A stretch of 64,000 nucleotides of DNA from an uncultured beta proteobacterium (GTDB lineage: Bacteria; Pseudomonadota; Gammaproteobacteria; Burkholderiales; Gallionellaceae). Within the stretch, counting starts at the first letter, position 1. Every line of letters begins with the position of its first letter. The notes beneath the pieces are model-generated. The model was not told where the DNA came from, did not search any database, and worked only from the letters and a program-made list of their open reading frames with translations. Shown in pieces: positions 1 through 64,000 of this stretch. The translations under genes and the position numbers were made by a program. The stretch is taken from contig CAVTCF010000006.1 of the NCBI GenBank assembly GCA_963733265.1, positions 57,269 to 121,268 of the forward strand. The letters run 5' to 3'.

Positions 1-100
1 AGCGGTCAATGGTGGCACGGGCTATTCCGGTTGCCCGGCACACGTCGGAAACTTTGAGACGCTTTGCGCCCAAGATAGTGGATAAGCGGCAGCTAATCAT
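1..100 (-). CDS. XRE/Cro-C1-like helix-turn-helix regulator, first 33 codons only (gene continues beyond the left edge)
   Basis: A reverse-strand ATG at 100 opens MISCRLSTILGAKRLKVSDVCRATGIARATIDR... with no stop before the window edge. KVSDVCRATGIARATI looks like an HTH. It is absent from the ORF track because it is edge-truncated. Confidence 0.45.
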   Translation of the reverse strand, partial: MISCRLSTILGAKRLKVSDVCRATGIARATIDR

Positions 101-185
101 AAAAAGCCTAGCAATAATTATTCGATGTCGAGTAATATATGCTAACAAATGAGTAATGTCGAGTATAAAAAAATAGGAGGGCAAT

Positions 186-752
186 TTGTTAAACAACGTG
201 CTGCAAGTCTCACTCAAGGAATTCAAACGTGGCACCAAGGTCTTTCAAAGGAAGCGGTTGAAGTTTGGCCCAGTGCTGCTCGCCTATGAAAATGGCTTCC
301 TCTCGATTGAATCAGGCGAAGTGACTAGCGTCATGAATGCCATTGGCGAATGGCATGGCCGGGCGGTATTTTCCCCTAATATTTTGCAAGCGCTTGCGAT
401 GTTTCCCCCACTGCAAGACCCCGTTCAAATTTCATACGACGGCGAACATTTGTTTGTAGGCAGCATGAAAATCATTTGCCAGTGGAATACTGTCAGCCAA
501 GCATTCATTGAAGACTTGGAAAATCCGAGCTTGATAGACTTGCTGGCACTTAAAGAAACCGTCTCCCGGTCTGAGATTGGCGGATCAAGCTTGGGTAGGC
601 AAATCCGCAGCGCGCACGAAAAGGCCGAACGCCGCATCATGAATGCAGCCAAGCAATTGCAGGACTTGGAAATCACTGAGGCGGAAATTCGAGCGCTCGT
701 TGATATACGGATTGTGACTAGGCTTCAAGCGGGCAAGCAGCCTGCGGCGTGA
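186..752 (+). CDS. hypothetical protein (188 aa)
   Basis: Clean long ORF with a TTG start 6 nt after AGGAGG (174-179), divergent from the HTH gene. I recognise no motif in it. Confidence 0.6.
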   Translation: MLNNVLQVSLKEFKRGTKVFQRKRLKFGPVLLAYENGFLSIESGEVTSVMNAIGEWHGRAVFSPNILQALAMFPPLQDPVQISYDGEHLFVGSMKIICQWNTVSQAFIEDLENPSLIDLLALKETVSRSEIGGSSLGRQIRSAHEKAERRIMNAAKQLQDLEITEAEIRALVDIRIVTRLQAGKQPAA

Positions 753-774
753 GGGTAATCATTCATTGGGGAGC

Positions 775-2035
775 CACTTGGGGCGGATGGGAGGCGTGGC
801 CGGTGAGCGGGAAAGGAGCAGCGCAGCGCGACCCCGCGCAGCCTGACAGGCTGGGTGGGCGGGGGCAATAAACAGAACGCGCAGCGGCCAAGCCTGAATC
901 TCAGGGTGGTGTGTGGCAATGAAAAAGCCGGTGCCGGGGTTTTGTCCGGCATGGTTTTTTTGTTGACGCGCACGACCCGCACACGACAGCGGTGGCGTGA
1001 CGGTGAAGGCGCACTTGGTTCATGCCTGCACCGTGACGTTGCCGCGATAAACAAAATGCACTTCCGCTGTGAACGATACCGCGCAGCGACCACGCCTCAC
1101 AAAAACAAACCAAACCGGCGTAGCCGACCGAATAAGCATTGCCTCGCCTTGCCCGTCTCTGCGCGAACCAGCGGGCGATGCAGGGCGCAAGCCAGTGGAC
1201 GGTGCGCGGGGATGCAGGTTTACCCAAGGCAAGGGGTGGCAGTGCGGACGGGTGCGGCCATGCCTTTGCTTCACTTGGCCGCTGGGGGAGGGGGGGCGTT
1301 AGCGGGAAAGCGCCCCCCACATAAGCCGCGAAGCGACCACAACAAGACAAGACATAGACCGGCACGACCATGCAGCAAAAAGCGAAGGGGCGGCGCAACA
1401 CCAGCCCCGTTTTGCTGCCCCTCACCGCAGGTGATGGAATTTGACTTTGACTTGTGTGGCGATATTTACCCGAAGGGCGCAAGACATAAAGGCCTCTTAT
1501 GCGAACCCGAAGGGCGGGAGTTTTCCGGCGCTTGCGCTTTGCATAAGACGCCTTTATGTTAAACACCGCCACACACATAACCGGCGCAGCCGACAACGCC
1601 TTGCCAGAACGTCGAGAGGGGCGCGGCACGTTCAGGCTACCACTGCACCAGCAGCCTGCGAACGGCGAGCGCTTGATGGCGTAGCGGACTTTGGCGAAGC
1701 CATGAAGTGCGACGGCGTGAAGCGGCTGCGGCAACGGAGGGAAACCAGAGTGTAACAGCGCGCAAGCCGATGGCGGCTTTATGCCTTCGGCGCTCTCTCC
1801 GACTACTCATGCACTAGCCGACAGCGAACCGCAAGCCCTTGGCGAGGTACTTTTCGCGAAGGGCGCAGTGGTGAGGTGACGGCGGTAACGGAGCGGACAC
1901 ACTGGGCTACGGAGCTAAAGCAGAGGGCAGGATCATCGCCTTCTGCGCTCTGTCCGATACCACTGCGATAGCGAAGGCGCGGGGCTTGCGCTTTATCTTG
2001 CAAGCGCCGTGACTGAGCGGTCAACGGAAGAGCTT
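775..2035. other. G+C-rich, ORF-poor, hairpin-dense block (apparently non-coding: structured RNA or relic of high-GC mobile DNA)
   Basis: The only ORFs overlap each other on both strands and are Arg/Pro/Ala/Cys-rich junk. Hand counts on single 60-nt lines give about 70% G+C at 1261-1320 and 55% at 1081-1140, against about 37% at 3601-3660. Perfect stems: GGGGGGCG/CGCCCCCC (1291-1298/1311-1318), and an 18-bp stem with one mismatch (1484-1502/1541-1559). ACCCGAAGGGCG occurs twice (1468-1479, 1505-1516). Diverged ~155-nt repeat units start at 1782 and 1937. Confidence 0.5.
922..961 (+). terminator. Rho-independent-type hairpin flanked by A5 and T7 tracts (could work in both directions)
   Basis: aaaaaGCCGGTGCCGGggttttgtCCGGCATGGttttttt. 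The TGCCGG/CCGGCA core stem has extra GC pairs and is followed by a T-run at 955-961. Confidence 0.45.
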
Positions 2036-2118
2036 GAGAGACTGCGACTGCGGGAATTGCTGAAGCCGGTTCAATCGCCTAGCAAATTTCTGGTTTACCC
2101 ATGGGTTTACCCATGAAG

Positions 2119-2162
2119 CGTAAAAAGAAAAATGGCTTGCCGGGATTAACCTGCAAGCCATT
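2119..2162 (-). terminator. terminator immediately downstream of the tRNA 3' fragment
   Basis: Perfect 10-bp stem AATGGCTTGC/GCAAGCCATT (2131-2140/2153-2162) with a 12-nt loop. On the minus strand it is followed by TTTTCTTTTTAC. Confidence 0.6.
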
Positions 2163-2169
2163 GATTTAT

Positions 2170-2214
2170 TGGTGCGCCCGAAGAGATTCGAACTCCTGAC
2201 CCCTTGGTTCGTAG
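2170..2214 (-). tRNA. 3' fragment (anticodon loop to CCA, 45 nt) of tRNA-Arg(ACG); not an intact gene, att-type remnant
   Basis: The reverse complement reads CTACGAA-CCAAG-GGGTC-AGGAG-TTCGAAT-CTCTT-CGGGCGC-A-CCA. That is an anticodon loop with ACG, the 3' anticodon stem, the variable loop, a T arm with a TTCGAAT loop, the 3' acceptor strand, the discriminator and CCA. The upstream sequence (..AACTCGCC) cannot pair with CCAAG or with CGGGCGC, so the D arm and 5' half are missing. Confidence 0.7.
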
Positions 2215-2349
2215 GGCGAGTTTCTGTTTTTAGGGCTTTATTAATCAACCGCTTACGATGCCCGCAACATCGAAAACTAGCCTCAAATAGCGCTGAATAG
2301 CGCCATTAGTGCCCTGTCACGTGACAAATCGGTGACAGTAGATTTTAGC

Positions 2350-2559
2350 TTAGGCCGCGATTGCATCTGGAAAATGATGCAATACCATTAATGCATTTTC
2401 AGACACCGCACACATGGCGTAAGGTATTCCATTCAGATCGGCAAACTCAACCTCCACTACATCTGGGGCAAGATTTTCCACCACGGTTCCAACTTGACCA
2501 CGGCGAAGATGTTTTTCAGGTATATCACTCGTAAGTGCAACAACTTCTAATGTTTTCAT
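2350..2559 (-). CDS. DUF4926-like small protein (69 aa from the internal ATG)
   Basis: MKTLEVVALTSDIPEKHLRRGQVGTVVE...EVEFADLNG matches my memory of the DUF4926 pattern. GAGG lies 7 nt upstream of the ATG at 2559. The ORF-track start at 2583 is less likely. Confidence 0.6.
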   Translation of the reverse strand: MKTLEVVALTSDIPEKHLRRGQVGTVVENLAPDVVEVEFADLNGIPYAMCAVSENALMVLHHFPDAIAA

Positions 2560-2790
2560 TCGGTACCTCGCAATACGTAGCAACTAACTAATCGAGGAAC
2601 ATCCTCGCCTGTTTTGATTATCCAAGCAGTCCGAAGCAAAGCTTCGCGACTCCCCCATTTTAAGACTAAATCAAATGTTTAGCGGCAACCATATTTATCA
2701 GAGCCGGTATCTTTGTACCATATGGTAACCAAGATTTCTCTCTGACCGCTGGTAAAGCAAAAACTGCTTTTAATGCGCAATAATGCTTTT
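2556..2790 (-). pseudogene. frameshifted remnant of a DUF6883-like partner gene
   Basis: One reverse-strand frame gives ..GSREALLRTAWIIKTGEDVPRLVSCYVLRGTE*, whose stop overlaps the DUF4926 ATG (ATGA). A different frame further upstream (..LPYGTKIPALINMVAAKHLI*) would have to be joined to it. The C-terminal W-i-i-k-t...PRL-v-s-x-Y pattern resembles DUF6883. Confidence 0.3.
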
Positions 2791-2835
2791 TGTTTCACTG
2801 CGTAGGCAATTTCAAAACTATTGGGTGCTTAATGA

Positions 2836-3588
2836 TCACCAATGCAACGGTTTCCTTGCTGCCTTCTTTTTGGTTGGCACAACATCTGGCAAAAGTGATT
2901 TAGAAAGCTCATCATCAAGAATGTAGTGACGTGTCCAATTTGCCAACTTCTCCAATTCAGTATTGCCGCGCCTGTGGCGATTACTATTCGGTTCATGTAA
3001 TGGTGCAACGATCCCGACGCTACATTCAGAAAAGTCTGCTTGAATGGCTTTGACTGCAGGCACTAAATCAGAATCGTTGGAGCAAATAATTACTGTATTA
3101 GCTTTGCCTTGTGCAACGTCACGATAAATAGAAAGCGCAATATTGACGTCGGTTTGCTTTTCCTCAATACGCCAAACTGAAAGTCGGTCTTTCTTGTCAG
3201 GCGGATCACGGAAGGTCATTAAACGAGCTTCCTCTGCAGTATGGTATCCAAAAATGATTTCGATCTCACCGGGATACTTTGCATTAAGTGCTCGGTGATA
3301 TTCATTTTGCGCAGTAACTGAGTTCACACCATGCGAAGCAAACTTGCCCATGGCTGGCGCGGTAAAGTATTTCACTACTTCAACAGTAGTATTCGGCAAT
3401 TGCGGTTTTAATATCTGATCGCGAAAAAGGGCAACTAAGTCCAGCCACTTGTAAGTGGTGCCTCGGAGTCTACTGTAGTAAAGGTTGTATCCGTCAATAT
3501 AGACGATTGCACGTTGCTGTTTCATAAATTCCGATAGGTATAAATGACAAAGCCACCTTTCGGCGGCCTTGTCGCCCCAGTTGGTCAT
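2836..3588 (-). CDS. NYN (PIN-like/LabA-like) domain protein
   Basis: AIVYIDGYNLYYS... near the N-terminus and ..VIICSNDSDLVPAV.. are typical of the NYN fold. An alternative start is the ATG at 3525 (MKQQRAIVYIDG). Confidence 0.7.
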   Translation of the reverse strand: MTNWGDKAAERWLCHLYLSEFMKQQRAIVYIDGYNLYYSRLRGTTYKWLDLVALFRDQILKPQLPNTTVEVVKYFTAPAMGKFASHGVNSVTAQNEYHRALNAKYPGEIEIIFGYHTAEEARLMTFRDPPDKKDRLSVWRIEEKQTDVNIALSIYRDVAQGKANTVIICSNDSDLVPAVKAIQADFSECSVGIVAPLHEPNSNRHRRGNTELEKLANWTRHYILDDELSKSLLPDVVPTKKKAARKPLHW

Positions 3589-3919
3589 CGGAAACCCGAC
3601 TCCAATAGGGGAGAGTTGTTTGATTATGATATGGCGACATAGATACCTCTGTCAAATTTTTTCATCAGTGGCTGCAACGCAAGCTAAAAATCAGCTAATT
3701 TATTTTCAACCATTTGGAAAGCGTCTCATACCGAAGCACAATCAATACCCGCAGTACTATTTAAATTGCAACTTTTCTGCATTGCAGGGTGCAAACCAAG
3801 TTTAAAATCCCAATATTCTGGCTATACATTCCCAATCAGACGAGACAATCTGGCTCTTGTAAATCGAATCATCCAATCGGGTCGATAACAATTCGAGGAT
3901 GGCTTGAAAGAAACTAAAG

Positions 3920-4276
3920 TTAGTCCTTGTAGTCCTTGGACAATAAGATATATTCCTTTTGGTATTTATCAAACAGAGTTTGTAAGTCAGCTTCTTCAAG
4001 AGTTTTGGGGTAAGGGGGAGTTCCCTTGCGTTTCAGAAACTTCCACAATAATTTTATTGCGTAGTAATGATCAGTAAGAGTTCGAATTGCCAATTGCTCC
4101 GAGTTATACCATTCGTGAGCATGTTGCTTGCCAATTTGATCTGGCCCCTTAACTCCCTTCGAATTCTTGCAAAATTCAAAAAATAGTCTAATACGGCGGA
4201 TGTATTTACGGCGACTGATTTTGCCACCCTTCTTACAATATTCATTTAATCTGAATTCCAATTCATACCACAACAT
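3920..4276 (-). CDS. phage-integrase N-terminal SAM-like domain protein (probably the surviving 5' part of a second, truncated tyrosine recombinase)
   Basis: 118 aa covering only the core-binding-type N-domain. The start overlaps the stop of the upstream integrase. The downstream out-of-frame ORF 3802..3999 contains ..QAILELLSTRLDDS.., vaguely like the box I region (..IVSLCRELGLRSKEA..) of the neighbour, which suggests frameshift plus truncation. Confidence 0.5.
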   Translation of the reverse strand: MLWYELEFRLNEYCKKGGKISRRKYIRRIRLFFEFCKNSKGVKGPDQIGKQHAHEWYNSEQLAIRTLTDHYYAIKLLWKFLKRKGTPPYPKTLEEADLQTLFDKYQKEYILLSKDYKD

Positions 4277-5222
4277 ATTTACGTCCTCCTATGTAAGAGT
4301 TCATAATTTGAGTCCTAGAGTGCCCGAGCTCCTCAGCAATTATTTTTCTCGCATTGAGATCCGTCTTCTTGTCTGCATGAGGCCCCGGAAGGAGAGGTGA
4401 ATTGAAACCAGTCAATTCTGTATATCTCTGGCACGCGTACCCGGCTCTGAGGTCATGCAGGCCGGTCGCACCGAGAAATTTCTGTACTGCTTCGCGAATT
4501 TTTCTAAGACCGCCTTCTCTCCACGACCGCCAACTCTGATCAGATGGAATCATTGATTTGTCTTTACCTTGAACAGTTGCGGCCAATTTTAGAGCTTCAA
4601 TTTGCTCAGTCGAAGTGATTGGAATCGTGCGTTTACGGCCTCCCTTTGTCCCGCCAATAACCGTAATTTCATTTTTTGACAGAGCCTCAGACAAAAGTTT
4701 TCTCGCGTTAGCAAGACTCGCCTCTTTTGATCTCAACCCGAGTTCGCGGCACAAAGAAACGATGGCAGCGGCACGTTCACCGAAGTAAACAGATATTGAG
4801 TTTAGGCAACTCGTATAGTTAACACGATCCAAGCTCGCGGGAATGGTGATCCTCACCTGAGATTTCTTCGGGATGCCGCAGTCCTTTGTCGGGGAAATCG
4901 ATCCCCAACGACCATGGGTGGCTAGGTTCATAACGCTATTGATTGCAGAAATATAGTTTTGCGCCGTGCTGGCCGCCAGTTCTCCTTCTGCGACCCGATG
5001 CGCCAACTCCTGTCCATAGTCGATAATTACCGCGACGCTAATATCTTCTAATTTCTTAATGTCCGGGTTGTATTCTTTTAACTCCTTAACAAATTTATTA
5101 AAGCGGGCTGTTTGGGTGCCGGCAGTGGAATGACTTTTAAATCCAAGTTCCACCGAATCTTTTAATGCAAACCCCACCGACTTTTTCATGTCACGCGAAC
5201 CTGATCTAAAATTTTTTGCCAT
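4263..5222 (-). CDS. tyrosine-type site-specific recombinase/integrase
   Basis: Catalytic signature in order: ELGLRSKEA (Arg), GGTKGGRKR (Lys), HDLRAGYA (His-x-x-Arg), LGHSRTQIMNSYIGG (His..Tyr). The likely start MAKNFRSG follows GGAG; the ORF-track start at 5288 is upstream of that. Confidence 0.75.
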   Translation of the reverse strand: MAKNFRSGSRDMKKSVGFALKDSVELGFKSHSTAGTQTARFNKFVKELKEYNPDIKKLEDISVAVIIDYGQELAHRVAEGELAASTAQNYISAINSVMNLATHGRWGSISPTKDCGIPKKSQVRITIPASLDRVNYTSCLNSISVYFGERAAAIVSLCRELGLRSKEASLANARKLLSEALSKNEITVIGGTKGGRKRTIPITSTEQIEALKLAATVQGKDKSMIPSDQSWRSWREGGLRKIREAVQKFLGATGLHDLRAGYACQRYTELTGFNSPLLPGPHADKKTDLNARKIIAEELGHSRTQIMNSYIGGRKYVVV

Positions 5223-6402
5223 TTCAATCTCCAATCTCAAATATCCAAAGTAATAAATAAATAACAATAAAAGCGATAAAAACTGCAAGAAGACAGAGGG
5301 GAGGGGCTAGATTTGGCACCCGCCAAGTCCCCCTCTGTCAAAAAACAAACTTCATTTGCGCCCCAGTGGCGGGTGGTAAGTGTTACGCAGCGATTGCAGC
5401 TCGCGCAGGCGTCCACAAACAAGTTCGTTTTCCGGTTTTTATGGGCTGCCGGACAGCTGTGGTTTAGTTGGAGTATTTCTGCGCAGAAATGAAAATAAAG
5501 GAGGCTTGAGATTGGGAAATCGCGCAACTCTAATATAAAGAGATGTGCTCCGCATTCGTCGCGTGATCGCGTCTTCCGGGTTTCCAGGCCCAGACCTTTT
5601 TTCATTTTGCGAGTGCAGCATGAATCCATAAATAACTTCTGGAATTTGCTGCGGTATGATTAGAAAATATTCGTTTGAGAACATTTTCGTCCGTGTCCAT
5701 ATTTAAAGAAACTCAATAGGGGAGCGGGGTTTTACTGGTCGGCCAAAGGCCGTCTCTGTGTAAATGTCGAATTTAGGAAAACAATAACGACAGATGTTTT
5801 GAAGACATGGAAAACCACTTGTTGCTGGTGGTGGGCCATGAATTGAGGTTTATCCCAACTTGGTTTTGTGAAGTGGCTCATTTTATTGAGTCGGTTTGAA
5901 ATGTCGCTGCGTGCGACGCCGATTCTCAGCTGCGCTGAAGAAACCTTTGACTGTCAGAAGAACTCAGTCGCGAATGCGTTCGGAAGTCGGAATACATTCG
6001 CTACGAAGTTCGTTATAACAGACGGATCTAGTTTGGGAGTGAGACAGGCGCCTTTCGGCTGGTTTGAATTGCTGCGCTATCTTTAACGCCGTCAGCATGT
6101 GGCGAGTCAGAATCATAATGCCAGTTTTGCGATTTGTCACTCGCTTTTTACAACAATATGACCAAATTGGCTATGGTATAGCCTAATTGAAGCTGATGAG
6201 CAGCAATCCGCGTGCTTATTATTCCATCAGAGCGACCAGCGTAGCTCATTCGATATGAAAAACAAATAAAAAAAGAACGATCGTTCTGATGTGCCCATGA
6301 CATTTCAACTATATGATGTAAAAAGTAAAAAAAGATATTGTTTGATTAAGCAATAAATAGTAAGCTTAAAGTGACAAATTAGACAAAAAGTGATTTGCTT
6401 AA

Positions 6403-7851
6403 ATGAACAGATCTTTGGAAATACCAGTTCAAGAAGTACAGCGTCGCATGAATACTGATAATCCCTGGTGGATTGCAGGGCAGGGGATTGAGTCAGAAAG
6501 AGCTAACTGGCCACGACGCGCTTACTTCCCTTTTTTCTACGAATTGGTGAGTGAAACATCGGTACGCCGAGCAGTTGTATTGATCGGTCCGCGCCGAGTA
6601 GGTAAAACCGTCATGTTAACGCACGTCATCCAAGCGATACTGGACGAAGGTAAAGCAGGAACGACGTTATTATTCCTGTCATTGGATACGCCGATATATT
6701 CTGGGCGCTCACTTGAAAGTTTGGTGCGTCTATTTATTGACCTACACCGCCATCCGGCAGATCGACAACTTTGGATACTCTTCGATGAAATTCAGTATCT
6801 TAAAGATTGGGAAGTGCATCTTAAGTCACTGGTGGATTCCTTCCCTCATATTCGGTTCATCGCTAGTGGTTCCGCAGCAGCCACCCTGCAAATGAAAAGC
6901 CGCGAGTCCGGTGCCGGGCGATTCACCGACTTTATCCTTCCACCCCTGACGTTTGCCGAATACCTCTCTTTTATAGGTCGTGAAAAGGCGCTGATCATAG
7001 AGCAGGGGATAGATGCTGAAAACAATGCAGTTTATCTTGCGACCAATATTGACGCGCTGAATGAAGAGTTCATCAATTACCTGAACTACGGCGGTTTTCC
7101 GGAAGCAGTGATGAATGCGGCAGTACGAAGCAATTCAGCACGGTACTTATGGCATGACATTATAGATAAGGTCTTGCTCAAGGATTTGCCCAGCCTGTTT
7201 GGAATTAGCGATACCCAAGAGCTCAATCGCTTTTTTAATGTGCTCGCCTTTAATACTGGCGATGAGTTGAGTCTAGAGTCCCTGCACCAACATGCTGGCA
7301 TGAGTAAACAGCGTATTACGGATTATCTGGAATATCTCGAAGCAGCCTTCCTGATTCAGCGCGTACAGCGGGTAGATGACAATGCCCTTCGCATGAAACG
7401 GGCACGTACCTTCAAGGTATATCTGACCAACCCCTCGATTCGAGCTGCTTTGTTCGGGTTCGTCAGTGCAGAAGATGACGCAATGGGACGACTGGCCGAA
7501 ACGGCGGTTTGGAGTCAATGGATGCACAGTGCCCATCTATCCACGTCACTGCACTATGCTCGCTGGAAATCTGGAAGGCTGGATTTGGAGGTAGATATTG
7601 TTTCCGTGAATCAGCGAACGCAGAAACCCGACTTTGCCGTGGAAGTGAAATGGTCAGATCGAATTGTGGATACACCAAGCGATTTGCGTGGGTTACGTGA
7701 ATTTGCAGCAAAACACCCATTGATTCGTAAGCCGTTACTAGTAACTACTCGAACTCTGACGGAGCAAGGTTCGCCTGATATTCAATTTCTTCCCACCAGT
7801 TTGTATTGCTACTCTATTACTCGTAATTTGATGAGACATAATACTTATTGA
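6403..7851 (+). CDS. AAA+ ATPase with C-terminal DUF4143-type domain
   Basis: Walker A VLIGPRRVGKT and Walker B ILFDEIQYLKDWE. The length and C-terminal region fit the AAA_14/DUF4143 family. Confidence 0.75.
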   Translation: MNRSLEIPVQEVQRRMNTDNPWWIAGQGIESERANWPRRAYFPFFYELVSETSVRRAVVLIGPRRVGKTVMLTHVIQAILDEGKAGTTLLFLSLDTPIYSGRSLESLVRLFIDLHRHPADRQLWILFDEIQYLKDWEVHLKSLVDSFPHIRFIASGSAAATLQMKSRESGAGRFTDFILPPLTFAEYLSFIGREKALIIEQGIDAENNAVYLATNIDALNEEFINYLNYGGFPEAVMNAAVRSNSARYLWHDIIDKVLLKDLPSLFGISDTQELNRFFNVLAFNTGDELSLESLHQHAGMSKQRITDYLEYLEAAFLIQRVQRVDDNALRMKRARTFKVYLTNPSIRAALFGFVSAEDDAMGRLAETAVWSQWMHSAHLSTSLHYARWKSGRLDLEVDIVSVNQRTQKPDFAVEVKWSDRIVDTPSDLRGLREFAAKHPLIRKPLLVTTRTLTEQGSPDIQFLPTSLYCYSITRNLMRHNTY

Positions 7852-7902
7852 CAATCAAAAAGCGGATGCTAAAAAAATTGGTGCGGGTTTCTGGAAAGTG
7901 CC

Positions 7903-8036
7903 GTTACTTTCTACTACTAAGTAATGCCAATTAGTAACTAGCCAACATACGACTCGTTACTCAAAGGGACCGGTTAGTAATTCAGTGTTACTAATTATTA
8001 CTAAACCGGTCGTTATTACTATTTAGTATTTCAGTT
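7903..8036. repeat. iteron-like cluster of about 9 TTAGTAA/TTACTAA heptamers in both orientations
   Basis: gttactttc, actaagtaat, ttagtaac, cgttactc, GGTTAGTAAttcagtgTTACTAAtt (inverted pair), ttattactaa, cgttattact and atttagtatt are packed into ~130 nt of intergenic DNA upstream of the HU gene. Confidence 0.5.
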
Positions 8037-8272
8037 AGCACAAGCAGCACAACTTGGAGCGATGCTACGACGCTTGCCGTAATGACTAATGCAAGGCATG
8101 AACGCGTTGGGATGGCGTCAAATGCTACTAAAATTACGTACTTTAGCAAATTTATCTTCGCTATCAATTCAATCGAGGTGCTACATTCCTATTGCAACTA
8201 GTCCCAATATACTTAACAATCATGAACGGAATCATTTCCAAAATAAATTTTCAAGCAAGGGAGCCGTACAAA

Positions 8273-8557
8273 ATGAATCGTCAAGAACTCATAGAAACAC
8301 TCGCATCAAAAACAGATAACACCAAAGCAGGGGCTGACCGCAACGTCGCCGCACTGATTGAAATCATCACTTCCACGTTGAAGAAGGGTGACAAACTTGC
8401 ACTGGTTGGCTTTGGAACATTTGAAGTCCGCAAACGTGCTGCACGTGTTGGTCGAAATCCGGCAACTGGCGCTGAGTTAAAAATCAAAGCATCCAAGGTT
8501 CCGGCATTTAAGGCTGGTGCATCGCTAAAGGCTGCAATAAACGGCGTCAAAAAGTAA
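8273..8557 (+). CDS. HU-family DNA-binding protein (94 aa)
   Basis: MNRQELIETLASK...LVGFGTFEVRKRAARVGRNPATGAELKIKASKVPAFKAGASLK is a classic HU/IHF fold sequence. AAGGGA lies upstream of the internal ATG at 8273; the ORF-track start at 8192 is unlikely. Confidence 0.85.
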   Translation: MNRQELIETLASKTDNTKAGADRNVAALIEIITSTLKKGDKLALVGFGTFEVRKRAARVGRNPATGAELKIKASKVPAFKAGASLKAAINGVKK

Positions 8558-8565
8558 ATAATGAC

Positions 8566-8853
8566 ATGACCGGTGAAATGCCGGTCTTGTTGTATATGAA
8601 TGAAATTCTTCTGTACCTAAAATCACATGGCGAAATAGACGATACTGAGATCGCTGCTGCGACCGGTTTTTCACTTGATTTAACTCGACTTCATTTGGTC
8701 GAGTTGGCTGCAAAAAATGAAGTGATGATTTGTCAGTCAACACGCTATGTGAAGGGAATAAAGATAGAGAGTATGAGCTGTCGAATTAGTGGATTTATTC
8801 CCAAGGTTGCACCGGGTAGAAAACCCTCGCGAGTAAACTTAAAGTTGTCGTGA
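8566..8853 (+). CDS. hypothetical small protein, possible winged-helix
   Basis: 95-aa ORF starting 9 nt after the HU stop. ..ILLYLKSHGEIDDTEIAAATGFSLDLTRLHLVELAAKNEV.. looks like a wHTH. Confidence 0.4.
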   Translation: MTGEMPVLLYMNEILLYLKSHGEIDDTEIAAATGFSLDLTRLHLVELAAKNEVMICQSTRYVKGIKIESMSCRISGFIPKVAPGRKPSRVNLKLS

Positions 8854-8939
8854 GCAATGTTAATTATCAGCAAAAATGAGTGGCTGCTTCACTGCACATA
8901 AGAGCCATATTTTGTTGTGATGGATGAGGGACTGCCACC

Positions 8940-10540
8940 GGCCGATTGTGTTGAAAAACTCCCTCGATTTTTGACGCTGAGAATGGTACAATTTCTCCTG
9001 TCTAAATAAGCTGGGAGCCTTGATATGATTGGGTTACAGACAGATCAGCAAAAACGTCTTTTCTACTCTTTTGACCTTGAAGAACAGGTCCCTCAAAATC
9101 ACCTCCTTCGCGGCATTAATCGCCACCTCGATTTAAGTGAATTTCGGCAACATCTTTCTGAGTACTACAGCCATACCGGCAGACCCTCAATTGATCCTGA
9201 ACTAATCATCCGAATGCTGATCATTGGTTACAGCTTGGGTATTCGTTCCGAGCGTCGTCTTTGTGAAGAAGTACATCTGAATCTGGCATATCGCTGGTTC
9301 TGCCGTTTGGGTTTGGAAGATAAGGTTCCTGATCACTCCACCTTCTCCAAGAATCGTCATGGTCGCTTTCGTGAGAGCGATGCGTTCCGTCACTTGTTTG
9401 AGAGTGTGCTGCAACGTTGCATGACCGAGGGACTGGTGCGCGGGGAAGGATTCGCCACCGATGCCAGTATCATCAAAGCAGATGCACAGCGTGAGCGTGG
9501 TCTAAAAGGTGAGAGAGCGATGGATTGGTGCAAGCGCGAGGAAGCGATGCGCCCGGTTCGCGAATACATTGCTGCGCTGGAAGAAGCGAACGATACACCT
9601 GAGCCAACGAAAATGATTTCAATGACGGACCCCGCCTCAAGTTGGACTGCTGCACCAGGTGGCCCCGCATTCTTTGCCTATTCGACTAATTATCTGATTG
9701 ATCTTGAAGCTGGCATCATCGTCGATGTTGAGGCTTCCGCTGTCAACAAGGCGGCAGAGGTCGATGCAACCAAGACCATGATCGAACGTGTCGAAGAGAA
9801 ATTCGAGATCAAGCCGGATCGCTTGGTGGGTGATACGAACTATGGATCTGCCGCCATGCTTGGCTGGCTAGTAGATGAGAAGAAGATCGCGCCCCATACC
9901 CATGTAGCCGGTAAATCGGAGCGAAATGACGGGACACTTTCTCGCAGTGATTTCCAGTGGGATGAACAAGCCAATGAATACCGCTGCCCGGAAGGGCATG
10001 CGTTACGCTGCGATTGGCGTCCGTTCAAGAATCCTCGTGATCGAATTACGAAAGCCGATACGATTCTCTACCGCTCAAGCCAACCAGACTGTGCAGCATG
10101 CCCGAATAAGAATCGCTGCTGTCCGAACACACCGATTCGCAAAATCCCACGCAGTATTCATGAAAAGGCCAGAGACGTTGCACGAGCCATAGGAAAAACA
10201 GATGCCTTCAAGGAATCATGCAGGCAACGTAAGAAGGTCGAGATGCTCTTTGCGCATTTGAAGCGCATCCTAAATATGAACAAGCTGCGATTAAGAGGAT
10301 TCAGCGGGGCGCAGGATGAGTTCCTGCTGGCGGCGACTGCGCAAAATCTGCGACGAATGGCCAAATGGCTAGTACCTGATGCACCGGAGAAGAAAATAAT
10401 GCCTGCTTAAAGGCCAATAGGGGAAGTCGAACCGTCAAATCTAATCTTGCAAATCTGCGAGAGCTACTAAATAAAATTTAAATCAAACTTCAGCCCGAAA
10501 AACGGTAAAATATTTCCAGAGTTTTTCAACACAATCGGCC
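8940..10540 (+). mobile_element. IS1182-family (IS5-superfamily) insertion sequence, complete
   Basis: Perfect 22-bp terminal inverted repeats: GGCCGATTGTGTTGAAAAACTC at 8940-8961 and its reverse complement at 10519-10540. They bracket a single transposase ORF. I see no obvious target-site duplication. Confidence 0.85.
9025..10410 (+). CDS. IS1182-family DDE transposase
   Basis: The N-terminus ..RPSIDPELIIRMLIIGYSLGIRSERRLCEEVHLNLAYRWFCRLGLEDKVPDHSTFSKNRHGRF.. is the typical IS5/IS1182 N-domain. The C-terminus ..EMLFAHLKRILNMNKLRLRG.. is the typical tail. Confidence 0.85.
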   Translation: MIGLQTDQQKRLFYSFDLEEQVPQNHLLRGINRHLDLSEFRQHLSEYYSHTGRPSIDPELIIRMLIIGYSLGIRSERRLCEEVHLNLAYRWFCRLGLEDKVPDHSTFSKNRHGRFRESDAFRHLFESVLQRCMTEGLVRGEGFATDASIIKADAQRERGLKGERAMDWCKREEAMRPVREYIAALEEANDTPEPTKMISMTDPASSWTAAPGGPAFFAYSTNYLIDLEAGIIVDVEASAVNKAAEVDATKTMIERVEEKFEIKPDRLVGDTNYGSAAMLGWLVDEKKIAPHTHVAGKSERNDGTLSRSDFQWDEQANEYRCPEGHALRCDWRPFKNPRDRITKADTILYRSSQPDCAACPNKNRCCPNTPIRKIPRSIHEKARDVARAIGKTDAFKESCRQRKKVEMLFAHLKRILNMNKLRLRGFSGAQDEFLLAATAQNLRRMAKWLVPDAPEKKIMPA

Positions 10541-10556
10541 ATCTCGGGACGTTCGA

Positions 10557-11795
10557 CTATGGCCGCTTGTATGGTTGGGCTGGTGTGATTGGTTTTTTTC
10601 TGTAATAGTTTAAAAGCCGAGGTGGAGGGGCCTATGGCCGCATCTGCTCTCCTTGCTGAGAGACAGACTCGCAAAGAATTCCCCCACCCACACCACCCAG
10701 CGTCGATGAGGAATCTAGCGGCTACGACCGCCGATTTGACCGCAAGCTAACGCCGGTGTGTCCACCCCAGCATCCTTGATCTTAATCACAGGAGACACAT
10801 CATGCAAACTCCAACCAAAATACTTGATATTGGCGGCGATGTCGCCAAGGATGAAATCGTCGTGGCCTGTTCGGAGGGAAGTTTTCCAACACGCCCACTC
10901 GCGAATCAGCGCACTGCTTTGCGGGCCTTTCTCAAGAAGCTACCTGCTGGCAGCCGCATCGGCATGGAATCCACCGGCATTTATCACGAGCTGTTTGCCA
11001 ACTTGGCTCACCAGCTTGGCTTCATCGTTTTTATACTTAATCCCAAGGATGCCCGCAATTACGCCAAGGGTGTTGGGATGCGTGGCAAGACCGATCGGGT
11101 GGACGCAGAACTTCTAGCACGCATGGTCGCACACGAACACACCAAACTACACGCCTGGATTCCGCCCACACCGGAACAATACGAGATTGCCCAGTTGATC
11201 AAACGCCGCGCCAAAATGACTTCCTTGCGTGCAGCACTCGGCATGTCGCTCAAGGGCGTGGATGGCTTTGGTACTGATCTCAAGTCGCTTAAAAAGCACT
11301 TCAATCAAGTCATTGCGCACATCGACCAGCGCGTCAAAAAGCTTGTCGAGGCAAATCCAGATCGCAAACAGCATGACGCGAATTTGCGCACGATCGACGG
11401 CGTCGGTCCGGTAGTTAGTGCTGCGCTCGTTAATGCGCTTGACCGTGTGCCCGTGAAGAACGCAGATGCCTTTGTTGCGTTCACCGGCTTGGACCCCAGG
11501 CCGGATGACTCCGGGCAGCATCGCGGCAAACGGCGTCTGTCCAAACGCGGCCCTTCCGAACTGCGACGTTTACTTTTTCTGGCTGCATTGTCTGCTGCAA
11601 AAACGAAGGTTTGGCATCCGCTCTATGTGCACTATCGCGATAAAGGTCTACCAAGTACTGCAGCTTTGGTCATCCTGGCTCGGCGCATTGCGCGCACAGC
11701 TTGGTCGATCTACACCCATAAGACTGTATTCGACCCGAAGCGACTAATAAACGCCTTGACATAAACCATAGAATCTTTACGGCAGGCAATATGGC
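10557..11795 (+). mobile_element. IS110-family element (boundaries approximate)
   Basis: An IS110-type transposase is preceded by ~240 nt of non-coding leader and has almost no 3' non-coding DNA. TATGGC occurs at both putative junctions (10558-10563, 11790-11795). As expected for the family, there are no terminal inverted repeats. Confidence 0.35.
10802..11764 (+). CDS. IS110-family transposase (DEDD-type)
   Basis: The N-terminus ILDIGGDVAKDEIVVAC...GMESTGIYH is RuvC-like DEDD. The C-terminus ..IDGVGPVVSAALV... is Transposase_20-like. GGAG lies 7 nt before the ATG. Confidence 0.85.
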   Translation: MQTPTKILDIGGDVAKDEIVVACSEGSFPTRPLANQRTALRAFLKKLPAGSRIGMESTGIYHELFANLAHQLGFIVFILNPKDARNYAKGVGMRGKTDRVDAELLARMVAHEHTKLHAWIPPTPEQYEIAQLIKRRAKMTSLRAALGMSLKGVDGFGTDLKSLKKHFNQVIAHIDQRVKKLVEANPDRKQHDANLRTIDGVGPVVSAALVNALDRVPVKNADAFVAFTGLDPRPDDSGQHRGKRRLSKRGPSELRRLLFLAALSAAKTKVWHPLYVHYRDKGLPSTAALVILARRIARTAWSIYTHKTVFDPKRLINALT

Positions 11796-12397
11796 TATTT
11801 TAAACGAATTTCAACCCACCGATTTTTTGCTTCAGACTCGCCCTTTTTGTTAGTCACAAGTGGATCACGGCTACCTCGACCTACTGTAGTAACAAGTCTA
11901 GTATCAATTCCTTTAGCTTTAAGCATCTCAAATACACGAATAGCACGTTGACGCGAAAGCTCATCGTTGAAGTCATCGGTGCCGATCACATCGGTATGCC
12001 CGATTATAATAAGTTCAGGGGCAGGCAATTTCTTGATGTCACTCAACATATCCTGCACAATATTTTCTGATTCGGGTGTTAATTGCGTATCGCCAAAATC
12101 AAAGAACAACAAATAGGATCTAGGACTCGCAGGAAGCGCCTCAATCAGTTCTTTGTAACGCAGATTAATGGCTACTTCATCTACTTGCACCGTTCTAATT
12201 TCATTTTTGTTTACAGCTGCCACCATATAGGGGCGGTCAAGTACAACGGTAGCTCCTGCTTTTAATTGAACGACAACTGCGCTGGGTGAACCATCTGGTC
12301 GGGGCAACAAGATCACACGCTCAGAGGGTGTTGCACAACCAGCAATTTGCATCACCGCCATAAGACTGAATATAGGAAAATATAGCTTATTTGACAT
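11795..12397 (-). CDS. OmpA-family lipoprotein
   Basis: The start MSNKLYFPIFSLMAVMQIAGC carries a lipobox. The C-terminus ..FDFGDTQLTPES...IIGHTDVIGTDDFNDELSRQRA...NRWVEIRL is the OmpA_C peptidoglycan-binding signature. Confidence 0.8.
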   Translation of the reverse strand: MSNKLYFPIFSLMAVMQIAGCATPSERVILLPRPDGSPSAVVVQLKAGATVVLDRPYMVAAVNKNEIRTVQVDEVAINLRYKELIEALPASPRSYLLFFDFGDTQLTPESENIVQDMLSDIKKLPAPELIIIGHTDVIGTDDFNDELSRQRAIRVFEMLKAKGIDTRLVTTVGRGSRDPLVTNKKGESEAKNRWVEIRLK

Positions 12398-12842
12398 CGT
12401 GAACCTCAACAATGAAGTCTGTACCACGAACGCCAATTACCGCTGTAGGTGTCGTTACCTTTATGGCTCCGGGATTCAACCAACCAATGAGGCCAGTAAC
12501 GAAGCGCAATGTACCTTTTAGTATTGATGTTTCGACCCGACCTTCTCGTGTAACTGGATTAAAGGAGTATCGGTCAATGACCATTACAGAATTTGGGCCA
12601 AGGCTAAGCAATGTTTCATCGCTCATGCTGATGCCGACACTGCTCCCCATTTGCACACTGACGCGATCATTTTCTTGAACAGTATCACCAACCTTCGCTT
12701 CTAATTGGGTAGTCCCGCGTTCAATTATTACCTGTCCGCGCACGGTCTTTATTATTCCAGCTTCGTAAGCAAATACAGGTTTTACAAAAACCAGAATAAC
12801 AGCACAGATAGCTATGAAGGCGGCCCAATTATGTTTATGCAT
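12387..12842 (-). CDS. FecR-domain periplasmic protein
   Basis: A signal peptide is followed by ..GIIKTVRGQVIIERGTTQLEAKVGDTVQENDRV...LRFVTG.. (FecR-like beta domain). It overlaps the downstream OmpA gene by 11 nt. Confidence 0.65.
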   Translation of the reverse strand: MHKHNWAAFIAICAVILVFVKPVFAYEAGIIKTVRGQVIIERGTTQLEAKVGDTVQENDRVSVQMGSSVGISMSDETLLSLGPNSVMVIDRYSFNPVTREGRVETSILKGTLRFVTGLIGWLNPGAIKVTTPTAVIGVRGTDFIVEVHDVK

Positions 12843-13303
12843 TTTTTTATGATTATTTTGAAAATGTCAGTCTGAATTTAGGATGTGGATCACCGTACGC
12901 CTGCCTTATTGCAAACACCGTGCGGAAGCACGCGGAGCATTCGACTACGAATTATTGCGACAAGTGAGTCAGTTCTAGGTACAAATCCACAGGTAATGCA
13001 GATTGATCCGCTTTTTTACATCAAATTGGTGCGGGTGAAGGACAGCTCGGTGCTAATGAACAGACGTAAATACCAGGGGATTGTCGGTGAGTTAACCTAC
13101 ACAGACTGTTGCGGGTTACCTGCTGCGGAAAGCGGATTTATTAAATTAGTGACCGGTGTTATTTCAGGTTGAAACTCACGTTGTGCAGAATGCTGAATGA
13201 GCAAGCTCTGCTAGGAACAGACTATTGAGGTTGCCAACCAATTTAATTAGTGCCACGATGTACCCAAGTAGAAATCGTTCATAGCGAAAGTAGGTCGCTC
13301 AAT

Positions 13304-13912
13304 ATGAGACAAGAAGACCCCACATTCATTGCTCTCTACGACTACACCAAGGCGTTGGCAGTTGCTCTGGGACATCGTGATCTATTAACGCGCCTTCATT
13401 CTGATCGCGTGTTTGGCCTTTCCGAGGAAATAGCGGTGGCTCTTGGGCTGGCTAAGAAGGACTTAGGTATTCTTAAAATAGCTGCTTTGTTACATGATGT
13501 TGGCAAAATTGGAATACCTGACAATATCCTTCTTAAGCCATCGAAACATGACGCGGTTGAATGGGAGAAAATGAAAGAGCACTCAACGATAGGTGAAAAT
13601 ATCATGTCTTCGATTGAAATCGAAGGCGCGCCTCGTGCCGCTCTGGTAATTCGACACCACCACGAATACTACAATGGACTTGGTTATCCAGATAGGCTCA
13701 TTGGAGAGGATATTCCAATTTGTTCACGCATTATCTCAATCGCCGATAGCTATGATGCGATGGCCGTAACAAGGTCATACCATAAAGCAAGAACGCATTT
13801 GGAAATCATGTCTATTTTACAGTCCGAAACGGGGGGCAAACACGATCCGAAACTAATGCAGTTTTTTTTCAAAATCATCGAATCCAGCAAATTTAAGGCA
13901 GCCACAAATTAA
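13304..13912 (+). CDS. HD-GYP domain phosphohydrolase (c-di-GMP phosphodiesterase type)
   Basis: ..HSDRV...LHDVGKIGIPD...HHHEYYNGLGYPDRL...IISIADSYDAM.. carries the HD and GYP motifs. The ORF also opens at 13250 with GTG, so the start is uncertain. Confidence 0.8.
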   Translation: MRQEDPTFIALYDYTKALAVALGHRDLLTRLHSDRVFGLSEEIAVALGLAKKDLGILKIAALLHDVGKIGIPDNILLKPSKHDAVEWEKMKEHSTIGENIMSSIEIEGAPRAALVIRHHHEYYNGLGYPDRLIGEDIPICSRIISIADSYDAMAVTRSYHKARTHLEIMSILQSETGGKHDPKLMQFFFKIIESSKFKAATN

Positions 13913-14216
13913 CTTTTTTAATAATTCCCCACAATCTTTATCGGAAAGTTGCCATGCCCACTTCGGGTTACCTGTTGCCAAAAGATGAATTTGAAATCGT
14001 ATGTCTGAAAGTTGTTCGACAACCGTCAGTCAATAGTAAGATAGACGAAAGACCATGTCCGGCCAACAACGGTCATAGGCGAGCGACTGCTTTGCTGCAA
14101 GGAATTGGGTAACTTTTAGACATTCCAAATCAACTTCAGCAACACAATTACTTTTCGGCGATTGTTATTCAGGAAGGGCAGGCATAAAATAGCTTACTAA
14201 TCACAAAAATACTTAT

Positions 14217-15719
14217 ATGCCGAGTAATTGTCTTGTTGCCTGGATGGGGCGAACCGATCTTAAAGCTGCTGCGGGTGAGCGCGAGGCTGGCCTCGGCCCC
14301 ATTGCGCAGGGTGTGCAGGCGGGCAAGTACGATTCAATCTATCTTCTCAGTGATTTTTCGGCAGCGGAGTCGAAAGCTTATATCAAGTGGCTGACACCTA
14401 AGACAGATGCGGCGATTCACCTCCGCACAGCCAAGCTGACATCGCCCATCAACTTCGGTGAAATTTATGAGCGTGTATTGGAGGTGCTGGAGACAATTGA
14501 TCGGCACGGAGCGCAACTAACCTATCACCTTAGTCCCGGCACTCCGGCCATGGCCTCGGTCTGGATACTGTTGGCGAAAACGACCCACCCGGCTAGGCTG
14601 ATTCAGTCATCCCCACAATCAGGCGTCCAGGAAGCCGACATTCCTTTCGATATTGCCGCCGAATTTATTCCCAAGCTTCTGCAACAATCTGATGAGCGGC
14701 TAACTTCTTTGGCACAGGGTACGCCAGAAGAGAGTGCGGAATTCAGCAGCATCATCCATCGTAGCGCAGTCATGAAGCGAGTAATCGCGCAGGCCAGGCG
14801 CGTGGCCATCCGCTCGATCCCGGTGTTGATTGAAGGTGAGAGCGGCACGGGCAAGGAGTTGATGGCTCGCGCCATCCACAAGGCCAGTCCGAGAGCGGAC
14901 AAGCCTTTCATCGCAGTCAACTGCGGTGCAATTCCGCCCGAATTGGTGGAGTCCGAATTCTTTGGCCACAAGAAGGGCTCCTTCACTGGCGCAGTGGCCG
15001 ACCGCAAGGGCCACTTCGAACGCGCCGACGGCGGAACCATTTTTCTGGATGAAATCGGTGAGCTACCCAAAGCGATTCAGGTCAAGTTGCTGCGTACACT
15101 TCAAGAAAGTGAAGTCACTGCTGTCGGCTCCAGCGAGCCCAGAAAAATCGATGTCCGTGTAGTTGCTGCCACCAACCGCACGCTGATCAACGAGGTTGCC
15201 GATGGCAATTTCCGTGAAGACCTCTTTTATCGACTGGCGGTAGCCATTATAAAATTGCCGCCATTGCGCGAACGGTCTGGCGACATTTCATTACTGATTG
15301 ACGTGCTCTTGCGACAGGTAAACAACGCAGCTACGGATATAGGTATCAAACATAAGAAAATTTCTGTATCCGCAAAAAACCTTATGCTTCAGCATGTCTG
15401 GCCGGGCAATATTCGTGAACTGTTCAACACCTTGCAGCGAGCTGCCGTCTGGTCAGACGATGAATCCATTAGCTTAGAAGCAATCAAAGACGCGATATTG
15501 CTGTCACCCAAGGCAATGCGTGGTGATGATGGCATTTTGAATCGCTCCTTAGAGTCCGGCCTTGAGCTGGAAGCACTTATGACTCAGGTAGCACGGCATT
15601 ACATTGAACGGGCACTCGATCATACCCGTAACAACAAGACGCAAGCCTCTAAACTGCTAGGTTTTGGTAACTACCAGACCTTCACTAATTGGATGAATCG
15701 CTACGGTGTAGAACGATGA
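14217..15719 (+). CDS. sigma-54-dependent transcriptional activator with RtcR-like (CARF-type) N-terminal sensor domain
   Basis: AAA+ core: GESGTGKE, GSFTGA (a GAFTGA variant), ESEFFGH, RTLQESEVTAVG. C-terminal Fis-type HTH: NKTQASKLLGFGNYQTFTNWM. The N-terminal ~150 aa (..SIYLLSD...LSPGTPAMASVWILLAKTTHPARLIQSSP..) resemble the RtcR N-domain as I remember it. Confidence 0.85.
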   Translation: MPSNCLVAWMGRTDLKAAAGEREAGLGPIAQGVQAGKYDSIYLLSDFSAAESKAYIKWLTPKTDAAIHLRTAKLTSPINFGEIYERVLEVLETIDRHGAQLTYHLSPGTPAMASVWILLAKTTHPARLIQSSPQSGVQEADIPFDIAAEFIPKLLQQSDERLTSLAQGTPEESAEFSSIIHRSAVMKRVIAQARRVAIRSIPVLIEGESGTGKELMARAIHKASPRADKPFIAVNCGAIPPELVESEFFGHKKGSFTGAVADRKGHFERADGGTIFLDEIGELPKAIQVKLLRTLQESEVTAVGSSEPRKIDVRVVAATNRTLINEVADGNFREDLFYRLAVAIIKLPPLRERSGDISLLIDVLLRQVNNAATDIGIKHKKISVSAKNLMLQHVWPGNIRELFNTLQRAAVWSDDESISLEAIKDAILLSPKAMRGDDGILNRSLESGLELEALMTQVARHYIERALDHTRNNKTQASKLLGFGNYQTFTNWMNRYGVER

Positions 15720-15740
15720 AAAAAGAAAAATCCGACAAGC

Positions 15741-15756
15741 TGGCACGTAGATTGCT
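15741..15756 (+). promoter_or_regulatory. sigma-54 (-24/-12) promoter
   Basis: TGGCACgtagaTTGCT matches TGGCAC-N5-TTGCW exactly. It lies about 20 nt after the activator stop and 40-100 nt before the possible hsdR starts. Confidence 0.7.
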
Positions 15757-15794
15757 GAGATGTGTGCATCCAGTAATTTTATGCAAGAAACATT

Positions 15795-18700
15795 ATGCAC
15801 GCCTCCCATACAATTTCGCTATCGCAGTCGGCCACCTCGGTCGAAGGGGGGCGTGTGCAATCTAAGAATTTCGAGTTTCTGCGTAATGCTCGCGCCGATC
15901 TGGCTGCCCTGGGTGGCTTTGCCGAGCATTATGCTTTCAACGACCCAGCGGGATCACTGGCTAAACTTCGATTATTTACCGAGCGAGTCGTCGATCTGGT
16001 CTATGACGCCTTCCGCCTACCTAAGCCATACCAACCAAACCTGAATGATCTTCTGAATGAGGATGCTTTTCGAGCTCGGGTTCCGACCGTAGTATTGACC
16101 AAGCTGCATGCACTGCGGATGCATGGCAACAAGGCCGTTCATGCCAACCAAGGCACAACGCCAACGGCACTGGCCATGGTACTGGAAGCGTTCGATATTG
16201 CCCGTTGGGTGTTCGTAACCTTTGACGGTGGGCTGGTTTCAGGCATTCATGCCTTCGTGCCACCCACGCCACCAGCCGATGCAAAGAAATTGGAGAAAGA
16301 TCGTCAGCGCCTGCTTGCCCAAATTGCTGAGCAGGAACAGCAGATGCAGGCAATACTGCAACAACTCGAACTGGCAAAAGCCCAACAAGTAACCGTTGAG
16401 CGGACTGAAGATGAATTGCAGCAGTTGGTTGCCAATGGTAGTGCTGCCGCAGATCAACTCGCTTTTGACGAGGCAACTACCCGACAGCGGCTGATCGACG
16501 CCATGCTCGTTTCCGTTGGATGGAAAGTCGGGCAAGCTGGCGCATCAACTGACGAAGTTGGCCAGGAGATTGAAATTCCGCAACCGCAGAACAAGACCGG
16601 CATCGGCTATGCCGATTATGTCCTGTGGGACGAAAACGACAAGCCTCTGGGCGTAGTTGAAGTCAAGCGTACCTCCAAGGATGCGGATGTCGGACGCACC
16701 CAAGCCGAGCTTTACGCTGATGGCCTTGAACAAAAATATGGCCAACGCCCGGTCATTTTTTATACCAACGGTTTTGACATCTACATTTGGGACGACGCCC
16801 AGAAGCAGACGCCACGCCGTCTGTTCGGCTTTTACTCAAAAGAAAGCCTGAAATACCTGGTCTTCCAGCGCCACCACAAACTGTCGCTCGACACGCTCAC
16901 TCCGAAATCAGAAATAGCGGGCCGGATGTATCAGATCGAAACCCTCAAACGCATTTGCGAGCGATTCAGCCTTGGCTATCGCAAATCGCTTGTCGTGCTG
17001 GCTACCGGTACCGGCAAGACCCGTGTCGCTGTTTCGCTGTGTGAGCTGTTGTCGCGTGCCAGATGGGCTAAGCGCATCCTCTTTCTGTGCGACCGGCGCG
17101 AACTGCGCAAGCAGGCGGATGATGTTTTCAAGGAATTCCTGCCCGGCGAGCCGCGCATCCACATCAACTCAAAAACCGCTGGCGACGTGACCAACCGTAT
17201 CTATCTCGCCACCTATCCGGCGATGATGCAGTGCTATGAAATGTTCGATGTCGGCTATTTCGACCTGATCATTGCCGACGAATCGCACCGCAGTATTTAC
17301 AACCGCTACCGTGATCTGTTTGTCTATTTCGATGCGCTCGAAGTGGGCCTTACCGCCACGCCCGTTCAGTTTATTTCCCGCAACACCTTCAAACTGTTTT
17401 CCTGCGAGAACGACGACCCCACTTCGTATTTCGGCTATCAGGAAGCCATCAGCCATGTACCGCCCTACCTTGTGCCCTTCGAGGTCTATACACATACCAC
17501 CGAGTTTCTGCGGCGGGGAATCGAGTACAAGAAACTTTCCAAGGAGCAGCAGGAGCAACTGGAAAATGACGAGGCCGATGCACAGTCCATCGACTACGAC
17601 GATACCGATATGGATCGGGTCGTGTTCAATAAGGACACCAATCGCGCCATCTTGCGTAACTTGATGGAGAATGGTCTCCGCGATGCAAGTGGTTCCCACC
17701 CCGGCAAAAGCATTATTTTCGCCCGCAATCACAACCATGCAGTATTTCTGGCGGGGATATTCGATGAGATGTATCCCCAATATGGTGGGGAGTTCTGCCG
17801 AGTAATTGATAACTACGATGTCCGTGCCGAGCAGTTGATAGACGATTTCAAAGACCCAAAGCATACGCTCACCGTTGCCATCTCTGTTGATATGCTGGAT
17901 ACCGGCATCGATGTGCCCGAAGTTGTTAATCTGGTGTTCGCGAAGCCGGTAAAATCCTATGTCAAATTCTGGCAAATGATCGGACGGGGAACTCGGCTAT
18001 GCGAAAATCTGAATGGGCCGGGTCAGGACAAAACCAAGTTCCACATTTTTGACCACTGGGGCAACTTCGCCTATTTCGAAGAGAGTTACCGCGAAGCCAA
18101 TCCTGCGATCAGCAAATCGCTGCTGCAAAAGCTTTTTGAGACCCGCCTACAATTGGCTGATACCGCGCTTGCAGTTGCGAAAGCTGATGCCTTCGACCTG
18201 GCCATCAAGCTGCTTCAGGCCGACATCGCGGCACTACCGGAAACCACCATCGCAGTCCGCGAGAAGTGGCGCGAGGTGCGTGAAGTCCAACGTGCTGGAG
18301 TGTTACCGGCGTTGAGTGCCGCAACGCGTTCATCCCTGCTCAAGGACATTGCTCCTCTTATGCAGTGGCGTGATACACGAAACTGGGAAGCAGCCTACCA
18401 GCTTGACCTGCTGATTGGGCGGATGCAGAGCGAACTGCTGAAGAAATCAGCCGAGTTCAATAATCTGCGGGACGACCTCATCGGCCTCGTTGCGCAGCTA
18501 CCCATTAACGTCAATGTCGTTCGCGACAAACTGGCCACCATCGAAAAAGTACGCAGTGGTGATTTCTGGAAGCTGATCACTGATCAAACCGATGTGGCTG
18601 CACTTGAATCGTTAAGAGAGGAATTGCGCGGAATCATGCGGCATCGCGTGGATGGGCCTACCGTCGGCGGCAAACCGCGTGTTCTGGACATTACAGAAGA

Positions 18701-19244
18701 TGCCAGCAAGATCGAGTTCGGTCGCCATATGCCAAAACTTGAAGGGACTGAATTGGTGGCGTACCGGCAACGCGTCGAGCAGGTGCTCGCTGGCTTGTTC
18801 GACACCAACCCGACATTGCGAAAAATTCGTCGCAGCGAACCCGTTGCCGAGTCAGATCTCATGGCCTTGGTCAGCCTGGTGCTTACCCAACATCCTGACG
18901 TGAATCTAACCTGGCTGACCGAGTTTTACCCTGATACCGCTGGCGATCTGGCGACGGCAATCCGTACCATCGTCGGCTTGGAGCCTGAAGTTGTGGCCGA
19001 GCGCTTCGGCGAATTCTTCGCTCGGCATCCACAGCTTTCGGCCAAGCAGCAGCGCTTCATGGCATTGCTGCAAAACCACATCGCCAAGTTTGGCATCGTC
19101 ACTCTGGACAAGCTCTACGAGTCACCATTTACCCAAGTCAGCGAGGATGGCCCCGATGGCGTTTTTGATGATGCCGAGGTTGAAGAATTGATCGCAGTAA
19201 TTGATGGCTTCCACCCTGCCAGCAATCAACGTGTCAACCAATAA
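15795..19244 (+). CDS. hsdR: type I restriction endonuclease R subunit with N-terminal DUF4145 and coiled-coil extension and EcoEI-type C-terminal domain
   Basis: NFEFLRNARADL...LRLFTERVVDLVY (DUF4145-like). ..GYADYVLWDENDKPLGVVEVKR.. (HsdR_N nuclease). LATGTGKT, IIADESHRS and QMIGRGTR (SF2 helicase). The C-terminus ..LSAKQQRFMALLQNHIAKFG.. is EcoEI_R_C-like. An alternative GTG start at 15855 follows GAAGGGGGG. Confidence 0.85.
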   Translation: MHASHTISLSQSATSVEGGRVQSKNFEFLRNARADLAALGGFAEHYAFNDPAGSLAKLRLFTERVVDLVYDAFRLPKPYQPNLNDLLNEDAFRARVPTVVLTKLHALRMHGNKAVHANQGTTPTALAMVLEAFDIARWVFVTFDGGLVSGIHAFVPPTPPADAKKLEKDRQRLLAQIAEQEQQMQAILQQLELAKAQQVTVERTEDELQQLVANGSAAADQLAFDEATTRQRLIDAMLVSVGWKVGQAGASTDEVGQEIEIPQPQNKTGIGYADYVLWDENDKPLGVVEVKRTSKDADVGRTQAELYADGLEQKYGQRPVIFYTNGFDIYIWDDAQKQTPRRLFGFYSKESLKYLVFQRHHKLSLDTLTPKSEIAGRMYQIETLKRICERFSLGYRKSLVVLATGTGKTRVAVSLCELLSRARWAKRILFLCDRRELRKQADDVFKEFLPGEPRIHINSKTAGDVTNRIYLATYPAMMQCYEMFDVGYFDLIIADESHRSIYNRYRDLFVYFDALEVGLTATPVQFISRNTFKLFSCENDDPTSYFGYQEAISHVPPYLVPFEVYTHTTEFLRRGIEYKKLSKEQQEQLENDEADAQSIDYDDTDMDRVVFNKDTNRAILRNLMENGLRDASGSHPGKSIIFARNHNHAVFLAGIFDEMYPQYGGEFCRVIDNYDVRAEQLIDDFKDPKHTLTVAISVDMLDTGIDVPEVVNLVFAKPVKSYVKFWQMIGRGTRLCENLNGPGQDKTKFHIFDHWGNFAYFEESYREANPAISKSLLQKLFETRLQLADTALAVAKADAFDLAIKLLQADIAALPETTIAVREKWREVREVQRAGVLPALSAATRSSLLKDIAPLMQWRDTRNWEAAYQLDLLIGRMQSELLKKSAEFNNLRDDLIGLVAQLPINVNVVRDKLATIEKVRSGDFWKLITDQTDVAALESLREELRGIMRHRVDGPTVGGKPRVLDITEDASKIEFGRHMPKLEGTELVAYRQRVEQVLAGLFDTNPTLRKIRRSEPVAESDLMALVSLVLTQHPDVNLTWLTEFYPDTAGDLATAIRTIVGLEPEVVAERFGEFFARHPQLSAKQQRFMALLQNHIAKFGIVTLDKLYESPFTQVSEDGPDGVFDDAEVEELIAVIDGFHPASNQRVNQ

Positions 19245-19263
19245 TTAAGAACAGGAGAGATTC

Positions 19264-20907
19264 GTGGACAGCCAATTCCTTGCCCTAGTTACAGCCACCA
19301 TCGGCCTGGCCCTTGGCGTGCTGATTACCTGGCTACTGACCCGAGGCAGAATTACCGCCGCTGCCGAGCAGGGTAAAGCCGGGGTTGCGGTCGATCTTGC
19401 CATGGCAAATGAACGAGCGCGCTCCATTGAAGCGGAACGTGGGAAACTGAGTGAGGCGCACGAGCAACTGCAATCACAAGCAAATGGGTGGAAGAACGAA
19501 CTCAACCAAGCCCGTGATGAGCTTTCCAAGCTGAACGAGCGGGCCAGTCGAATTCCTGTGCTTGATGAAAAATTGGTTGGATTAGAAGGTGCATTGGCAG
19601 AAGCGAGCCAGCAGGCCGCCGTCTTGCGCGAAGCCTCCGGTCGCATCAATGCCGAGCTCAAGGCTGAGCGCGAGACCCTAACCTCACTACGCAGCGAATT
19701 CCAGGCGGAAAAGTTACAGCGCACACAGGCCGAGGCGCAGGTCAATAGTCTCACCACGGAAATGGCTGAACTGAACACCCGCCTTGATGCCGAACGCAGA
19801 CAGGCACAGGAAAAGCTCGCGCTGCTGCTGGAAGCCAAGGAAGCACTGTCCAATCAGTTCAAGAGTCTCGCCAACGACATTCTGGAAGAAAAATCCAAGC
19901 GTTTCATCGAACAGAACCAGACCAACATTGGCCAACTCATCAATCCGTTAAAGGATCGGATAATGGAGTTCAAAACCAAGGTTGAGGAAATTCACACCAA
20001 GGATACAGAGCAGCAGGCAACGCTCAAAGCCGAGCTGACTCAACTGAAAGACCTGAATCGCCAAATGACCGAAGAGGCACACGGTCTGGCAACGGCACTT
20101 AAGGGGCAAGCCAAGAAGCAAGGCAATTGGGGCGAGCTGGTTCTCGGCAATGTACTTGACCGCTCTGGCCTGCGCGAGGGTCAAGACTTCAAGCGCGAGG
20201 TCAGCTTCAACACCGAAGAAGGCCGCAAGCGTCCGGACGTCATAATCTACCTGCCTCAGTCGAAGCACTTGGTCATTGATGCCAAGGTCTCTTTGAATGC
20301 CTATACACGGTATGTAAATGCTGAGGACGATATCATTCGGCAGCAGGCATTACAGGAACATGTCAGCGCGGTTGCCAGCAGAATTCAGGAACTATCGAAC
20401 CGAGCCTATTTCGAGCTGCCTGGCCTCAATTCGCCTGAGATGGTCTTCATGTTTATCCCTATTGAATCTGCTTTTGTCGAGGCGCTGCGGGCTGACGAGA
20501 ATCTGTTCCAGAAAGCCATCGAGCAGAACGTGCTGGTAGCCACACCGACCACGCTGCTGACCAGCCTGAATATTGTGCGCCAGCTTTGGCGCTTTGAAGA
20601 GCAAAACGCTCATACCGCCGAACTCGCTGACCGAGCCGGAAAGGTATACAAAAAACTGGTCACCTTCCTTGGCAGTATGGAAACTGTGGGCAAACAGCTC
20701 GACAAGGCAAAAGAATCCTTCAACTCGGCCATGGGGCAACTCTACACCGGCAAGGGCAACCTGATTGGACAAGCCAAGGAATTTGAAAAGCTGGGCGTGT
20801 CTGTGCAGACCCCTTTACCCGAACATCTGGTGGCTAAATCGGCTCTGGAACTTGAACACCTGCCCGAGGTTACCGAAGGCAACGAACTGGAAACCAACGA
20901 ATTATGA
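19264..20907 (+). CDS. rmuC: RmuC-family DNA recombination/nuclease protein
   Basis: An N-terminal TM segment plus a long coiled coil, then ..[27 protein letters not shown]...[22 protein letters not shown].. (RmuC core). GTG start after AGGAGAG. Confidence 0.9.
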
Positions 20908-22415
20908 TCACCAACCAACTCAAAAACGACATCGACCGCCTGTGGCTGGAATTCCATACGGGCGGTATCACCAATCCGCTCACCGTCATCGAGCAGATTT
21001 CTTTCCTGATGTTCGCCCGTCTGCTGGATATCGAAGAAACCCGCTTCGAAAAAATGGCAGGCCGCACTGGAAAATCGCCGCACAAGAATTTCAGCCCCGA
21101 CCAGCAAAACCTGCGCTGGAAGAACTGGAGCGAATATGGCGGCGAGGAAATGCTGCGCCATGTGCGCGATCAGGTTTTCCCTCACCTGCGCGACCTGGGC
21201 GGCAAGAACACCACCTTCGGCGAATACATGAAGGATGCTACCTGCATGGTTTCCAAGGCGAGTCTGCTGGTGTCCGCCGTTACCCAGATCAACTTGTTAC
21301 CGCTCGGCAATAGCGACATCAAAGGCGACCTCTACGAATACATGTTGAGCAAGCTGAGCACGGCTGGCATCAACGGCCAGTTCCGCACCCCCCGCCACAT
21401 CATCAAGCTGATGGTCGAACTGCTCGACCCAAAGCCTACCGAAGTGGTGGGTGATCCGGCCTGTGGCACGGCGGGCTTTCTCGTCGGCATCATGGAATAT
21501 CTGTGCCGACAATACTCGTCGCCGGAACTGGTGGAAACCTTCGAGGATGGCAGCAAGAGTTATCCCGGCGACAGGCTGGAACCCTACCGTGAGCATATCC
21601 AGAACGCAATGTTCCACGGCTTCGATTTCGACGTGACCATGCTGCGCATCGCTGCCATGAACCTGATGCTTCACGGCGTCGAAAATCCGGATATCCATTA
21701 TCAGGATACCCTCTCCAAAAACTTTCCAGAGAAATTCAGGCTGCAAGCCGAAGGGGGATTCGACGTTATCGCTGCCAACCCACCCTTCAAGGGCACCCTG
21801 GACGAAGAGGATGTGCATCCATCGTTGCTGAAGAAGGCCAAGACCAGGAAGACCGAACTATTGTTCGTTGTCCTTATCCTGCGCATGCTCAAGAATGGCG
21901 GACGTTCGGCCACCATTGTTCCAGACGGGGTGATGTTCGGCTCCAGCAAGGCGCATGTGGCATTACGCCAGCATTTGATTGATGAAAACCAACTGGAAGC
22001 AGTGATCTCGCTGCCCTCTGGCGTATTCAAACCGTATGCTGGTGTCTCCACGGCCATCTTGATCTTCACCAAGGGCGGACGGACGGATGATGTCTTGTTT
22101 TACGATGTGCAAGCCGATGGTTTCTCCCTCGACGACAAGCGCCAAGAAATTCCCGAGAACGACCTGCCTGACGTGCTGATCCAGTTTCAACAACACCGTA
22201 CCGCCAGCGCCGACTTTCGTGACCGTACCGCCAAGGCGTTCACGGTACCTGTAGCTAACATTCGCAGTAATAAATATGACCTGTCGGTTAGCAGGTATAA
22301 GGAAACGGTACATAAGGAAGCTCAGTTCGACCCGCCCGCCGATATCCTTAGGCGGATGAAGAATTTGGAGGCTGGGATCATGACGTATATGGATGAGTTG
22401 GAGGCAATGCTTTGA
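20904..22415 (+). CDS. hsdM: type I restriction-modification N6-adenine DNA methyltransferase subunit
   Basis: [10 protein letters not shown] (motif I) and IAANPPFKG (motif IV), with an HsdM_N-like N-terminus. The start overlaps the rmuC stop (ATGA). Confidence 0.9.
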
Positions 22416-23587
22416 TGGATTTTACGTGCCGACCAATTGCTGAATGTGTTCGCAAGGTTAGCCAGATCGCACCCGCCAGCAATTCCAACGACCAGTTCCT
22501 ATACGTCGATCTCTCTTCCATTGATAAGGATGAAAAGCGGATTGTTACGGCTGCGGTACAACGGCTAAATTGGGAAGATGCACCCAGCCGGGCTAGGCAA
22601 CTCGTTCAGGCAGGGGACATTCTGGTATCTACCGTTCGCCCCAATTTGAATGGCGTGGCACAGATTGATGCAAATTACGACGGAGCTATCGCATCAACTG
22701 GTTTCTGTGTGCTGCGTACAAAACCAGATGTTATTGACTCGCGCTATTTGTTTCATTGGCTTTGCAGTCCAAAGTTTGTAGCTGAAATGGTGAAATTGGC
22801 TACAGGTGCGAGCTATCCGGCAGTTTCGGATCGAATCATTTACGAATCATTGATTCCGCTACCAAGGGACGTAAATGAACAGCGCCGCATCGCCACCATC
22901 CTCGATAAAGCCGATGCCATCCGTACAAAACGACGCGAAGTTCTCAGGTTCGCCGATGAATTCCTGCGTTCGGTTTTCCTCGATATGTTCGGTGACCTAT
23001 TTTTCGAGGCGAATAATGAATGGAAAAAGTTGAGTGACTGCACCGATTTTATTGACTACCGGGGCAAAACTCCCGAAAAGTCAGATAGCGGGGTACGCCT
23101 GATTACAGCGAAGAACGTACGTGACGGCGTCATCAATATTGAACCAGCTGAGTTTATTTCAGAGGCAACTTACTCATGGTGGATGAGTCGCGGCTATCCT
23201 CGGTCTGGTGATGTTTTATTCACGACAGAAGCCCCGCTTGGCAATATCGCTGTTCTGAATACGCAAGAGCCAGTTGCTATTGGACAAAGGCTTATTGCTA
23301 TCAGACCTCGCGAGATGCTGCGATGGGATTACCTAAGCTGGGCATTGCGCCAGCGTATCGTCCAAAGTGATATTTTGTCTCGTTCCACTGGATCAACTGT
23401 TAAGGGTATCCGTTCTGCTGAACTTGTGCAGGTACGAATTCCGATTCCAGGAAAGGTCGATCAATTGAAGTTCGAAAAAATCGTCGCTTCAATCAACCAT
23501 CAAAAATCGGGAATGCAAGTGTCTGCACAGCAAGGCGATCTTCTCTTTCAATCGCTACAGCATCAAGCATTCCAAGGGTATCTATAA
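22412..23587 (+). CDS. hsdS: type I restriction-modification specificity subunit
   Basis: Two target-recognition halves are separated by the conserved ..[30 protein letters not shown].. spacer. The most likely start is the ATG at 22415, overlapping the hsdM TGA by 1 nt. Confidence 0.85.
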
Positions 23588-23598
23588 GGATAAAAGCA

Positions 23599-25716
23599 AT
23601 GGCGATGGACATCGAATCAATCAAGGAGCTATTCACCACGTTGCGTTACGTTCGCACCCGCGACACGACTCGGTTCGACGAGTATCTGTCCCCAACGACC
23701 GGCCAATACCTCTATCTCGACAAGGAACGCGCCCTGTCGTCCTCTATTCAAGTCATCATCCATCCCGACCTGAAACTGGAGCCTTTTATTGAGTTGCCCG
23801 GCGTGATATGTCCCACACCGGATAAGCTGATGAAGGATGCGCGTCTACGTCAATTCCCGGAGTGGGGCGGGACGACGCTAATGCTGCACCATGGCCGGGT
23901 GTTGAGTGTGGCATCGCCGGAGGCGCTGGCACATTTCCTCAAGGTTTTCGACACCCCGGCAGGTGGTGCGCGCGCAGGGGATGATCTGCCGCCGCGCCTG
24001 ACCGCCATCGAGCTGGAAAACTTCAAGGGTGTGGGCGGGCGCGTCCGCGTCGAGCTGGCACCCATCACACTGTTGTTCGGCGCCAACAGCGCGGGAAAGA
24101 GCACCATCCTGCAAGCCTTGCAATATGTGCGCGAAGTGCTGGAGCGCCGCAACGCCAACCCGGATCGCACGCTGTACGGTGGGGATTTCGTGGATCTCGG
24201 CGGTTTCCGTAACCTCGTCCATCAACACGATCTCTCCCGCCGCATCGGCATCAAGCTGGAGCTGAACCTCAATCGCGCCAGCCTGCCGGATTTGGTGCCG
24301 GATACATTCGATGAATGGCAAACCGACAATGATGAAGTCTGGGATTTTTATAATTTGCTGCATGAGATTCGGGGGCGCGCCGAGACGGCCAGCATAGAGA
24401 TCACGGTCGCGTGGAGTGGAGTGCGGTCGTCCGCCATCGTGGTCGGCTACGATGTGGGCTTGAACGGCGCGTGGCTCGCGCGCATCAGCAGCCTCGACGA
24501 TGGCCGCGATGCGGAAATCAAGATCAATCCCCAAAATCCGGTTTTCGTACGCTATCGCACTCAGCAGGAAATTGATGACGAAGCCAGCCTGCTGGAAGCG
24601 ATCGGGGCGCCGGATGATGCTGCGTCAACGACCGACCAGCCATCGGCTGAAACCGCTGCAAACGAAGCATCTGCTGACAACGAGCAGGACAACCATCCGT
24701 ACTCGCTTTGGCCTAGCATCCGCCACCGCCTCAGAGAGGCGGAAATCGAGGGAGAAGGACGGGGGTTCCGCCAATGGCTGAGTACGGTTGATGGGGCGTT
24801 GCCCAGGATGGAGCCGTTGCTCTATGTGCCGACCGGCAAGGCTGCCGGTTCTGCGGCGGTGTACATGGCACGCGAATTCACCGCGTTCCTGTCCTCGGCG
24901 ATAGTCGGCCCGGCAGTGCAGATTCGCGATCATTTGCGCAAGCTGCGCTATCTCGGCCCCATACGCAATGTGCCGGATCGCGATTTCGCAGCCTCGCTCA
25001 CGCCGGATGAGGCGCGCTGGGCGGATGGAACGGCGGCGTGGGAAACCTTGCTGACGGGCAATGCCGCCTTGGTCGGCGAGGTCAGCGCATGGATGTCGCG
25101 CGACAACAGGCTTGCCACGGGCTATGAGTTGGAACGGCGGGCTTTCAAGGAAGTGGATGTCACGACGCTGAACTGGCTGATGCGCGCAGCCGATCCCGAT
25201 GCCGGAGTCCGCAGCGAGCCGGAACTGTTGCGCCAATTGGAGCAGACGCCGGAGAAACAGCGGCTTGACCTGCTCGACGCGAAAACGGGGATGCGCGTGC
25301 AGCCGCGTGACGTGGGTATCGGGATTTCGCAGGTGTTGCCGGTCGTAGTGGCGGCGCTGGAACCCTCCTCGTCGTTGGTCGCCATCGAGCAGCCGGAATT
25401 GCACATTCATCCGGCGGTGCAGGTCGGCCTCGGCGACCTGTTCATCAAGGGCGCCAAGGAACACGGCATCAGCTTCCTGGTCGAGACTCACAGCGAACAT
25501 CTCATCCTGCGTCTGCTGCGGAGGATACGCGAAACGGCGGAAGGAGAATTACCCCCCAACACCCTGGCGCTCAAGACCGATGATGTCAGCGTGGTGTATG
25601 TGCAGCCCGGTGAGGGAGGCGTCAAACTGGTTCCCTTACCAATTGATGAAACGGGCGAATTCACTACTCGCTGGCCCAAGGGATTCTTCGACGAAAGAGC
25701 CGAGGAGCTATTCTGA
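23599..25716 (+). CDS. ABC/SMC-like AAA ATPase (AAA_15/21 type) with DUF3696-like C-terminus and a ~125-aa N-terminal extension
   Basis: ..IELENFKGV...LLFGANSAGKST (Walker A), ..LVAIEQPELHIHP (Walker B/D-loop), ETHSEHL (H-loop), and a tail ..VYVQPGEGG...TRWPKGFFDE. Confidence 0.8.
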   Translation: MAMDIESIKELFTTLRYVRTRDTTRFDEYLSPTTGQYLYLDKERALSSSIQVIIHPDLKLEPFIELPGVICPTPDKLMKDARLRQFPEWGGTTLMLHHGRVLSVASPEALAHFLKVFDTPAGGARAGDDLPPRLTAIELENFKGVGGRVRVELAPITLLFGANSAGKSTILQALQYVREVLERRNANPDRTLYGGDFVDLGGFRNLVHQHDLSRRIGIKLELNLNRASLPDLVPDTFDEWQTDNDEVWDFYNLLHEIRGRAETASIEITVAWSGVRSSAIVVGYDVGLNGAWLARISSLDDGRDAEIKINPQNPVFVRYRTQQEIDDEASLLEAIGAPDDAASTTDQPSAETAANEASADNEQDNHPYSLWPSIRHRLREAEIEGEGRGFRQWLSTVDGALPRMEPLLYVPTGKAAGSAAVYMAREFTAFLSSAIVGPAVQIRDHLRKLRYLGPIRNVPDRDFAASLTPDEARWADGTAAWETLLTGNAALVGEVSAWMSRDNRLATGYELERRAFKEVDVTTLNWLMRAADPDAGVRSEPELLRQLEQTPEKQRLDLLDAKTGMRVQPRDVGIGISQVLPVVVAALEPSSSLVAIEQPELHIHPAVQVGLGDLFIKGAKEHGISFLVETHSEHLILRLLRRIRETAEGELPPNTLALKTDDVSVVYVQPGEGGVKLVPLPIDETGEFTTRWPKGFFDERAEELF

Positions 25717-26591
25717 TGATCAAGGAGTTCGCGCTTGAGCCGGATGTGTTGGCGGTATCATTTCGGGATTTCAGCTACTTCATCGAAAAGTTCGGGGTAG
25801 CGCAGGGGCGCGTTATTTCGCGTTTCCCGAAGGACTGGAAGCGGATGGTGTACGAGGCAGCACAGGCCAGCCTGCGAGGCACCAAGGAATTGAGCCGTAT
25901 CGAAATCAGGCTCAGAGCCATCACGGATGATGTGCTGATTGCATCGCGACGCCCCAGTGGCGATGGCACACAACCTTGGCTGACCAGAGCGATGAGCGAG
26001 CATGGCCGCCAGCCGTTTGCCGCCATCATCGCCCGCGAAAATCCAACAGCACATACCGAAGTGCTCGTCGCCGCCGACCTGGATGATTCCGATTTGCGTT
26101 TTCAGGCTGCTGGTCAGCGACACATTACTCGCACAGCGGCAGAGATCGTTGATTGCGTGGGTTTGCTCCTTGGTGCGTCAAAAACGGTGAAATTGATCGA
26201 CCCGCATTTTGATCCGCGCTGGCCGCGCTGGCGGAGAATGCTCGGGCATGTATTGGTTGCTTTAGGCAACAACGGGCAGACCGGAGTAACACTGGAAATT
26301 CACCGCGCGGATAACGCGTTGCCCGGCAATTTGAAACACTATTTCGATTCAAGCATTCCAAAAATGCTTCCTACCGGGATCACCGTACAGGTCTTCCTGC
26401 ACCCGGAATCAGCGATGCATAACCGTTTCATCCTCACCAGCGTTGGTGGTGCCTCATACCACACCGGCCTAGACGATAACGAGGATGGGAAATCCACACC
26501 CACGGATTTAGTGTCGTTATTGGCACCGGGCATATTTGCAACAGAGTGGACGACATATTCAAGTCAAACGGCATTTTTGGTCTATCCATGA
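25716..26591 (+). CDS. hypothetical protein (291 aa), translationally coupled partner of the ATPase
   Basis: The start overlaps the ATPase stop (TGATG). I recognise no domain. There is a conserved-looking C-terminal stretch ..VFLHPESAMHNRFILTSVGGASYHTGLDD.. Confidence 0.7.
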   Translation: MIKEFALEPDVLAVSFRDFSYFIEKFGVAQGRVISRFPKDWKRMVYEAAQASLRGTKELSRIEIRLRAITDDVLIASRRPSGDGTQPWLTRAMSEHGRQPFAAIIARENPTAHTEVLVAADLDDSDLRFQAAGQRHITRTAAEIVDCVGLLLGASKTVKLIDPHFDPRWPRWRRMLGHVLVALGNNGQTGVTLEIHRADNALPGNLKHYFDSSIPKMLPTGITVQVFLHPESAMHNRFILTSVGGASYHTGLDDNEDGKSTPTDLVSLLAPGIFATEWTTYSSQTAFLVYP

Positions 26592-29500
26592 TTGGGTGAA
26601 CGAGTGATGACCCCAGATAAATGGATCAAGGAGTTATTAAACAGCAAGAATCTTGAACGTCCTGATGGGCGGATGCTCTATGGCTATCGGTTAAGTAATG
26701 AAGAGTACAAATCATTACGCGAGATGCTGGCTTACACTGCGGATTTCGGAGAGCTGGACGAGGTATCAAGCCGAATTCGCGGATTTTCGGCATTGTTTGT
26801 CCTCTATGCTGCCGAATGGTGGCGGCGCGAATACCAAGGTGGGGCATGGCGGTGGACATCAATCATTAGCGCTTTTGGCGGTAATGCGAAGGAACTTGAT
26901 GCTGCAGCAAGAACTAGGTGTGTAATTAGCGGCTTCGCATTCTGGGGACATCGTCCAGATGGAGAGGGCAAGAAATTCTTTGGTGCAATCGTCGCACACG
27001 GTGGGCTACCGCTTAACCTCATTGGGCAAGGTGGCGGCAAGTTGGCTTCGATCATGGATTCCACGTTGCGCCTCGCAGCGCGTTACCACTGGGACAGTTT
27101 GCAAATCGTCAATGCAATTGAAGAGCGGGCTGAAGAGTTTCCGGCAGCAAGTTTGCGCTGCCCGGAAATCTACCAGTTAATTGCCAGCATGGTTGTTGCG
27201 GTGCTGGAGCTGAAGCAGGAATTCCGTCTTACGGGAATTGCAGATCCTGTGGCCGTTTTAAATACGCAGGAACCAAGCTGGCGCCTACGTTTCCCACTTT
27301 CCTTAGAGGACGCTGCTGCTCAAGCATTATTGTCAGGGTTAGTGAAAGAGGCTGCACAGCAGCTCATGTTTGCATCCTCCGTCATATTTTCTGTTGAGAG
27401 AATGTTGCGAAAAACTGCGGACGGCAAGTATGAATTGACCTCAGTGCTGGCATGTCCACAAACTTTGGCTGCCGACACACTGGCAGAATTGTTTGGCTTG
27501 AACGAATTGCCGCGCTACTTCTCGATTGATGTTCAGGTGGATGAACGCAAACCGTTTTGCGAAGGTCGCCAGATTCTGGGAGCGGATACAGCAACCGTGT
27601 CGCTTGCTGGCGGCAAATGTGTTTGGAATGGTGTTGATGCCTGTTCGGAGCATCTGCTCTATCTGCGCGGACAAAGCGGTGATCTACGGGAAAATCCGCT
27701 TCCGATTCCAGGTGGCGCTGAACTTTCTCAAGATGAGCCATGGATTTTCGTTTTGCGCGATGGGAAACTAAGGTGGGTTGGTGCGGGCAGTGCGCGCGTT
27801 CCAGAAGAGGAGGCGGTCGTTGCACTTCCTGGTGGGTGGGGAATTGAACCCGCGAACGCAGACTCAATAGCCGACATTGTCGGACATTGCCATTTGGGCG
27901 ATCAACAGATAGCGCTCTATTCTGTGCGCGGTGAAATGACGTTGAGAAGATGCGAACAGCATTATCGGATTCGCACCAAGCAGGCAACGAGCGCGTCCGA
28001 CACTTATGTGTGGGAAGGTCGCCGAATTGCTTACCCTTCCAGTCCACAGCCAGTGTTTATCGGAGTTCCGAAGCTTTTTCGCTATCCGCCTGAAGGTGAG
28101 CGTAGCCGCGTACCGACTGCAGAACTGCACTGGTTTGCGGCGGGAACGAACAGCCGATTTGAAGATGCAACAAACGCACATGGCCCGCTTGATGTCTACT
28201 TGGTGCGGGAGGGGGAGCGGCTGGCTCGCTTTCGTTTCGTAGTGCTGGACAGTTCAGCGCGTACAGACTTCTCATCTAGTACATCGGCAAGCGAAGGACA
28301 TATTCATCTGGAGGGTTGGGGCTGTTCGGACGTTTCGATTGACGATCAACCTGGACTTCATTGCAAAGTTGAACAGGCCGGACGTGGTGTAAAACTACTT
28401 CTACAGGGCGGCGATGTCCCACCTGAGTCAGTAAGCGTTGTCATGCGTTGGCAACGTTGCGCACAGGAGTTGCGAATAAAGCTGCCTTTCCCCAGTGCGG
28501 GCGGTCGGTTTTTCGATGCAAAGGAACAGCCATTGCGCGAGGGGGATGAAATCGCACTTCGCCATCTGACCGGTGCGCGTCTGCGTATTTTTGATCGCAA
28601 TCCACTGGCACCTAAGCGGTATGACGTGTCGCTGACGTTGGGGCAAGGGAAGCGGGAAATGCGTAGCGCCGATCTAAAAATTGAGCATCCAATTTCACTG
28701 TTACCCAACGGTTCGGCAGAGATCAGGCTGATTGACCTGCAAAAGGACATAGAGAAACTGATGAGTTTCTCGGACGAGTTGGATGCAACCGTGAATGTGG
28801 CGGTGCTTGTGAGTAGCAGGCCGACTACAGCAGTGCGAGTTTCGCGCTATGAGACTGTGTTTGAACGAGACTCTCTTGCTGTAAGTTTTCCTCCAAAAGC
28901 CATTGAGCGATTAGATATGGCATCTCTGGAGCAAATTATTGTCAAGGCAGCACCGTTAACCAGCCTGGGTGGAGCATGTATCCAATTGGAGCAAGAATAC
29001 TCAGAGGGTGTGCCTGTCGCATGTTGGCAAGCTGCCGGACTGAATGCCACTTATTCGCCGTGGCTGATTTTTCCGGATGACGCATCCAGCGTTTTTTTCA
29101 GGCCGACGATATGGGGTAGGTCAGTTGATTCTCCTGAGATGGACACAAATTCAGGTTGCCCGCTCGCACAGGCGATGGCTATCCGGGAAGCGGAAGTCCG
29201 GATGGAAACTATAGCGGCGATACTCGACGCAATGGCAACAGACTTCAACCACCCATCGTGGCAATTGATGGAATATTTGTTGGAAACATTCCATCACTTG
29301 CCGCTCAGCAGCTTGGATGTCTTCCGGTTGATTGGGGCGCAACCGACGGCTGCTGTTTCCCTGTTGCTGCGCAGCCAATTTTCAGAAGATCGGTTGTTTG
29401 AATTTGCCCGCCGACTGCGTGACGAATTGGGCTTGGTATGGGAACTTGCCTCTATTGATATATGGCGGAATGCTGCCAGTAAGTTATATCAATATTGGGT

Positions 29501-30125
29501 TGCAACGCTTGGGGAAGATGATGCAAAGGCCAGCTTTCCGATTATTCTTAAAGTCCGTCTGGATCGGTTAGCAGGTGAGCATCCGCCCCTGCAATTGATG
29601 CTGGATGTGCTATTGCTGGAATTGACCAACCATCCGAGTGATGCGCTTGTTGAGGTTCAGCGCGTTTCGCAGGGAGACCGCTTGGCATTTGCGTACCAGC
29701 TTTGGCGCGGCCATGATTCGCTGGCGCAAAATCTTCTGTTTCGTGGTCATGCAAATGATGCGGAATGGCCTGAACGACCACTGTTTGAAGCAGCCTTTAC
29801 AGGATTCCTCGAAGTCGTAGCTGATTCGGTGAAGAATAAATTGAATCCAGATATTGTTAAAAAGATGTTTTGGATGGATACGCCTAAAGATTTCAAGGTG
29901 TCGGTTGCAAATATCCCGGTGCTTTGCGCGCTTTGGGCTGTTACCGGCACCAGCCAGGAGTGGTGGAGAAAGCCGGAACGCAGGCTGGCGCTCCGCAAGA
30001 TCAAAGCATTTGACCCCATCTGGTTTGAGCAAGCGTTTGGTAAGGCTGTTGCAGCCTGTCTCGCGTTAGGTATCCTCGTGCCGGGAGAAATGAATGTTGG
30101 GTACACCAAAATAATGCCCACCTGA
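26592..30125 (+). CDS. large uncharacterised protein (about 1170 aa), DruH-like by size and position
   Basis: An uninterrupted ORF with no recognisable motif, immediately upstream of the DruE-like helicase. The likely start is the ATG at 26607. Confidence 0.6.
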   Translation: MGERVMTPDKWIKELLNSKNLERPDGRMLYGYRLSNEEYKSLREMLAYTADFGELDEVSSRIRGFSALFVLYAAEWWRREYQGGAWRWTSIISAFGGNAKELDAAARTRCVISGFAFWGHRPDGEGKKFFGAIVAHGGLPLNLIGQGGGKLASIMDSTLRLAARYHWDSLQIVNAIEERAEEFPAASLRCPEIYQLIASMVVAVLELKQEFRLTGIADPVAVLNTQEPSWRLRFPLSLEDAAAQALLSGLVKEAAQQLMFASSVIFSVERMLRKTADGKYELTSVLACPQTLAADTLAELFGLNELPRYFSIDVQVDERKPFCEGRQILGADTATVSLAGGKCVWNGVDACSEHLLYLRGQSGDLRENPLPIPGGAELSQDEPWIFVLRDGKLRWVGAGSARVPEEEAVVALPGGWGIEPANADSIADIVGHCHLGDQQIALYSVRGEMTLRRCEQHYRIRTKQATSASDTYVWEGRRIAYPSSPQPVFIGVPKLFRYPPEGERSRVPTAELHWFAAGTNSRFEDATNAHGPLDVYLVREGERLARFRFVVLDSSARTDFSSSTSASEGHIHLEGWGCSDVSIDDQPGLHCKVEQAGRGVKLLLQGGDVPPESVSVVMRWQRCAQELRIKLPFPSAGGRFFDAKEQPLREGDEIALRHLTGARLRIFDRNPLAPKRYDVSLTLGQGKREMRSADLKIEHPISLLPNGSAEIRLIDLQKDIEKLMSFSDELDATVNVAVLVSSRPTTAVRVSRYETVFERDSLAVSFPPKAIERLDMASLEQIIVKAAPLTSLGGACIQLEQEYSEGVPVACWQAAGLNATYSPWLIFPDDASSVFFRPTIWGRSVDSPEMDTNSGCPLAQAMAIREAEVRMETIAAILDAMATDFNHPSWQLMEYLLETFHHLPLSSLDVFRLIGAQPTAAVSLLLRSQFSEDRLFEFARRLRDELGLVWELASIDIWRNAASKLYQYWVATLGEDDAKASFPIILKVRLDRLAGEHPPLQLMLDVLLLELTNHPSDALVEVQRVSQGDRLAFAYQLWRGHDSLAQNLLFRGHANDAEWPERPLFEAAFTGFLEVVADSVKNKLNPDIVKKMFWMDTPKDFKVSVANIPVLCALWAVTGTSQEWWRKPERRLALRKIKAFDPIWFEQAFGKAVAACLALGILVPGEMNVGYTKIMPT

Positions 30126-30154
30126 ATGACAATCAATCAATAAATTGGTGTTCG

Positions 30155-33100
30155 ATGAAAAAACAATATTTCTCTTCCCTACTACCTGAGCTTTCGACTC
30201 GTGCAGCGCGTGCGACTGTGAGCCGTTTGGGGTTTTCAAGCCCTGAGTTAAGAGCGTATCTGAGCGAACTTTTTTCGCGAGGGTTTGGCGAACCGGGAAG
30301 TTATCTCGGCGATCCGGTTTTCGAGGCAACTTTTGGCTGGGAACCGGCTGACCAGACGATGACTTCCTTGTCACCTGCGTTGTTGTCTCCCAGTCTAATC
30401 GGGGCAATGGACAAGCCTATGGGGAGCGAGGCAAGCGACTACCGTTTTCCGCGCGACATCGCTCCTTATAAACACCAACTCGAAGCATGGGAATGGCTGA
30501 CACGCGAACAGCCGCAGTCGGTTGTTGTAACCAGCGGGACCGGATCTGGAAAAACCGAGTGCTTTATGGTGCCGATACTCAACTCACTGGTACGCGAGCA
30601 TGAGGTGAGCAGAGCTAAACTGGTTGGCGTTCGCGCGCTGTTTTTGTATCCGCTAAACGCACTGATTCAAAGTCAGCGCGAGCGGTTGCATGCATGGACA
30701 GGAGCATTTGGCGATGCTGTCCGGTTTTGCTTGTATAACGGACTGACGCCACAAAAGGAGCCTCAGCATGTACGGGACAAAACCCCCAATCAGGTGATCG
30801 ACCGAGAGGCACTGAGAGCCGCGCCGCCACCCATGCTGGTAACCAATGCCACTATGCTGGAGTACATGTTGGTGCGAGCACAGGATGCGCCCATTCTCGA
30901 TGCATCGCAAGGCAAGCTTCAGTGGATTGTGCTGGATGAAGCACATACCTACATTGGTTCGCAGGCTGCGGAACTGGCCTTGCTGTTGCGTAGGGTGCTG
31001 CACGCCTTTGGCGTTTCGAGCAATCAGGTTCGTTTTGTCGCAACCTCCGCCACCATAGGCGATCCTCACGGCGAGGCGGGGCAACAATTGCGCGCCTTTC
31101 TAGCTGGCTTGGCTGGTGTGGATGAAGACCGTGTACATGTCGTTACCGGGCAGCGGAAAATTCCTGACCTGTTGGCGGGTAGCGCGCAATATCAGAATGC
31201 CCCTCTCGAAGAGCTGGAAGATATATTGCTGGAGGGCGGCGAACGGTACAACGCCTTATGCGCGAATCGCACTGCGCGCCGAATTCGTCAGATGTTCGTC
31301 CCCGGTGCAGAAGGAAAACCCGCCAACTCTTTCTCTGATATTGCACCAGCCATTCTTGGGAATGATTGGCGGCAGCAGCCAAACGCAACTGAAATTACGC
31401 TACGCTGGCTCGACTTGCTTACCAGTGCAAAATCAGCCGGAAAAAATGAGCAGCCGTTCCTGCCGTTGCGTCTCCATGCATTCCACAACGTGCTGGCTGG
31501 ATTGTGGGCGTGCTGCGATTCTACCTGTGCGTGTAAAAGTGGCACGGCACTTGATTCCCCGGAATGGCATTATGGCAAGATTTACACGGAAGAACGCCGA
31601 CACTGTGAATGCGGCTCGCCAGTATTTGAACTGCGCTCATGCAATGACTGCAACACCACTTTTTTGTGGGCGCAGCGTATCGGCCCCGACCGTGATGGAA
31701 AGTACCACCTGTGGCAAGTTCAAGAGGATTCCGATGACGAATTTTCGCTAGATGTTGAAGTGCCCGAGGACGATCTGGGAGGGGACGAACAGGATGGAAC
31801 AGAAATCTCCGCAATTGCATCCCAGAAAAAACCAGTGCTAATTGCAAATGGCTACGCGATTGGCACAGGAGAAGCTTTGATTGAGCGTATATCTTTGGTA
31901 TTCGATCCGCCAGAAATTTCGGATGCCATCAGGCTGCGCTTGAAGGATGAGCAGGATGGCATGATGGTTTGTCCGGATTGTGGCGGACATCATGGCAATG
32001 GGAAGCTGATGTTCCGCAAAGCCATTCTGGGCGCACCTTTCTTGTTGAGTGAAATTATTCCAACTCTGCTGGAGTATTGCCCTGACATTGAAGGCAAAGG
32101 TATCAGTCCGCTAGAACGGCCTTTACGCGGGCGGCGCATGATTACCTTTACCGACAGCCGGCAGGGTACGGCACGTATTGCCGCAAAACTGCAACAGGAC
32201 TCCGAACGCAACCGAGTACGCGGCCTGATCTACCAGCACGTAGCGCAGAAAACTCAAGCGGGTGGCAATTTGGAAGTGGCGGCACTTCAGCAGGAAATAG
32301 CTACCTTGAAAATGGTAAATAATTCTGCTTTGTCCAAGTTGATTTTGGAAAAGGAAAATAAACTCGCAGCACACCAGCCGAAGCCCATCACTTTTAATAA
32401 TGCTGCGGACTATTTGAGCAGCGTCGAGGCGGACACCAAAGACTGGATACATCAGTATTATTCCGATCTTGATCCCGCAGAATTTAGTGGGGCGACGGGC
32501 AAGGAAAAACTTGCGCGCATACTTGTCATGCGCGAGTTCGCGCGCAGGCCGAAGCGCGCAAACAGCTTGGAAACAATGGGGTTGGTGGCGGTTCGTTATC
32601 CCAAGCTGGAATCGGTTACGCAACTGCCAAAGTTTCCAGATGGAACGGCAAGACTGACCTTGCCTGAGTGGCAAGACTTCCTGAAAATTGCGCTAGATTT
32701 TCATGTTCGGGAGAACACATTCGTTAACCTCCCTGATAGCTGGCGAAAATGGGGTGGTCAGCGACTGTCCGGAAAAAAATTACTCCCGCCAGAATCGAAA
32801 GAGAAGCAATCCAACCAAATCAAGAAATGGCCGCAATGTAATCCTGCCGGGATGCAAAACCGTTTGGTGAGGTTATTGGGCTACGTGTTGAAACTCGATC
32901 CGGCCTCTGCCCACGGTCGGGATGCTCTTGATGGAATCTTGAGATGCGCGTGGGATGATTTGACCCGCGTGGGTCTATTGCAAGTCGCAAGCACTGGACG
33001 CTATCTCGCTTTGGAGGATATGGCGTTTGCCCCTATCAGCAAGGGATGGGTATGCCCGGTAACACGGCGCGTACTGGACGTAACCTTGAAAGGTGTGACG

Positions 33101-36100
33101 CCCTATCTTCCCAGAACGGAGCCTACGGATAAAGTTGCGATCTGCAGACCGATTGAATTGCCGAAGTGCTTCTTACTGGATAAGGATTTCCCCTCAGCCG
33201 ACGAACGGCTAAACGGGATACGTCAATGGCTGACGGATGACGCTACTGTTGTATCACTCAGAGGAGAAGGTCTGTGGTCTGACCTGAGTGACAGGATTGT
33301 CGAGGGCGGTGGTTATTTCCGTGCGGTTGAGCACTCGGCGCAGCAGCCCGGCAGTCGCTTGCAACAATATGAAAATGATTTCAAATCCGGGCGCATCAAT
33401 CTGCTGAGTTGCTCGACGACCATGGAAATGGGTGTTGATATTGGCGGTATCACCGTTGTAGCAATGAACAACGTGCCGCCTCATCCAGCAAATTATCTGC
33501 AACGCGCGGGGCGTGCCGGGCGCCGCTCGGAAACACGCTCTGTCGCACTGACTGTCTGCAAAAACAATCCCCACGATCAATATGTTTTTGCGAACACCCG
33601 CTGGGCATTTGAAACTCAGTTGCCCGCTCCCAGCATAAAACTTGAAAGTGCGATTATCGTGCAACGGCACATCAACTCGATGCTGTTGGCGAATTTCTTG
33701 CGCACGCAACTGGCCAACAATGGCGATCTGGTCAAGCTCAATATGGAATGGTGGATGCTGCCAAAAGATGAGGCGCGCTCAGATCGATTCATTGCTTGGG
33801 CAAAGTGCTTTGATGAAAAACAAAGTGGTAACTTGACGACAGGGCTGCGCTCGCTGCTGCGTTATACCTGCTTCGATGGCATCGTGTCGCTGCATGGCTT
33901 GATTGCGGAATCCGCAAAGATGCTTGTCGCATTTCGTACCAAGTGGTTCGATGAGTTTGATGCCGTAGAGTTGCAGATCAACCAGTTTCAGGGGGCATCC
34001 AAGGAGAAAGACCCCGCCTACAAAGCGTTGCAAATACAGAAAAGACGGTTGACTGACGAGTATCTGTTGAGGGAACTGGCTGCGGGTGGCTTCCTGCCTG
34101 GATATGGTTTTCCGACAGATATTTCTTCCTTTGAAACACTGACACTTGATGAGATTAAGCGAAACGAAACACGCAAGAAAGACGAGCGCGTAGACAACCT
34201 GATGCGCCGCAGGGAGCTGCCGAGCCGCGATACGGTAACGGCGTTGAGAGAATATGCGCCGGGTGCAGAGGTGGTGATCGATGGTCTGGTGTATCGCTCC
34301 GCCGGAATTACGCTCAATTGGCACGTCCCTGCTTCAGTGCAGGCGGTCAGCGAGATACAAAATATCCGAGAAGCATGGCGTTGCCGCTCCTGTGGCTCCA
34401 GCGGCACGACGGGTATGGCAAATCAGCTTACTCAGTGCCTGGATTGCGGTGCTGCGTTGCCACCTGTTCCAGATTGCCGTTTTACCTATCTGGAACCAGC
34501 AGGATTTTCCGTTGATCTCTACGAGTCGCCGCATAACGATGTATCGACTCAGACCTTTGTCCCCGTTGAAGCTCCGTGGATCAATGCCAATGGTGAATGG
34601 CTACCCATGACGAACCCCCAGCTGGGTGCTTACAGGGCAAGTCCGATTGGCACGGTGTTTAACCATTCGGCTGGTACTAATGGTCTGGGTTATGCCATTT
34701 GTCTGGCTTGTGGTCGGGCAGAACCCATGATCAGCGCGTCAGATGATGGGGAGGTTGAGCAGGGCGGTGTCGCATTGCCAAAAATCTTTCAAGCCCCTCA
34801 TCGTCGGCTGCGGGGTGCGCAAGGAGGTGAAACGGCGTTGTGCGAAGGCAGTAGCTTTTCCATCAAGCCCGGCATGCGACTTGGTCATGAAGCGACAACA
34901 GATGTGCTTGAACTCATGCTGTATGACTTGGATGGACGCCCTTTGTCAGATCGGCGTGTGGCGTTTTCACTTGCGGTGGCGATACGCAGTGCTATTGCCG
35001 CACTGTTGGGCGTCGAGGTTTCTGAGTTAGGTTGTGATACCAAAGAAATTCGGATGAATAGAGAGATTGGACAGGCGATAGTGCTGTTTGACCGTAATGC
35101 ATCCGGCTATTGCTCTTCGGTTTCCGACCGGTTGCGAGATGTTTTGTTCAAGGCAAAAGGAATTTTGAGCTGCTCGGCGAATTGTGAAGGGGCTTGTCAG
35201 CACTGTCTGCTGCATTTCGATACTCGCTTCCGCATGGATGATCTGAACCGCCATGCTGCGTTGGAGTTCTTGACGGATCGCTGGCTGGACGAATTTCAGC
35301 TTCGGAATGAGGACGCCCAATTTGGACGTGGTACTCATGCGGAATTTCAAACACTGCCAGAGGCGATCACTCGGGAACTGGTGCGTCCGGGCGTAGAAGA
35401 GCTGCGGTTGTATCTTGCGGGCAACCCTTCCGAATGGGACATCGCAGCGTCACCGTTGCGGGGGTGGGTGCAGAAGTGGGCATCCTCCGCGAGTGCCATT
35501 AAAGTTGTACTTTCTCCCGATACCGTAAATGCCATGTCGCAGGCGGATCGTTTCGTACTGTCTATTTTGTCGAACCTTAACGGAGTTTCTGTCTGGACTG
35601 GAGAGGCACCGCCTTGTCAGGCTGGTGGACAGACAGTCGCGGAAATAATAGCTACTGACCGCGATCCGTGGGCATGGGCATATCGTTCTAGCAACGCTGC
35701 TTGCCCCAATGCGCAATGGGCGATGGGCACGGACTTGCTAGTGCGTGGTCAGCCTCAAACAAATGGGAATCTATTGCAGCAAATTTCAATAGTTTCAAGC
35801 GCACCTGCGGATATGAAGGGGAAAGTTCATCGGTTTGAAATTAGAAGTGAACTCGATGGTGTATCCGAGGGATTTGGACGGCGGTTGCTGGCAAAGCTGG
35901 AGGATGACCTTGGAGCCGATCTTATCAGAGGAAAAGGGGAAATAATTCGTGTTACCTACCATGACCGCTATTTGAACGCGCCCCTTCCAGCCGCGCTACT
36001 TCTTGATTTTATTTCAGCGCTGAAAATGGCTCATAAAGACCGTTGGTCTGTTCAGTCAATCGAGTTGGTGGTTGCGCCTTTCCAAGAAGACAAAGGCGGC

Positions 36101-36445
36101 TTTAACCGCCCCATGTATTTGTACCACAATTGGCCGAACGTATTAGATCGCGCCTCAGCTATCAGTGCTGCATTTGACTATTGCGGTATGGACACCGACC
36201 TACGCAGCATGGATAAGCGTGACGCGCTGCATGCCCGTCTTTTGGAAATCGAAACCGATGACGGTCATCTGACAAAAATATGGCTGGATCAAGGATTCTC
36301 ATATTGGCAAGCACAGTCGCCATATCGGCAGAATTTGCGATTCCCATTTGCCGGTGAACCAAACGAACAGGGGCAGACGATTGCAAAGTCTAGTGTGGAC
36401 TTGGCAGGGCAAGCTTTTCCAACGTATTTGTTTGTTGAGCGATGA
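30155..36445 (+). CDS. druE: giant DEAH-box SF2 helicase with MrfA/DUF1998 zinc-binding domain (DruE-like, Druantia)
   Basis: TSGTGSGKTECF (motif I), VLDEAHTY (motif II), QRAGRAGRR (motif VI). Several Cys4 ribbons are present, plus CSANCEGACQHCLLHFDTRF (DUF1998-type cluster). At 2096 aa the size is typical of DruE. Confidence 0.7.
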   Translation: MKKQYFSSLLPELSTRAARATVSRLGFSSPELRAYLSELFSRGFGEPGSYLGDPVFEATFGWEPADQTMTSLSPALLSPSLIGAMDKPMGSEASDYRFPRDIAPYKHQLEAWEWLTREQPQSVVVTSGTGSGKTECFMVPILNSLVREHEVSRAKLVGVRALFLYPLNALIQSQRERLHAWTGAFGDAVRFCLYNGLTPQKEPQHVRDKTPNQVIDREALRAAPPPMLVTNATMLEYMLVRAQDAPILDASQGKLQWIVLDEAHTYIGSQAAELALLLRRVLHAFGVSSNQVRFVATSATIGDPHGEAGQQLRAFLAGLAGVDEDRVHVVTGQRKIPDLLAGSAQYQNAPLEELEDILLEGGERYNALCANRTARRIRQMFVPGAEGKPANSFSDIAPAILGNDWRQQPNATEITLRWLDLLTSAKSAGKNEQPFLPLRLHAFHNVLAGLWACCDSTCACKSGTALDSPEWHYGKIYTEERRHCECGSPVFELRSCNDCNTTFLWAQRIGPDRDGKYHLWQVQEDSDDEFSLDVEVPEDDLGGDEQDGTEISAIASQKKPVLIANGYAIGTGEALIERISLVFDPPEISDAIRLRLKDEQDGMMVCPDCGGHHGNGKLMFRKAILGAPFLLSEIIPTLLEYCPDIEGKGISPLERPLRGRRMITFTDSRQGTARIAAKLQQDSERNRVRGLIYQHVAQKTQAGGNLEVAALQQEIATLKMVNNSALSKLILEKENKLAAHQPKPITFNNAADYLSSVEADTKDWIHQYYSDLDPAEFSGATGKEKLARILVMREFARRPKRANSLETMGLVAVRYPKLESVTQLPKFPDGTARLTLPEWQDFLKIALDFHVRENTFVNLPDSWRKWGGQRLSGKKLLPPESKEKQSNQIKKWPQCNPAGMQNRLVRLLGYVLKLDPASAHGRDALDGILRCAWDDLTRVGLLQVASTGRYLALEDMAFAPISKGWVCPVTRRVLDVTLKGVTPYLPRTEPTDKVAICRPIELPKCFLLDKDFPSADERLNGIRQWLTDDATVVSLRGEGLWSDLSDRIVEGGGYFRAVEHSAQQPGSRLQQYENDFKSGRINLLSCSTTMEMGVDIGGITVVAMNNVPPHPANYLQRAGRAGRRSETRSVALTVCKNNPHDQYVFANTRWAFETQLPAPSIKLESAIIVQRHINSMLLANFLRTQLANNGDLVKLNMEWWMLPKDEARSDRFIAWAKCFDEKQSGNLTTGLRSLLRYTCFDGIVSLHGLIAESAKMLVAFRTKWFDEFDAVELQINQFQGASKEKDPAYKALQIQKRRLTDEYLLRELAAGGFLPGYGFPTDISSFETLTLDEIKRNETRKKDERVDNLMRRRELPSRDTVTALREYAPGAEVVIDGLVYRSAGITLNWHVPASVQAVSEIQNIREAWRCRSCGSSGTTGMANQLTQCLDCGAALPPVPDCRFTYLEPAGFSVDLYESPHNDVSTQTFVPVEAPWINANGEWLPMTNPQLGAYRASPIGTVFNHSAGTNGLGYAICLACGRAEPMISASDDGEVEQGGVALPKIFQAPHRRLRGAQGGETALCEGSSFSIKPGMRLGHEATTDVLELMLYDLDGRPLSDRRVAFSLAVAIRSAIAALLGVEVSELGCDTKEIRMNREIGQAIVLFDRNASGYCSSVSDRLRDVLFKAKGILSCSANCEGACQHCLLHFDTRFRMDDLNRHAALEFLTDRWLDEFQLRNEDAQFGRGTHAEFQTLPEAITRELVRPGVEELRLYLAGNPSEWDIAASPLRGWVQKWASSASAIKVVLSPDTVNAMSQADRFVLSILSNLNGVSVWTGEAPPCQAGGQTVAEIIATDRDPWAWAYRSSNAACPNAQWAMGTDLLVRGQPQTNGNLLQQISIVSSAPADMKGKVHRFEIRSELDGVSEGFGRRLLAKLEDDLGADLIRGKGEIIRVTYHDRYLNAPLPAALLLDFISALKMAHKDRWSVQSIELVVAPFQEDKGGFNRPMYLYHNWPNVLDRASAISAAFDYCGMDTDLRSMDKRDALHARLLEIETDDGHLTKIWLDQGFSYWQAQSPYRQNLRFPFAGEPNEQGQTIAKSSVDLAGQAFPTYLFVER

Positions 36446-36741
36446 CTGTTTAGAACTTGTTAGAAGGCTAAACTGAAGAGGCGTCTCCGAACACAATGTA
36501 CTTCTGAAAGAGGTTGTTTGCTTTGTATGGCGAGTGTCTCTTATCAGGAGACGAATTCAGATGATCGTATGTCGCTTCAGGGTTACGTGGCGACGAAGAG
36601 CAAAAAGAGTAAGATACGTCCGGTGTAAAATACAGAGCGGACATGGCTGTTAGTAAAGGCAATCAGGCAAATGTCGGCCAACTAGGGTCATTCGACTATG
36701 GCTGCTATGCGGCGCTCTATTTGAGACTAGATTAGCGTGCT

Positions 36742-37738
36742 TGTATGACAGTTTTATTGTCACACGTGCCTGTCAGGCTGCTCCTTTTTTGGTCGGGGGC
36801 GGACATGGTGTGGTTGCTGTTGTGGTGGATCGTTGTTCGGATCAAGGCGTGGTTCTCGCATGTATCCCGGCACAAGAGCGGCAATCGGATTCACGGTTTT
36901 AAACCGGTGATTCGGACACAAGCCAAACCGGCTTGGGTGATTCTGGAAATCATCCGCCTCAAAGCCTTGATGCCCGATGCCGGTTGCCGCACGCTCGCCA
37001 ATATCTTCAACCGGCGTTATACCGCCAGCCGCAAGATGAGTGTGGGTAAATCATTCGTGGCGGACACGCTGCGGCAACATCGGTACGAAATCGAAGTCAT
37101 GCGGCGCAAGATCAAACATCGCGTGCCGCAGGCCATGCCGCGCAATCTTGTGTGGGCGATGGACTTGACGGGCAAGGCGGATGCGGCGGGAAACATGCAC
37201 ATGATCTTCGGTCTCATCGATCATGGCAGCCGTGCCTTGCTGAACTTGACGGCATTGCCCGACAAATGCTCGTGGACTTTGCTCGGACACCTGTTTCTTT
37301 CCATCGGGAAATACGGCAAGCCGCGCGCCGTGCGAACGGATAATGAAGCGTGTTTTACCAGCCGGGTATTCCGCGCTGTGCTGATGCTGGCAGGCATACG
37401 CCATCAACGTAGCGAGTTGCACTGTCCTTGGCAGAACGGGCGCATCGAGCGGCTGTTCGGCACGCTTAAACAAAAGCTGGATCAGTGGGAAGTCGCGGGT
37501 TTTGAGGCGTTGAATGGTACGTTGCTCGAATTTCGTTTCTTCTACAATTTTGTGCGTCCGCACCAGAACCTGAATGGCTGGACACCTGCAGAAGCTTGGA
37601 CGGGCGTGAATCCTTTTACTGCAAAGATCAAAAGCGCATATTGGTTCGAGGCGTGGGATGGGTTGTTGCAAGGCTATTATTTGCGGCGCTGAAGCGACGC
37701 GCAGAAAAATTAATGGACGGACAATAAAACTGTCCGGG
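36742..37738 (+). mobile_element. small rve-type IS (IS481-like), boundaries approximate
   Basis: 15-bp inverted repeats: GACAGTTTTATTGTC at 36747-36761 and its reverse complement at 37720-37734. They flank a single DDE ORF. Confidence 0.55.
36745..37692 (+). CDS. DDE (rve/integrase core) transposase
   Basis: WAMDLTG (D), RTDNEACF (D), WQNGRIERLF (E), RPHQNLNGWTP. Confidence 0.8.
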   Translation: MTVLLSHVPVRLLLFWSGADMVWLLLWWIVVRIKAWFSHVSRHKSGNRIHGFKPVIRTQAKPAWVILEIIRLKALMPDAGCRTLANIFNRRYTASRKMSVGKSFVADTLRQHRYEIEVMRRKIKHRVPQAMPRNLVWAMDLTGKADAAGNMHMIFGLIDHGSRALLNLTALPDKCSWTLLGHLFLSIGKYGKPRAVRTDNEACFTSRVFRAVLMLAGIRHQRSELHCPWQNGRIERLFGTLKQKLDQWEVAGFEALNGTLLEFRFFYNFVRPHQNLNGWTPAEAWTGVNPFTAKIKSAYWFEAWDGLLQGYYLRR

Positions 37739-38023
37739 GTGGCGTTCGACCAATGCTCTACCAGTGGCAAAAATCGCTTCGGGTTGCTGACTCAATGATA
37801 AAAATATGAAGGAGAAAAGTCGGTTCGATGAAGTGGCGTTGACAGGGAAATTACGGGAAGGTTAAAGACGAAGAAAATTCGGTGTGCCGGAATTCAAAAT
37901 TGCTTGGAGGACAGGCGGACGGGACACATCAATCGCGCAGGTGCGGTTGTTGTCGGCATCAAAAACAAAAGTTGAAACATAACCGTGGGGATCGATGAGG
38001 CTGAGTGGCTGTGATAACTTCAT

Positions 38024-38332
38024 TTATAGGAATGTGTAAGAATTTGAAACCTCAATTTTCGACACAAGCCCTGACTTGTTTAGATAAATAAACACAAGGA
38101 CAGATTTATCAAAAGCACAATTCTCTCCCCTGATATTTGACTGGTATCGTTGTTGATATTCGTCGTAACTAAATTCAATTCCACGGCTTTTCAGCACAAG
38201 CTCGGCTTTTTCACGAGAATCGCCGACATGCAGGTCTTTGTGCAGTTCGGCGCTAATCTTTTCTTTGTCCAAATCTGCGCAGCATGAACTAAGTGACACA
38301 ACGGCCAATACCACCCAAAGAAGTTTCATCAT
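38024..38332 (-). CDS. small lipoprotein, candidate immunity protein for the Rhs C-terminal toxin
   Basis: MMKLLWVVLAVVSLSSC carries a lipobox. The start overlaps the Rhs stop by 4 nt and the gene sits directly downstream of the toxin tail. Confidence 0.55.
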   Translation of the reverse strand: MMKLLWVVLAVVSLSSCCADLDKEKISAELHKDLHVGDSREKAELVLKSRGIEFSYDEYQQRYQSNIRGENCAFDKSVLVFIYLNKSGLVSKIEVSNSYTFL

Positions 38333-41300
38333 TGTGGCTTCGAATAAACCGACTGCACTTGATTTGTATTTGGCTTGTTCGGGTAAAGCAAAAATCCGCC
38401 CGCTGCCGAGTCTGCCGCCGAGGAGCTATTCCAACCACCTGATACAGCTCCGCCCAAAGAGCCTGTTGCTCCACTTGTATTGACAAGTGGCGAAGGGCTG
38501 TAATTCAGATTCGGTGATGGCTGTCCCATATCAGCACCCGGTGCAATAACTATCGGCGCCGGACGTGTTCCAGTCAAACTCTGTACAAAACTTGATGCAT
38601 AGGAATTGCTGTTTGGGCCTAAAGGCCAATATGGGATTTGGTTTTGATTGGTGACGTTTGCAAAATTTACAGCATCCTTAACACTAATGCTGAAATCTTG
38701 TTGGATTACACCCACATTTTGCGTCGTATATACGCTACTTGGTGTATCTTTAAAGGTTGCATCATAAGGTCCGCTAACAGCCGTAATCGAGCCAGCACCC
38801 AACCCCCCGCACAGGACGCATCCTGGTTGCGGTCCAGCCCGCGTTGCGTACTGTTGCCCGGTTACTGTGTCGGTAAGTATAACGACCTGATGGCTTAATC
38901 CAGGTGCAATTGTATGTGTGTAGCCAATTGTAATTTGTGTATCTAGTCCACTCGGATCGTTCCCATTTATGGGATTTGATTCGGCATATGCATAGAAGTT
39001 GACCCCAGCCTTAAACTTCATTCTGTCCTCGCTGATAAACCGACCTGTAACCGGATCATAATACCTAGCCCGTAAATAATACAACCCCGTCCCATCATTC
39101 TCCCTTCCAGTGAATTCCATCCTGTTAACCGCCGTTCCCGTCGTAGCCTGAGTCTCCCCAAACGCCCAATACGCCATGCTCGCCTGTGTGCCGCCGTTAA
39201 CATCCGTTTCCGCCTGCACGCTCATCACATGATCATGCTGGAACAGGTAAGGTACAAGAGTCCCGCTCTGGCTCACAAAACCCGCCACCAGTTCGTCAAT
39301 GGTGCTGCCCCTGAAGTATTTCTCAGTCAGCACGCCGCTTTGTTCCACCGATTCCAGATGCTCGCCTTCAAGGAAGTAGTTGGTGGTACCCAGAACTCCG
39401 CCCACTCTGCCGATGCGGTAATCCATCGGGTCGTATTGGTAGGTCTCTGTCATTCCGTTGCTCAACGTAGCCAGACGACCCTTCGCATCCCAAGTGTTGG
39501 CTCTCGATAAGCTGCCGCCCTGGCTGCTGAGCCTGCCTTCGTTGTCAAAGATAAAGCTGGAATCCAGTGTACCGGTGAGACTACCGAGGTGTATTTCTTT
39601 GAGGCGATTGTTATAGGTCGGCGTATAGGCGGTGATGCTGCCGGTTTGGGTGGCCGGATTATAGATATAGTATTTGGTAGTGCTGCCGGCAGCACCTATC
39701 GTGAGTCCGCCGCGTGTGGCGGTGAGCCTGTTGCCGATGTGATCGTAAGTAAATGCCTCATCATTCGCCACTGCGGGCGCACTCACCACCGTCAGGCGAT
39801 ACAGCGCATCCGGCGTATAGCTCGTGGTGCCGGGATTGGGGCCAGTCGCCACTGTCAGGCCAGTGATGTTGCCGACGCGATCCCGCGTATAGCTTTGCCC
39901 CACCACCGGCGTGCCCGTGGCATCAAAGTGGTTCATGGTCTGCAACCAGCCGCCATTATCGTAGGTGTAAAGGCTGAGTGCACCGCTGCTCATCGTTCTC
40001 GATAGCAAGCGTCCGGCATTGTCATATTGGTAGTTGACGGTGAGATAGTCCGGGTTGGACAGTGCCACCAAGGTTCCCGCACCGTCGTAGGTGTAACTGG
40101 TGGTGCTGCCCTGATAGGTTTTTTTGGTTTGAATGCGGCTGGACTTGTCCCAGGTGAAACCGAGACTGTGGGCACGGCTGTCGGTTTTGCTGGTGAGGCG
40201 ATTCAGGTTGTCGTAAACCATCGAATAGCCGATGGTGTTGTTGGCGACGTAATTCAGGTTTCCCTCGGGGTCGTAGGTCATCGCTTCGCTGCTGCCATCC
40301 TTCAAATAGCTGACATTGGTCGGGCGGTTGAGGATATCAAAAGTGGTGTTGGTGATTTCAGTCAGGCGGTTGGTTTTTTGATAAGCGTTTCCGGCTTGGT
40401 CGAGGGCGTACTTGGTAACAAAGCCGGTGAAGTCGATTTCCGTTGCGGGGCGCCCCAAGCCGTCATACGTCCACGCATATTTGCGCCCTTCGGCATCCAC
40501 CTGAGTGAGCGGATGTCCGAGCAAGTCATAGGTGGTTGCCGTCGTGCCATTCAAGGCATCGCGCACCAGTACCGGGCGGTTGAGTTCATCGAACTGGCTG
40601 CTGACCGAGCAGCTGTCCGTATTCTTGGGTTGTAGCGCAGCGCTGGCATTCGCATCAATGGCGCAAATACGGTTGCCATCGGCATCAAATTTAAAGGAGG
40701 AAACATAGCCGTGCGGATCGGTGACGGTCAGAGGCTGGCCTATCGCATCAAAGGTTGTGATGGTTGTTTCCTTGTTGCCGTTAGTGACGCTGACGGGATG
40801 CCCCGCCAAATCGTAAGCGGTGATGACCGTGCGGCCATTGGCATCGGTCACCGAGGTACGGCGGTTCATGCTGTCGTATTGGTATTGGAGGGTATGTTTT
40901 TCCGGGTCGGTGACGCTGACGACATTTCCCGCGTTATCGTAAGAATAAGTGGTGACGCCATTCATGGCATCGGTCTCGGTCAGCACGCGGTCGGCCGCAT
41001 CGAAGGTGCGTGTGACTATTACGCGAATGTCAAACCCAGTAGCCTTCTTGTACTGGTTGGTCACCTGCCAAAGCTGCCCATTGGCATCAAAACTGTTGGT
41101 GGAAAGATTGCCTGCGGGGTCTTGCACCTGAATAGCGCGATCCAGCGCATCCCAGGTGGTCGTGGTGGTGAGATTAATCAGGGTGGCATCGGTCGGGGTG
41201 TTGCGGCGTGGCAGCGTTTCGGTCAGCTTGCGTCCGAGATTGTCATAGGTATAAGTCTTGGTAACAGCCGTGCCATCCCAGCCTGTCACGGTCTGGTTTT

Positions 41301-43017
41301 GCACGTTGAGATGGGCGGCAGTGTCGTAGGTATAGCTCGTGATGCGTGTTTTGGTGGTATCGGTCGGACTCAAATAATCGGTTTGCGATGCCAGTGTTGC
41401 GTCGCTATTCCAGCAGTAACTTTTGAGCAGAACGTTCGATACGCCGGACAGGGTTGAAATGGTGACGGTGTTGGGCTTACCCGCCGCAACACAAGTTCCT
41501 GTGCCGGTATAAAAAGTGGTGGTGAGCACCGTACCGCGCTTGTCTTTGACGGTAGCCACCTGATCGTAAATGCCGTAGGTAGTATCAACGGTCTGGCCCA
41601 GCGCATCCTGCTCGCGCGTGACATTTCCGAAGGTGTCCGAGGCGGTGTTAAACGTTTTATCGCTCTTGTAGCTGTACTGGGTCAGATAACCCAAGCCATC
41701 TGTTTTGCTGTAACGCAAGCCATCCGCCTGATTGAGGAACATCAGGATGGCACCGTCCGGTTCCGTCAATTTGGTCATGCGCCCCGAACTGTCGTATTCA
41801 TAATCGCGAATGCCGCCACGGGGATCGGTCACTTGCGTGCTCTTGCGGTATAAATCGTAGTCCAGCGTTTCGGTATTGTTCAGTGCATCATGATCGTTGA
41901 AAGCGCGACCGTTCTGATAATAGGTAAAGGTGGTCTGAACACCGCGCAGAGGTTTGGCGACAGTAATCAGGTTGTGCGTACCCGTGGTGTAACCGTAGCT
42001 GAGCGTCTGAGTTAAGGGATTCGTATAGGAAACCAGATTGCCATTTCCGCTTGTCCCAGTGACGCTGTATTGCCAGAAGCGTCCCGACCAATCGGCGATT
42101 TGGCTCAGGTGATTGTTGATATCATAAGTAAAGACAAGACCCGTGCGACCGGAGATGCCCAGATTGTCCGCGACGGTGGCAATACGTCCGTTAGCGTTAT
42201 AGGTAAAGTTCAGTTGATTACCCCAAGGGTCGGCAATCTGGATTAACTGTGCAGTGATGCCGGGCGTGGTTTTGAGCGTTCCCGTGGGAGATTGAAATAT
42301 ATATTTGGTGCCGTTTCTGAATGTGAGGGTATGTTGCCCTGCAACTGGCGTATCGAACGCGAGGTTGTCGAATTCGCCTTGTGGAGTTGTGATCGCGTAT
42401 GTGGTTTCGTTGACCAGATAGTTGTGATCTCCACCACGCTCGTCGGTATAGGTAATAGAGCTGGTCTTGCCGTTACCATTTTCCGGTGCCTGTGCCGGAG
42501 TGCAGTTGGGGCAGACACCATAATCGTTGGCTTTGAGACGCATACCGTAGCTGTGTACCCAGCCATTCCCCAAACCCAGATCATTGGCGGTAGCCGATGG
42601 CGCACTGTTATAGGTGCGAGTAAAAGCATAGTTCAATCCTGCGCGCCCCTTGATGACGAAATCGGTTTCGTCATGAAAGTTATTTCCGGTGACGGTAGAC
42701 ACCGGGTCTGTAGTAGACGGTGTTTTAACGATATTGTTATTGGCCTCGGCGATGGTGTTGGCGTTGGTCAGCGTCGCGTTGTTAAAGGTGGGGACGGCTG
42801 AGACAGGTGATGCCACCCCCGGAATCACCACCGAAGTGGATTGCTGAAGCAATGTGCCATTGGGCGGAACGTAGCCACCGGCTAGTGCAAGGCTAGGCAT
42901 GAGCACGATCGCAGATATGGACAATGCTTGCTTGAACTGTTTGAGAAGCTTACGTGTCGGCTGGCGCATGATGGTCACTTTTCGGTTCACTTTGAGAGAG
43001 GTCGGGCTCATGGGCAC
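38329..43017 (-). CDS. Rhs/YD-repeat toxin with Sec signal peptide and divergent C-terminal domain
   Basis: Dozens of YD repeats (..YDxxGN..). The RHS core end reads ..YYLRARYYDPVTGRFISEDRM...NPINGNDPSGL and is followed by a 204-aa tail. An alternative start is MRQPTRK at 42969. Confidence 0.9.
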   Translation of the reverse strand: MPMSPTSLKVNRKVTIMRQPTRKLLKQFKQALSISAIVLMPSLALAGGYVPPNGTLLQQSTSVVIPGVASPVSAVPTFNNATLTNANTIAEANNNIVKTPSTTDPVSTVTGNNFHDETDFVIKGRAGLNYAFTRTYNSAPSATANDLGLGNGWVHSYGMRLKANDYGVCPNCTPAQAPENGNGKTSSITYTDERGGDHNYLVNETTYAITTPQGEFDNLAFDTPVAGQHTLTFRNGTKYIFQSPTGTLKTTPGITAQLIQIADPWGNQLNFTYNANGRIATVADNLGISGRTGLVFTYDINNHLSQIADWSGRFWQYSVTGTSGNGNLVSYTNPLTQTLSYGYTTGTHNLITVAKPLRGVQTTFTYYQNGRAFNDHDALNNTETLDYDLYRKSTQVTDPRGGIRDYEYDSSGRMTKLTEPDGAILMFLNQADGLRYSKTDGLGYLTQYSYKSDKTFNTASDTFGNVTREQDALGQTVDTTYGIYDQVATVKDKRGTVLTTTFYTGTGTCVAAGKPNTVTISTLSGVSNVLLKSYCWNSDATLASQTDYLSPTDTTKTRITSYTYDTAAHLNVQNQTVTGWDGTAVTKTYTYDNLGRKLTETLPRRNTPTDATLINLTTTTTWDALDRAIQVQDPAGNLSTNSFDANGQLWQVTNQYKKATGFDIRVIVTRTFDAADRVLTETDAMNGVTTYSYDNAGNVVSVTDPEKHTLQYQYDSMNRRTSVTDANGRTVITAYDLAGHPVSVTNGNKETTITTFDAIGQPLTVTDPHGYVSSFKFDADGNRICAIDANASAALQPKNTDSCSVSSQFDELNRPVLVRDALNGTTATTYDLLGHPLTQVDAEGRKYAWTYDGLGRPATEIDFTGFVTKYALDQAGNAYQKTNRLTEITNTTFDILNRPTNVSYLKDGSSEAMTYDPEGNLNYVANNTIGYSMVYDNLNRLTSKTDSRAHSLGFTWDKSSRIQTKKTYQGSTTSYTYDGAGTLVALSNPDYLTVNYQYDNAGRLLSRTMSSGALSLYTYDNGGWLQTMNHFDATGTPVVGQSYTRDRVGNITGLTVATGPNPGTTSYTPDALYRLTVVSAPAVANDEAFTYDHIGNRLTATRGGLTIGAAGSTTKYYIYNPATQTGSITAYTPTYNNRLKEIHLGSLTGTLDSSFIFDNEGRLSSQGGSLSRANTWDAKGRLATLSNGMTETYQYDPMDYRIGRVGGVLGTTNYFLEGEHLESVEQSGVLTEKYFRGSTIDELVAGFVSQSGTLVPYLFQHDHVMSVQAETDVNGGTQASMAYWAFGETQATTGTAVNRMEFTGRENDGTGLYYLRARYYDPVTGRFISEDRMKFKAGVNFYAYAESNPINGNDPSGLDTQITIGYTHTIAPGLSHQVVILTDTVTGQQYATRAGPQPGCVLCGGLGAGSITAVSGPYDATFKDTPSSVYTTQNVGVIQQDFSISVKDAVNFANVTNQNQIPYWPLGPNSNSYASSFVQSLTGTRPAPIVIAPGADMGQPSPNLNYSPSPLVNTSGATGSLGGAVSGGWNSSSAADSAAGGFLLYPNKPNTNQVQSVYSKPQ

Positions 43018-46000
43018 GTCGAGCTAAGTGTGCTGTCGTTGAGGGAGAATGTCTGGTCGTTGGTGATGCCGTATGTTTCACCGTTGATGTTGCCCGTGAC
43101 AGCATCGTGGGTCTTTTGAATGGCGACACCGAAGCGGTAATATGAACCTACCGACAGTTGGGAAGGAATCACGTATTCACCCCATACCGAAGCCAGATTT
43201 TGCTGATCAAGGATTTTTCGGATGCACCCGATCTGGGTTGTCAACTGGGCATTATTGGTTGCCGGTAGTGCTCTGAACACAAGGCTCGTGCTCGGTGTGA
43301 AGAAGTTGAAGTAGCTGGCGTTCGCTGCGACGGCGCTGTTCAAACAGCCTTGCAGGTCGCCAAGCAAAACAGTGGCAGTCAGATTGGTGTAGGTAGTGCC
43401 GTTGCAGGTCAAACTGGTATTGTTGTGGATTGTGTAGGTATAGCCAAACCCAATTGATCCCAAAACGATTCTGCCGCCCAGCACCTGTACACCAGTGAGG
43501 CTGTAGGAAAAATAACCGCCGTTAACGTACACATAGATGACCACCGTGTATGTGCCATCGGCTGCAGTGGTTCGCAACAGATCGAAAGACCAAGTAGAAG
43601 TAGTTCCTGAAAAAGACGGGCTACCAACCTGGAATCCTGCAGGCGAGACAATTTGAATGCTACTGGGTATGTAGGGCGACGTATTACCGTTGTAAATATA
43701 ACCGCCGTCTTTATTGCTCAGGATCGAATTGACCGTGATGCTATAACTTCCATCCGCCAGAGCACTCGTTTCATTAACGTAGAAATTGTAGGTAGACGAA
43801 TTGGCGGCTCCAACACGCACAAAGCTCGGCGCTGACAATGCAAAACCCGGCGAACTGGTTAGAGAGGCAGAAATAATATCTGCGGTCGGGAAATTGGCGC
43901 TTGTGGCACCCAAGGCGATATTGCTCAAAGGCGTCGCCGCTACGGTTTGGTTAGTCAGCAATGCGTTGTAATTTGAATTGTAGCCGCTCAGCAAACTGTC
44001 GTAACCATTGGTTGACGAGTATGCCCAAATAGAAGTAAGCGGATCGGTGGCAAGTAACCCCGTCACATCTGGGCGCATTGCGTAAAAACTGCTTGCGCCG
44101 GTACCGGTGTATCCATAAGACAGATAACTTTGACCAAAGATGCTCCACATATTGCGCGTAAAGCTGCTGGGTACGGTGGTGCCGTAACCGAAGCTCGGAT
44201 ACATTGTGACCACTGTATCGGTACTGGAATTCTTGACTGGGTTGACAAGCGTTGCGCCATTGCTAAGCGCAAGCTGTATACCTCGCACCGTTGAAATAGC
44301 GTCATAGCCTGTCAGTTGCTGCCAGGTTTCGTGTTCCAGTGAAGAAGCCATATGGCCTATCAATTCGAACTGCGTATTGGAGTAAGTTGACGGTTGATTG
44401 ATGCGCCAACTACCGGCGATACGAACGCCCTTCATATCGATCAGAAGACCACCGGGTAATACCGCGAAGGCGGTACCATCGATATATTCGACATCGTAGG
44501 TTGAACTGACGACACCCAAAAACCCGGTAATCGGCGTCTTGACTTTATTGATGGCATCCAGCTGAGACATGCCGTCGCGCATCGATGCGTAGTACTGGTA
44601 ACCCGCCACATACAGAAGTCCGCCCGTCATTGCATCTAGTGCCGCGCTATCGTCGAGTAGTCTGGGGTCTGTCGCAGCCCAGACTCCCGTACCATTGATG
44701 TCAACATAGGGTGTGCAATTGAGTCCCGATACAGGATCGCAGGCTTGACCATTTGCGCCGGGATCAGCCGGGTTGAAAACGATTTTGTATTGCTGGTTGG
44801 CTGCCAGCAATTGTTGCGAGGCGCGATGTACCTGACTCCAGTTGGAGGTTTCTCCGCCAGTGGCGATCAGGTAGTAGCCACCAACGATTGCGTTGTAGTT
44901 GGCTGTAATAGTTTGGTCGGTGGTGGTTGCATCCGGAGCCGGTGCGCCATCCATCGTGACTACCAGTGAAAAGGGTGAACCCAATACGATGGTCTGACCG
45001 TTAATAATCAGACTACCCCCTGTCAGGATTATTGCACCCCCAACCTGAGTTCCGCCGAGACGGAAGAGTTCAGACATATTGCTTCCCGTTTGGTTGAAGG
45101 TGAAAGTGAATCGCTGCGTTGCTGCGTCAACCAGACTGACCGTCGCGGTGCCAAGATTTATGCTGGCACCGAATTGAGCCGCGGCTGTTACATATTTCAT
45201 CCACTTTTTGGGTTCAATGGACGGGAAAGCAACATCATGGTCTGCCGCTGAGTTGTAACGGCGCAAGCTGCTCACAGTTGCAAAGGGCAGAGAATCAGGC
45301 AACAAGCCGTCGGATTCAGAAACTATGCCGGTGAAGTCGGGGATGTCTTCCAGCGTTTTACCCGGAGCGCTCGTCTGCAACCATGCCAGAACCTGTTCCT
45401 GATAGATTTCGAGCGGATTCTTGTCGCGCCTAGTGAGGTCGTTATTCGCCAGTGCGCTGTAATACGCAGTGTAATTGAAAGTCTGCGTCGAATATGGATC
45501 AAGTCCAGACACCCTTTGTCCGCGCTGCTTGAAAGAGGGATCAAGTGGCACCCAGTCACACAACGCGGGAGTTGTATTGCAATTGATCGTAGTTGGGCCT
45601 GCTCCGCGATAATTGCCATAAGGGATCAGCGCTTCAACCCACACATGCTCGAAGTCAATGGTCGATTTGTCAGTGGCAAGCACTGCATTCTGAATGCCTT
45701 GATCACGGAGGAGTCCATAAGCGAGATCAGGGTTTTCCACAGCGAGCCAGTTCATCACGTTGGCTGCAGACAGATGCACTGTGCCGACAACATAGCGGGC
45801 GGGTGTTCCCTGTGAGCGCAACATGGCGATCAGGGTTGCCGCAAGGTCGACATCGTTCCCTCTTCCACCAAGGTAGGTATTGATGGCACCGGAACGCGCA
45901 CCGTGATAAAGCGAATAATCGTAGTTGTTACGGACGTATTCAAAAATCGCCACCGGATTCGCCAAAGCATCGGCCTGAACTCTCAGGTCGGAAGCTGCGC

Positions 46001-46154
46001 AGCCGGTATAAGGTGTTGTGCCACCGCTGCAAAACATTATTTCATGCGAACTTAAACTCGTATCGCCTATAACAGTGTCAGTTGACCAAGCTGGTAAGGT
46101 ATAGCCCAGTAGAAAAACCAGACAGAGCGTGCGAATAACGGGGAATGATTTCAC
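43008..46154 (-). CDS. large secreted transglutaminase-like (cysteine-protease fold) protein, catalytic Cys apparently replaced
   Basis: A signal peptide, then ..GGRGNDVDLAATLIAMLRSQGTPARYVVG...FEHVWVEALIP...WVPLDPSF, which is the TGase core pattern with D where the Cys is expected. Confidence 0.7.
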   Translation of the reverse strand: MKSFPVIRTLCLVFLLGYTLPAWSTDTVIGDTSLSSHEIMFCSGGTTPYTGCAASDLRVQADALANPVAIFEYVRNNYDYSLYHGARSGAINTYLGGRGNDVDLAATLIAMLRSQGTPARYVVGTVHLSAANVMNWLAVENPDLAYGLLRDQGIQNAVLATDKSTIDFEHVWVEALIPYGNYRGAGPTTINCNTTPALCDWVPLDPSFKQRGQRVSGLDPYSTQTFNYTAYYSALANNDLTRRDKNPLEIYQEQVLAWLQTSAPGKTLEDIPDFTGIVSESDGLLPDSLPFATVSSLRRYNSAADHDVAFPSIEPKKWMKYVTAAAQFGASINLGTATVSLVDAATQRFTFTFNQTGSNMSELFRLGGTQVGGAIILTGGSLIINGQTIVLGSPFSLVVTMDGAPAPDATTTDQTITANYNAIVGGYYLIATGGETSNWSQVHRASQQLLAANQQYKIVFNPADPGANGQACDPVSGLNCTPYVDINGTGVWAATDPRLLDDSAALDAMTGGLLYVAGYQYYASMRDGMSQLDAINKVKTPITGFLGVVSSTYDVEYIDGTAFAVLPGGLLIDMKGVRIAGSWRINQPSTYSNTQFELIGHMASSLEHETWQQLTGYDAISTVRGIQLALSNGATLVNPVKNSSTDTVVTMYPSFGYGTTVPSSFTRNMWSIFGQSYLSYGYTGTGASSFYAMRPDVTGLLATDPLTSIWAYSSTNGYDSLLSGYNSNYNALLTNQTVAATPLSNIALGATSANFPTADIISASLTSSPGFALSAPSFVRVGAANSSTYNFYVNETSALADGSYSITVNSILSNKDGGYIYNGNTSPYIPSSIQIVSPAGFQVGSPSFSGTTSTWSFDLLRTTAADGTYTVVIYVYVNGGYFSYSLTGVQVLGGRIVLGSIGFGYTYTIHNNTSLTCNGTTYTNLTATVLLGDLQGCLNSAVAANASYFNFFTPSTSLVFRALPATNNAQLTTQIGCIRKILDQQNLASVWGEYVIPSQLSVGSYYRFGVAIQKTHDAVTGNINGETYGITNDQTFSLNDSTLSSTCP

Positions 46155-46175
46155 TTTGAATTCCTCGGTGAGTTA

Positions 46176-47027
46176 TTAACGATGATGAGTAATTGTGGAA
46201 ATTGAAGGCGTGGGCTCTGGTACCTGCTGCCCAGCCTCGCGCAATGCTGTATTGCGTTCGGCCATGACTTCCGTCAACGTTTTTGGACGCAGCCGATCCC
46301 GCAGAGCGTTCAGGCGGGTTGCATCCGCTGAGGTCACGCTGCTGATGTTAATAGCGGAATTCACTTCGTCCTGTAAGGCATTGGATTTTGCAAGAAGCTG
46401 TGCGGTATGCTCGTTGTGAGCATTACCCCGTGTCGGCGTTGTACTCAATGTTGAGTTAGTCCGACGAATCGTATCCAATGTTGCGCGCACGGCATCGAAT
46501 TCTCTGATGCCCGAGGTTTGAGTTCCTGTCTGTGCCGATTCCGATGGCATTGTTGACGCTACGGTCGCAGGTGTTACGACCGAACTAGGTTGCGGCAATA
46601 GTTTGGGGTCAACTCCTTTTCCACCAGTCAAGTGCAGACTGGATTGTTCAATCAGTGACGCAGGCTTGTTTGATCCGGATACATTGAAAGAACGCTTGCC
46701 CACATTTACGCTCGGTGGCGTATTGAAAAGCGTCTTGATGGCATTATCCAACGATGCGCCGAGTGCTTTTACATTCTGATGAACAGTTTGCTGTGTGGGG
46801 TCGGGAATAAAACCCTGACGTGTGCTGAGCACGGCTCGTCCGAGAACACGGATGGATTGAATATCTTCCGAAGAAAGTTTTCCGGCAAGTTGGGGAACTT
46901 TGGGAGTATTCGCCGGTATGTTCGTCTGCGCCATCGCGCCGACAGATATTACACAGGACGATATCAGGACGACCACCTTCAATGCTTTAGTTTTAATCAA
47001 CCCGACAAACAGAATTTTAGAATTCAT
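46176..47027 (-). CDS. secreted low-complexity protein (283 aa)
   Basis: Signal peptide ..VISVGAMAQT, Ser/Thr/Pro-rich. The start overlaps the upstream gene stop by 4 nt. Confidence 0.55.
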   Translation of the reverse strand: MNSKILFVGLIKTKALKVVVLISSCVISVGAMAQTNIPANTPKVPQLAGKLSSEDIQSIRVLGRAVLSTRQGFIPDPTQQTVHQNVKALGASLDNAIKTLFNTPPSVNVGKRSFNVSGSNKPASLIEQSSLHLTGGKGVDPKLLPQPSSVVTPATVASTMPSESAQTGTQTSGIREFDAVRATLDTIRRTNSTLSTTPTRGNAHNEHTAQLLAKSNALQDEVNSAINISSVTSADATRLNALRDRLRPKTLTEVMAERNTALREAGQQVPEPTPSISTITHHR

Positions 47028-48283
47028 GACCGGTATCCTTTATTCTGGTTTGATTTTCTAAACACCATGATTAGCAATAAGCCAGCCAGCATTATTTCGC
47101 CCCACTCAGGTAAGGTCGGCACATCGTTATCCGTGGTAGCCACAACGTAGCCAGGATTACCTGTTTCCACAATAGTCGTGGCCGTCAAACCAGCGACCGG
47201 TGCGAAGGAAGTAATTTTGTTGTTGCTCACATTCAGGTACGTGAGATTCGTCGCGTTTTGCAGGCCGGTGAGATTGGTGATATTGAGGCCCGATGCATTG
47301 AGTATGGTGAGTTGCTGAATTTGACCTAAGGTGATCGCATCCAGTGCTCCATGTCCAAGTGCTGTGTTGATTGCAGTTCGCAAGGCATTGTCGGGAACGC
47401 TGATAAGTACCTTTTGCGAGGCCAAATCTTTTCCGGCACCGGCGGCCACAGCACGCAAGGAAAGACCGGTCGCCAGAATATCCTCGCCCCAGCTACCGTC
47501 AACTGCCTGCTGACTTTGCAAAGCGGCGAGCAAGGTTGCGGCGTAGGTGGAACTTGGATTGCTGCGCAGATTGGCAACGATGGTCAACGCAATCTGTGAC
47601 ACAGGGGAAGTCGTGTTCACCTTAGCATTCAATGCACTGAGTCCATTGATAATGGCGGCGGGCACTGCACTACTAACTGCCTTCAGCGGGATCAACGCAA
47701 TCAAAACTTGTGCTGTCGTAATGGGATCGCTGGTCGTTTCCTGTCCCAGTGCCCATCCGGTATCTGTGCCGGTCAATTGAGAGGAAGTCAGATAAGCGAC
47801 TGCTTGAGAAACATTCGTGGTCACGCCCTGTTGGGTCAGTGCCTGAAGTGTGAGCGCCGTATCCAGCGGCGACCCCTGATATGTTCCAGATAATCCAAAG
47901 CCATTGTTGCCCGGCCCTGGAGTTGAAAGGCTCTGAGCAGTCTGCAAAACTTGAAGATCCGCACTGACAGACTGACTCGCGGCGCCTAACGCCATTACAC
48001 GGCGGGCGGTAAAATCTACGTTCGCGGGTTCATGGTTGGCAAGCCAGGCTAAACCACCGAAATATGCCGCACCTTGTTGATTGAGCGCTCGCAACGCCAT
48101 CACTGCTTCGGATGTTTGGACGTATTTGACTGCATCAGTGGCACCCCAACTGCCGTCGTCAACGTTGCGCTGCAGGGTGAGCCAAGAAGCTCCGCTACTG
48201 CTCGAAGTCGCAAGAGTGGCAAAGGCAGCGGGCACACAGAGTACCCAAGATAAAATCGCCCCCAACAGAAGAAGATGCCGCAT
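47024..48283 (-). CDS. IPTL-CTERM-anchored surface protein: alpha/alpha-toroid (prenyltransferase-like) repeats plus leucine-rich repeats
   Basis: Signal peptide. DDGSWG and VDGSWGE repeat motifs. LRRs ..LTILNASGLNITNLTGLQNATNLTYLNVSNNKIT.. The C-terminus DNDVPTLPEWGEIMLAGLLLIMVFRKSNQ matches the IPTLxxWG-CTERM sorting signal (TM segment plus basic tail). Confidence 0.75.
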   Translation of the reverse strand: MRHLLLLGAILSWVLCVPAAFATLATSSSSGASWLTLQRNVDDGSWGATDAVKYVQTSEAVMALRALNQQGAAYFGGLAWLANHEPANVDFTARRVMALGAASQSVSADLQVLQTAQSLSTPGPGNNGFGLSGTYQGSPLDTALTLQALTQQGVTTNVSQAVAYLTSSQLTGTDTGWALGQETTSDPITTAQVLIALIPLKAVSSAVPAAIINGLSALNAKVNTTSPVSQIALTIVANLRSNPSSTYAATLLAALQSQQAVDGSWGEDILATGLSLRAVAAGAGKDLASQKVLISVPDNALRTAINTALGHGALDAITLGQIQQLTILNASGLNITNLTGLQNATNLTYLNVSNNKITSFAPVAGLTATTIVETGNPGYVVATTDNDVPTLPEWGEIMLAGLLLIMVFRKSNQNKGYRS

Positions 48284-48549
48284 TTCATTTCCCCTAAAAT
48301 ATGTTCCCGAACTTTGTTCAACGTTCTACAGAAAACATTAATACTGGTACGCTGGCCGATGTTGATGACGCGTCAAATAGACACGATAAAGCTTGAATTG
48401 AATTTTTCGCCTTGAGGATTGCGTACCCCCTCCATGTGGGGAACACTCAGGAACTGTTTATAAACAGTCAAAGAGATTGTAGCGAACAGTCATGACAGTT
48501 ATAGCTACTCGAAATCTATTTTTATAGTCCGAACGGACTATTTGAGTTA

Positions 48550-49176
48550 TTAATTTTCCTGCGGTGATTCCTGAGGATTTTTTAGTTGGTAACTTGTCCA
48601 TCTGTCCGCGACTGAAACAACCAGCAAGGCAGATGCTATCGCCAGGACCAATGGGCCGCCAGTTTGCAGAAAATCATTCCAATAGACCAATGTATGTGGT
48701 TCCAGATTAGGGACGTACTCCCGAAAATCCCACATTGCGCCAACAAATGCGAGTGGTGAGTTCGTGGCTACGAGAAACGCTGCCACAGGAACACCAAGGA
48801 GCAAGCGTAGCAAAATGACAAGGTTGGTTTTGGCCTGCCACGACAGCAGAATGGTGAGTAACACAGTGATAGGCTGTAATACGCTGCCCACTAATACATT
48901 TGGCTCAAAGAAGCGACCCGGTTTAGGCTGCAATACGTGAGCGCCGATGATCATGGGACGAATCTGTGCGGCCTTCAACTGAATAACGGTGTTGTTTTTT
49001 TTGTTGACAACATTGATGCCGTCAACTCTGAAACTGTCATCAATCGTTTCGATTTCCCATGCAATAGTCGGCAGGATGGGCGTAACAAGTGAAGCGCCAA
49101 AGATTTCTCCCAGAGAAAGCAGAATGGCCGCAACGACAATGAGCCTGAACGCAAAATTACGTACTTGCGGTTTCAT
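48550..49176 (-). CDS. polytopic membrane protein co-transcribed with the exosortase
   Basis: Several hydrophobic spans. The likely start MKPQVRNF (49176) overlaps the end of the exosortase gene. Confidence 0.55.
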   Translation of the reverse strand: MKPQVRNFAFRLIVVAAILLSLGEIFGASLVTPILPTIAWEIETIDDSFRVDGINVVNKKNNTVIQLKAAQIRPMIIGAHVLQPKPGRFFEPNVLVGSVLQPITVLLTILLSWQAKTNLVILLRLLLGVPVAAFLVATNSPLAFVGAMWDFREYVPNLEPHTLVYWNDFLQTGGPLVLAIASALLVVSVADRWTSYQLKNPQESPQEN

Positions 49177-49732
49177 GTTGTTTTGCGTCACGTTCCGTAT
49201 TCTGGAACCAGTAGAGCGCATACAAACCGACAATCGCAACTAACGCGATGGGGCCTAACGTGCCGTGAATCAATTTGAATAACGATGGATCGGAACGATA
49301 GGTGTAGAACAGAACCACCAGCCTTACCTGATTTAAACAGAACACCATCAGAATCCCGATTCCCAGTCCGGCGAACCTGCGACGCCAAGGCATGACAACC
49401 GCTGAGAATGCTGCCACGAGCATAAACATGATCTCGGTTCCTTCGCATCCCTTCATCACATTTATTCCACCGCCCGGTGCGCGCAGTTGGTTTCCCATTG
49501 CTTTGACACCAACTTCCGGCGTAATCGCCTGGATCAGCGCTGCGGTCGGAACGACCGTCAAGTCACCGATAACGAAATGTTCAAACGATGTACCGCGACA
49601 AGCGTCAAAGCTCATTTGCAAAACAAAGAAGACTGACAAAAAGAGCAATGCTGATCCCCAAATAGGCAGCGGTTTTGGTGGCCTGTCGATACGAGCGATG
49701 AATTGATCGTAAGATTCGTTTTCGAAGCTCAT
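49157..49732 (-). CDS. xrtH: small exosortase (exosortase H-like, IPTLxxWG-CTERM-specific)
   Basis: A polytopic 191-aa protein with the exosortase catalytic pattern: ..MKGCEGTEIM.. (Cys), ..LNQVRLVV.. (Arg), ..LIHGTLGP.. (His). It lies 0.9 kb upstream of an IPTL-CTERM protein gene. Confidence 0.65.
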   Translation of the reverse strand: MSFENESYDQFIARIDRPPKPLPIWGSALLFLSVFFVLQMSFDACRGTSFEHFVIGDLTVVPTAALIQAITPEVGVKAMGNQLRAPGGGINVMKGCEGTEIMFMLVAAFSAVVMPWRRRFAGLGIGILMVFCLNQVRLVVLFYTYRSDPSLFKLIHGTLGPIALVAIVGLYALYWFQNTERDAKQHETAST

Positions 49733-49995
49733 GTATAAATCCTCAGACAGTTCATGGTGCAGCCAGATGAAAAAATGCTCGAGGGAGAGTGCTGGGTAAT
49801 AATTTCGATTATCAGCGGTTGATATTACAGTTTCATTGCATTCTTAAACGCGCGCAAAGCATATTTCAATGCCTCAGTCTAATTCGGCGACCATCTCCAA
49901 AACAAAATCATGGCGGGCAAAGAAAGTTCAGCCACATGCGCTAAGAGGAATTTGCCCGCAAGTTGAATGACTGCTTCACGCCCTGAGTCACTCGG

Positions 49996-51270
49996 TCAAG
50001 TCATAATTGCAGATTCTGAGACATTGGCCAGCAGAGTCGATCCTCTATGTTTGAGTGAATTCAAATAAACGGATTCGTCATACGGAGTCCGGGTTTGCCA
50101 GCAACGATAAAGTATTCGTATCCATTTAAATGCCAGGGCCCGTACTGCTACTCTGTGAGTGCAACCCTTTTTGCGTTGCTGCTGATAATAGATCCCAGCC
50201 CAATATGATCTCTGTATGCTCGCCCCCGCCCACTCAACAAAGGTCTGACGCAGGAAGGTTGGACAGGCGAATCGCCAATGCACCCAGCATTTTTTGCCGC
50301 TACGCTCAACCACCGGAGCAACCCCGGAATAGCGCTGAATTTCTACGGCACTAGCATAGCGTTCTCGATCCTCGCCAAAAGCGACCAGCAGTCTTGGTGC
50401 CAGAATATTTCCTGCGCCTGGCAAGGCAGCGAACAGATCATAATCAGGCAAGCTTTTGGTGACGGTATCTATCTCGGCATCAAAGCGATCAATTGCCTTT
50501 AGGAGGACACGCAACTGCTCGACCAATGCTTGAACGAGTAATTGCTTCGGATGGATGATGGCTTGATCCTCGGTCAGTGATGTTGCCGCACGGATACCCT
50601 GGATACGTTCCTCAACAAGGTATGCCCTGTTTGCATTATGCAGGCGGAAGAAAGATTTCAGTGTTGCATTCCTTGCTCGCTTGACGTGTTTAAGCGTCGG
50701 CCAACGATCCAAGAAGTCACAGAAAATCAGCGTGTCTCTATGTTCGAACCAGTCCAGCACTTGAGGGTAGTATTCCTTGAGCGTACTGGTCATGAGGTTT
50801 GTAATACTGGTCACCCTGTTGACCAAGTAACGGCGCTCTTCGACTAATGAGCCCAATGTCCTCATGGCAACACTTTGTAGTTTGATGGGATGAAGCTTAT
50901 CTGGGTGTCGGAGCAATATATCCAATGCTATTTCAGCATCGGTCGGGTCGTCCTTGGCACCGCTGGGAACAAAGGCTTCACGGTATTTGGCAAGTGTTGA
51001 GGGATGTACAGGAAAGAGCACGATGAAATCATAACGCTGCAACGCAGAAACGATGGGGCCTTTGGCAAGTTCAAGACAAACTGCAATCGGGCCACCGCCA
51101 AATCGATCACGCAATGAGTAAGCCCATTTTGCGATCACTTCCGGTGTGTGATCCATAGTTCCAAACTCTCGCTGATCTGAACCGGCTGCTTGCAAACAAA
51201 AGTCGTGCTTCCTGTCGGCCCAGTCGAGGCCAACAAAGGCGGTGAAAGAAGGGATAGATTGGGAGTTCAT
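49996..51270 (-). CDS. IS110-family transposase (IS1111-like subgroup)
   Basis: MNSQSIPSFTAFVGLDWADRKHDF... (DEDD N-domain) and ..LPGAGNILAPRLLVAFG.. (Transposase_20 region). GGAGG lies before the ATG at 51270; the ORF-track start at 51420 is unlikely. Confidence 0.85.
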   Translation of the reverse strand: MNSQSIPSFTAFVGLDWADRKHDFCLQAAGSDQREFGTMDHTPEVIAKWAYSLRDRFGGGPIAVCLELAKGPIVSALQRYDFIVLFPVHPSTLAKYREAFVPSGAKDDPTDAEIALDILLRHPDKLHPIKLQSVAMRTLGSLVEERRYLVNRVTSITNLMTSTLKEYYPQVLDWFEHRDTLIFCDFLDRWPTLKHVKRARNATLKSFFRLHNANRAYLVEERIQGIRAATSLTEDQAIIHPKQLLVQALVEQLRVLLKAIDRFDAEIDTVTKSLPDYDLFAALPGAGNILAPRLLVAFGEDRERYASAVEIQRYSGVAPVVERSGKKCWVHWRFACPTFLRQTFVEWAGASIQRSYWAGIYYQQQRKKGCTHRVAVRALAFKWIRILYRCWQTRTPYDESVYLNSLKHRGSTLLANVSESAIMT

Positions 51271-51710
51271 AATCGCCTCCATAAGTGGTAAATTACATAA
51301 ATGGACATGCATGCATGAGTTCTGCGAAGCCAATATAGAGAGCCGGTTGGACGGCGAGCCCTGAGTATTCGTTAACGAACCCAAGCGCACCTGCTGATTC
51401 GAAACTAAAGCGGAAAACATCGAATGTTAGCGGCAACTATTCGTAATCTGCAGGTGCATGTCCTGCCTTCACTGGCAGATACCTGTCAGCTGTGAGTAGT
51501 ATCACTGAAAGAGGACGGAGTGACTATATTGCGGCAAGCAATTCGTAGTGCTCAACGGCAGAAATGGGTTAGATGGAGTCATCCGGCCCACCCGATTTAC
51601 ACCCGTTTCTACGGCCGTTGTACCTCAGTTAAGCGACAGTCGATTACCCCATTTTCGTGCCTGACTTTTGCCCTCAAACTCCTGCGTGCTGAATTATCTA
51701 CGCACGGAGT

Positions 51711-52346
51711 TCATATTCGATAGACCAACTCAGCTATCGGTAAACGATCCCCAGTGATCTCTAACTTATCCGAATGTTCTATCAGCCGAACAAGATACCA
51801 TTTTTTTGGTTCCTGCGTTTCCCAGCACACTCTGATTTTGAAATACGCATCGATTTTAAGCGAAGTTATTATTTCATGATCTCTAAAACGGGCATCCTCG
51901 ACCGACAAGCGGCTAATCACTTCCAGAATTGCCTGCGGTTGAATTGACGGAACGAAAATCAATAAATACCTCGTCTTGAAATTGGCATACCACTGAACCC
52001 GATATTCCTGATCACCGTACATAACCGTCAGCGATTTTTTTATGAAGGACTGGCGCGTTTTTTTCGGATGCCATTTTTGTGTGCACATTTGCTTTGATGA
52101 CTTTTTCCATGCTTCAATTTCAGCCTGTTCCTCTGCATACGCCTGCATTAATTTTGCTATTCCTCTGGGGATATTTTGAGGTTCAAAGTACTTCCAGTAT
52201 GAAAGCCGGTAGAGCACATTCATCTGATGAATAAAATTGAATTGCCGTTTCCGTATCATCCTGGCTAAGGCAAGGAATGGTGCTATGTATCCCATCCACC
52301 AACGATTAATAAAAAACCTGATTTTTTGAATGAACTGTTTATTCAT
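51711..52346 (-). CDS. hypothetical protein (211 aa)
   Basis: Long ORF in AT-rich DNA with no recognisable motif. Confidence 0.5.
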   Translation of the reverse strand: MNKQFIQKIRFFINRWWMGYIAPFLALARMIRKRQFNFIHQMNVLYRLSYWKYFEPQNIPRGIAKLMQAYAEEQAEIEAWKKSSKQMCTQKWHPKKTRQSFIKKSLTVMYGDQEYRVQWYANFKTRYLLIFVPSIQPQAILEVISRLSVEDARFRDHEIITSLKIDAYFKIRVCWETQEPKKWYLVRLIEHSDKLEITGDRLPIAELVYRI

Positions 52347-52436
52347 GTGGTTCCTCGTCTATAATATTTGTACAGTTTCGAATCGAAGCTGATTCGAACA
52401 ATAAATTTTGCAACTCACCCATAAAGCAACCTCAAC

Positions 52437-52724
52437 ATGACCCGTGCCGAACTTGTCGAAAAACTGTGCTTCAAATTTCCAGCATTGCAACTAAAAGACA
52501 TTGATGTGGCGGTGCGCACGATTCTTGATGGCATTACAAATACGCTGGCTCAAGGGGGCAGGGTAGAGGTGCGTGGATTCGGCAGTTTTGCGCTGAATTA
52601 CAAACCGGCACGCAAAGGACGCAACCCAAAAACAGGTATTACGGTGATGGTGCCCGCCAAATACAGCCCTCACTTCAAAGCTGGATTGGAACTGCACGAA
52701 CGTGTCGACTACCAAAAATCCTGA
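52437..52724 (+). CDS. ihfB: integration host factor beta-subunit-like protein (accessory copy)
   Basis: MTRAELVEKL...TLAQGGRVEVRGFGSFALNYKPARKGRNPKTGITVMVPAKYSPHFKAGLELHERV is very close to the IhfB pattern ..[32 protein letters not shown]...KYVPHFKPGKELR.. Confidence 0.8.
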   Translation: MTRAELVEKLCFKFPALQLKDIDVAVRTILDGITNTLAQGGRVEVRGFGSFALNYKPARKGRNPKTGITVMVPAKYSPHFKAGLELHERVDYQKS

Positions 52725-52728
52725 TTTG

Positions 52729-53331
52729 TCAGTGCAGATAGACTGAACCTCGCAGTTCTGTCAGCATCAGCAATTCAAAACGAGCGACGGTCGCATCGAA
52801 TATTCGATTAAATTCATCTACCACCGGATGCGCCAACGAGACTTCCAGTGCCTTGAATGATCTTCCATGATCTTGCTTGACGCAGACCCCAATGGCGTCC
52901 ATTGCCGATATTGCATTTTGCGAATTCACCTCCATGAGCACGTATTTTTCTTCGTCCAATAATCCGTATACCAAGTAAATGGAATCACCCTCGCTTGCGA
53001 TGGCATGACGAATGGCTCGACCAATGCTTGGTCGTGCCGATTCCTCTAGCAACAGGTTGCGCATAAAGATCAATTCAATGTCGTCCGCATTCGTCACAGC
53101 GATTTGTTCTATGATCACTTTGAATTCGCCTGCGATCCCATCATAAAAGGTATCCGTCTCATCGATGAGGATCAGTGCATGATGATAGCGTTCACCCTCC
53201 AAGGTCCGAATCCTAAATCCCAAGAATAGGCATTGTTTTAATTCAATCTTGCCGCCTGGTGTTTTGCGCACATCGTTAAAGATCTTCGGCTGAAACAAAT
53301 GGCGAAAATTAAATAGTTGAGTTTGTATCAA
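52729..53331 (-). CDS. hypothetical protein (200 aa)
   Basis: Long ORF, apparently part of the minus-strand orphan operon. Confidence 0.5.
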   Translation of the reverse strand: MIQTQLFNFRHLFQPKIFNDVRKTPGGKIELKQCLFLGFRIRTLEGERYHHALILIDETDTFYDGIAGEFKVIIEQIAVTNADDIELIFMRNLLLEESARPSIGRAIRHAIASEGDSIYLVYGLLDEEKYVLMEVNSQNAISAMDAIGVCVKQDHGRSFKALEVSLAHPVVDEFNRIFDATVARFELLMLTELRGSVYLH

Positions 53332-53346
53332 AATGATTCTCCGTAA

Positions 53347-53850
53347 TTATTGATCTGTATTCGAACAGGCAGGATCATTGGCTGCCGGCTGGTTGATGAT
53401 TGCTTTCAAATGAATGTTGCGCGGGAGCTCGTAGTGTTTTAGACATTCGTTATAGTCATTAATTAACGTGTCCATCTTCTTCACATGGTCGAACTCGATC
53501 TGAGGCTCATCGTGGCAATACTGCAGGACATCCATCCGGGCATAAAAGAGGGCGGTGCGTCCGCACTCTATCCATTCATGTAGGGTGATTTGATCGTTCT
53601 GCTGAACGTATTGGATTATTCTGCCGTGTTCATCGACGTTAAGCGGTGGCCTGGGTTCTGGCAGTTCGTACTGAGGCATCCATTTGTTAAAAAGTTGGAG
53701 CACAGTTTGGAGCTCTTCCCACTCTGTCTGATTGTCCTGATTTTTAGGAAGCGATCGGATAAGGGCTTTTAGCAATGAACGTTCGATCGCCCTGCGGCCG
53801 AATTGAATCCACTGATGCATCTCCTCAGTCAGTATGACTTGGTCGATCAT
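53347..53850 (-). CDS. hypothetical protein with two copies of a novel ~55-aa module
   Basis: The repeats MHQWIQFGRRAIE...LFNKWMPQYELPE and LHEWIECGRTALF...DYNECLKHYELPR are visible by eye. Confidence 0.55.
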   Translation of the reverse strand: MIDQVILTEEMHQWIQFGRRAIERSLLKALIRSLPKNQDNQTEWEELQTVLQLFNKWMPQYELPEPRPPLNVDEHGRIIQYVQQNDQITLHEWIECGRTALFYARMDVLQYCHDEPQIEFDHVKKMDTLINDYNECLKHYELPRNIHLKAIINQPAANDPACSNTDQ

Positions 53851-54095
53851 TGAGGATCCCCTTTGGGGCTGTCAGAACTGATTTGATCATTCCCCTTCGT
53901 CAATGAGCCGGTCTTAGGTAGCTCATACTGCGCCATCCATTTGTTGTACAGGTCGTGAAGCTTTTTGAGTTCTTCCAGCTCAATTGCATCGGCTGGCGTC
54001 AGGGTGCGAGGGCGGATAACGGCGTTCAGCATGGAGTACTCGATGGCCTGCCGTCCGGATTTGATCAATTGATGCATGATTTGTTTATTTAGCAT
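53847..54095 (-). CDS. hypothetical protein with one copy of the same ~55-aa module
   Basis: MHQLIKSGRQAIE...LYNKWMAQYELPK. The stop overlaps the start of 53347..53850 by 4 nt. Confidence 0.55.
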   Translation of the reverse strand: MLNKQIMHQLIKSGRQAIEYSMLNAVIRPRTLTPADAIELEELKKLHDLYNKWMAQYELPKTGSLTKGNDQISSDSPKGDPQ

Positions 54096-54127
54096 GTGTA
54101 GATTCCTTTTCTGATTTTGATTTTCAG

Positions 54128-54883
54128 TTAAGCGGCTTTACGCAACGCTTTGAAATACGGTGAGGCCGGATAGGTGGTCACCAAACGTTTGCCCTCTTTA
54201 GGGTTGTCGGTGATCACTAAAATTCGTTTCTTATTGGGATTTAAACAATACCGTGCCTCACGCTTGCCTGATTCGATGTTTCTCATATCGGCCCAAGGAC
54301 TGAGGCGCGATACTTCATGGACTCCCGAATCCGAGGCTAGCTCGACCAACTTCCGCCACGCCATGGATGTTCGCTTGTCGAGCGGAGTGTCATACAGAAA
54401 TCGTTCGGCGAAACGATCCAAAATGTGCTGGGTAACGATGACATCTCCAATGCCCCGCACGTGGATAGTTTCAAACTGTGGCCGGCTGACGAGCAAGTCT
54501 TCAACAGCGTTTGGCACGAAACCCTCGAACCAGCGCTTATCTTTGCTTACGCTCAGTTGGCAGCCGGCATAGCGCGTTGTTAAAAATTGCGCAAAGGGGA
54601 TTAAGTGCATCTTGTTTGATTTTCGAAGCATCAGTTTACGTATCGCCCCACTGGATACTGAAATTCGAATCCCGGCATTGCCGACGAGTTTTTGGCCGAG
54701 CACGCATTTTTGATCCAAGAGATGTTTTACGGCCGCAAGCTCCGCAGCAATAGCGCGGTCTTCAATATTTGCAGTAATCCGAATTTTTAGAACTCCTCGG
54801 GGATTAACAGGGCTGTTGGTCCAGTACACTAAAAACTGATCGGGTTCGCTGGTTGCTACGGCATAGGTTTTTAAAATGTTCAT
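54128..54883 (-). CDS. hypothetical protein (251 aa)
   Basis: The start MNILKTYAVATS follows GAGGAG; the ORF-track start at 54961 is unlikely. The C-terminal half contains ..VIVTQHILDRFAERF.., reminiscent of the T-x-H-A-x-x-R motif of small DUF4258/BrnT-like toxins (weak evidence). Confidence 0.55.
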   Translation of the reverse strand: MNILKTYAVATSEPDQFLVYWTNSPVNPRGVLKIRITANIEDRAIAAELAAVKHLLDQKCVLGQKLVGNAGIRISVSSGAIRKLMLRKSNKMHLIPFAQFLTTRYAGCQLSVSKDKRWFEGFVPNAVEDLLVSRPQFETIHVRGIGDVIVTQHILDRFAERFLYDTPLDKRTSMAWRKLVELASDSGVHEVSRLSPWADMRNIESGKREARYCLNPNKKRILVITDNPKEGKRLVTTYPASPYFKALRKAA

Positions 54884-54894
54884 CTTGTCTCTCC

Positions 54895-55380
54895 TCAAAA
54901 TAGGGTACGGGCAAACAACACCAGTAGAGAGATGAGGAAGGCGATACTGATAATCTGCCAACCTATGAGCCAGACTTTGTGGGGTGTCCAGCTATTGTCT
55001 ATCGTCCCCACTACAATGATTTGATCTGCCGCCATCCTGATTTGCTGGTCACCAATGTGGATCGTGCCGAGGGTGCGAAAGAAATTGGTTTCATACTGCA
55101 CGGTGACTCTGCATTCATCCACGCCATGTGGCTGAGTTGAGACGCCGTATTCGCGCATCAATTCGCAGCCGTCGTGTTTCAATATCAACACAGCCGGATT
55201 GATTTGCATCTGACCTGCGACATAAAAACCCACCCAGGCAAAATTTATAGTGGCGATCACAATAAGACCAAACAACCATCCTTGTGATCGATACCATGAT
55301 TTCTTATTAATAGTGCTGCAGTCGTTTGTAGAACTGTTTTTAGTTGACGAACTATCTTGCATTGATGAATTGTGTTGCAT
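54895..55380 (-). CDS. two-TM membrane protein with Cys-x-Cys central domain
   Basis: An N-terminal Ser/Asn-rich tail, a TM segment, ..LKHDGCELMREYGV...DECRVTVQYE.., then a C-terminal TM segment. Confidence 0.55.
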   Translation of the reverse strand: MQHNSSMQDSSSTKNSSTNDCSTINKKSWYRSQGWLFGLIVIATINFAWVGFYVAGQMQINPAVLILKHDGCELMREYGVSTQPHGVDECRVTVQYETNFFRTLGTIHIGDQQIRMAADQIIVVGTIDNSWTPHKVWLIGWQIISIAFLISLLVLFARTLF

Positions 55381-55668
55381 GAACTTCTCCTTTGGTTATG
55401 GAAACATTTTGCCTAAATCTTCCATTTACCAAAGCTTTATTTTTTGAGTGTGATGCGCGGTTTTAAAACAACGATAAAATTTTGCGTTAAAAAATATGCT
55501 CCCCGTCATATATAGACAATGAAAAATGTTTTGTAGATTCATAACGGCTGAACAAAATTCGCTATTCGGTGAATGGTGAGGTTGTGCTAGGCTAAAAAGC
55601 TTCGACTCAACAATTCAAAATGAGGTCGGGAAAACTCATTCCGGCTGATAAATATATATGGACTCCGA

Positions 55669-55878
55669 GTGATCCGTTTTAAAGACCAGATCAGGCTGCA
55701 TCAAGACGATATTGAACGAATAACTAAACTCACAGGGGATACTCCATCGGGGATTCAAACGGTTGAAGAGCTCAATACGTGGATCGATAGGCATATCGCG
55801 ATGGAAAATTACGGTACACCCGAAAGTCTCATGATCGCGCTGCTGTTAGAGGGTGAGAAATTAGATTCTGAATATTGA
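55669..55878 (+). CDS. hypothetical small protein (69 aa)
   Basis: GTG-initiated ORF at the head of the plus-strand orphan operon. Weak evidence only. Confidence 0.35.
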   Translation: MIRFKDQIRLHQDDIERITKLTGDTPSGIQTVEELNTWIDRHIAMENYGTPESLMIALLLEGEKLDSEY

Positions 55879-56157
55879 CGATAAAATAATTCTCCACGTC
55901 TCTCTTCAGCGGCGGCCAATAGCATTAGCCCCAACGTTTAATCCCCAAATAGGTCCGCATCGCCTTTCGCGCGACACTCAAAAACGCTCGTCAATTGTCA
56001 CCATTTACGCGCTCAAAAGGAATTAATTATTTTGAGCATGCGAACAATATTCAGTCGGATACATTAAATTCTATTTACGACTTCGCGCACCAAAAATAAT
56101 GCTTTGGTAAATCGGAGTTGTGCGTATATTTGGATACCTAAACCGAAAGGAGATGGT

Positions 56158-56715
56158 ATGTCATTTGATGTAAAACTCGTAATAGCAGTCGCAGGATTCC
56201 TGTTTAATGTGGTGATGATGTTTGGCTTGCTCGGCGTCATTCACCGAACCGAAACGCCACCCCTCCTTCAACTCACTTTGATTCAACCCAGCTGTGAGTT
56301 CGTCAAAAAAATCGGCATCAAAGCGGACGTGAATAACGGGATATGCACGATTACCATTCGCAACCGAAAAAATCCGGATGATGAAGGCGGCACCATTGAA
56401 GACAATGGAAACCAACTTGCCTCCATCAGTAGTGGACAGGTAATCAGCCGGCAACAGCTTGATGATGGCAGTGATGAACCGTGGTCGAAAGCGCATAAAT
56501 TGGCATTCAAATGGTTGCTCGCCCCTGCATTGTTCATGGCTTTTATTCTGTTTGTCTTGTCCTTAATCAAAGGTCTGCCAGAAGAAACCAAACCAAGATC
56601 CGAGAAACCGAAACCGGGCGAGTCTGAGGCGAATGCGGATAAACCTGATCACCCACTGGATACAGAATTACCCACATCCGGAATCTCGAACGATGACAAA
56701 CCGGAGGATAAATGA
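56158..56715 (+). CDS. two-TM membrane protein, paralogous in architecture to 54895..55380
   Basis: The start MSFDVK follows AAAGGAG. TM segment, ..IQPSCEFVKKIGIKADVNNGICTITIRN.., TM segment, and an acidic/Pro-rich tail. Confidence 0.6.
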   Translation: MSFDVKLVIAVAGFLFNVVMMFGLLGVIHRTETPPLLQLTLIQPSCEFVKKIGIKADVNNGICTITIRNRKNPDDEGGTIEDNGNQLASISSGQVISRQQLDDGSDEPWSKAHKLAFKWLLAPALFMAFILFVLSLIKGLPEETKPRSEKPKPGESEANADKPDHPLDTELPTSGISNDDKPEDK

Positions 56716-57017
56716 TGGAGAGCGCAAAAGAAAACATAGCGACAGAAGATCAGAAACCGTTGGTACAAGAAATCATTCAGCTGAGCGATGATTTTGGCGA
56801 GTTTGCGCATGTCAGTTCATTTCTGTGTCACGCCCTGGCCAATGCGCTGGCCGAACACGAGTGGCTCGATCAGGACATCATCGCTGGTGGCAGATTATGT
56901 TCAAACTGGTTGCAAAAGCGCACATCTCAATTGCGGGACGAAATGCGGCATGTACAAGAACGCTACATCGATGAGAGTCAGAATGCAGCTGATCCGACAC
57001 ATTCAGCACAGGAGTAG
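56712..57017 (+). CDS. hypothetical protein (101 aa)
   Basis: The start overlaps the upstream stop (ATGA). Acidic and probably helical. Confidence 0.5.
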   Translation: MMESAKENIATEDQKPLVQEIIQLSDDFGEFAHVSSFLCHALANALAEHEWLDQDIIAGGRLCSNWLQKRTSQLRDEMRHVQERYIDESQNAADPTHSAQE

Positions 57018-57024
57018 CAATCAG

Positions 57025-58896
57025 ATGCAAACAGAAAAAGGAATGAAGTGCATTAGGGTAGGGCTCCTGTTAATTTGTGGCTGTATCAGTGTGATGTTGT
57101 CAGGCTGCTCAAGTGATCCAGTCAAAGTCGCCATGATGCAGCAGGAAAAATCAACTGCAAATAATTCGGTCACATTTAATCCGCGCAATCCAACATTCAA
57201 ACTCGTTGTGGATCAGGATGATCGGGTAGCAAATATTTGCAGTATGTCGCAACAGTGCGAGGGGCTAACAAACGATGCCATTCTCATGTCTGAGGATAAC
57301 ATTGGACTTGGCTACTATAGTGCCAAAATTGATTGCGGGCATGGTTTCGTAGCAGGCCAAAGTGGATTCGGAGATTTTCGACAAAATCGAGAGTGTGACA
57401 GCCGATTCTATTCTACCTCGAGCTTGTTTTTAGTTCAGTGTATCGGGTTCGGCGTTTTAACTTATGGTCTTTGGACCGTTATGATGTGGACTGCACACGA
57501 GAAGTCGTTTGACATCGACGCGCTACGCGAGGTATCACTCAATGCGCGCTTGCCTGAATTGAAGAAGTTGCTGTTTTCACCAGAGACAAAACTTAACCGA
57601 GGCGATTCAATATCTGTGCTGTACCTCGATCTGGACGATCTTGATGCAGCCTACCAGAAAATCATACATTCTCCGATGAATGAAGATAGTGTCGTTCTGA
57701 TAGATGAAGACAGTCTCAAGCCCCTGTATGTCCTGAATATGAAAGCGTATCAGAACAGAGAATTGCCGGTGGCGGTCAATGCAGAGATTCTGGATATGCT
57801 GTCTGTCTTGCAATCACGCGGTATGCCAAATCAGGTTGCCAACGATCCAGTTATACAAAATCTAACGCCACCCACAATTGTGCAGCCAATACACCAGTCA
57901 CTGCCGCTATTTAAAAAGGGGGAATTTGAAACGCTGAGTGATTTTAATGAGCGGGTTGCCAAAACCAGTGCTGAGATTAATGAAGCTAATGACCAACTGG
58001 ATCAACAATATAAACGCGATGTAGAAAAACAGAAGCAGTACGTCAGTGCGTTGAAGAAGTCGCTGCAGGAATATTGGGATGACAGGGCAGAAGAACAAAC
58101 CGACCTGATTCGGAAACTTAAAAAACATAAAGCCAAATTGGCCCGGTTGTTGTATGCCCTGAACCTTGGGAAATTTACGGCAAGGGATATGGAGTATGAC
58201 GTAGAACATCGCTCCTTATATTTTATGGCCGAATCTTCACGCTACGGTTTCATACAAAAGATGGTGGCAAAAGTGCCGACGGATTCAGCAAAACTGATGA
58301 AGGGGGAGGCGCAATATGAGCTGATGCCGAAACTAAGTGAGCGGGATGGGCTGGTTAAATTGGAAGGTCTCACATTAGTAGAGACGCAATCGGGTGATGA
58401 TTTTGATGCGCATTACACGGATATCAATTACACGCCAGACGAAGTCAGTGTCCGGGTTGCGGAACGAAGCGAGCCAATTAAGCAGGGAGTAGCGGAAATC
58501 TTCAATGTTCATGTGAATCCACCGCAAGTCATTGAAGACACCCATGTGAAAGCAGTTTTATATACAGATGTAATAAAACACACCAATGCTAAAGCACCGG
58601 CCTGGTATGTGAATCCGGAACCTTCGGCCTATGTAAGGGGTTTCGGCGAGGGAACGACTCATGAGCAAGCAATGCAGGATGCGCTCAAGAATCTGGCCTA
58701 CAGCATTAAAACAACCATTACGTCCTCCATCGAGATTCAACAGGACACTCAGTTAGGAAACCATCCTGTTGTTACGGAACACACGAAAGCCGAAACCGAC
58801 GCAGATTTAAAGACAGGAGATTATTCGGTGATCAACCAGGAAGAAATGGATGGCCATAAATATGTGGTGTTGTGTTATCGGTGTAGTGGAAATTGA
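57025..58896 (+). CDS. large lipoprotein (about 623 aa) with coiled-coil middle and LPP20-like C-terminal region (tentative)
   Basis: The internal ATG at 57025 follows GGAG and gives MQTEKGMKCIRVGLLLICGCISVMLSGCSS (lipobox). The C-terminus ..GFGEGTTHEQAMQDALKNLAYSIKTTITS.. resembles LPP20-type lipoproteins. Confidence 0.6.
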   Translation: MQTEKGMKCIRVGLLLICGCISVMLSGCSSDPVKVAMMQQEKSTANNSVTFNPRNPTFKLVVDQDDRVANICSMSQQCEGLTNDAILMSEDNIGLGYYSAKIDCGHGFVAGQSGFGDFRQNRECDSRFYSTSSLFLVQCIGFGVLTYGLWTVMMWTAHEKSFDIDALREVSLNARLPELKKLLFSPETKLNRGDSISVLYLDLDDLDAAYQKIIHSPMNEDSVVLIDEDSLKPLYVLNMKAYQNRELPVAVNAEILDMLSVLQSRGMPNQVANDPVIQNLTPPTIVQPIHQSLPLFKKGEFETLSDFNERVAKTSAEINEANDQLDQQYKRDVEKQKQYVSALKKSLQEYWDDRAEEQTDLIRKLKKHKAKLARLLYALNLGKFTARDMEYDVEHRSLYFMAESSRYGFIQKMVAKVPTDSAKLMKGEAQYELMPKLSERDGLVKLEGLTLVETQSGDDFDAHYTDINYTPDEVSVRVAERSEPIKQGVAEIFNVHVNPPQVIEDTHVKAVLYTDVIKHTNAKAPAWYVNPEPSAYVRGFGEGTTHEQAMQDALKNLAYSIKTTITSSIEIQQDTQLGNHPVVTEHTKAETDADLKTGDYSVINQEEMDGHKYVVLCYRCSGN

Positions 58897-59048
58897 AAAA
58901 TAGTAAAAAAATTGAGTTTACCCGGCAAATTTTGGTGATTTCCTGGCATTTATTTACGAGGAGTCGCGAAAACCGCGTTTTCTCGCCGAAATATTGTCGC
59001 GCAGCTGTGCAATTATTTCTCAACTAATTATTTCGTTGAGGGAAAGAT

Positions 59049-60005
59049 ATGAAACTTAAATTTAGTAAACCAGATCGCAGTACCGTAATTTTTGTTGGAG
59101 CTCTATGCGTGACGTCTTTGGCGTTGGTTTTGTCTGTGGTTGCAGGGTTAGATAGGGCCAGCGGACTTTTTGATAAATTCCTGATGGCTGTGTTCTACGG
59201 CACATTTTGCCTGATTAGTCATTTGATCCTTTCGCTGACTAAAAAAAAGCTATCTATTGCTTTACGTTGTTTGGTACCAATTGTTTGGCTTTTTAGTTCA
59301 ATTGTGACAACGAGCAACCACGTATCGTTCTTAATCAAAGCTAATCGTCAAGCTGGTGAGGAGAGAGCCAAACTTTCGATTCCAATGGAATTTCATAACA
59401 ACGAAATGAAAGCAGTGGAAGTCGCTAGGTCAGCGATATCCGCTCGCAAAAAATCAGAAATAGAAACAGATATTGCAGCAACAATAGATCAAAAAAAAAT
59501 TCGTGCCCTGGATAGGGAATTGAATGAAGCCAAACGGAGGGATGTGCTTGACGATCGTTTTCTGGATTTGAGTCACGACTGGGTGGGAATCCAATCAACA
59601 GAATCAGTGGATCCATTCTTTCGCAAAATTGCGGAAATAACGAGTATTAATGATATTACCGTATCCATTATTTTTGATTTTTGCATGTCGATATTTTTGG
59701 AAATCGCTGGCGTCATTTTGTGGAGTGGGTATTCTCAATGCAAAAATGATGATCAAGAAAAAAGCGAGAAAGTTCAATCTTCAGGAGATCAGATAATCTC
59801 CACGAATAAGCCATCTGTTAATGAAATCCGCGCCTTTTTAGGCTGCGCTCAGGAAACGGCTGCGCAAGTTCATCGCACAATTGGTGGGCAACGTAGACGT
59901 ACACGAAAATCTAAAGCTCTGCCACCGAACGAAATCGTGGTTGAGAATCATCCTATGGTTGCTGAAAAGAAAAGGCTGAACAACAGATCAACTGAAGAAG
60001 TTTAA
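59049..60005 (+). CDS. membrane protein (318 aa): N-terminal 3-4 TM segments, coiled coil, further TM segment, basic tail
   Basis: Clean ORF with GAGGGAAAG upstream. No recognisable family. Confidence 0.55.
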   Translation: MKLKFSKPDRSTVIFVGALCVTSLALVLSVVAGLDRASGLFDKFLMAVFYGTFCLISHLILSLTKKKLSIALRCLVPIVWLFSSIVTTSNHVSFLIKANRQAGEERAKLSIPMEFHNNEMKAVEVARSAISARKKSEIETDIAATIDQKKIRALDRELNEAKRRDVLDDRFLDLSHDWVGIQSTESVDPFFRKIAEITSINDITVSIIFDFCMSIFLEIAGVILWSGYSQCKNDDQEKSEKVQSSGDQIISTNKPSVNEIRAFLGCAQETAAQVHRTIGGQRRRTRKSKALPPNEIVVENHPMVAEKKRLNNRSTEEV

Positions 60006-60133
60006 GTGATGAAACTTCAAGAAGTGCTTCGGAAAAGTGTCAACCTGTGTACATTGTGTGGACGACGGTTGAATGCGGAAGTGACGTTTTAAAAACTTTC
60101 CGTAAAAGAACCATTTTATGGAAAGTTCACACA

Positions 60134-60445
60134 ATGACATTACGTAACAATGTGGTTTTGCAGTTCCCAAAAAAAGACACACCAATAACTGTTAATCGGA
60201 AAGTTCCAATCCGGCTTGCGAACGCGAAGTACCGCAGCCGAGAGTACTTGACCGAGTTCGAAGTAAATCAACTCATTGGTGCAATCGCGAAAGTAGGTCG
60301 GCATGGACACCGAGATGCCACACTAATTATGCTGGGATATCGACATGGTTTAGCCTATCAGGCCGAGCTAGCAATTCTGTTAGGTGGCGTCCGCCATAAG
60401 CACGTTCCATACCTTCAAATTCTGCACTTCATACAACTAAGCTGA
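60134..60445 (+). pseudogene. 5' fragment of a FimB/FimE-type tyrosine recombinase
   Basis: ..SREYLTEFEVNQLIGAIAKVGRHGHRDATLIMLGYRHGL is the N-terminal third up to the box I Arg region. Homology ends near 60352 and the catalytic H-x-x-R/Tyr part is missing. Confidence 0.55.
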
Positions 60446-60522
60446 ATACAAAAATTGCAATCGCCGAAACAACTTTCAACGATTACAATTTTTGGTTATT
60501 ACTACAGCCGTAACAATCGACT

Positions 60523-60720
60523 TTATCGCCGATGTTTTGCTGCGTCACGCACATCCTTCTCACTTATCATGCCCGTTTCTTTTCGCATAGTTGAAAGCTT
60601 CGCATTGGGCGAAAATTGCGGAATTGGTACTGAGAGATTCTTGTTAAATGTGTCACCACGTTTTTGTTGAATTTCACCATCTTTGTCACGGTGACGATTA
60701 TCTAGTCCAGGTTCTTTCAT
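60523..60720 (-). CDS. small conserved-looking hypothetical protein (65 aa)
   Basis: MKEPGLDNRHRDKDGEIQQKRGDT...NAKLSTMRKETG.. resembles a small protein family I have seen next to mobile elements. Its function is unknown. Confidence 0.4.
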   Translation of the reverse strand: MKEPGLDNRHRDKDGEIQQKRGDTFNKNLSVPIPQFSPNAKLSTMRKETGMISEKDVRDAAKHRR

Positions 60721-61170
60721 TTTAATACCCTTTTTAAATGCAGCCTGATGTCAACTTGCAAAGATTTTTCAGTTGAGTCATTATTCGGCTGCCAGTTGAT
60801 ATGAAATTTTGGCCATCACCCCTCAAGTAGACTCTCCGACCAAGGACATCTAGTTGAGGGGCGTTTTTTTTGCTCTTGCAGCGGCCATTTTTTGCCGCAA
60901 GAGCCGATTATCTTCTCATCACATCACCTTTTACGTAATTACTCAAAACCACTATATCTAGTGTTCCGACAGCTAATTTTCGCTAATTCTAGTGCATCAT
61001 TCTATTTATGCAAGCAAATTCTATACCTATTTAATTATTTTTCATGAGGTTAAACTGATCACCCCTTTCCCCGCTTTTTACCATTGCATCGACATCTTCC
61101 CTGTACAGAAATCACAACTGAGTTGCCCTTAGTGATACCCTTCGCACCATCTTAATAAATCAAATAAAAA

Positions 61171-61551
61171 ATGTTCGAACAAGCATTCAAAAATATAGAC
61201 GACGTACTCTGGAAAGAAGCTGGCTGTGCCAGTGAGTTGGACTACACCGAGCAAACGTCATGGCTGCTGTTCCTGAAATTCCTTGATGGCCTAGAGCAAG
61301 ACAAGGCAATGGAAGCCGAACTGGAGGGAAAGAAATACAACTTCATACTCGACGCACCCTACCGATGGGAAAGTTGGGCTGCTCCCAAAGGCAAGGACGG
61401 TATCTATGACGGTGCAGTGGGTTCTGCAGGCTTCTTGTGTGAATCTTTTGACTACCTGAAAGCGCTGCCTAACCTGACTACCAGTGACATCAAGACATTG
61501 CAAGAACGCACCTTCTACCGCCAAAGCCAACGCCGAAAAGAATCTGCATAA
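61171..61551 (+). pseudogene. internally deleted, truncated hsdM remnant
   Basis: MFEQAFKNIDDVLWKEAGCASELDYTEQTSWLLFLKFLD.. is an HsdM_N N-terminus. It jumps straight to ..YDGAVGSAGFLCESFDYL.. (motif I region) and stops after ..LQERTFY. Confidence 0.65.
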
Positions 61552-61863
61552 TGCCATAGCACTGTTTGAAAGCCACTTGCAATCCGTCTTTGCAGATGCT
61601 TGGCAAACTGGTGAGTTGGTAACGCTCGCCGACTTGGCGACTGACATTACGGACGGCGATCACATGCCACCGCCCAAGGCTCCGAGCGGTGTTCCGTTCA
61701 TCACCATCGGAAATGTCGCCAAGAATACTCGCACAATTGATTTTACTGATACGTTCATGGTGTCGAGAGAGTATTTTGACAAATTGAAGGGTAATAAGAA
61801 GCCGCAAAAAGGAGATGTGCTTTACACGGTCACGGGTTCGTTTGGTATTCCTGTTTTGCTTAA
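61484..61863 (+). pseudogene. hsdS fragment truncated by the IS21 insertion
   Basis: ..NLHNAIALFESHLQSVF.. plus the TRD-like ..ITDGDHMPPPKAPSGVPFITIGNV...GDVLYTVTGSFGIPVL. The reading frame runs into the IS21 end at about 61864. Confidence 0.6.
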
Positions 61864-62083
61864 TGTGAATTATCGGCGCATAGGAGCCATTTCACTTTCG
61901 GCGTTATCGCGCCACTAAATTGTCGGCGTAATGGCGCCACTTTATTTCCGGCGTAAAGGAGCCACCGGATTGTCGGCGTTAAGGCGCCACTTTGCCATTT
62001 CTGATCAGAGGCTCGAACTTTCACTGAACGGCTAGACTCCCGGCATTTTGCTAGGAGAGGCCGTGACAAAACGGAGGTTCGAG

Positions 62084-63604
62084 ATGTATCAATACAGACA
62101 GATCCTGGTGCGTATGCGCCGGGGGGATTCCGACCGGGAAATTGCCCGATCAAAAACCATGGGGCGCAAAAAAATCGCCGATGTTCGTGAGATTGCGAAC
62201 GGGCGCGGCTGGCTTGTCCCCGACAGCGTACTACCTGAAGATACCGTACTGGCATCAGTACTTACACGCAAAGAGGCATTGCCAACAACCTGCATATCGA
62301 CACTGGAACCGTGGCGCAAGCAAATCACCGATTGGCACGCCGCCGGCATTCAGGGGACGACCATCCACGCCGCGCTGGTGCGCAATCACGGCTACACCGG
62401 CAGCACCTCCGCGATGTACCGTTTCATCCAGCAACTCGTCGTCGATGAAGTGCCGGAAGTGCCGATGCGGCTCACGTTCAAACCGGCGGAGGCTGCTCAG
62501 GTGGATTTCGGTGCTGGCCCGCTGATGACCGATGTGCATACTGGTGAGATTTTTAAGACGTGGTTCTTCGTGATGACCTTGTGCTGGTCGCGCCACCAGT
62601 ATGCCGAGTTCGTCCGTGATCAGACCGTAGCCACCTGGCTGGGCTGTCACCGCCGCGCCTTCGAATGGTTCGGTGGAAGCGTCTCTCGCGTGATCATCGA
62701 CAATGCCAAATGCGCGATCACGAGGGCTTGTATATACGAGCCGGAAGTGCAGCGTTCATATGGCGAATGTGCTGAAGGATACAACTTCAAAATCGAACCG
62801 TGTCCGCCCCGGGATCCGCAAAAAAAGGGCATCGTGGAATCGGGCGTGAAATATATCAAAGGCAGTTTTTTACCGCTACGCGACTTTCGTGATCTGGACG
62901 ATGCCAACCGGCAGTTGCAGGATTGGGTAATGACGGAAGCGGGCAACCGCAATCACGGCACCACCCGCGAAGTTCCGTTGAGACAGTTCGCTGAAGTGGA
63001 AAAGAGCCTGCTCACCCCCTTGCCCGATGTGCCGCCACAGCTCGCCATCTGGACCAAGGTCAAGGTTTACCGCGACGCCTATGTTCATTACCAATACAAC
63101 TATTATTCCGTGCCGTTCCGGCTGGTTGGACATGATCTCTGGCTGAAGGACAGCGACACCATGGTGACGTTGTATCAAGAGCATGAAGCCGTCGCCAGCC
63201 ATGTGCGGTCAAAGTTGCGTGGTGAGCGCAAAACGGTGAATGACCATATGCCGCCGGAGGCGCAGGCATGGCAGCTTCAGGATACGAAATGGTGCCTGAT
63301 CCAGGCAGAGCGCATTGGCCCTGCCTGTTTTGCCATGATCCATGCGATGTTCAGCGACGGGGTGCTGATACGCCTGCGAGCAGTTCAGGGAGTACTGCGG
63401 CTCAAGGATAAATACGGCGCAGTCAGGCTGGAGGCTGCCTGCTCGCGGGCCAACCACTATGGCACGCCAGGCTACAAGGTGGCCAAGAGCATTCTGGAAA
63501 AAGGACTCGATCAGCAAACCATGCTGGCAGCCTTTGATGCGCTGGCCAGCACCTATACAGAAGGCGGTCGTTTCTACCGCGATACCCACACCATTATTCA
63601 ATAA
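62084..63604 (+). CDS. istA: IS21-family transposase IstA
   Basis: The start MYQYRQILVRMRRGDSDREIAR (HTH) follows GGAGG. DDE region: AQVDFG, VIIDNAKCA, PRDPQKKGIVE. Confidence 0.9.
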   Translation: MYQYRQILVRMRRGDSDREIARSKTMGRKKIADVREIANGRGWLVPDSVLPEDTVLASVLTRKEALPTTCISTLEPWRKQITDWHAAGIQGTTIHAALVRNHGYTGSTSAMYRFIQQLVVDEVPEVPMRLTFKPAEAAQVDFGAGPLMTDVHTGEIFKTWFFVMTLCWSRHQYAEFVRDQTVATWLGCHRRAFEWFGGSVSRVIIDNAKCAITRACIYEPEVQRSYGECAEGYNFKIEPCPPRDPQKKGIVESGVKYIKGSFLPLRDFRDLDDANRQLQDWVMTEAGNRNHGTTREVPLRQFAEVEKSLLTPLPDVPPQLAIWTKVKVYRDAYVHYQYNYYSVPFRLVGHDLWLKDSDTMVTLYQEHEAVASHVRSKLRGERKTVNDHMPPEAQAWQLQDTKWCLIQAERIGPACFAMIHAMFSDGVLIRLRAVQGVLRLKDKYGAVRLEAACSRANHYGTPGYKVAKSILEKGLDQQTMLAAFDALASTYTEGGRFYRDTHTIIQ

Positions 63605-63612
63605 GGAACATC

Positions 63613-64000
63613 ATGAACCCTATACCAGAACTGAGCACACTGCTTAAACTACTGCGCCTGTCCGGCATCCTCGATTCCCTTGAGGCTCGCAACCGCGAAG
63701 CGATAGACCGCAAACTCTCGCACACCGAATTCCTCAGCCTACTGATCCATGATGAGGTTGCACGGCGCGATCAGAAAAAGTTCGATCAGCGCATGCGCCG
63801 CGCCAACTTCCGCAATCAGAAATCGCTGGATGGATTCGACTTCGACCGCCTGCCCGGCCTCAATCGCGCCGCAGTTCATGACCTCGCTACCTGCCGTTTC
63901 GTCGAAGAGAAAGTCGCCGTGCTCATTGCCGGACACTGCGGCACCGGCAAGAGCCATCTGGCGCAGGCTCTGGGACACGCGGCAGCCCGTCAGGGCTATG
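63613..64000 (+). CDS. istB: IS21-family helper ATPase IstB (5' part, runs off the right edge)
   Basis: The ATG at 63613 gives MNPIPELSTLLKLLRLSGILDSLEARNREAIDRKLSHTEFLSLLIHDEV...LIAGHCGTGKSHLAQALG (Walker A). There is no stop before the edge, so it is absent from the ORF track. Confidence 0.85.
   Translation, partial: MNPIPELSTLLKLLRLSGILDSLEARNREAIDRKLSHTEFLSLLIHDEVARRDQKKFDQRMRRANFRNQKSLDGFDFDRLPGLNRAAVHDLATCRFVEEKVAVLIAGHCGTGKSHLAQALGHAAARQGY

Follow-up and report, generated by a model that had tools for sequence, protein, structure and literature searches.

An exosortase, toroid-LRR and pseudo-transglutaminase/Rhs toxin gene module in a Gallionellaceae genome, with a possible role in envelope anchoring

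The Rhs protein WapA of Bacillus subtilis is exported by the Sec pathway and retained on the envelope. For the substrates of exosortases, archaeosortases and rhombosortases, attachment to an envelope acceptor after removal of the transmembrane (TM) anchor has been proposed. Sec-dependent polymorphic toxins that combine an inactive transglutaminase (TGase) domain with RHS repeats were described computationally by Zhang, de Souza, Anantharaman, Iyer & Aravind (2012, Biol Direct 7:18, PMC3482391), who independently predicted that the inactive TGase domains serve as surface anchors of such toxins; exosortases, PEP-CTERM-type signals and a toroid partner have zero occurrences in that paper. In the TraA (MYXO-CTERM)/myxosortase system of Myxococcus, a sorted surface receptor is needed for transfer of SitA toxins by outer-membrane exchange (PMC11980579; PMC8546572). 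Our literature search gave no published function for XrtH systems, in line with the view of the first-pass annotation of this DNA that their functions are essentially unknown, and returned no paper tying exosortases to Rhs or polymorphic toxins. That annotation had suggested an undescribed route of toxin display or delivery; for inactive TGase-RHS toxins, surface anchoring had already been predicted (PMC3482391).

Genes of the module

The window, i.e. the whole 64,000-nucleotide stretch of DNA that was analyzed, is an IS-rich defence island. All seven genes that had been proposed to form a string on the minus strand were found at their expected positions, with an integrase and a transposase gene at the module boundaries:

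36745-37692, plus strand: rve-type (IS3-like) integrase gene, one module boundary (PF13683, PF00665)
38024-38332, minus strand: lipoprotein, 102 aa (lipobox LSSC)
38329-43017, minus strand: Rhs protein, 1562 aa (DUF6531, RHS_repeat and Rhs_assc_core)
43008-46154, minus strand: TGase-like protein, 1048 aa (Transglut_core)
46176-47027, minus strand: p283, low-complexity secreted protein, 283 aa (no family match)
47024-48283, minus strand: toroid-LRR cargo, 419 aa (IPTL_CTERM, LRR_4)
48284-48549, minus strand: intergenic spacer of 266 nt between partner and cargo genes (ORF coordinates)
48550-49239, minus strand: ORF of the membrane partner, likely gene 48550-49176 (ATG 49176 preferred)
49157-49732, minus strand: exosortase, 191 aa (signature model)
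49996-51420, minus strand: IS110-family transposase gene, other module boundary (NF033542, PF01548, PF02371)

The IS110-family transposase scored 136 bits with NF033542, just under the cutoff of 140. Overlaps of 4–10 nt had been reported among the last five genes; three junctions do overlap (by 4, 10 and 4 nt), whereas p283 and the TGase gene are separated by a 21-nt spacer. A consensus scan of the 266-nt gap, in itself weak evidence, found no minus-strand promoter-like or terminator-like site. Sec signal peptides were read by inspection on the cargo (AFA/T), p283 (AMA/Q), the TGase-like protein (AWS/T) and the Rhs protein (ALA/G). The last of these had been noted before and fits best with an Rhs start at 42969, which would leave a 38-nt spacer behind the TGase gene. 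In agreement with the earlier reading, no PAAR, VgrG, T6SS or TcA/TcB component was present among the scanned window ORFs of at least 150 aa.

The 191-aa protein, annotated earlier as exosortase H, is a true exosortase: it passes the exosortase signature TIGR04178 (46 bits, cutoff 23) and PF09721 (30.1, cutoff 25.7), and C96, R137 and H156, residues of the catalytic type, do not vary within the family (about 100 homologues, mostly of 188 aa; alignment A1). It does not qualify as XrtH under the curated model TIGR04177 (44.2 bits versus a cutoff of 86), which gave 44–59 bits in every tested family member. Since the best subfamily match, XrtM (TIGR04300, 65.2 bits), also falls under its cutoff of 125, the enzyme is best placed in an unclassified XrtM/XrtH-like clade. 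The membrane partner has roughly four TM segments and 208 aa when read from ATG 49176, while the ORF reaches TTG 49239; the ATG start produces a 20-nt overlap with the exosortase gene, and an identical overlap is found in relatives L001 and L004. The partner has no match in Pfam or NCBIfam; hhalign shows no homology between it and the exosortase, and the PDB contains no relative of it.

The 419-aa cargo proved to be an LRR/alpha-toroid protein with an IPTL-type tail, as annotated. It is composed of a Sec signal, one alpha/alpha-toroid (terpene-cyclase/TED-like), an internalin-like LRR region (LRR_4) and a tripartite sorting tail of the IPTLxxWG type, in which DVPTLPEWG is followed by a TM segment and FRKSNQNKGYRS. 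The tail passes IPTL_CTERM (TIGR04174) marginally (21.2 versus a cutoff of 20.5), is kept in 27 of 29 aligned homologues and has no equal in any other ORF of the window. The toroid domain contains neither a DxDD nor a CGEQ motif. A Foldseek search with the AF2 model (pLDDT 85.7) matched squalene-hopene cyclase, C4dg and C3d at E values from 6e-6 to 1e-3, and also internalins. The next protein, p283, is secreted, low-complexity/helical and without a family match. It is conserved in split (type A) and XrtM-type modules, and its homologues lie between the cargo and TGase genes in seven loci (L027, L034, L042, L047, L081, L096 and L098); in at least one contig (L091), the p283-TGase pair is present without an upstream toroid gene.

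The 1048-aa protein is TGase-like, as had been claimed (Transglut_core, 49.6 bits), but its catalytic Cys is lost: in a profile alignment to PDB 3isr, GNDVDLA lies opposite GVCRDFA, so that Cys is replaced by Asp. This loss indicates that the domain probably functions in binding and not in catalysis. The TGase-like core is followed by beta-sandwich domains, and the AF2 model (pLDDT 81) gave weak Foldseek matches to animal TGases. The Rhs protein, a cocoon of about 170 kDa, contains a signal peptide, DUF6531, YD repeats, the Rhs-associated core, which extends to ...NDPSGL (around residue 1358), and a 204-aa C-terminal domain with no Pfam match. Its sequence matches in the PDB are the Rhs cocoons 8qja and 8h8a, Tse5 and TcB/TcC. 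Beyond DPxG, the C-termini of its relatives are polymorphic (AHH, Endonuclea_NS_2, Tox-REase-7, EndoU). The lipoprotein gene overlaps the Rhs stop codon by 4 nt, and this position makes its 102-aa product, which has no family match, a putative immunity protein. In relatives with a related Rhs C-terminal tail, small TM proteins, and no lipoprotein, are encoded downstream.

Conservation across genomes

The survey covered 73 species-level genome loci with this exosortase family, and neighbours were sought within 10 kb. The partner gene follows the exosortase in 61 loci, and the window partner can be aligned with that of the Methylomonas XrtM (alignment A5); the partner thus appears to be dedicated to the exosortase. 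In 51 of the 73 loci, a nearby ORF encodes a D[VI]P(T)LPxW[GA]-TM-basic tail. An Rhs gene was found in 21 of them and a TGase-like gene in 17, and the loci bearing either are spread over ten or more genera of Beta- and Gammaproteobacteria. The adjacency of exosortase and Rhs genes is conserved and far beyond chance. The toroid cargo occurs in 21 loci, 19 of which also contain TGase and/or Rhs within the same distance; of the two exceptions, L055 ends 1.2 kb beyond the exosortase and L022 has a tail match only, on a different cargo of 1036 aa.

The order exosortase-partner-cargo-(p283)-TGase-Rhs is shared by Thiobacillus denitrificans DSM 12475, Denitromonas iodatirespirans, Aquabacterium commune, Thauera sinica, Methylocaldum, a Dechloromonas MAG and a Steroidobacteraceae MAG. 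A search from the TGase side also identified Methylomonas methanica MC09, with the order cargo-p230-TGase-Rhs-two small TM ORFs-exosortase-partner. Its exosortase is a true XrtM (257 bits versus a cutoff of 125) and its cargo ends in VPAVPIPG-TM, so the sorting signal co-varies with the type of sortase while the module is kept. Gene order and co-occurrence across loci therefore bear out the proposed link between the exosortase system and the TGase/Rhs genes as conserved and not accidental. The sortase is not dedicated to Rhs, because about 70% of the family loci have other cargo (subtilases, large proteins of 700–1900 aa). In L001–L003, the closest exosortase homologues with long contigs (78% identity), the exosortase-partner pair is present with no cargo, TGase or Rhs near it.

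The modules also vary in the way their parts are joined. The TGase is fused to the N-terminus of Rhs in many relatives (seen in L004, L007, L013, L026, L031, L033, L062 and L084); in L084, where the exosortase and Rhs are 91% identical to those of the window, the junction no longer contains the Rhs signal peptide. In three loci, an internal sorting signal lies within Rhs itself (IPTL_CTERM scores of 28.5 for L043 and 27.2 for L025; L065 by pattern scan only) and precedes a second signal-peptide-like helix; sorting and toxin are thus directly linked in some relatives. Matches of internal-signal Rhs proteins to NCBIfam NF033207 'midcut-by-XrtH' were below threshold (19.7 and 23.8 versus 45). Two proteobacterial cargo homologues have a dockerin where the IPTL tail would be, and low-GC contigs encode, directly upstream of a pseudo-TGase toxin-like protein, a toroid protein that has SLH domains or ends in a PxTG-like tail. 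These variants suggest that the toroid protein is an anchored partner under several anchoring chemistries.

Proposed anchoring of the toxin complex and alternatives

We favour, with moderate confidence, the view that the region is one mobile module that unites a Sec-dependent Rhs polymorphic toxin with envelope-anchoring machinery. Judging from their signal peptides, the cargo, p283, pseudo-TGase and Rhs would all be exported through Sec into the periplasm. Family knowledge and the co-variation of signal and sortase suggest that the exosortase and its 4-TM partner would recognize the DVPTLPEWG-TM-basic tail and cut off the TM anchor, and that the toroid-LRR protein would stay on an envelope acceptor. 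The catalytically dead TGase-like protein may be the binding adaptor that docks the Rhs cocoon on the anchored protein, with p283 as a possible further accessory subunit. As in other members of its family, the cocoon would enclose the C-terminal toxin, freed after the DPxGL autoproteolysis motif, and the downstream lipoprotein would shield the producer cell. In the sister systems, the exosortase would directly anchor the N-terminal shell part of Rhs with no adaptor layer, because Rhs there has both the internal IPTL-type signal and the second helix. On balance, we lean towards an Rhs toxin complex that is exported by Sec and anchored to the envelope in an exosortase-dependent way, inferring both the anchoring and the delivery.

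A real link could instead reflect maturation or retention, with a toroid-LRR protein that remains in the periplasm or at the inner membrane and serves the TGase/Rhs complex as safety catch or assembly chaperone, and exosortase cleavage as a release or activation step (e.g. freeing the complex for T2SS or vesicle secretion). The signal peptides place all components in the periplasm, the putative immunity protein is a periplasm-facing lipoprotein, and in midcut-type Rhs proteins cuts by exosortase and signal peptidase would give two periplasmic shell pieces, which resembles a maturation step. However, SLH, PxTG-like and dockerin modules on the toroid partner of other lineages point to extracellular anchoring and not periplasmic retention, and substrates of exosortases, archaeosortases and rhombosortases are generally viewed as surface-anchored (PMC11980579), so we regard this explanation as rather unlikely.

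Improbable in our view is a function aimed at eukaryotes (grazers or hosts) or mainly in adhesion. The internalin-like LRR/toroid protein would then serve to bind surfaces, eukaryotic or abiotic, and Rhs would act on eukaryotes as a toxin of the Tc/teneurin type. The LRR region does match internalins, the toroid is similar to the TED domains of complement and A2M, and the C-terminal domain of the window Rhs has no recognizable antibacterial fold. However, AHH, EndoU, REase and NS-nuclease C-termini in relatives, with small immunity-like ORFs and orphan cassettes behind them, are a signature of interbacterial polymorphic toxins; TcA and SpvB parts are absent, and the carriers are Beta- and Gammaproteobacteria that live free in the environment. 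Finally, a generic exosortase/cargo pair and an unrelated Sec-dependent TGase/Rhs toxin that merely co-travel in mobile islands are strongly disfavoured and highly improbable: although the defence island is IS-rich, two transposase genes flank the module and the exosortase family also occurs with unrelated cargo or sometimes alone, gene order is conserved in at least ten genera of two proteobacterial classes, the module is kept with another exosortase lineage (XrtM) and another tail, toroid cargo and TGase/Rhs co-occur almost one-to-one, and the sorting signal is in some cases part of Rhs itself. Under the preferred reading of envelope anchoring, the recurring exosortase/cargo/Rhs pairing points to an undescribed mounting or delivery of a bacterial competition toxin.

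Comparison with known systems

With WapA, T6SS PAAR-Rhs effectors and TcB-TcC cocoons, the window Rhs shares the YD-repeat cocoon and the Rhs-associated core with its aspartyl autoprotease motif; further features common to these systems are a C-terminal toxin that varies and an immunity gene located downstream. Unlike the T6SS PAAR-Rhs and Tc systems, the scanned window ORFs include no PAAR, VgrG, Eag chaperone, TcA or SpvB. Anchoring would use an exosortase substrate and not a wall-binding domain as in WapA, and the diderm host would require an outer-membrane step that WapA does not face.

The TraA/myxosortase system offers a parallel: a C-terminal tripartite tag that a dedicated membrane protease cuts brings a receptor to the cell surface, polymorphic toxins need this receptor to pass between cells, and an internal sorting motif has been reported there as well (PMC11980579). 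However, the sortase of that system is an unrelated CPBP glutamate protease and no exosortase, SitA toxins are lipoproteins and not Rhs cocoons, and the toxin genes lie outside the sortase operon.

The window exosortase is small (<200 aa), as in XrtH/IPTL-CTERM systems (TIGR04177/TIGR04174), IPTLxxWG-TM-basic tails score over the cutoff in the window cargo, L023 (24.1) and the Rhs proteins of L043 and L025, and the sorting signals inside Rhs recall the midcut concept of NF033207; the exosortase itself and the midcut matches remain below the XrtH-type thresholds. XrtM is the top subfamily for the enzyme, and the Methylomonas methanica module has the same toroid-LRR/p230/TGase/Rhs genes and a homologous partner, but the window enzyme scores far under the XrtM cutoff (65 versus 125 bits), is only about 29% identical to Methylomonas XrtM, and its cargo signal is IPTL-like and not a VPAVPIPG tail.

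The toxins of Zhang et al. (PMC3482391) share with this locus a signal peptide, a TGase-like domain without catalytic residues, RHS repeats and a variable C-terminal toxin, and fused relatives (L004, L013, L033, L084 and others) have exactly that architecture. In the window, by contrast, the TGase and Rhs are two separate genes, and they are joined by p283, a conserved toroid-LRR cargo encoded upstream, and the exosortase-partner pair.

Gene content of the module and its surroundings

The minus strand of the window carries seven co-directional ORFs at 38024-49732, and their coordinates agree with those of the first-pass annotation.

Features of the module (window positions)
49157-49732, minus: exosortase, 191 aa
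48550-49176, minus: membrane partner adjoining the exosortase, 208 aa, no match in Pfam or NCBIfam
48284-48549, minus: spacer between partner and cargo, 266 nt
47024-48283, minus: toroid-LRR cargo, 419 aa, with LRR_4 and IPTL_CTERM matches
46176-47027, minus: p283, a secreted, low-complexity protein of 283 aa without family
43008-46154, minus: transglutaminase (TGase)-like protein, 1048 aa, with Transglut_core
38329-43017, minus: Rhs protein, 1562 aa, with DUF6531, RHS/YD repeats and Rhs_assc_core
38024-38332, minus: lipoprotein, 102 aa, lipobox LSSC

The last five genes had been described as overlapping, and this holds for cargo/p283 (4 nt), TGase/Rhs (10 nt, only with a GTG start of Rhs) and Rhs/lipoprotein (4 nt), whereas p283 and the TGase-like gene are separated by a 21-nt spacer. 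For the partner, the ATG at 49176 is the most plausible start; the protein then has 208 aa and ∼4 TM segments, and its gene overlaps the exosortase stop by 20 nt, exactly as in relatives. Sec-type signal peptides are present in four module proteins, as judged by eye. The module sits inside an IS-rich defence island and is flanked by an rve-type integrase gene (36745-37692, plus strand) and an IS110 transposase gene (49996-51420, minus strand). Because the transposases on the two sides come from different families, a simple composite transposon is unlikely. The window gave no Rfam or tRNA matches, and a promoter/terminator scan was uninformative, the number of sites being below the shuffled expectation.

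The window as a whole looks like a mosaic conflict island, its GC fraction ranging over 0.43-0.60. The immediate upstream neighbour of the toxin module, encoded on the other strand, is a type III Druantia pair (26592-36445, plus strand; PADLOC DruH3, 1177 aa, 427 bits; DruE3, 2096 aa, 2362 bits). A type I restriction-modification set is located within 15795-25716 on the plus strand (hsdR 15795-19244, hsdM 20904-22415, hsdS 22412-23587), with an RmuC-family gene between hsdR and hsdM (19264-20907; PADLOC RTasRmuC, 368 bits), and an NsnB/AriA/OLD-like ABC ATPase after hsdS (23599-25716), plus a 291-aa ORF without assignment; a sigma-54 activator is found at 14217-15719. The density of mobile-element genes (4263-5288, 9025-10410, 10802-11764, 36745-37692, 49996-51420 and 62048-63604) is unusually high, and they comprise an integrase, a DDE transposase, two IS110-family transposases, the rve integrase and a Mu-like transposase. 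ORFs without Pfam match occupy 51711-55380 on the minus strand (211, 200, 167, 277 and 161 aa) and 56104-60005 on the plus strand (203 and 318 aa), and a 702-aa protein encoded alongside them has an LPP20 lipoprotein domain at its C-terminus.

Architecture of the module proteins

The 191-aa protein is a member of the exosortase/archaeosortase superfamily with predicted catalytic activity. It scored 46 bits against TIGR04178 (cutoff 23) and 30.1 bits against PF09721, Exosortase_EpsH (cutoff 25.7), and Cys96, Arg137 and His156, in agreement with the Cys/Arg/His pattern first noticed in the sequence, do not vary among 17 aligned homologues spanning 37-77% identity. Its proposed identity as XrtH had to be abandoned, since the enzyme reached 44.2 bits against the curated TIGR04177 cutoff of 86, and its relatives likewise stayed below that cutoff (46-59 bits). 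The curated XrtM model was also missed (TIGR04300, 65.2 bits against a cutoff of 125), and an exact-sequence look-up returned no record. For the partner, identity as a diverged exosortase half was considered and rejected (hhalign probability 0.3%, no relative in the PDB).

In the AlphaFold model of the cargo (pLDDT 85.7), an α/α-toroid (residues ∼30-290) is followed by a short LRR block that resembles internalins (∼295-380) and, at the end, by a TM helix, placed at 391-413 by AF2. Foldseek matched the toroid to single-domain squalene-hopene/type II terpene cyclases and to the TED domains of C4, C3 and A2M, and the LRR block to internalins; relatives match SQHop_cyclase, Prenyltrans and TED_complement in Pfam. 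Inspection of the sequence found neither the thioester motif (CGEQ) nor the class II terpene cyclase motif (DxDD), and for this reason the toroid is read as a non-catalytic binding scaffold. The cargo ends in DVPTLPEWG-EIMLAGLLLIMVF-RKSNQNKGYRS, with the motif, TM helix and basic cluster of an IPTL-CTERM signal. The earlier assignment of this tail was upheld by a marginal pass of TIGR04174 (21.2 bits against 20.5; residues 388-409), and the tail is conserved in an alignment of cargo homologues.

Proteins of the p283 family contain a near-C-terminal motif, (G)TPTLQAMP (window 46176-47027; loci L027, L034, L042, L047 and L081); the window version reads TPSISTITHHR and that of L044 TPTLTTLIQHR. 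The motif is similar to the PTL core of the sorting signal, but no TM segment comes after it, and it does not co-vary with exosortase type. As a candidate for the unfused match of an extra ∼250-aa N-terminal region in fused TGase::Rhs proteins, p283 was rejected: BLAST E-values were at least 0.3, and the likeness is positional only.

For the TGase-like protein, the fold proposed in the first-pass annotation was confirmed (PF01841, 49.6 bits), and the nucleophile is missing. The model of the protein (pLDDT 81) contains a TGase core and then several β-sandwich domains. When the core profile is aligned with the bacterial TGase-like protease of PDB 3isr, the catalytic Cys (GVCRDFA) stands opposite an Asp in the window protein (GNDVDLA). 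Type A relatives, in which TGase and Rhs are separate genes, share this Asp, and the fused types have Ala (GGATDQA), while the triad His (HVWVEA) and Asp (PLDPS) are kept. Because the catalytic Cys is lost, an active transglutaminase or protease was rejected, and the protein is classed as a pseudo-enzyme. Whole-protein fold comparison produced only weak animal transglutaminase matches (E ∼3e-3, TM ∼0.1), and a PDB sequence search with the TGase-like protein alone gave no match.

The Rhs protein, described at first as an Rhs toxin with a classical signal peptide, fits this description by models for its repeats and core (RHS_repeat 183 bits, YD_repeat_2x 150 bits, Rhs_assc_core 77 bits) and by eye for the Sec-type signal. 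Rhs_assc_core spans residues 1283-1358, with ...NDPSGL at 1353-1358. The protein aligns to solved Rhs cocoons in the PDB (T6SS Rhs proteins, Tse5 and TcB/TcC), the TcB/TcC structures only to its C-terminal core region. Consistent with the earlier reading, neither the Rhs protein nor the window ORFs scanned contain PAAR, VgrG, DUF1795 or T6SS domains, as in a T6SS Rhs effector, or SpvB, TcdB or TcA matches, as in a Tc toxin. The 204-aa C-terminal domain has no Pfam match. Across the loci, the C-termini that follow the conserved DPxG[LMQ] belong to AHH (L004), Endonuclea_NS_2 (L031), Tox-REase-7 (L062) and EndoU (L007), and several, including that of the window, have no assigned family after otherwise similar Rhs cores. 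The Rhs protein of L084 is 91% identical to that of the window up to ∼residue 1290 and divergent beyond. With variable C-termini following conserved cores, the Rhs proteins of the module are, as judged from their sequences, real polymorphic toxins. The lipoprotein encoded after Rhs had no family match, and no conserved pairing with Rhs was found.

An extreme tail, ...GGF(L/I)(L/I)YPNK(P/S)NTNQ(V/I)Q(S/R)VY(S/K)K, is shared after Gly/Ser/Ala-rich stretches by the window Rhs C-terminus (38329-38400), L081 (17226-17273) and L084 (near 12350), and the domains upstream of it differ. It may mark a membrane-active toxin family. The ORFs downstream in L081 and L084 encode small multi-TM proteins, not a lipoprotein.

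Linkage of exosortase and toxin across genomes

A pattern-plus-tblastn scan of one genome per species yielded 73 exosortase loci, all in Beta- or Gammaproteobacteria, which were searched by tblastn with the window proteins and representative relatives. The partner gene lies directly downstream of the exosortase in 61/73 loci, and an ORF ending in D[VI]P(T)LPxW[GA]-TM-basic is found nearby in 51/73. Toroid cargo is present near the exosortase in 21/73 loci, a TGase-like gene in 17/73, and an Rhs gene within 10 kb in 21/73, so the adjacency of exosortase and Rhs, which synteny had been expected to decide, is conserved. TGase and/or Rhs accompany the cargo in 19 of the 21 loci with a toroid match; of the other two, the contig of L055 ends 1.2 kb past the exosortase, and in L022 nothing but the tail of another cargo, of 1036 aa, is matched. 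In Thiobacillus denitrificans DSM 12475, two of three exosortase copies are Rhs-linked; further carriers include Thauera sinica, Denitromonas iodatirespirans, Aquabacterium commune and Methylocaldum sp., and metagenome-assembled genomes of Dechloromonas, Rhodocyclaceae and Steroidobacteraceae. A search from the TGase protein identified Methylomonas methanica MC09, with the order cargo, p230 (the counterpart of p283), TGase, Rhs, two small TM ORFs, exosortase and partner. Among closer metagenomic TGase relatives with enough sequence, the toroid gene is upstream and Rhs downstream in all but one clear exception, L091.

The exosortase clade does not serve Rhs exclusively; at about 70% of its loci the cargo is different, examples being subtilases (L023, L059) and large proteins elsewhere, and the nearest relatives on long contigs (L001-L003) contain the exosortase-partner pair only. 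Further cargo types sharing the IPTL-type tail occur at L042:4014-9900, L023:11163-13364 and L059:11149-13761; the cargo of the clade includes subtilisin-like proteases with DUF11 repeats and a 1174-aa protein read by eye as putatively endonuclease/exonuclease/phosphatase-like. Single genomes contain 2-4 paralogous exosortase-partner loci, each with different cargo (L007-L009/L029, L013/L022/L027, L047/L054 and L059/L076). Exosortases do not usually occur in this way, and the pattern suggests cassette-like spread. Directly upstream of the loci there is often an integrase or IS gene (L013, L026, L047, L081).

In seven loci (L004, L007, L013, L026, L031, L033 and L062), TGase and Rhs form a single polypeptide of ∼2500 aa. 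They are also fused in L084, whose exosortase is 91% identical to that of the window; at the junction the TGase C-terminus enters Rhs at ∼residue 70, and the Rhs signal peptide is deleted. The L084 module (4593-12395) is a mosaic, with exosortase and Rhs at 91% and cargo at 88% identity to the window, and a TGase part, fused in frame, at only 52%, a pattern that suggests recombination inside the module. Its partner-cargo spacer is ∼990 nt, compared with 266 nt in the window.

The sorting tail changes with the enzyme. In Methylomonas the exosortase is a true XrtM (257 bits against the cutoff of 125) and only ∼29% identical to the window enzyme, and the toroid-LRR cargo there ends in VPAVPIPG-TM-R instead of PTLPEWG, in a module that is otherwise the same. 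This co-variation of tail and sortase type, together with the co-occurrence in 51 of the 73 loci, suggests that the cargo is processed by its cognate exosortase. In L043, L025 and L065, the toroid and TGase genes are absent, and the exosortase-partner pair adjoins an Rhs gene whose product has an internal sorting signal ∼490 residues from its end (...GDVPTLPEWG-MILLGALLLGIGY-RKQ...), followed by a signal-peptide-like helix (…PAALA|NE…) that precedes further YD repeats, the core and the toxin. IPTL_CTERM scored above its cutoff of 20.5 within Rhs of L043 (28.5) and L025 (27.2), and the motif in L065 was found by pattern scan only; this region also gave sub-threshold matches to the NCBIfam 'midcut-by-XrtH protein' model.

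Anchors are also exchanged. In two proteobacterial cargo homologues, P0269 and P0281, a dockerin (PF00404 repeat) replaces the IPTL-type tail. On low-GC (34-35%) gut/digester contigs (L125:5734-13096, L145:4627-13708 and L120:4529-12988), a toroid+VWA(+A2M-like) protein is encoded directly upstream of a pseudo-TGase protein of 1200-1500 aa, whose core has the same Cys-to-Asp change. The toroid anchors there are three SLH domains (L145) or a PxTG-like motif with TM and KK tail (L125), and small immunity-like ORFs and repeated orphan cassettes follow the pseudo-TGase gene. No RHS repeats were present in the two low-GC TGase proteins scanned (L125 and L145).

Proposed mechanism and comparison with known systems

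In the mechanism that we propose, the exosortase and its partner would cut the cargo within PTLPEWG or after it, and the product would remain attached to an envelope acceptor, by analogy with sortase, ArtA and rhombosortase (PMC11980579). The dead TGase domain would act as an adaptor that binds the anchored toroid-LRR protein, a role that builds on the prediction by Zhang et al. (2012) of toxin anchoring through peptide binding by such domains (PMC3482391). The Rhs cocoon would thereby be displayed or staged for delivery, and the lipoprotein is a putative immunity factor. In the main rival explanation, exosortase and toxin are still linked, and the link is a periplasmic one that serves maturation or release. 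The view that the exosortase system and TGase/Rhs are independent neighbours is disfavoured, and a chance neighbourhood is very unlikely, because of the fusions, the co-variation, the Rhs proteins that appear to be direct substrates and the anchor swapping. An anti-eukaryote role of the module is likewise disfavoured.

Carried further, the display mechanism leads to a more general reading, which we offer tentatively and with less than even confidence: that small XrtM/XrtH-like exosortases constitute a new trafficking class for polymorphic toxins in diderms, in which the Rhs cocoon is tethered to the envelope for contact-dependent killing without T5SS, T6SS or T7SS, and that toroid and pseudo-TGase form an ancient docking device shared with monoderms. 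Such a class would include an indirect route, through the exosortase-processed toroid-LRR dock and the dead-transglutaminase adaptor, and a direct one, through a mid-protein exosortase cut; in monoderms, SLH, sortase-like or dockerin anchors would replace the exosortase tail.

Full-text literature searches retrieved no paper in which an exosortase is connected with Rhs or polymorphic toxins. For XrtH, XrtM and 'midcut' they returned nothing, and no published function was found for XrtH or XrtM systems, in line with the initial remark on XrtH. Exosortases are widespread, and to our knowledge almost none has an assigned biological role beyond the exopolysaccharide/floc link. The module provides them with a concrete candidate function, the mounting of a competition toxin, and the mid-protein sorting signal of some Rhs proteins offers a direct enzyme-substrate handle. 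Gram-negative Sec-only Rhs toxins have been treated as 'T2SS/default' since 2012, with no accessory machinery known; candidate components of that machinery are the conserved toroid-LRR cargo, p283, the exosortase and its partner. Since several carriers are culturable (Methylomonas methanica MC09, Thiobacillus denitrificans DSM 12475, Aquabacterium commune DSM 11901, Denitromonas iodatirespirans IR-12 and Thauera sinica), the hypothesis is testable now.

Both the toxin class and the sortase class are already known; their coupling is new, as are the conserved accessory set (partner, toroid-LRR and p283) and the mid-protein signal in Rhs. Zhang et al. (2012) described inactive TGase domains between signal peptide and RHS repeats, filed these toxins under Sec/T2SS export, and made no reference to exosortases, PEP-CTERM-type tags or a toroid partner (PMC3482391). 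Their layout of signal peptide, inactive TGase, RHS and variable toxin on one polypeptide is found in L004, L013, L026, L031, L033, L062 and L084, whereas in the window two neighbouring genes share these parts between them, and both products have a signal peptide of their own. The closest working analogy is Myxococcus TraA, a surface receptor that is anchored by a sorting tag and needed for transfer of SitA polymorphic toxins (PMC11980579; PMC8546572).
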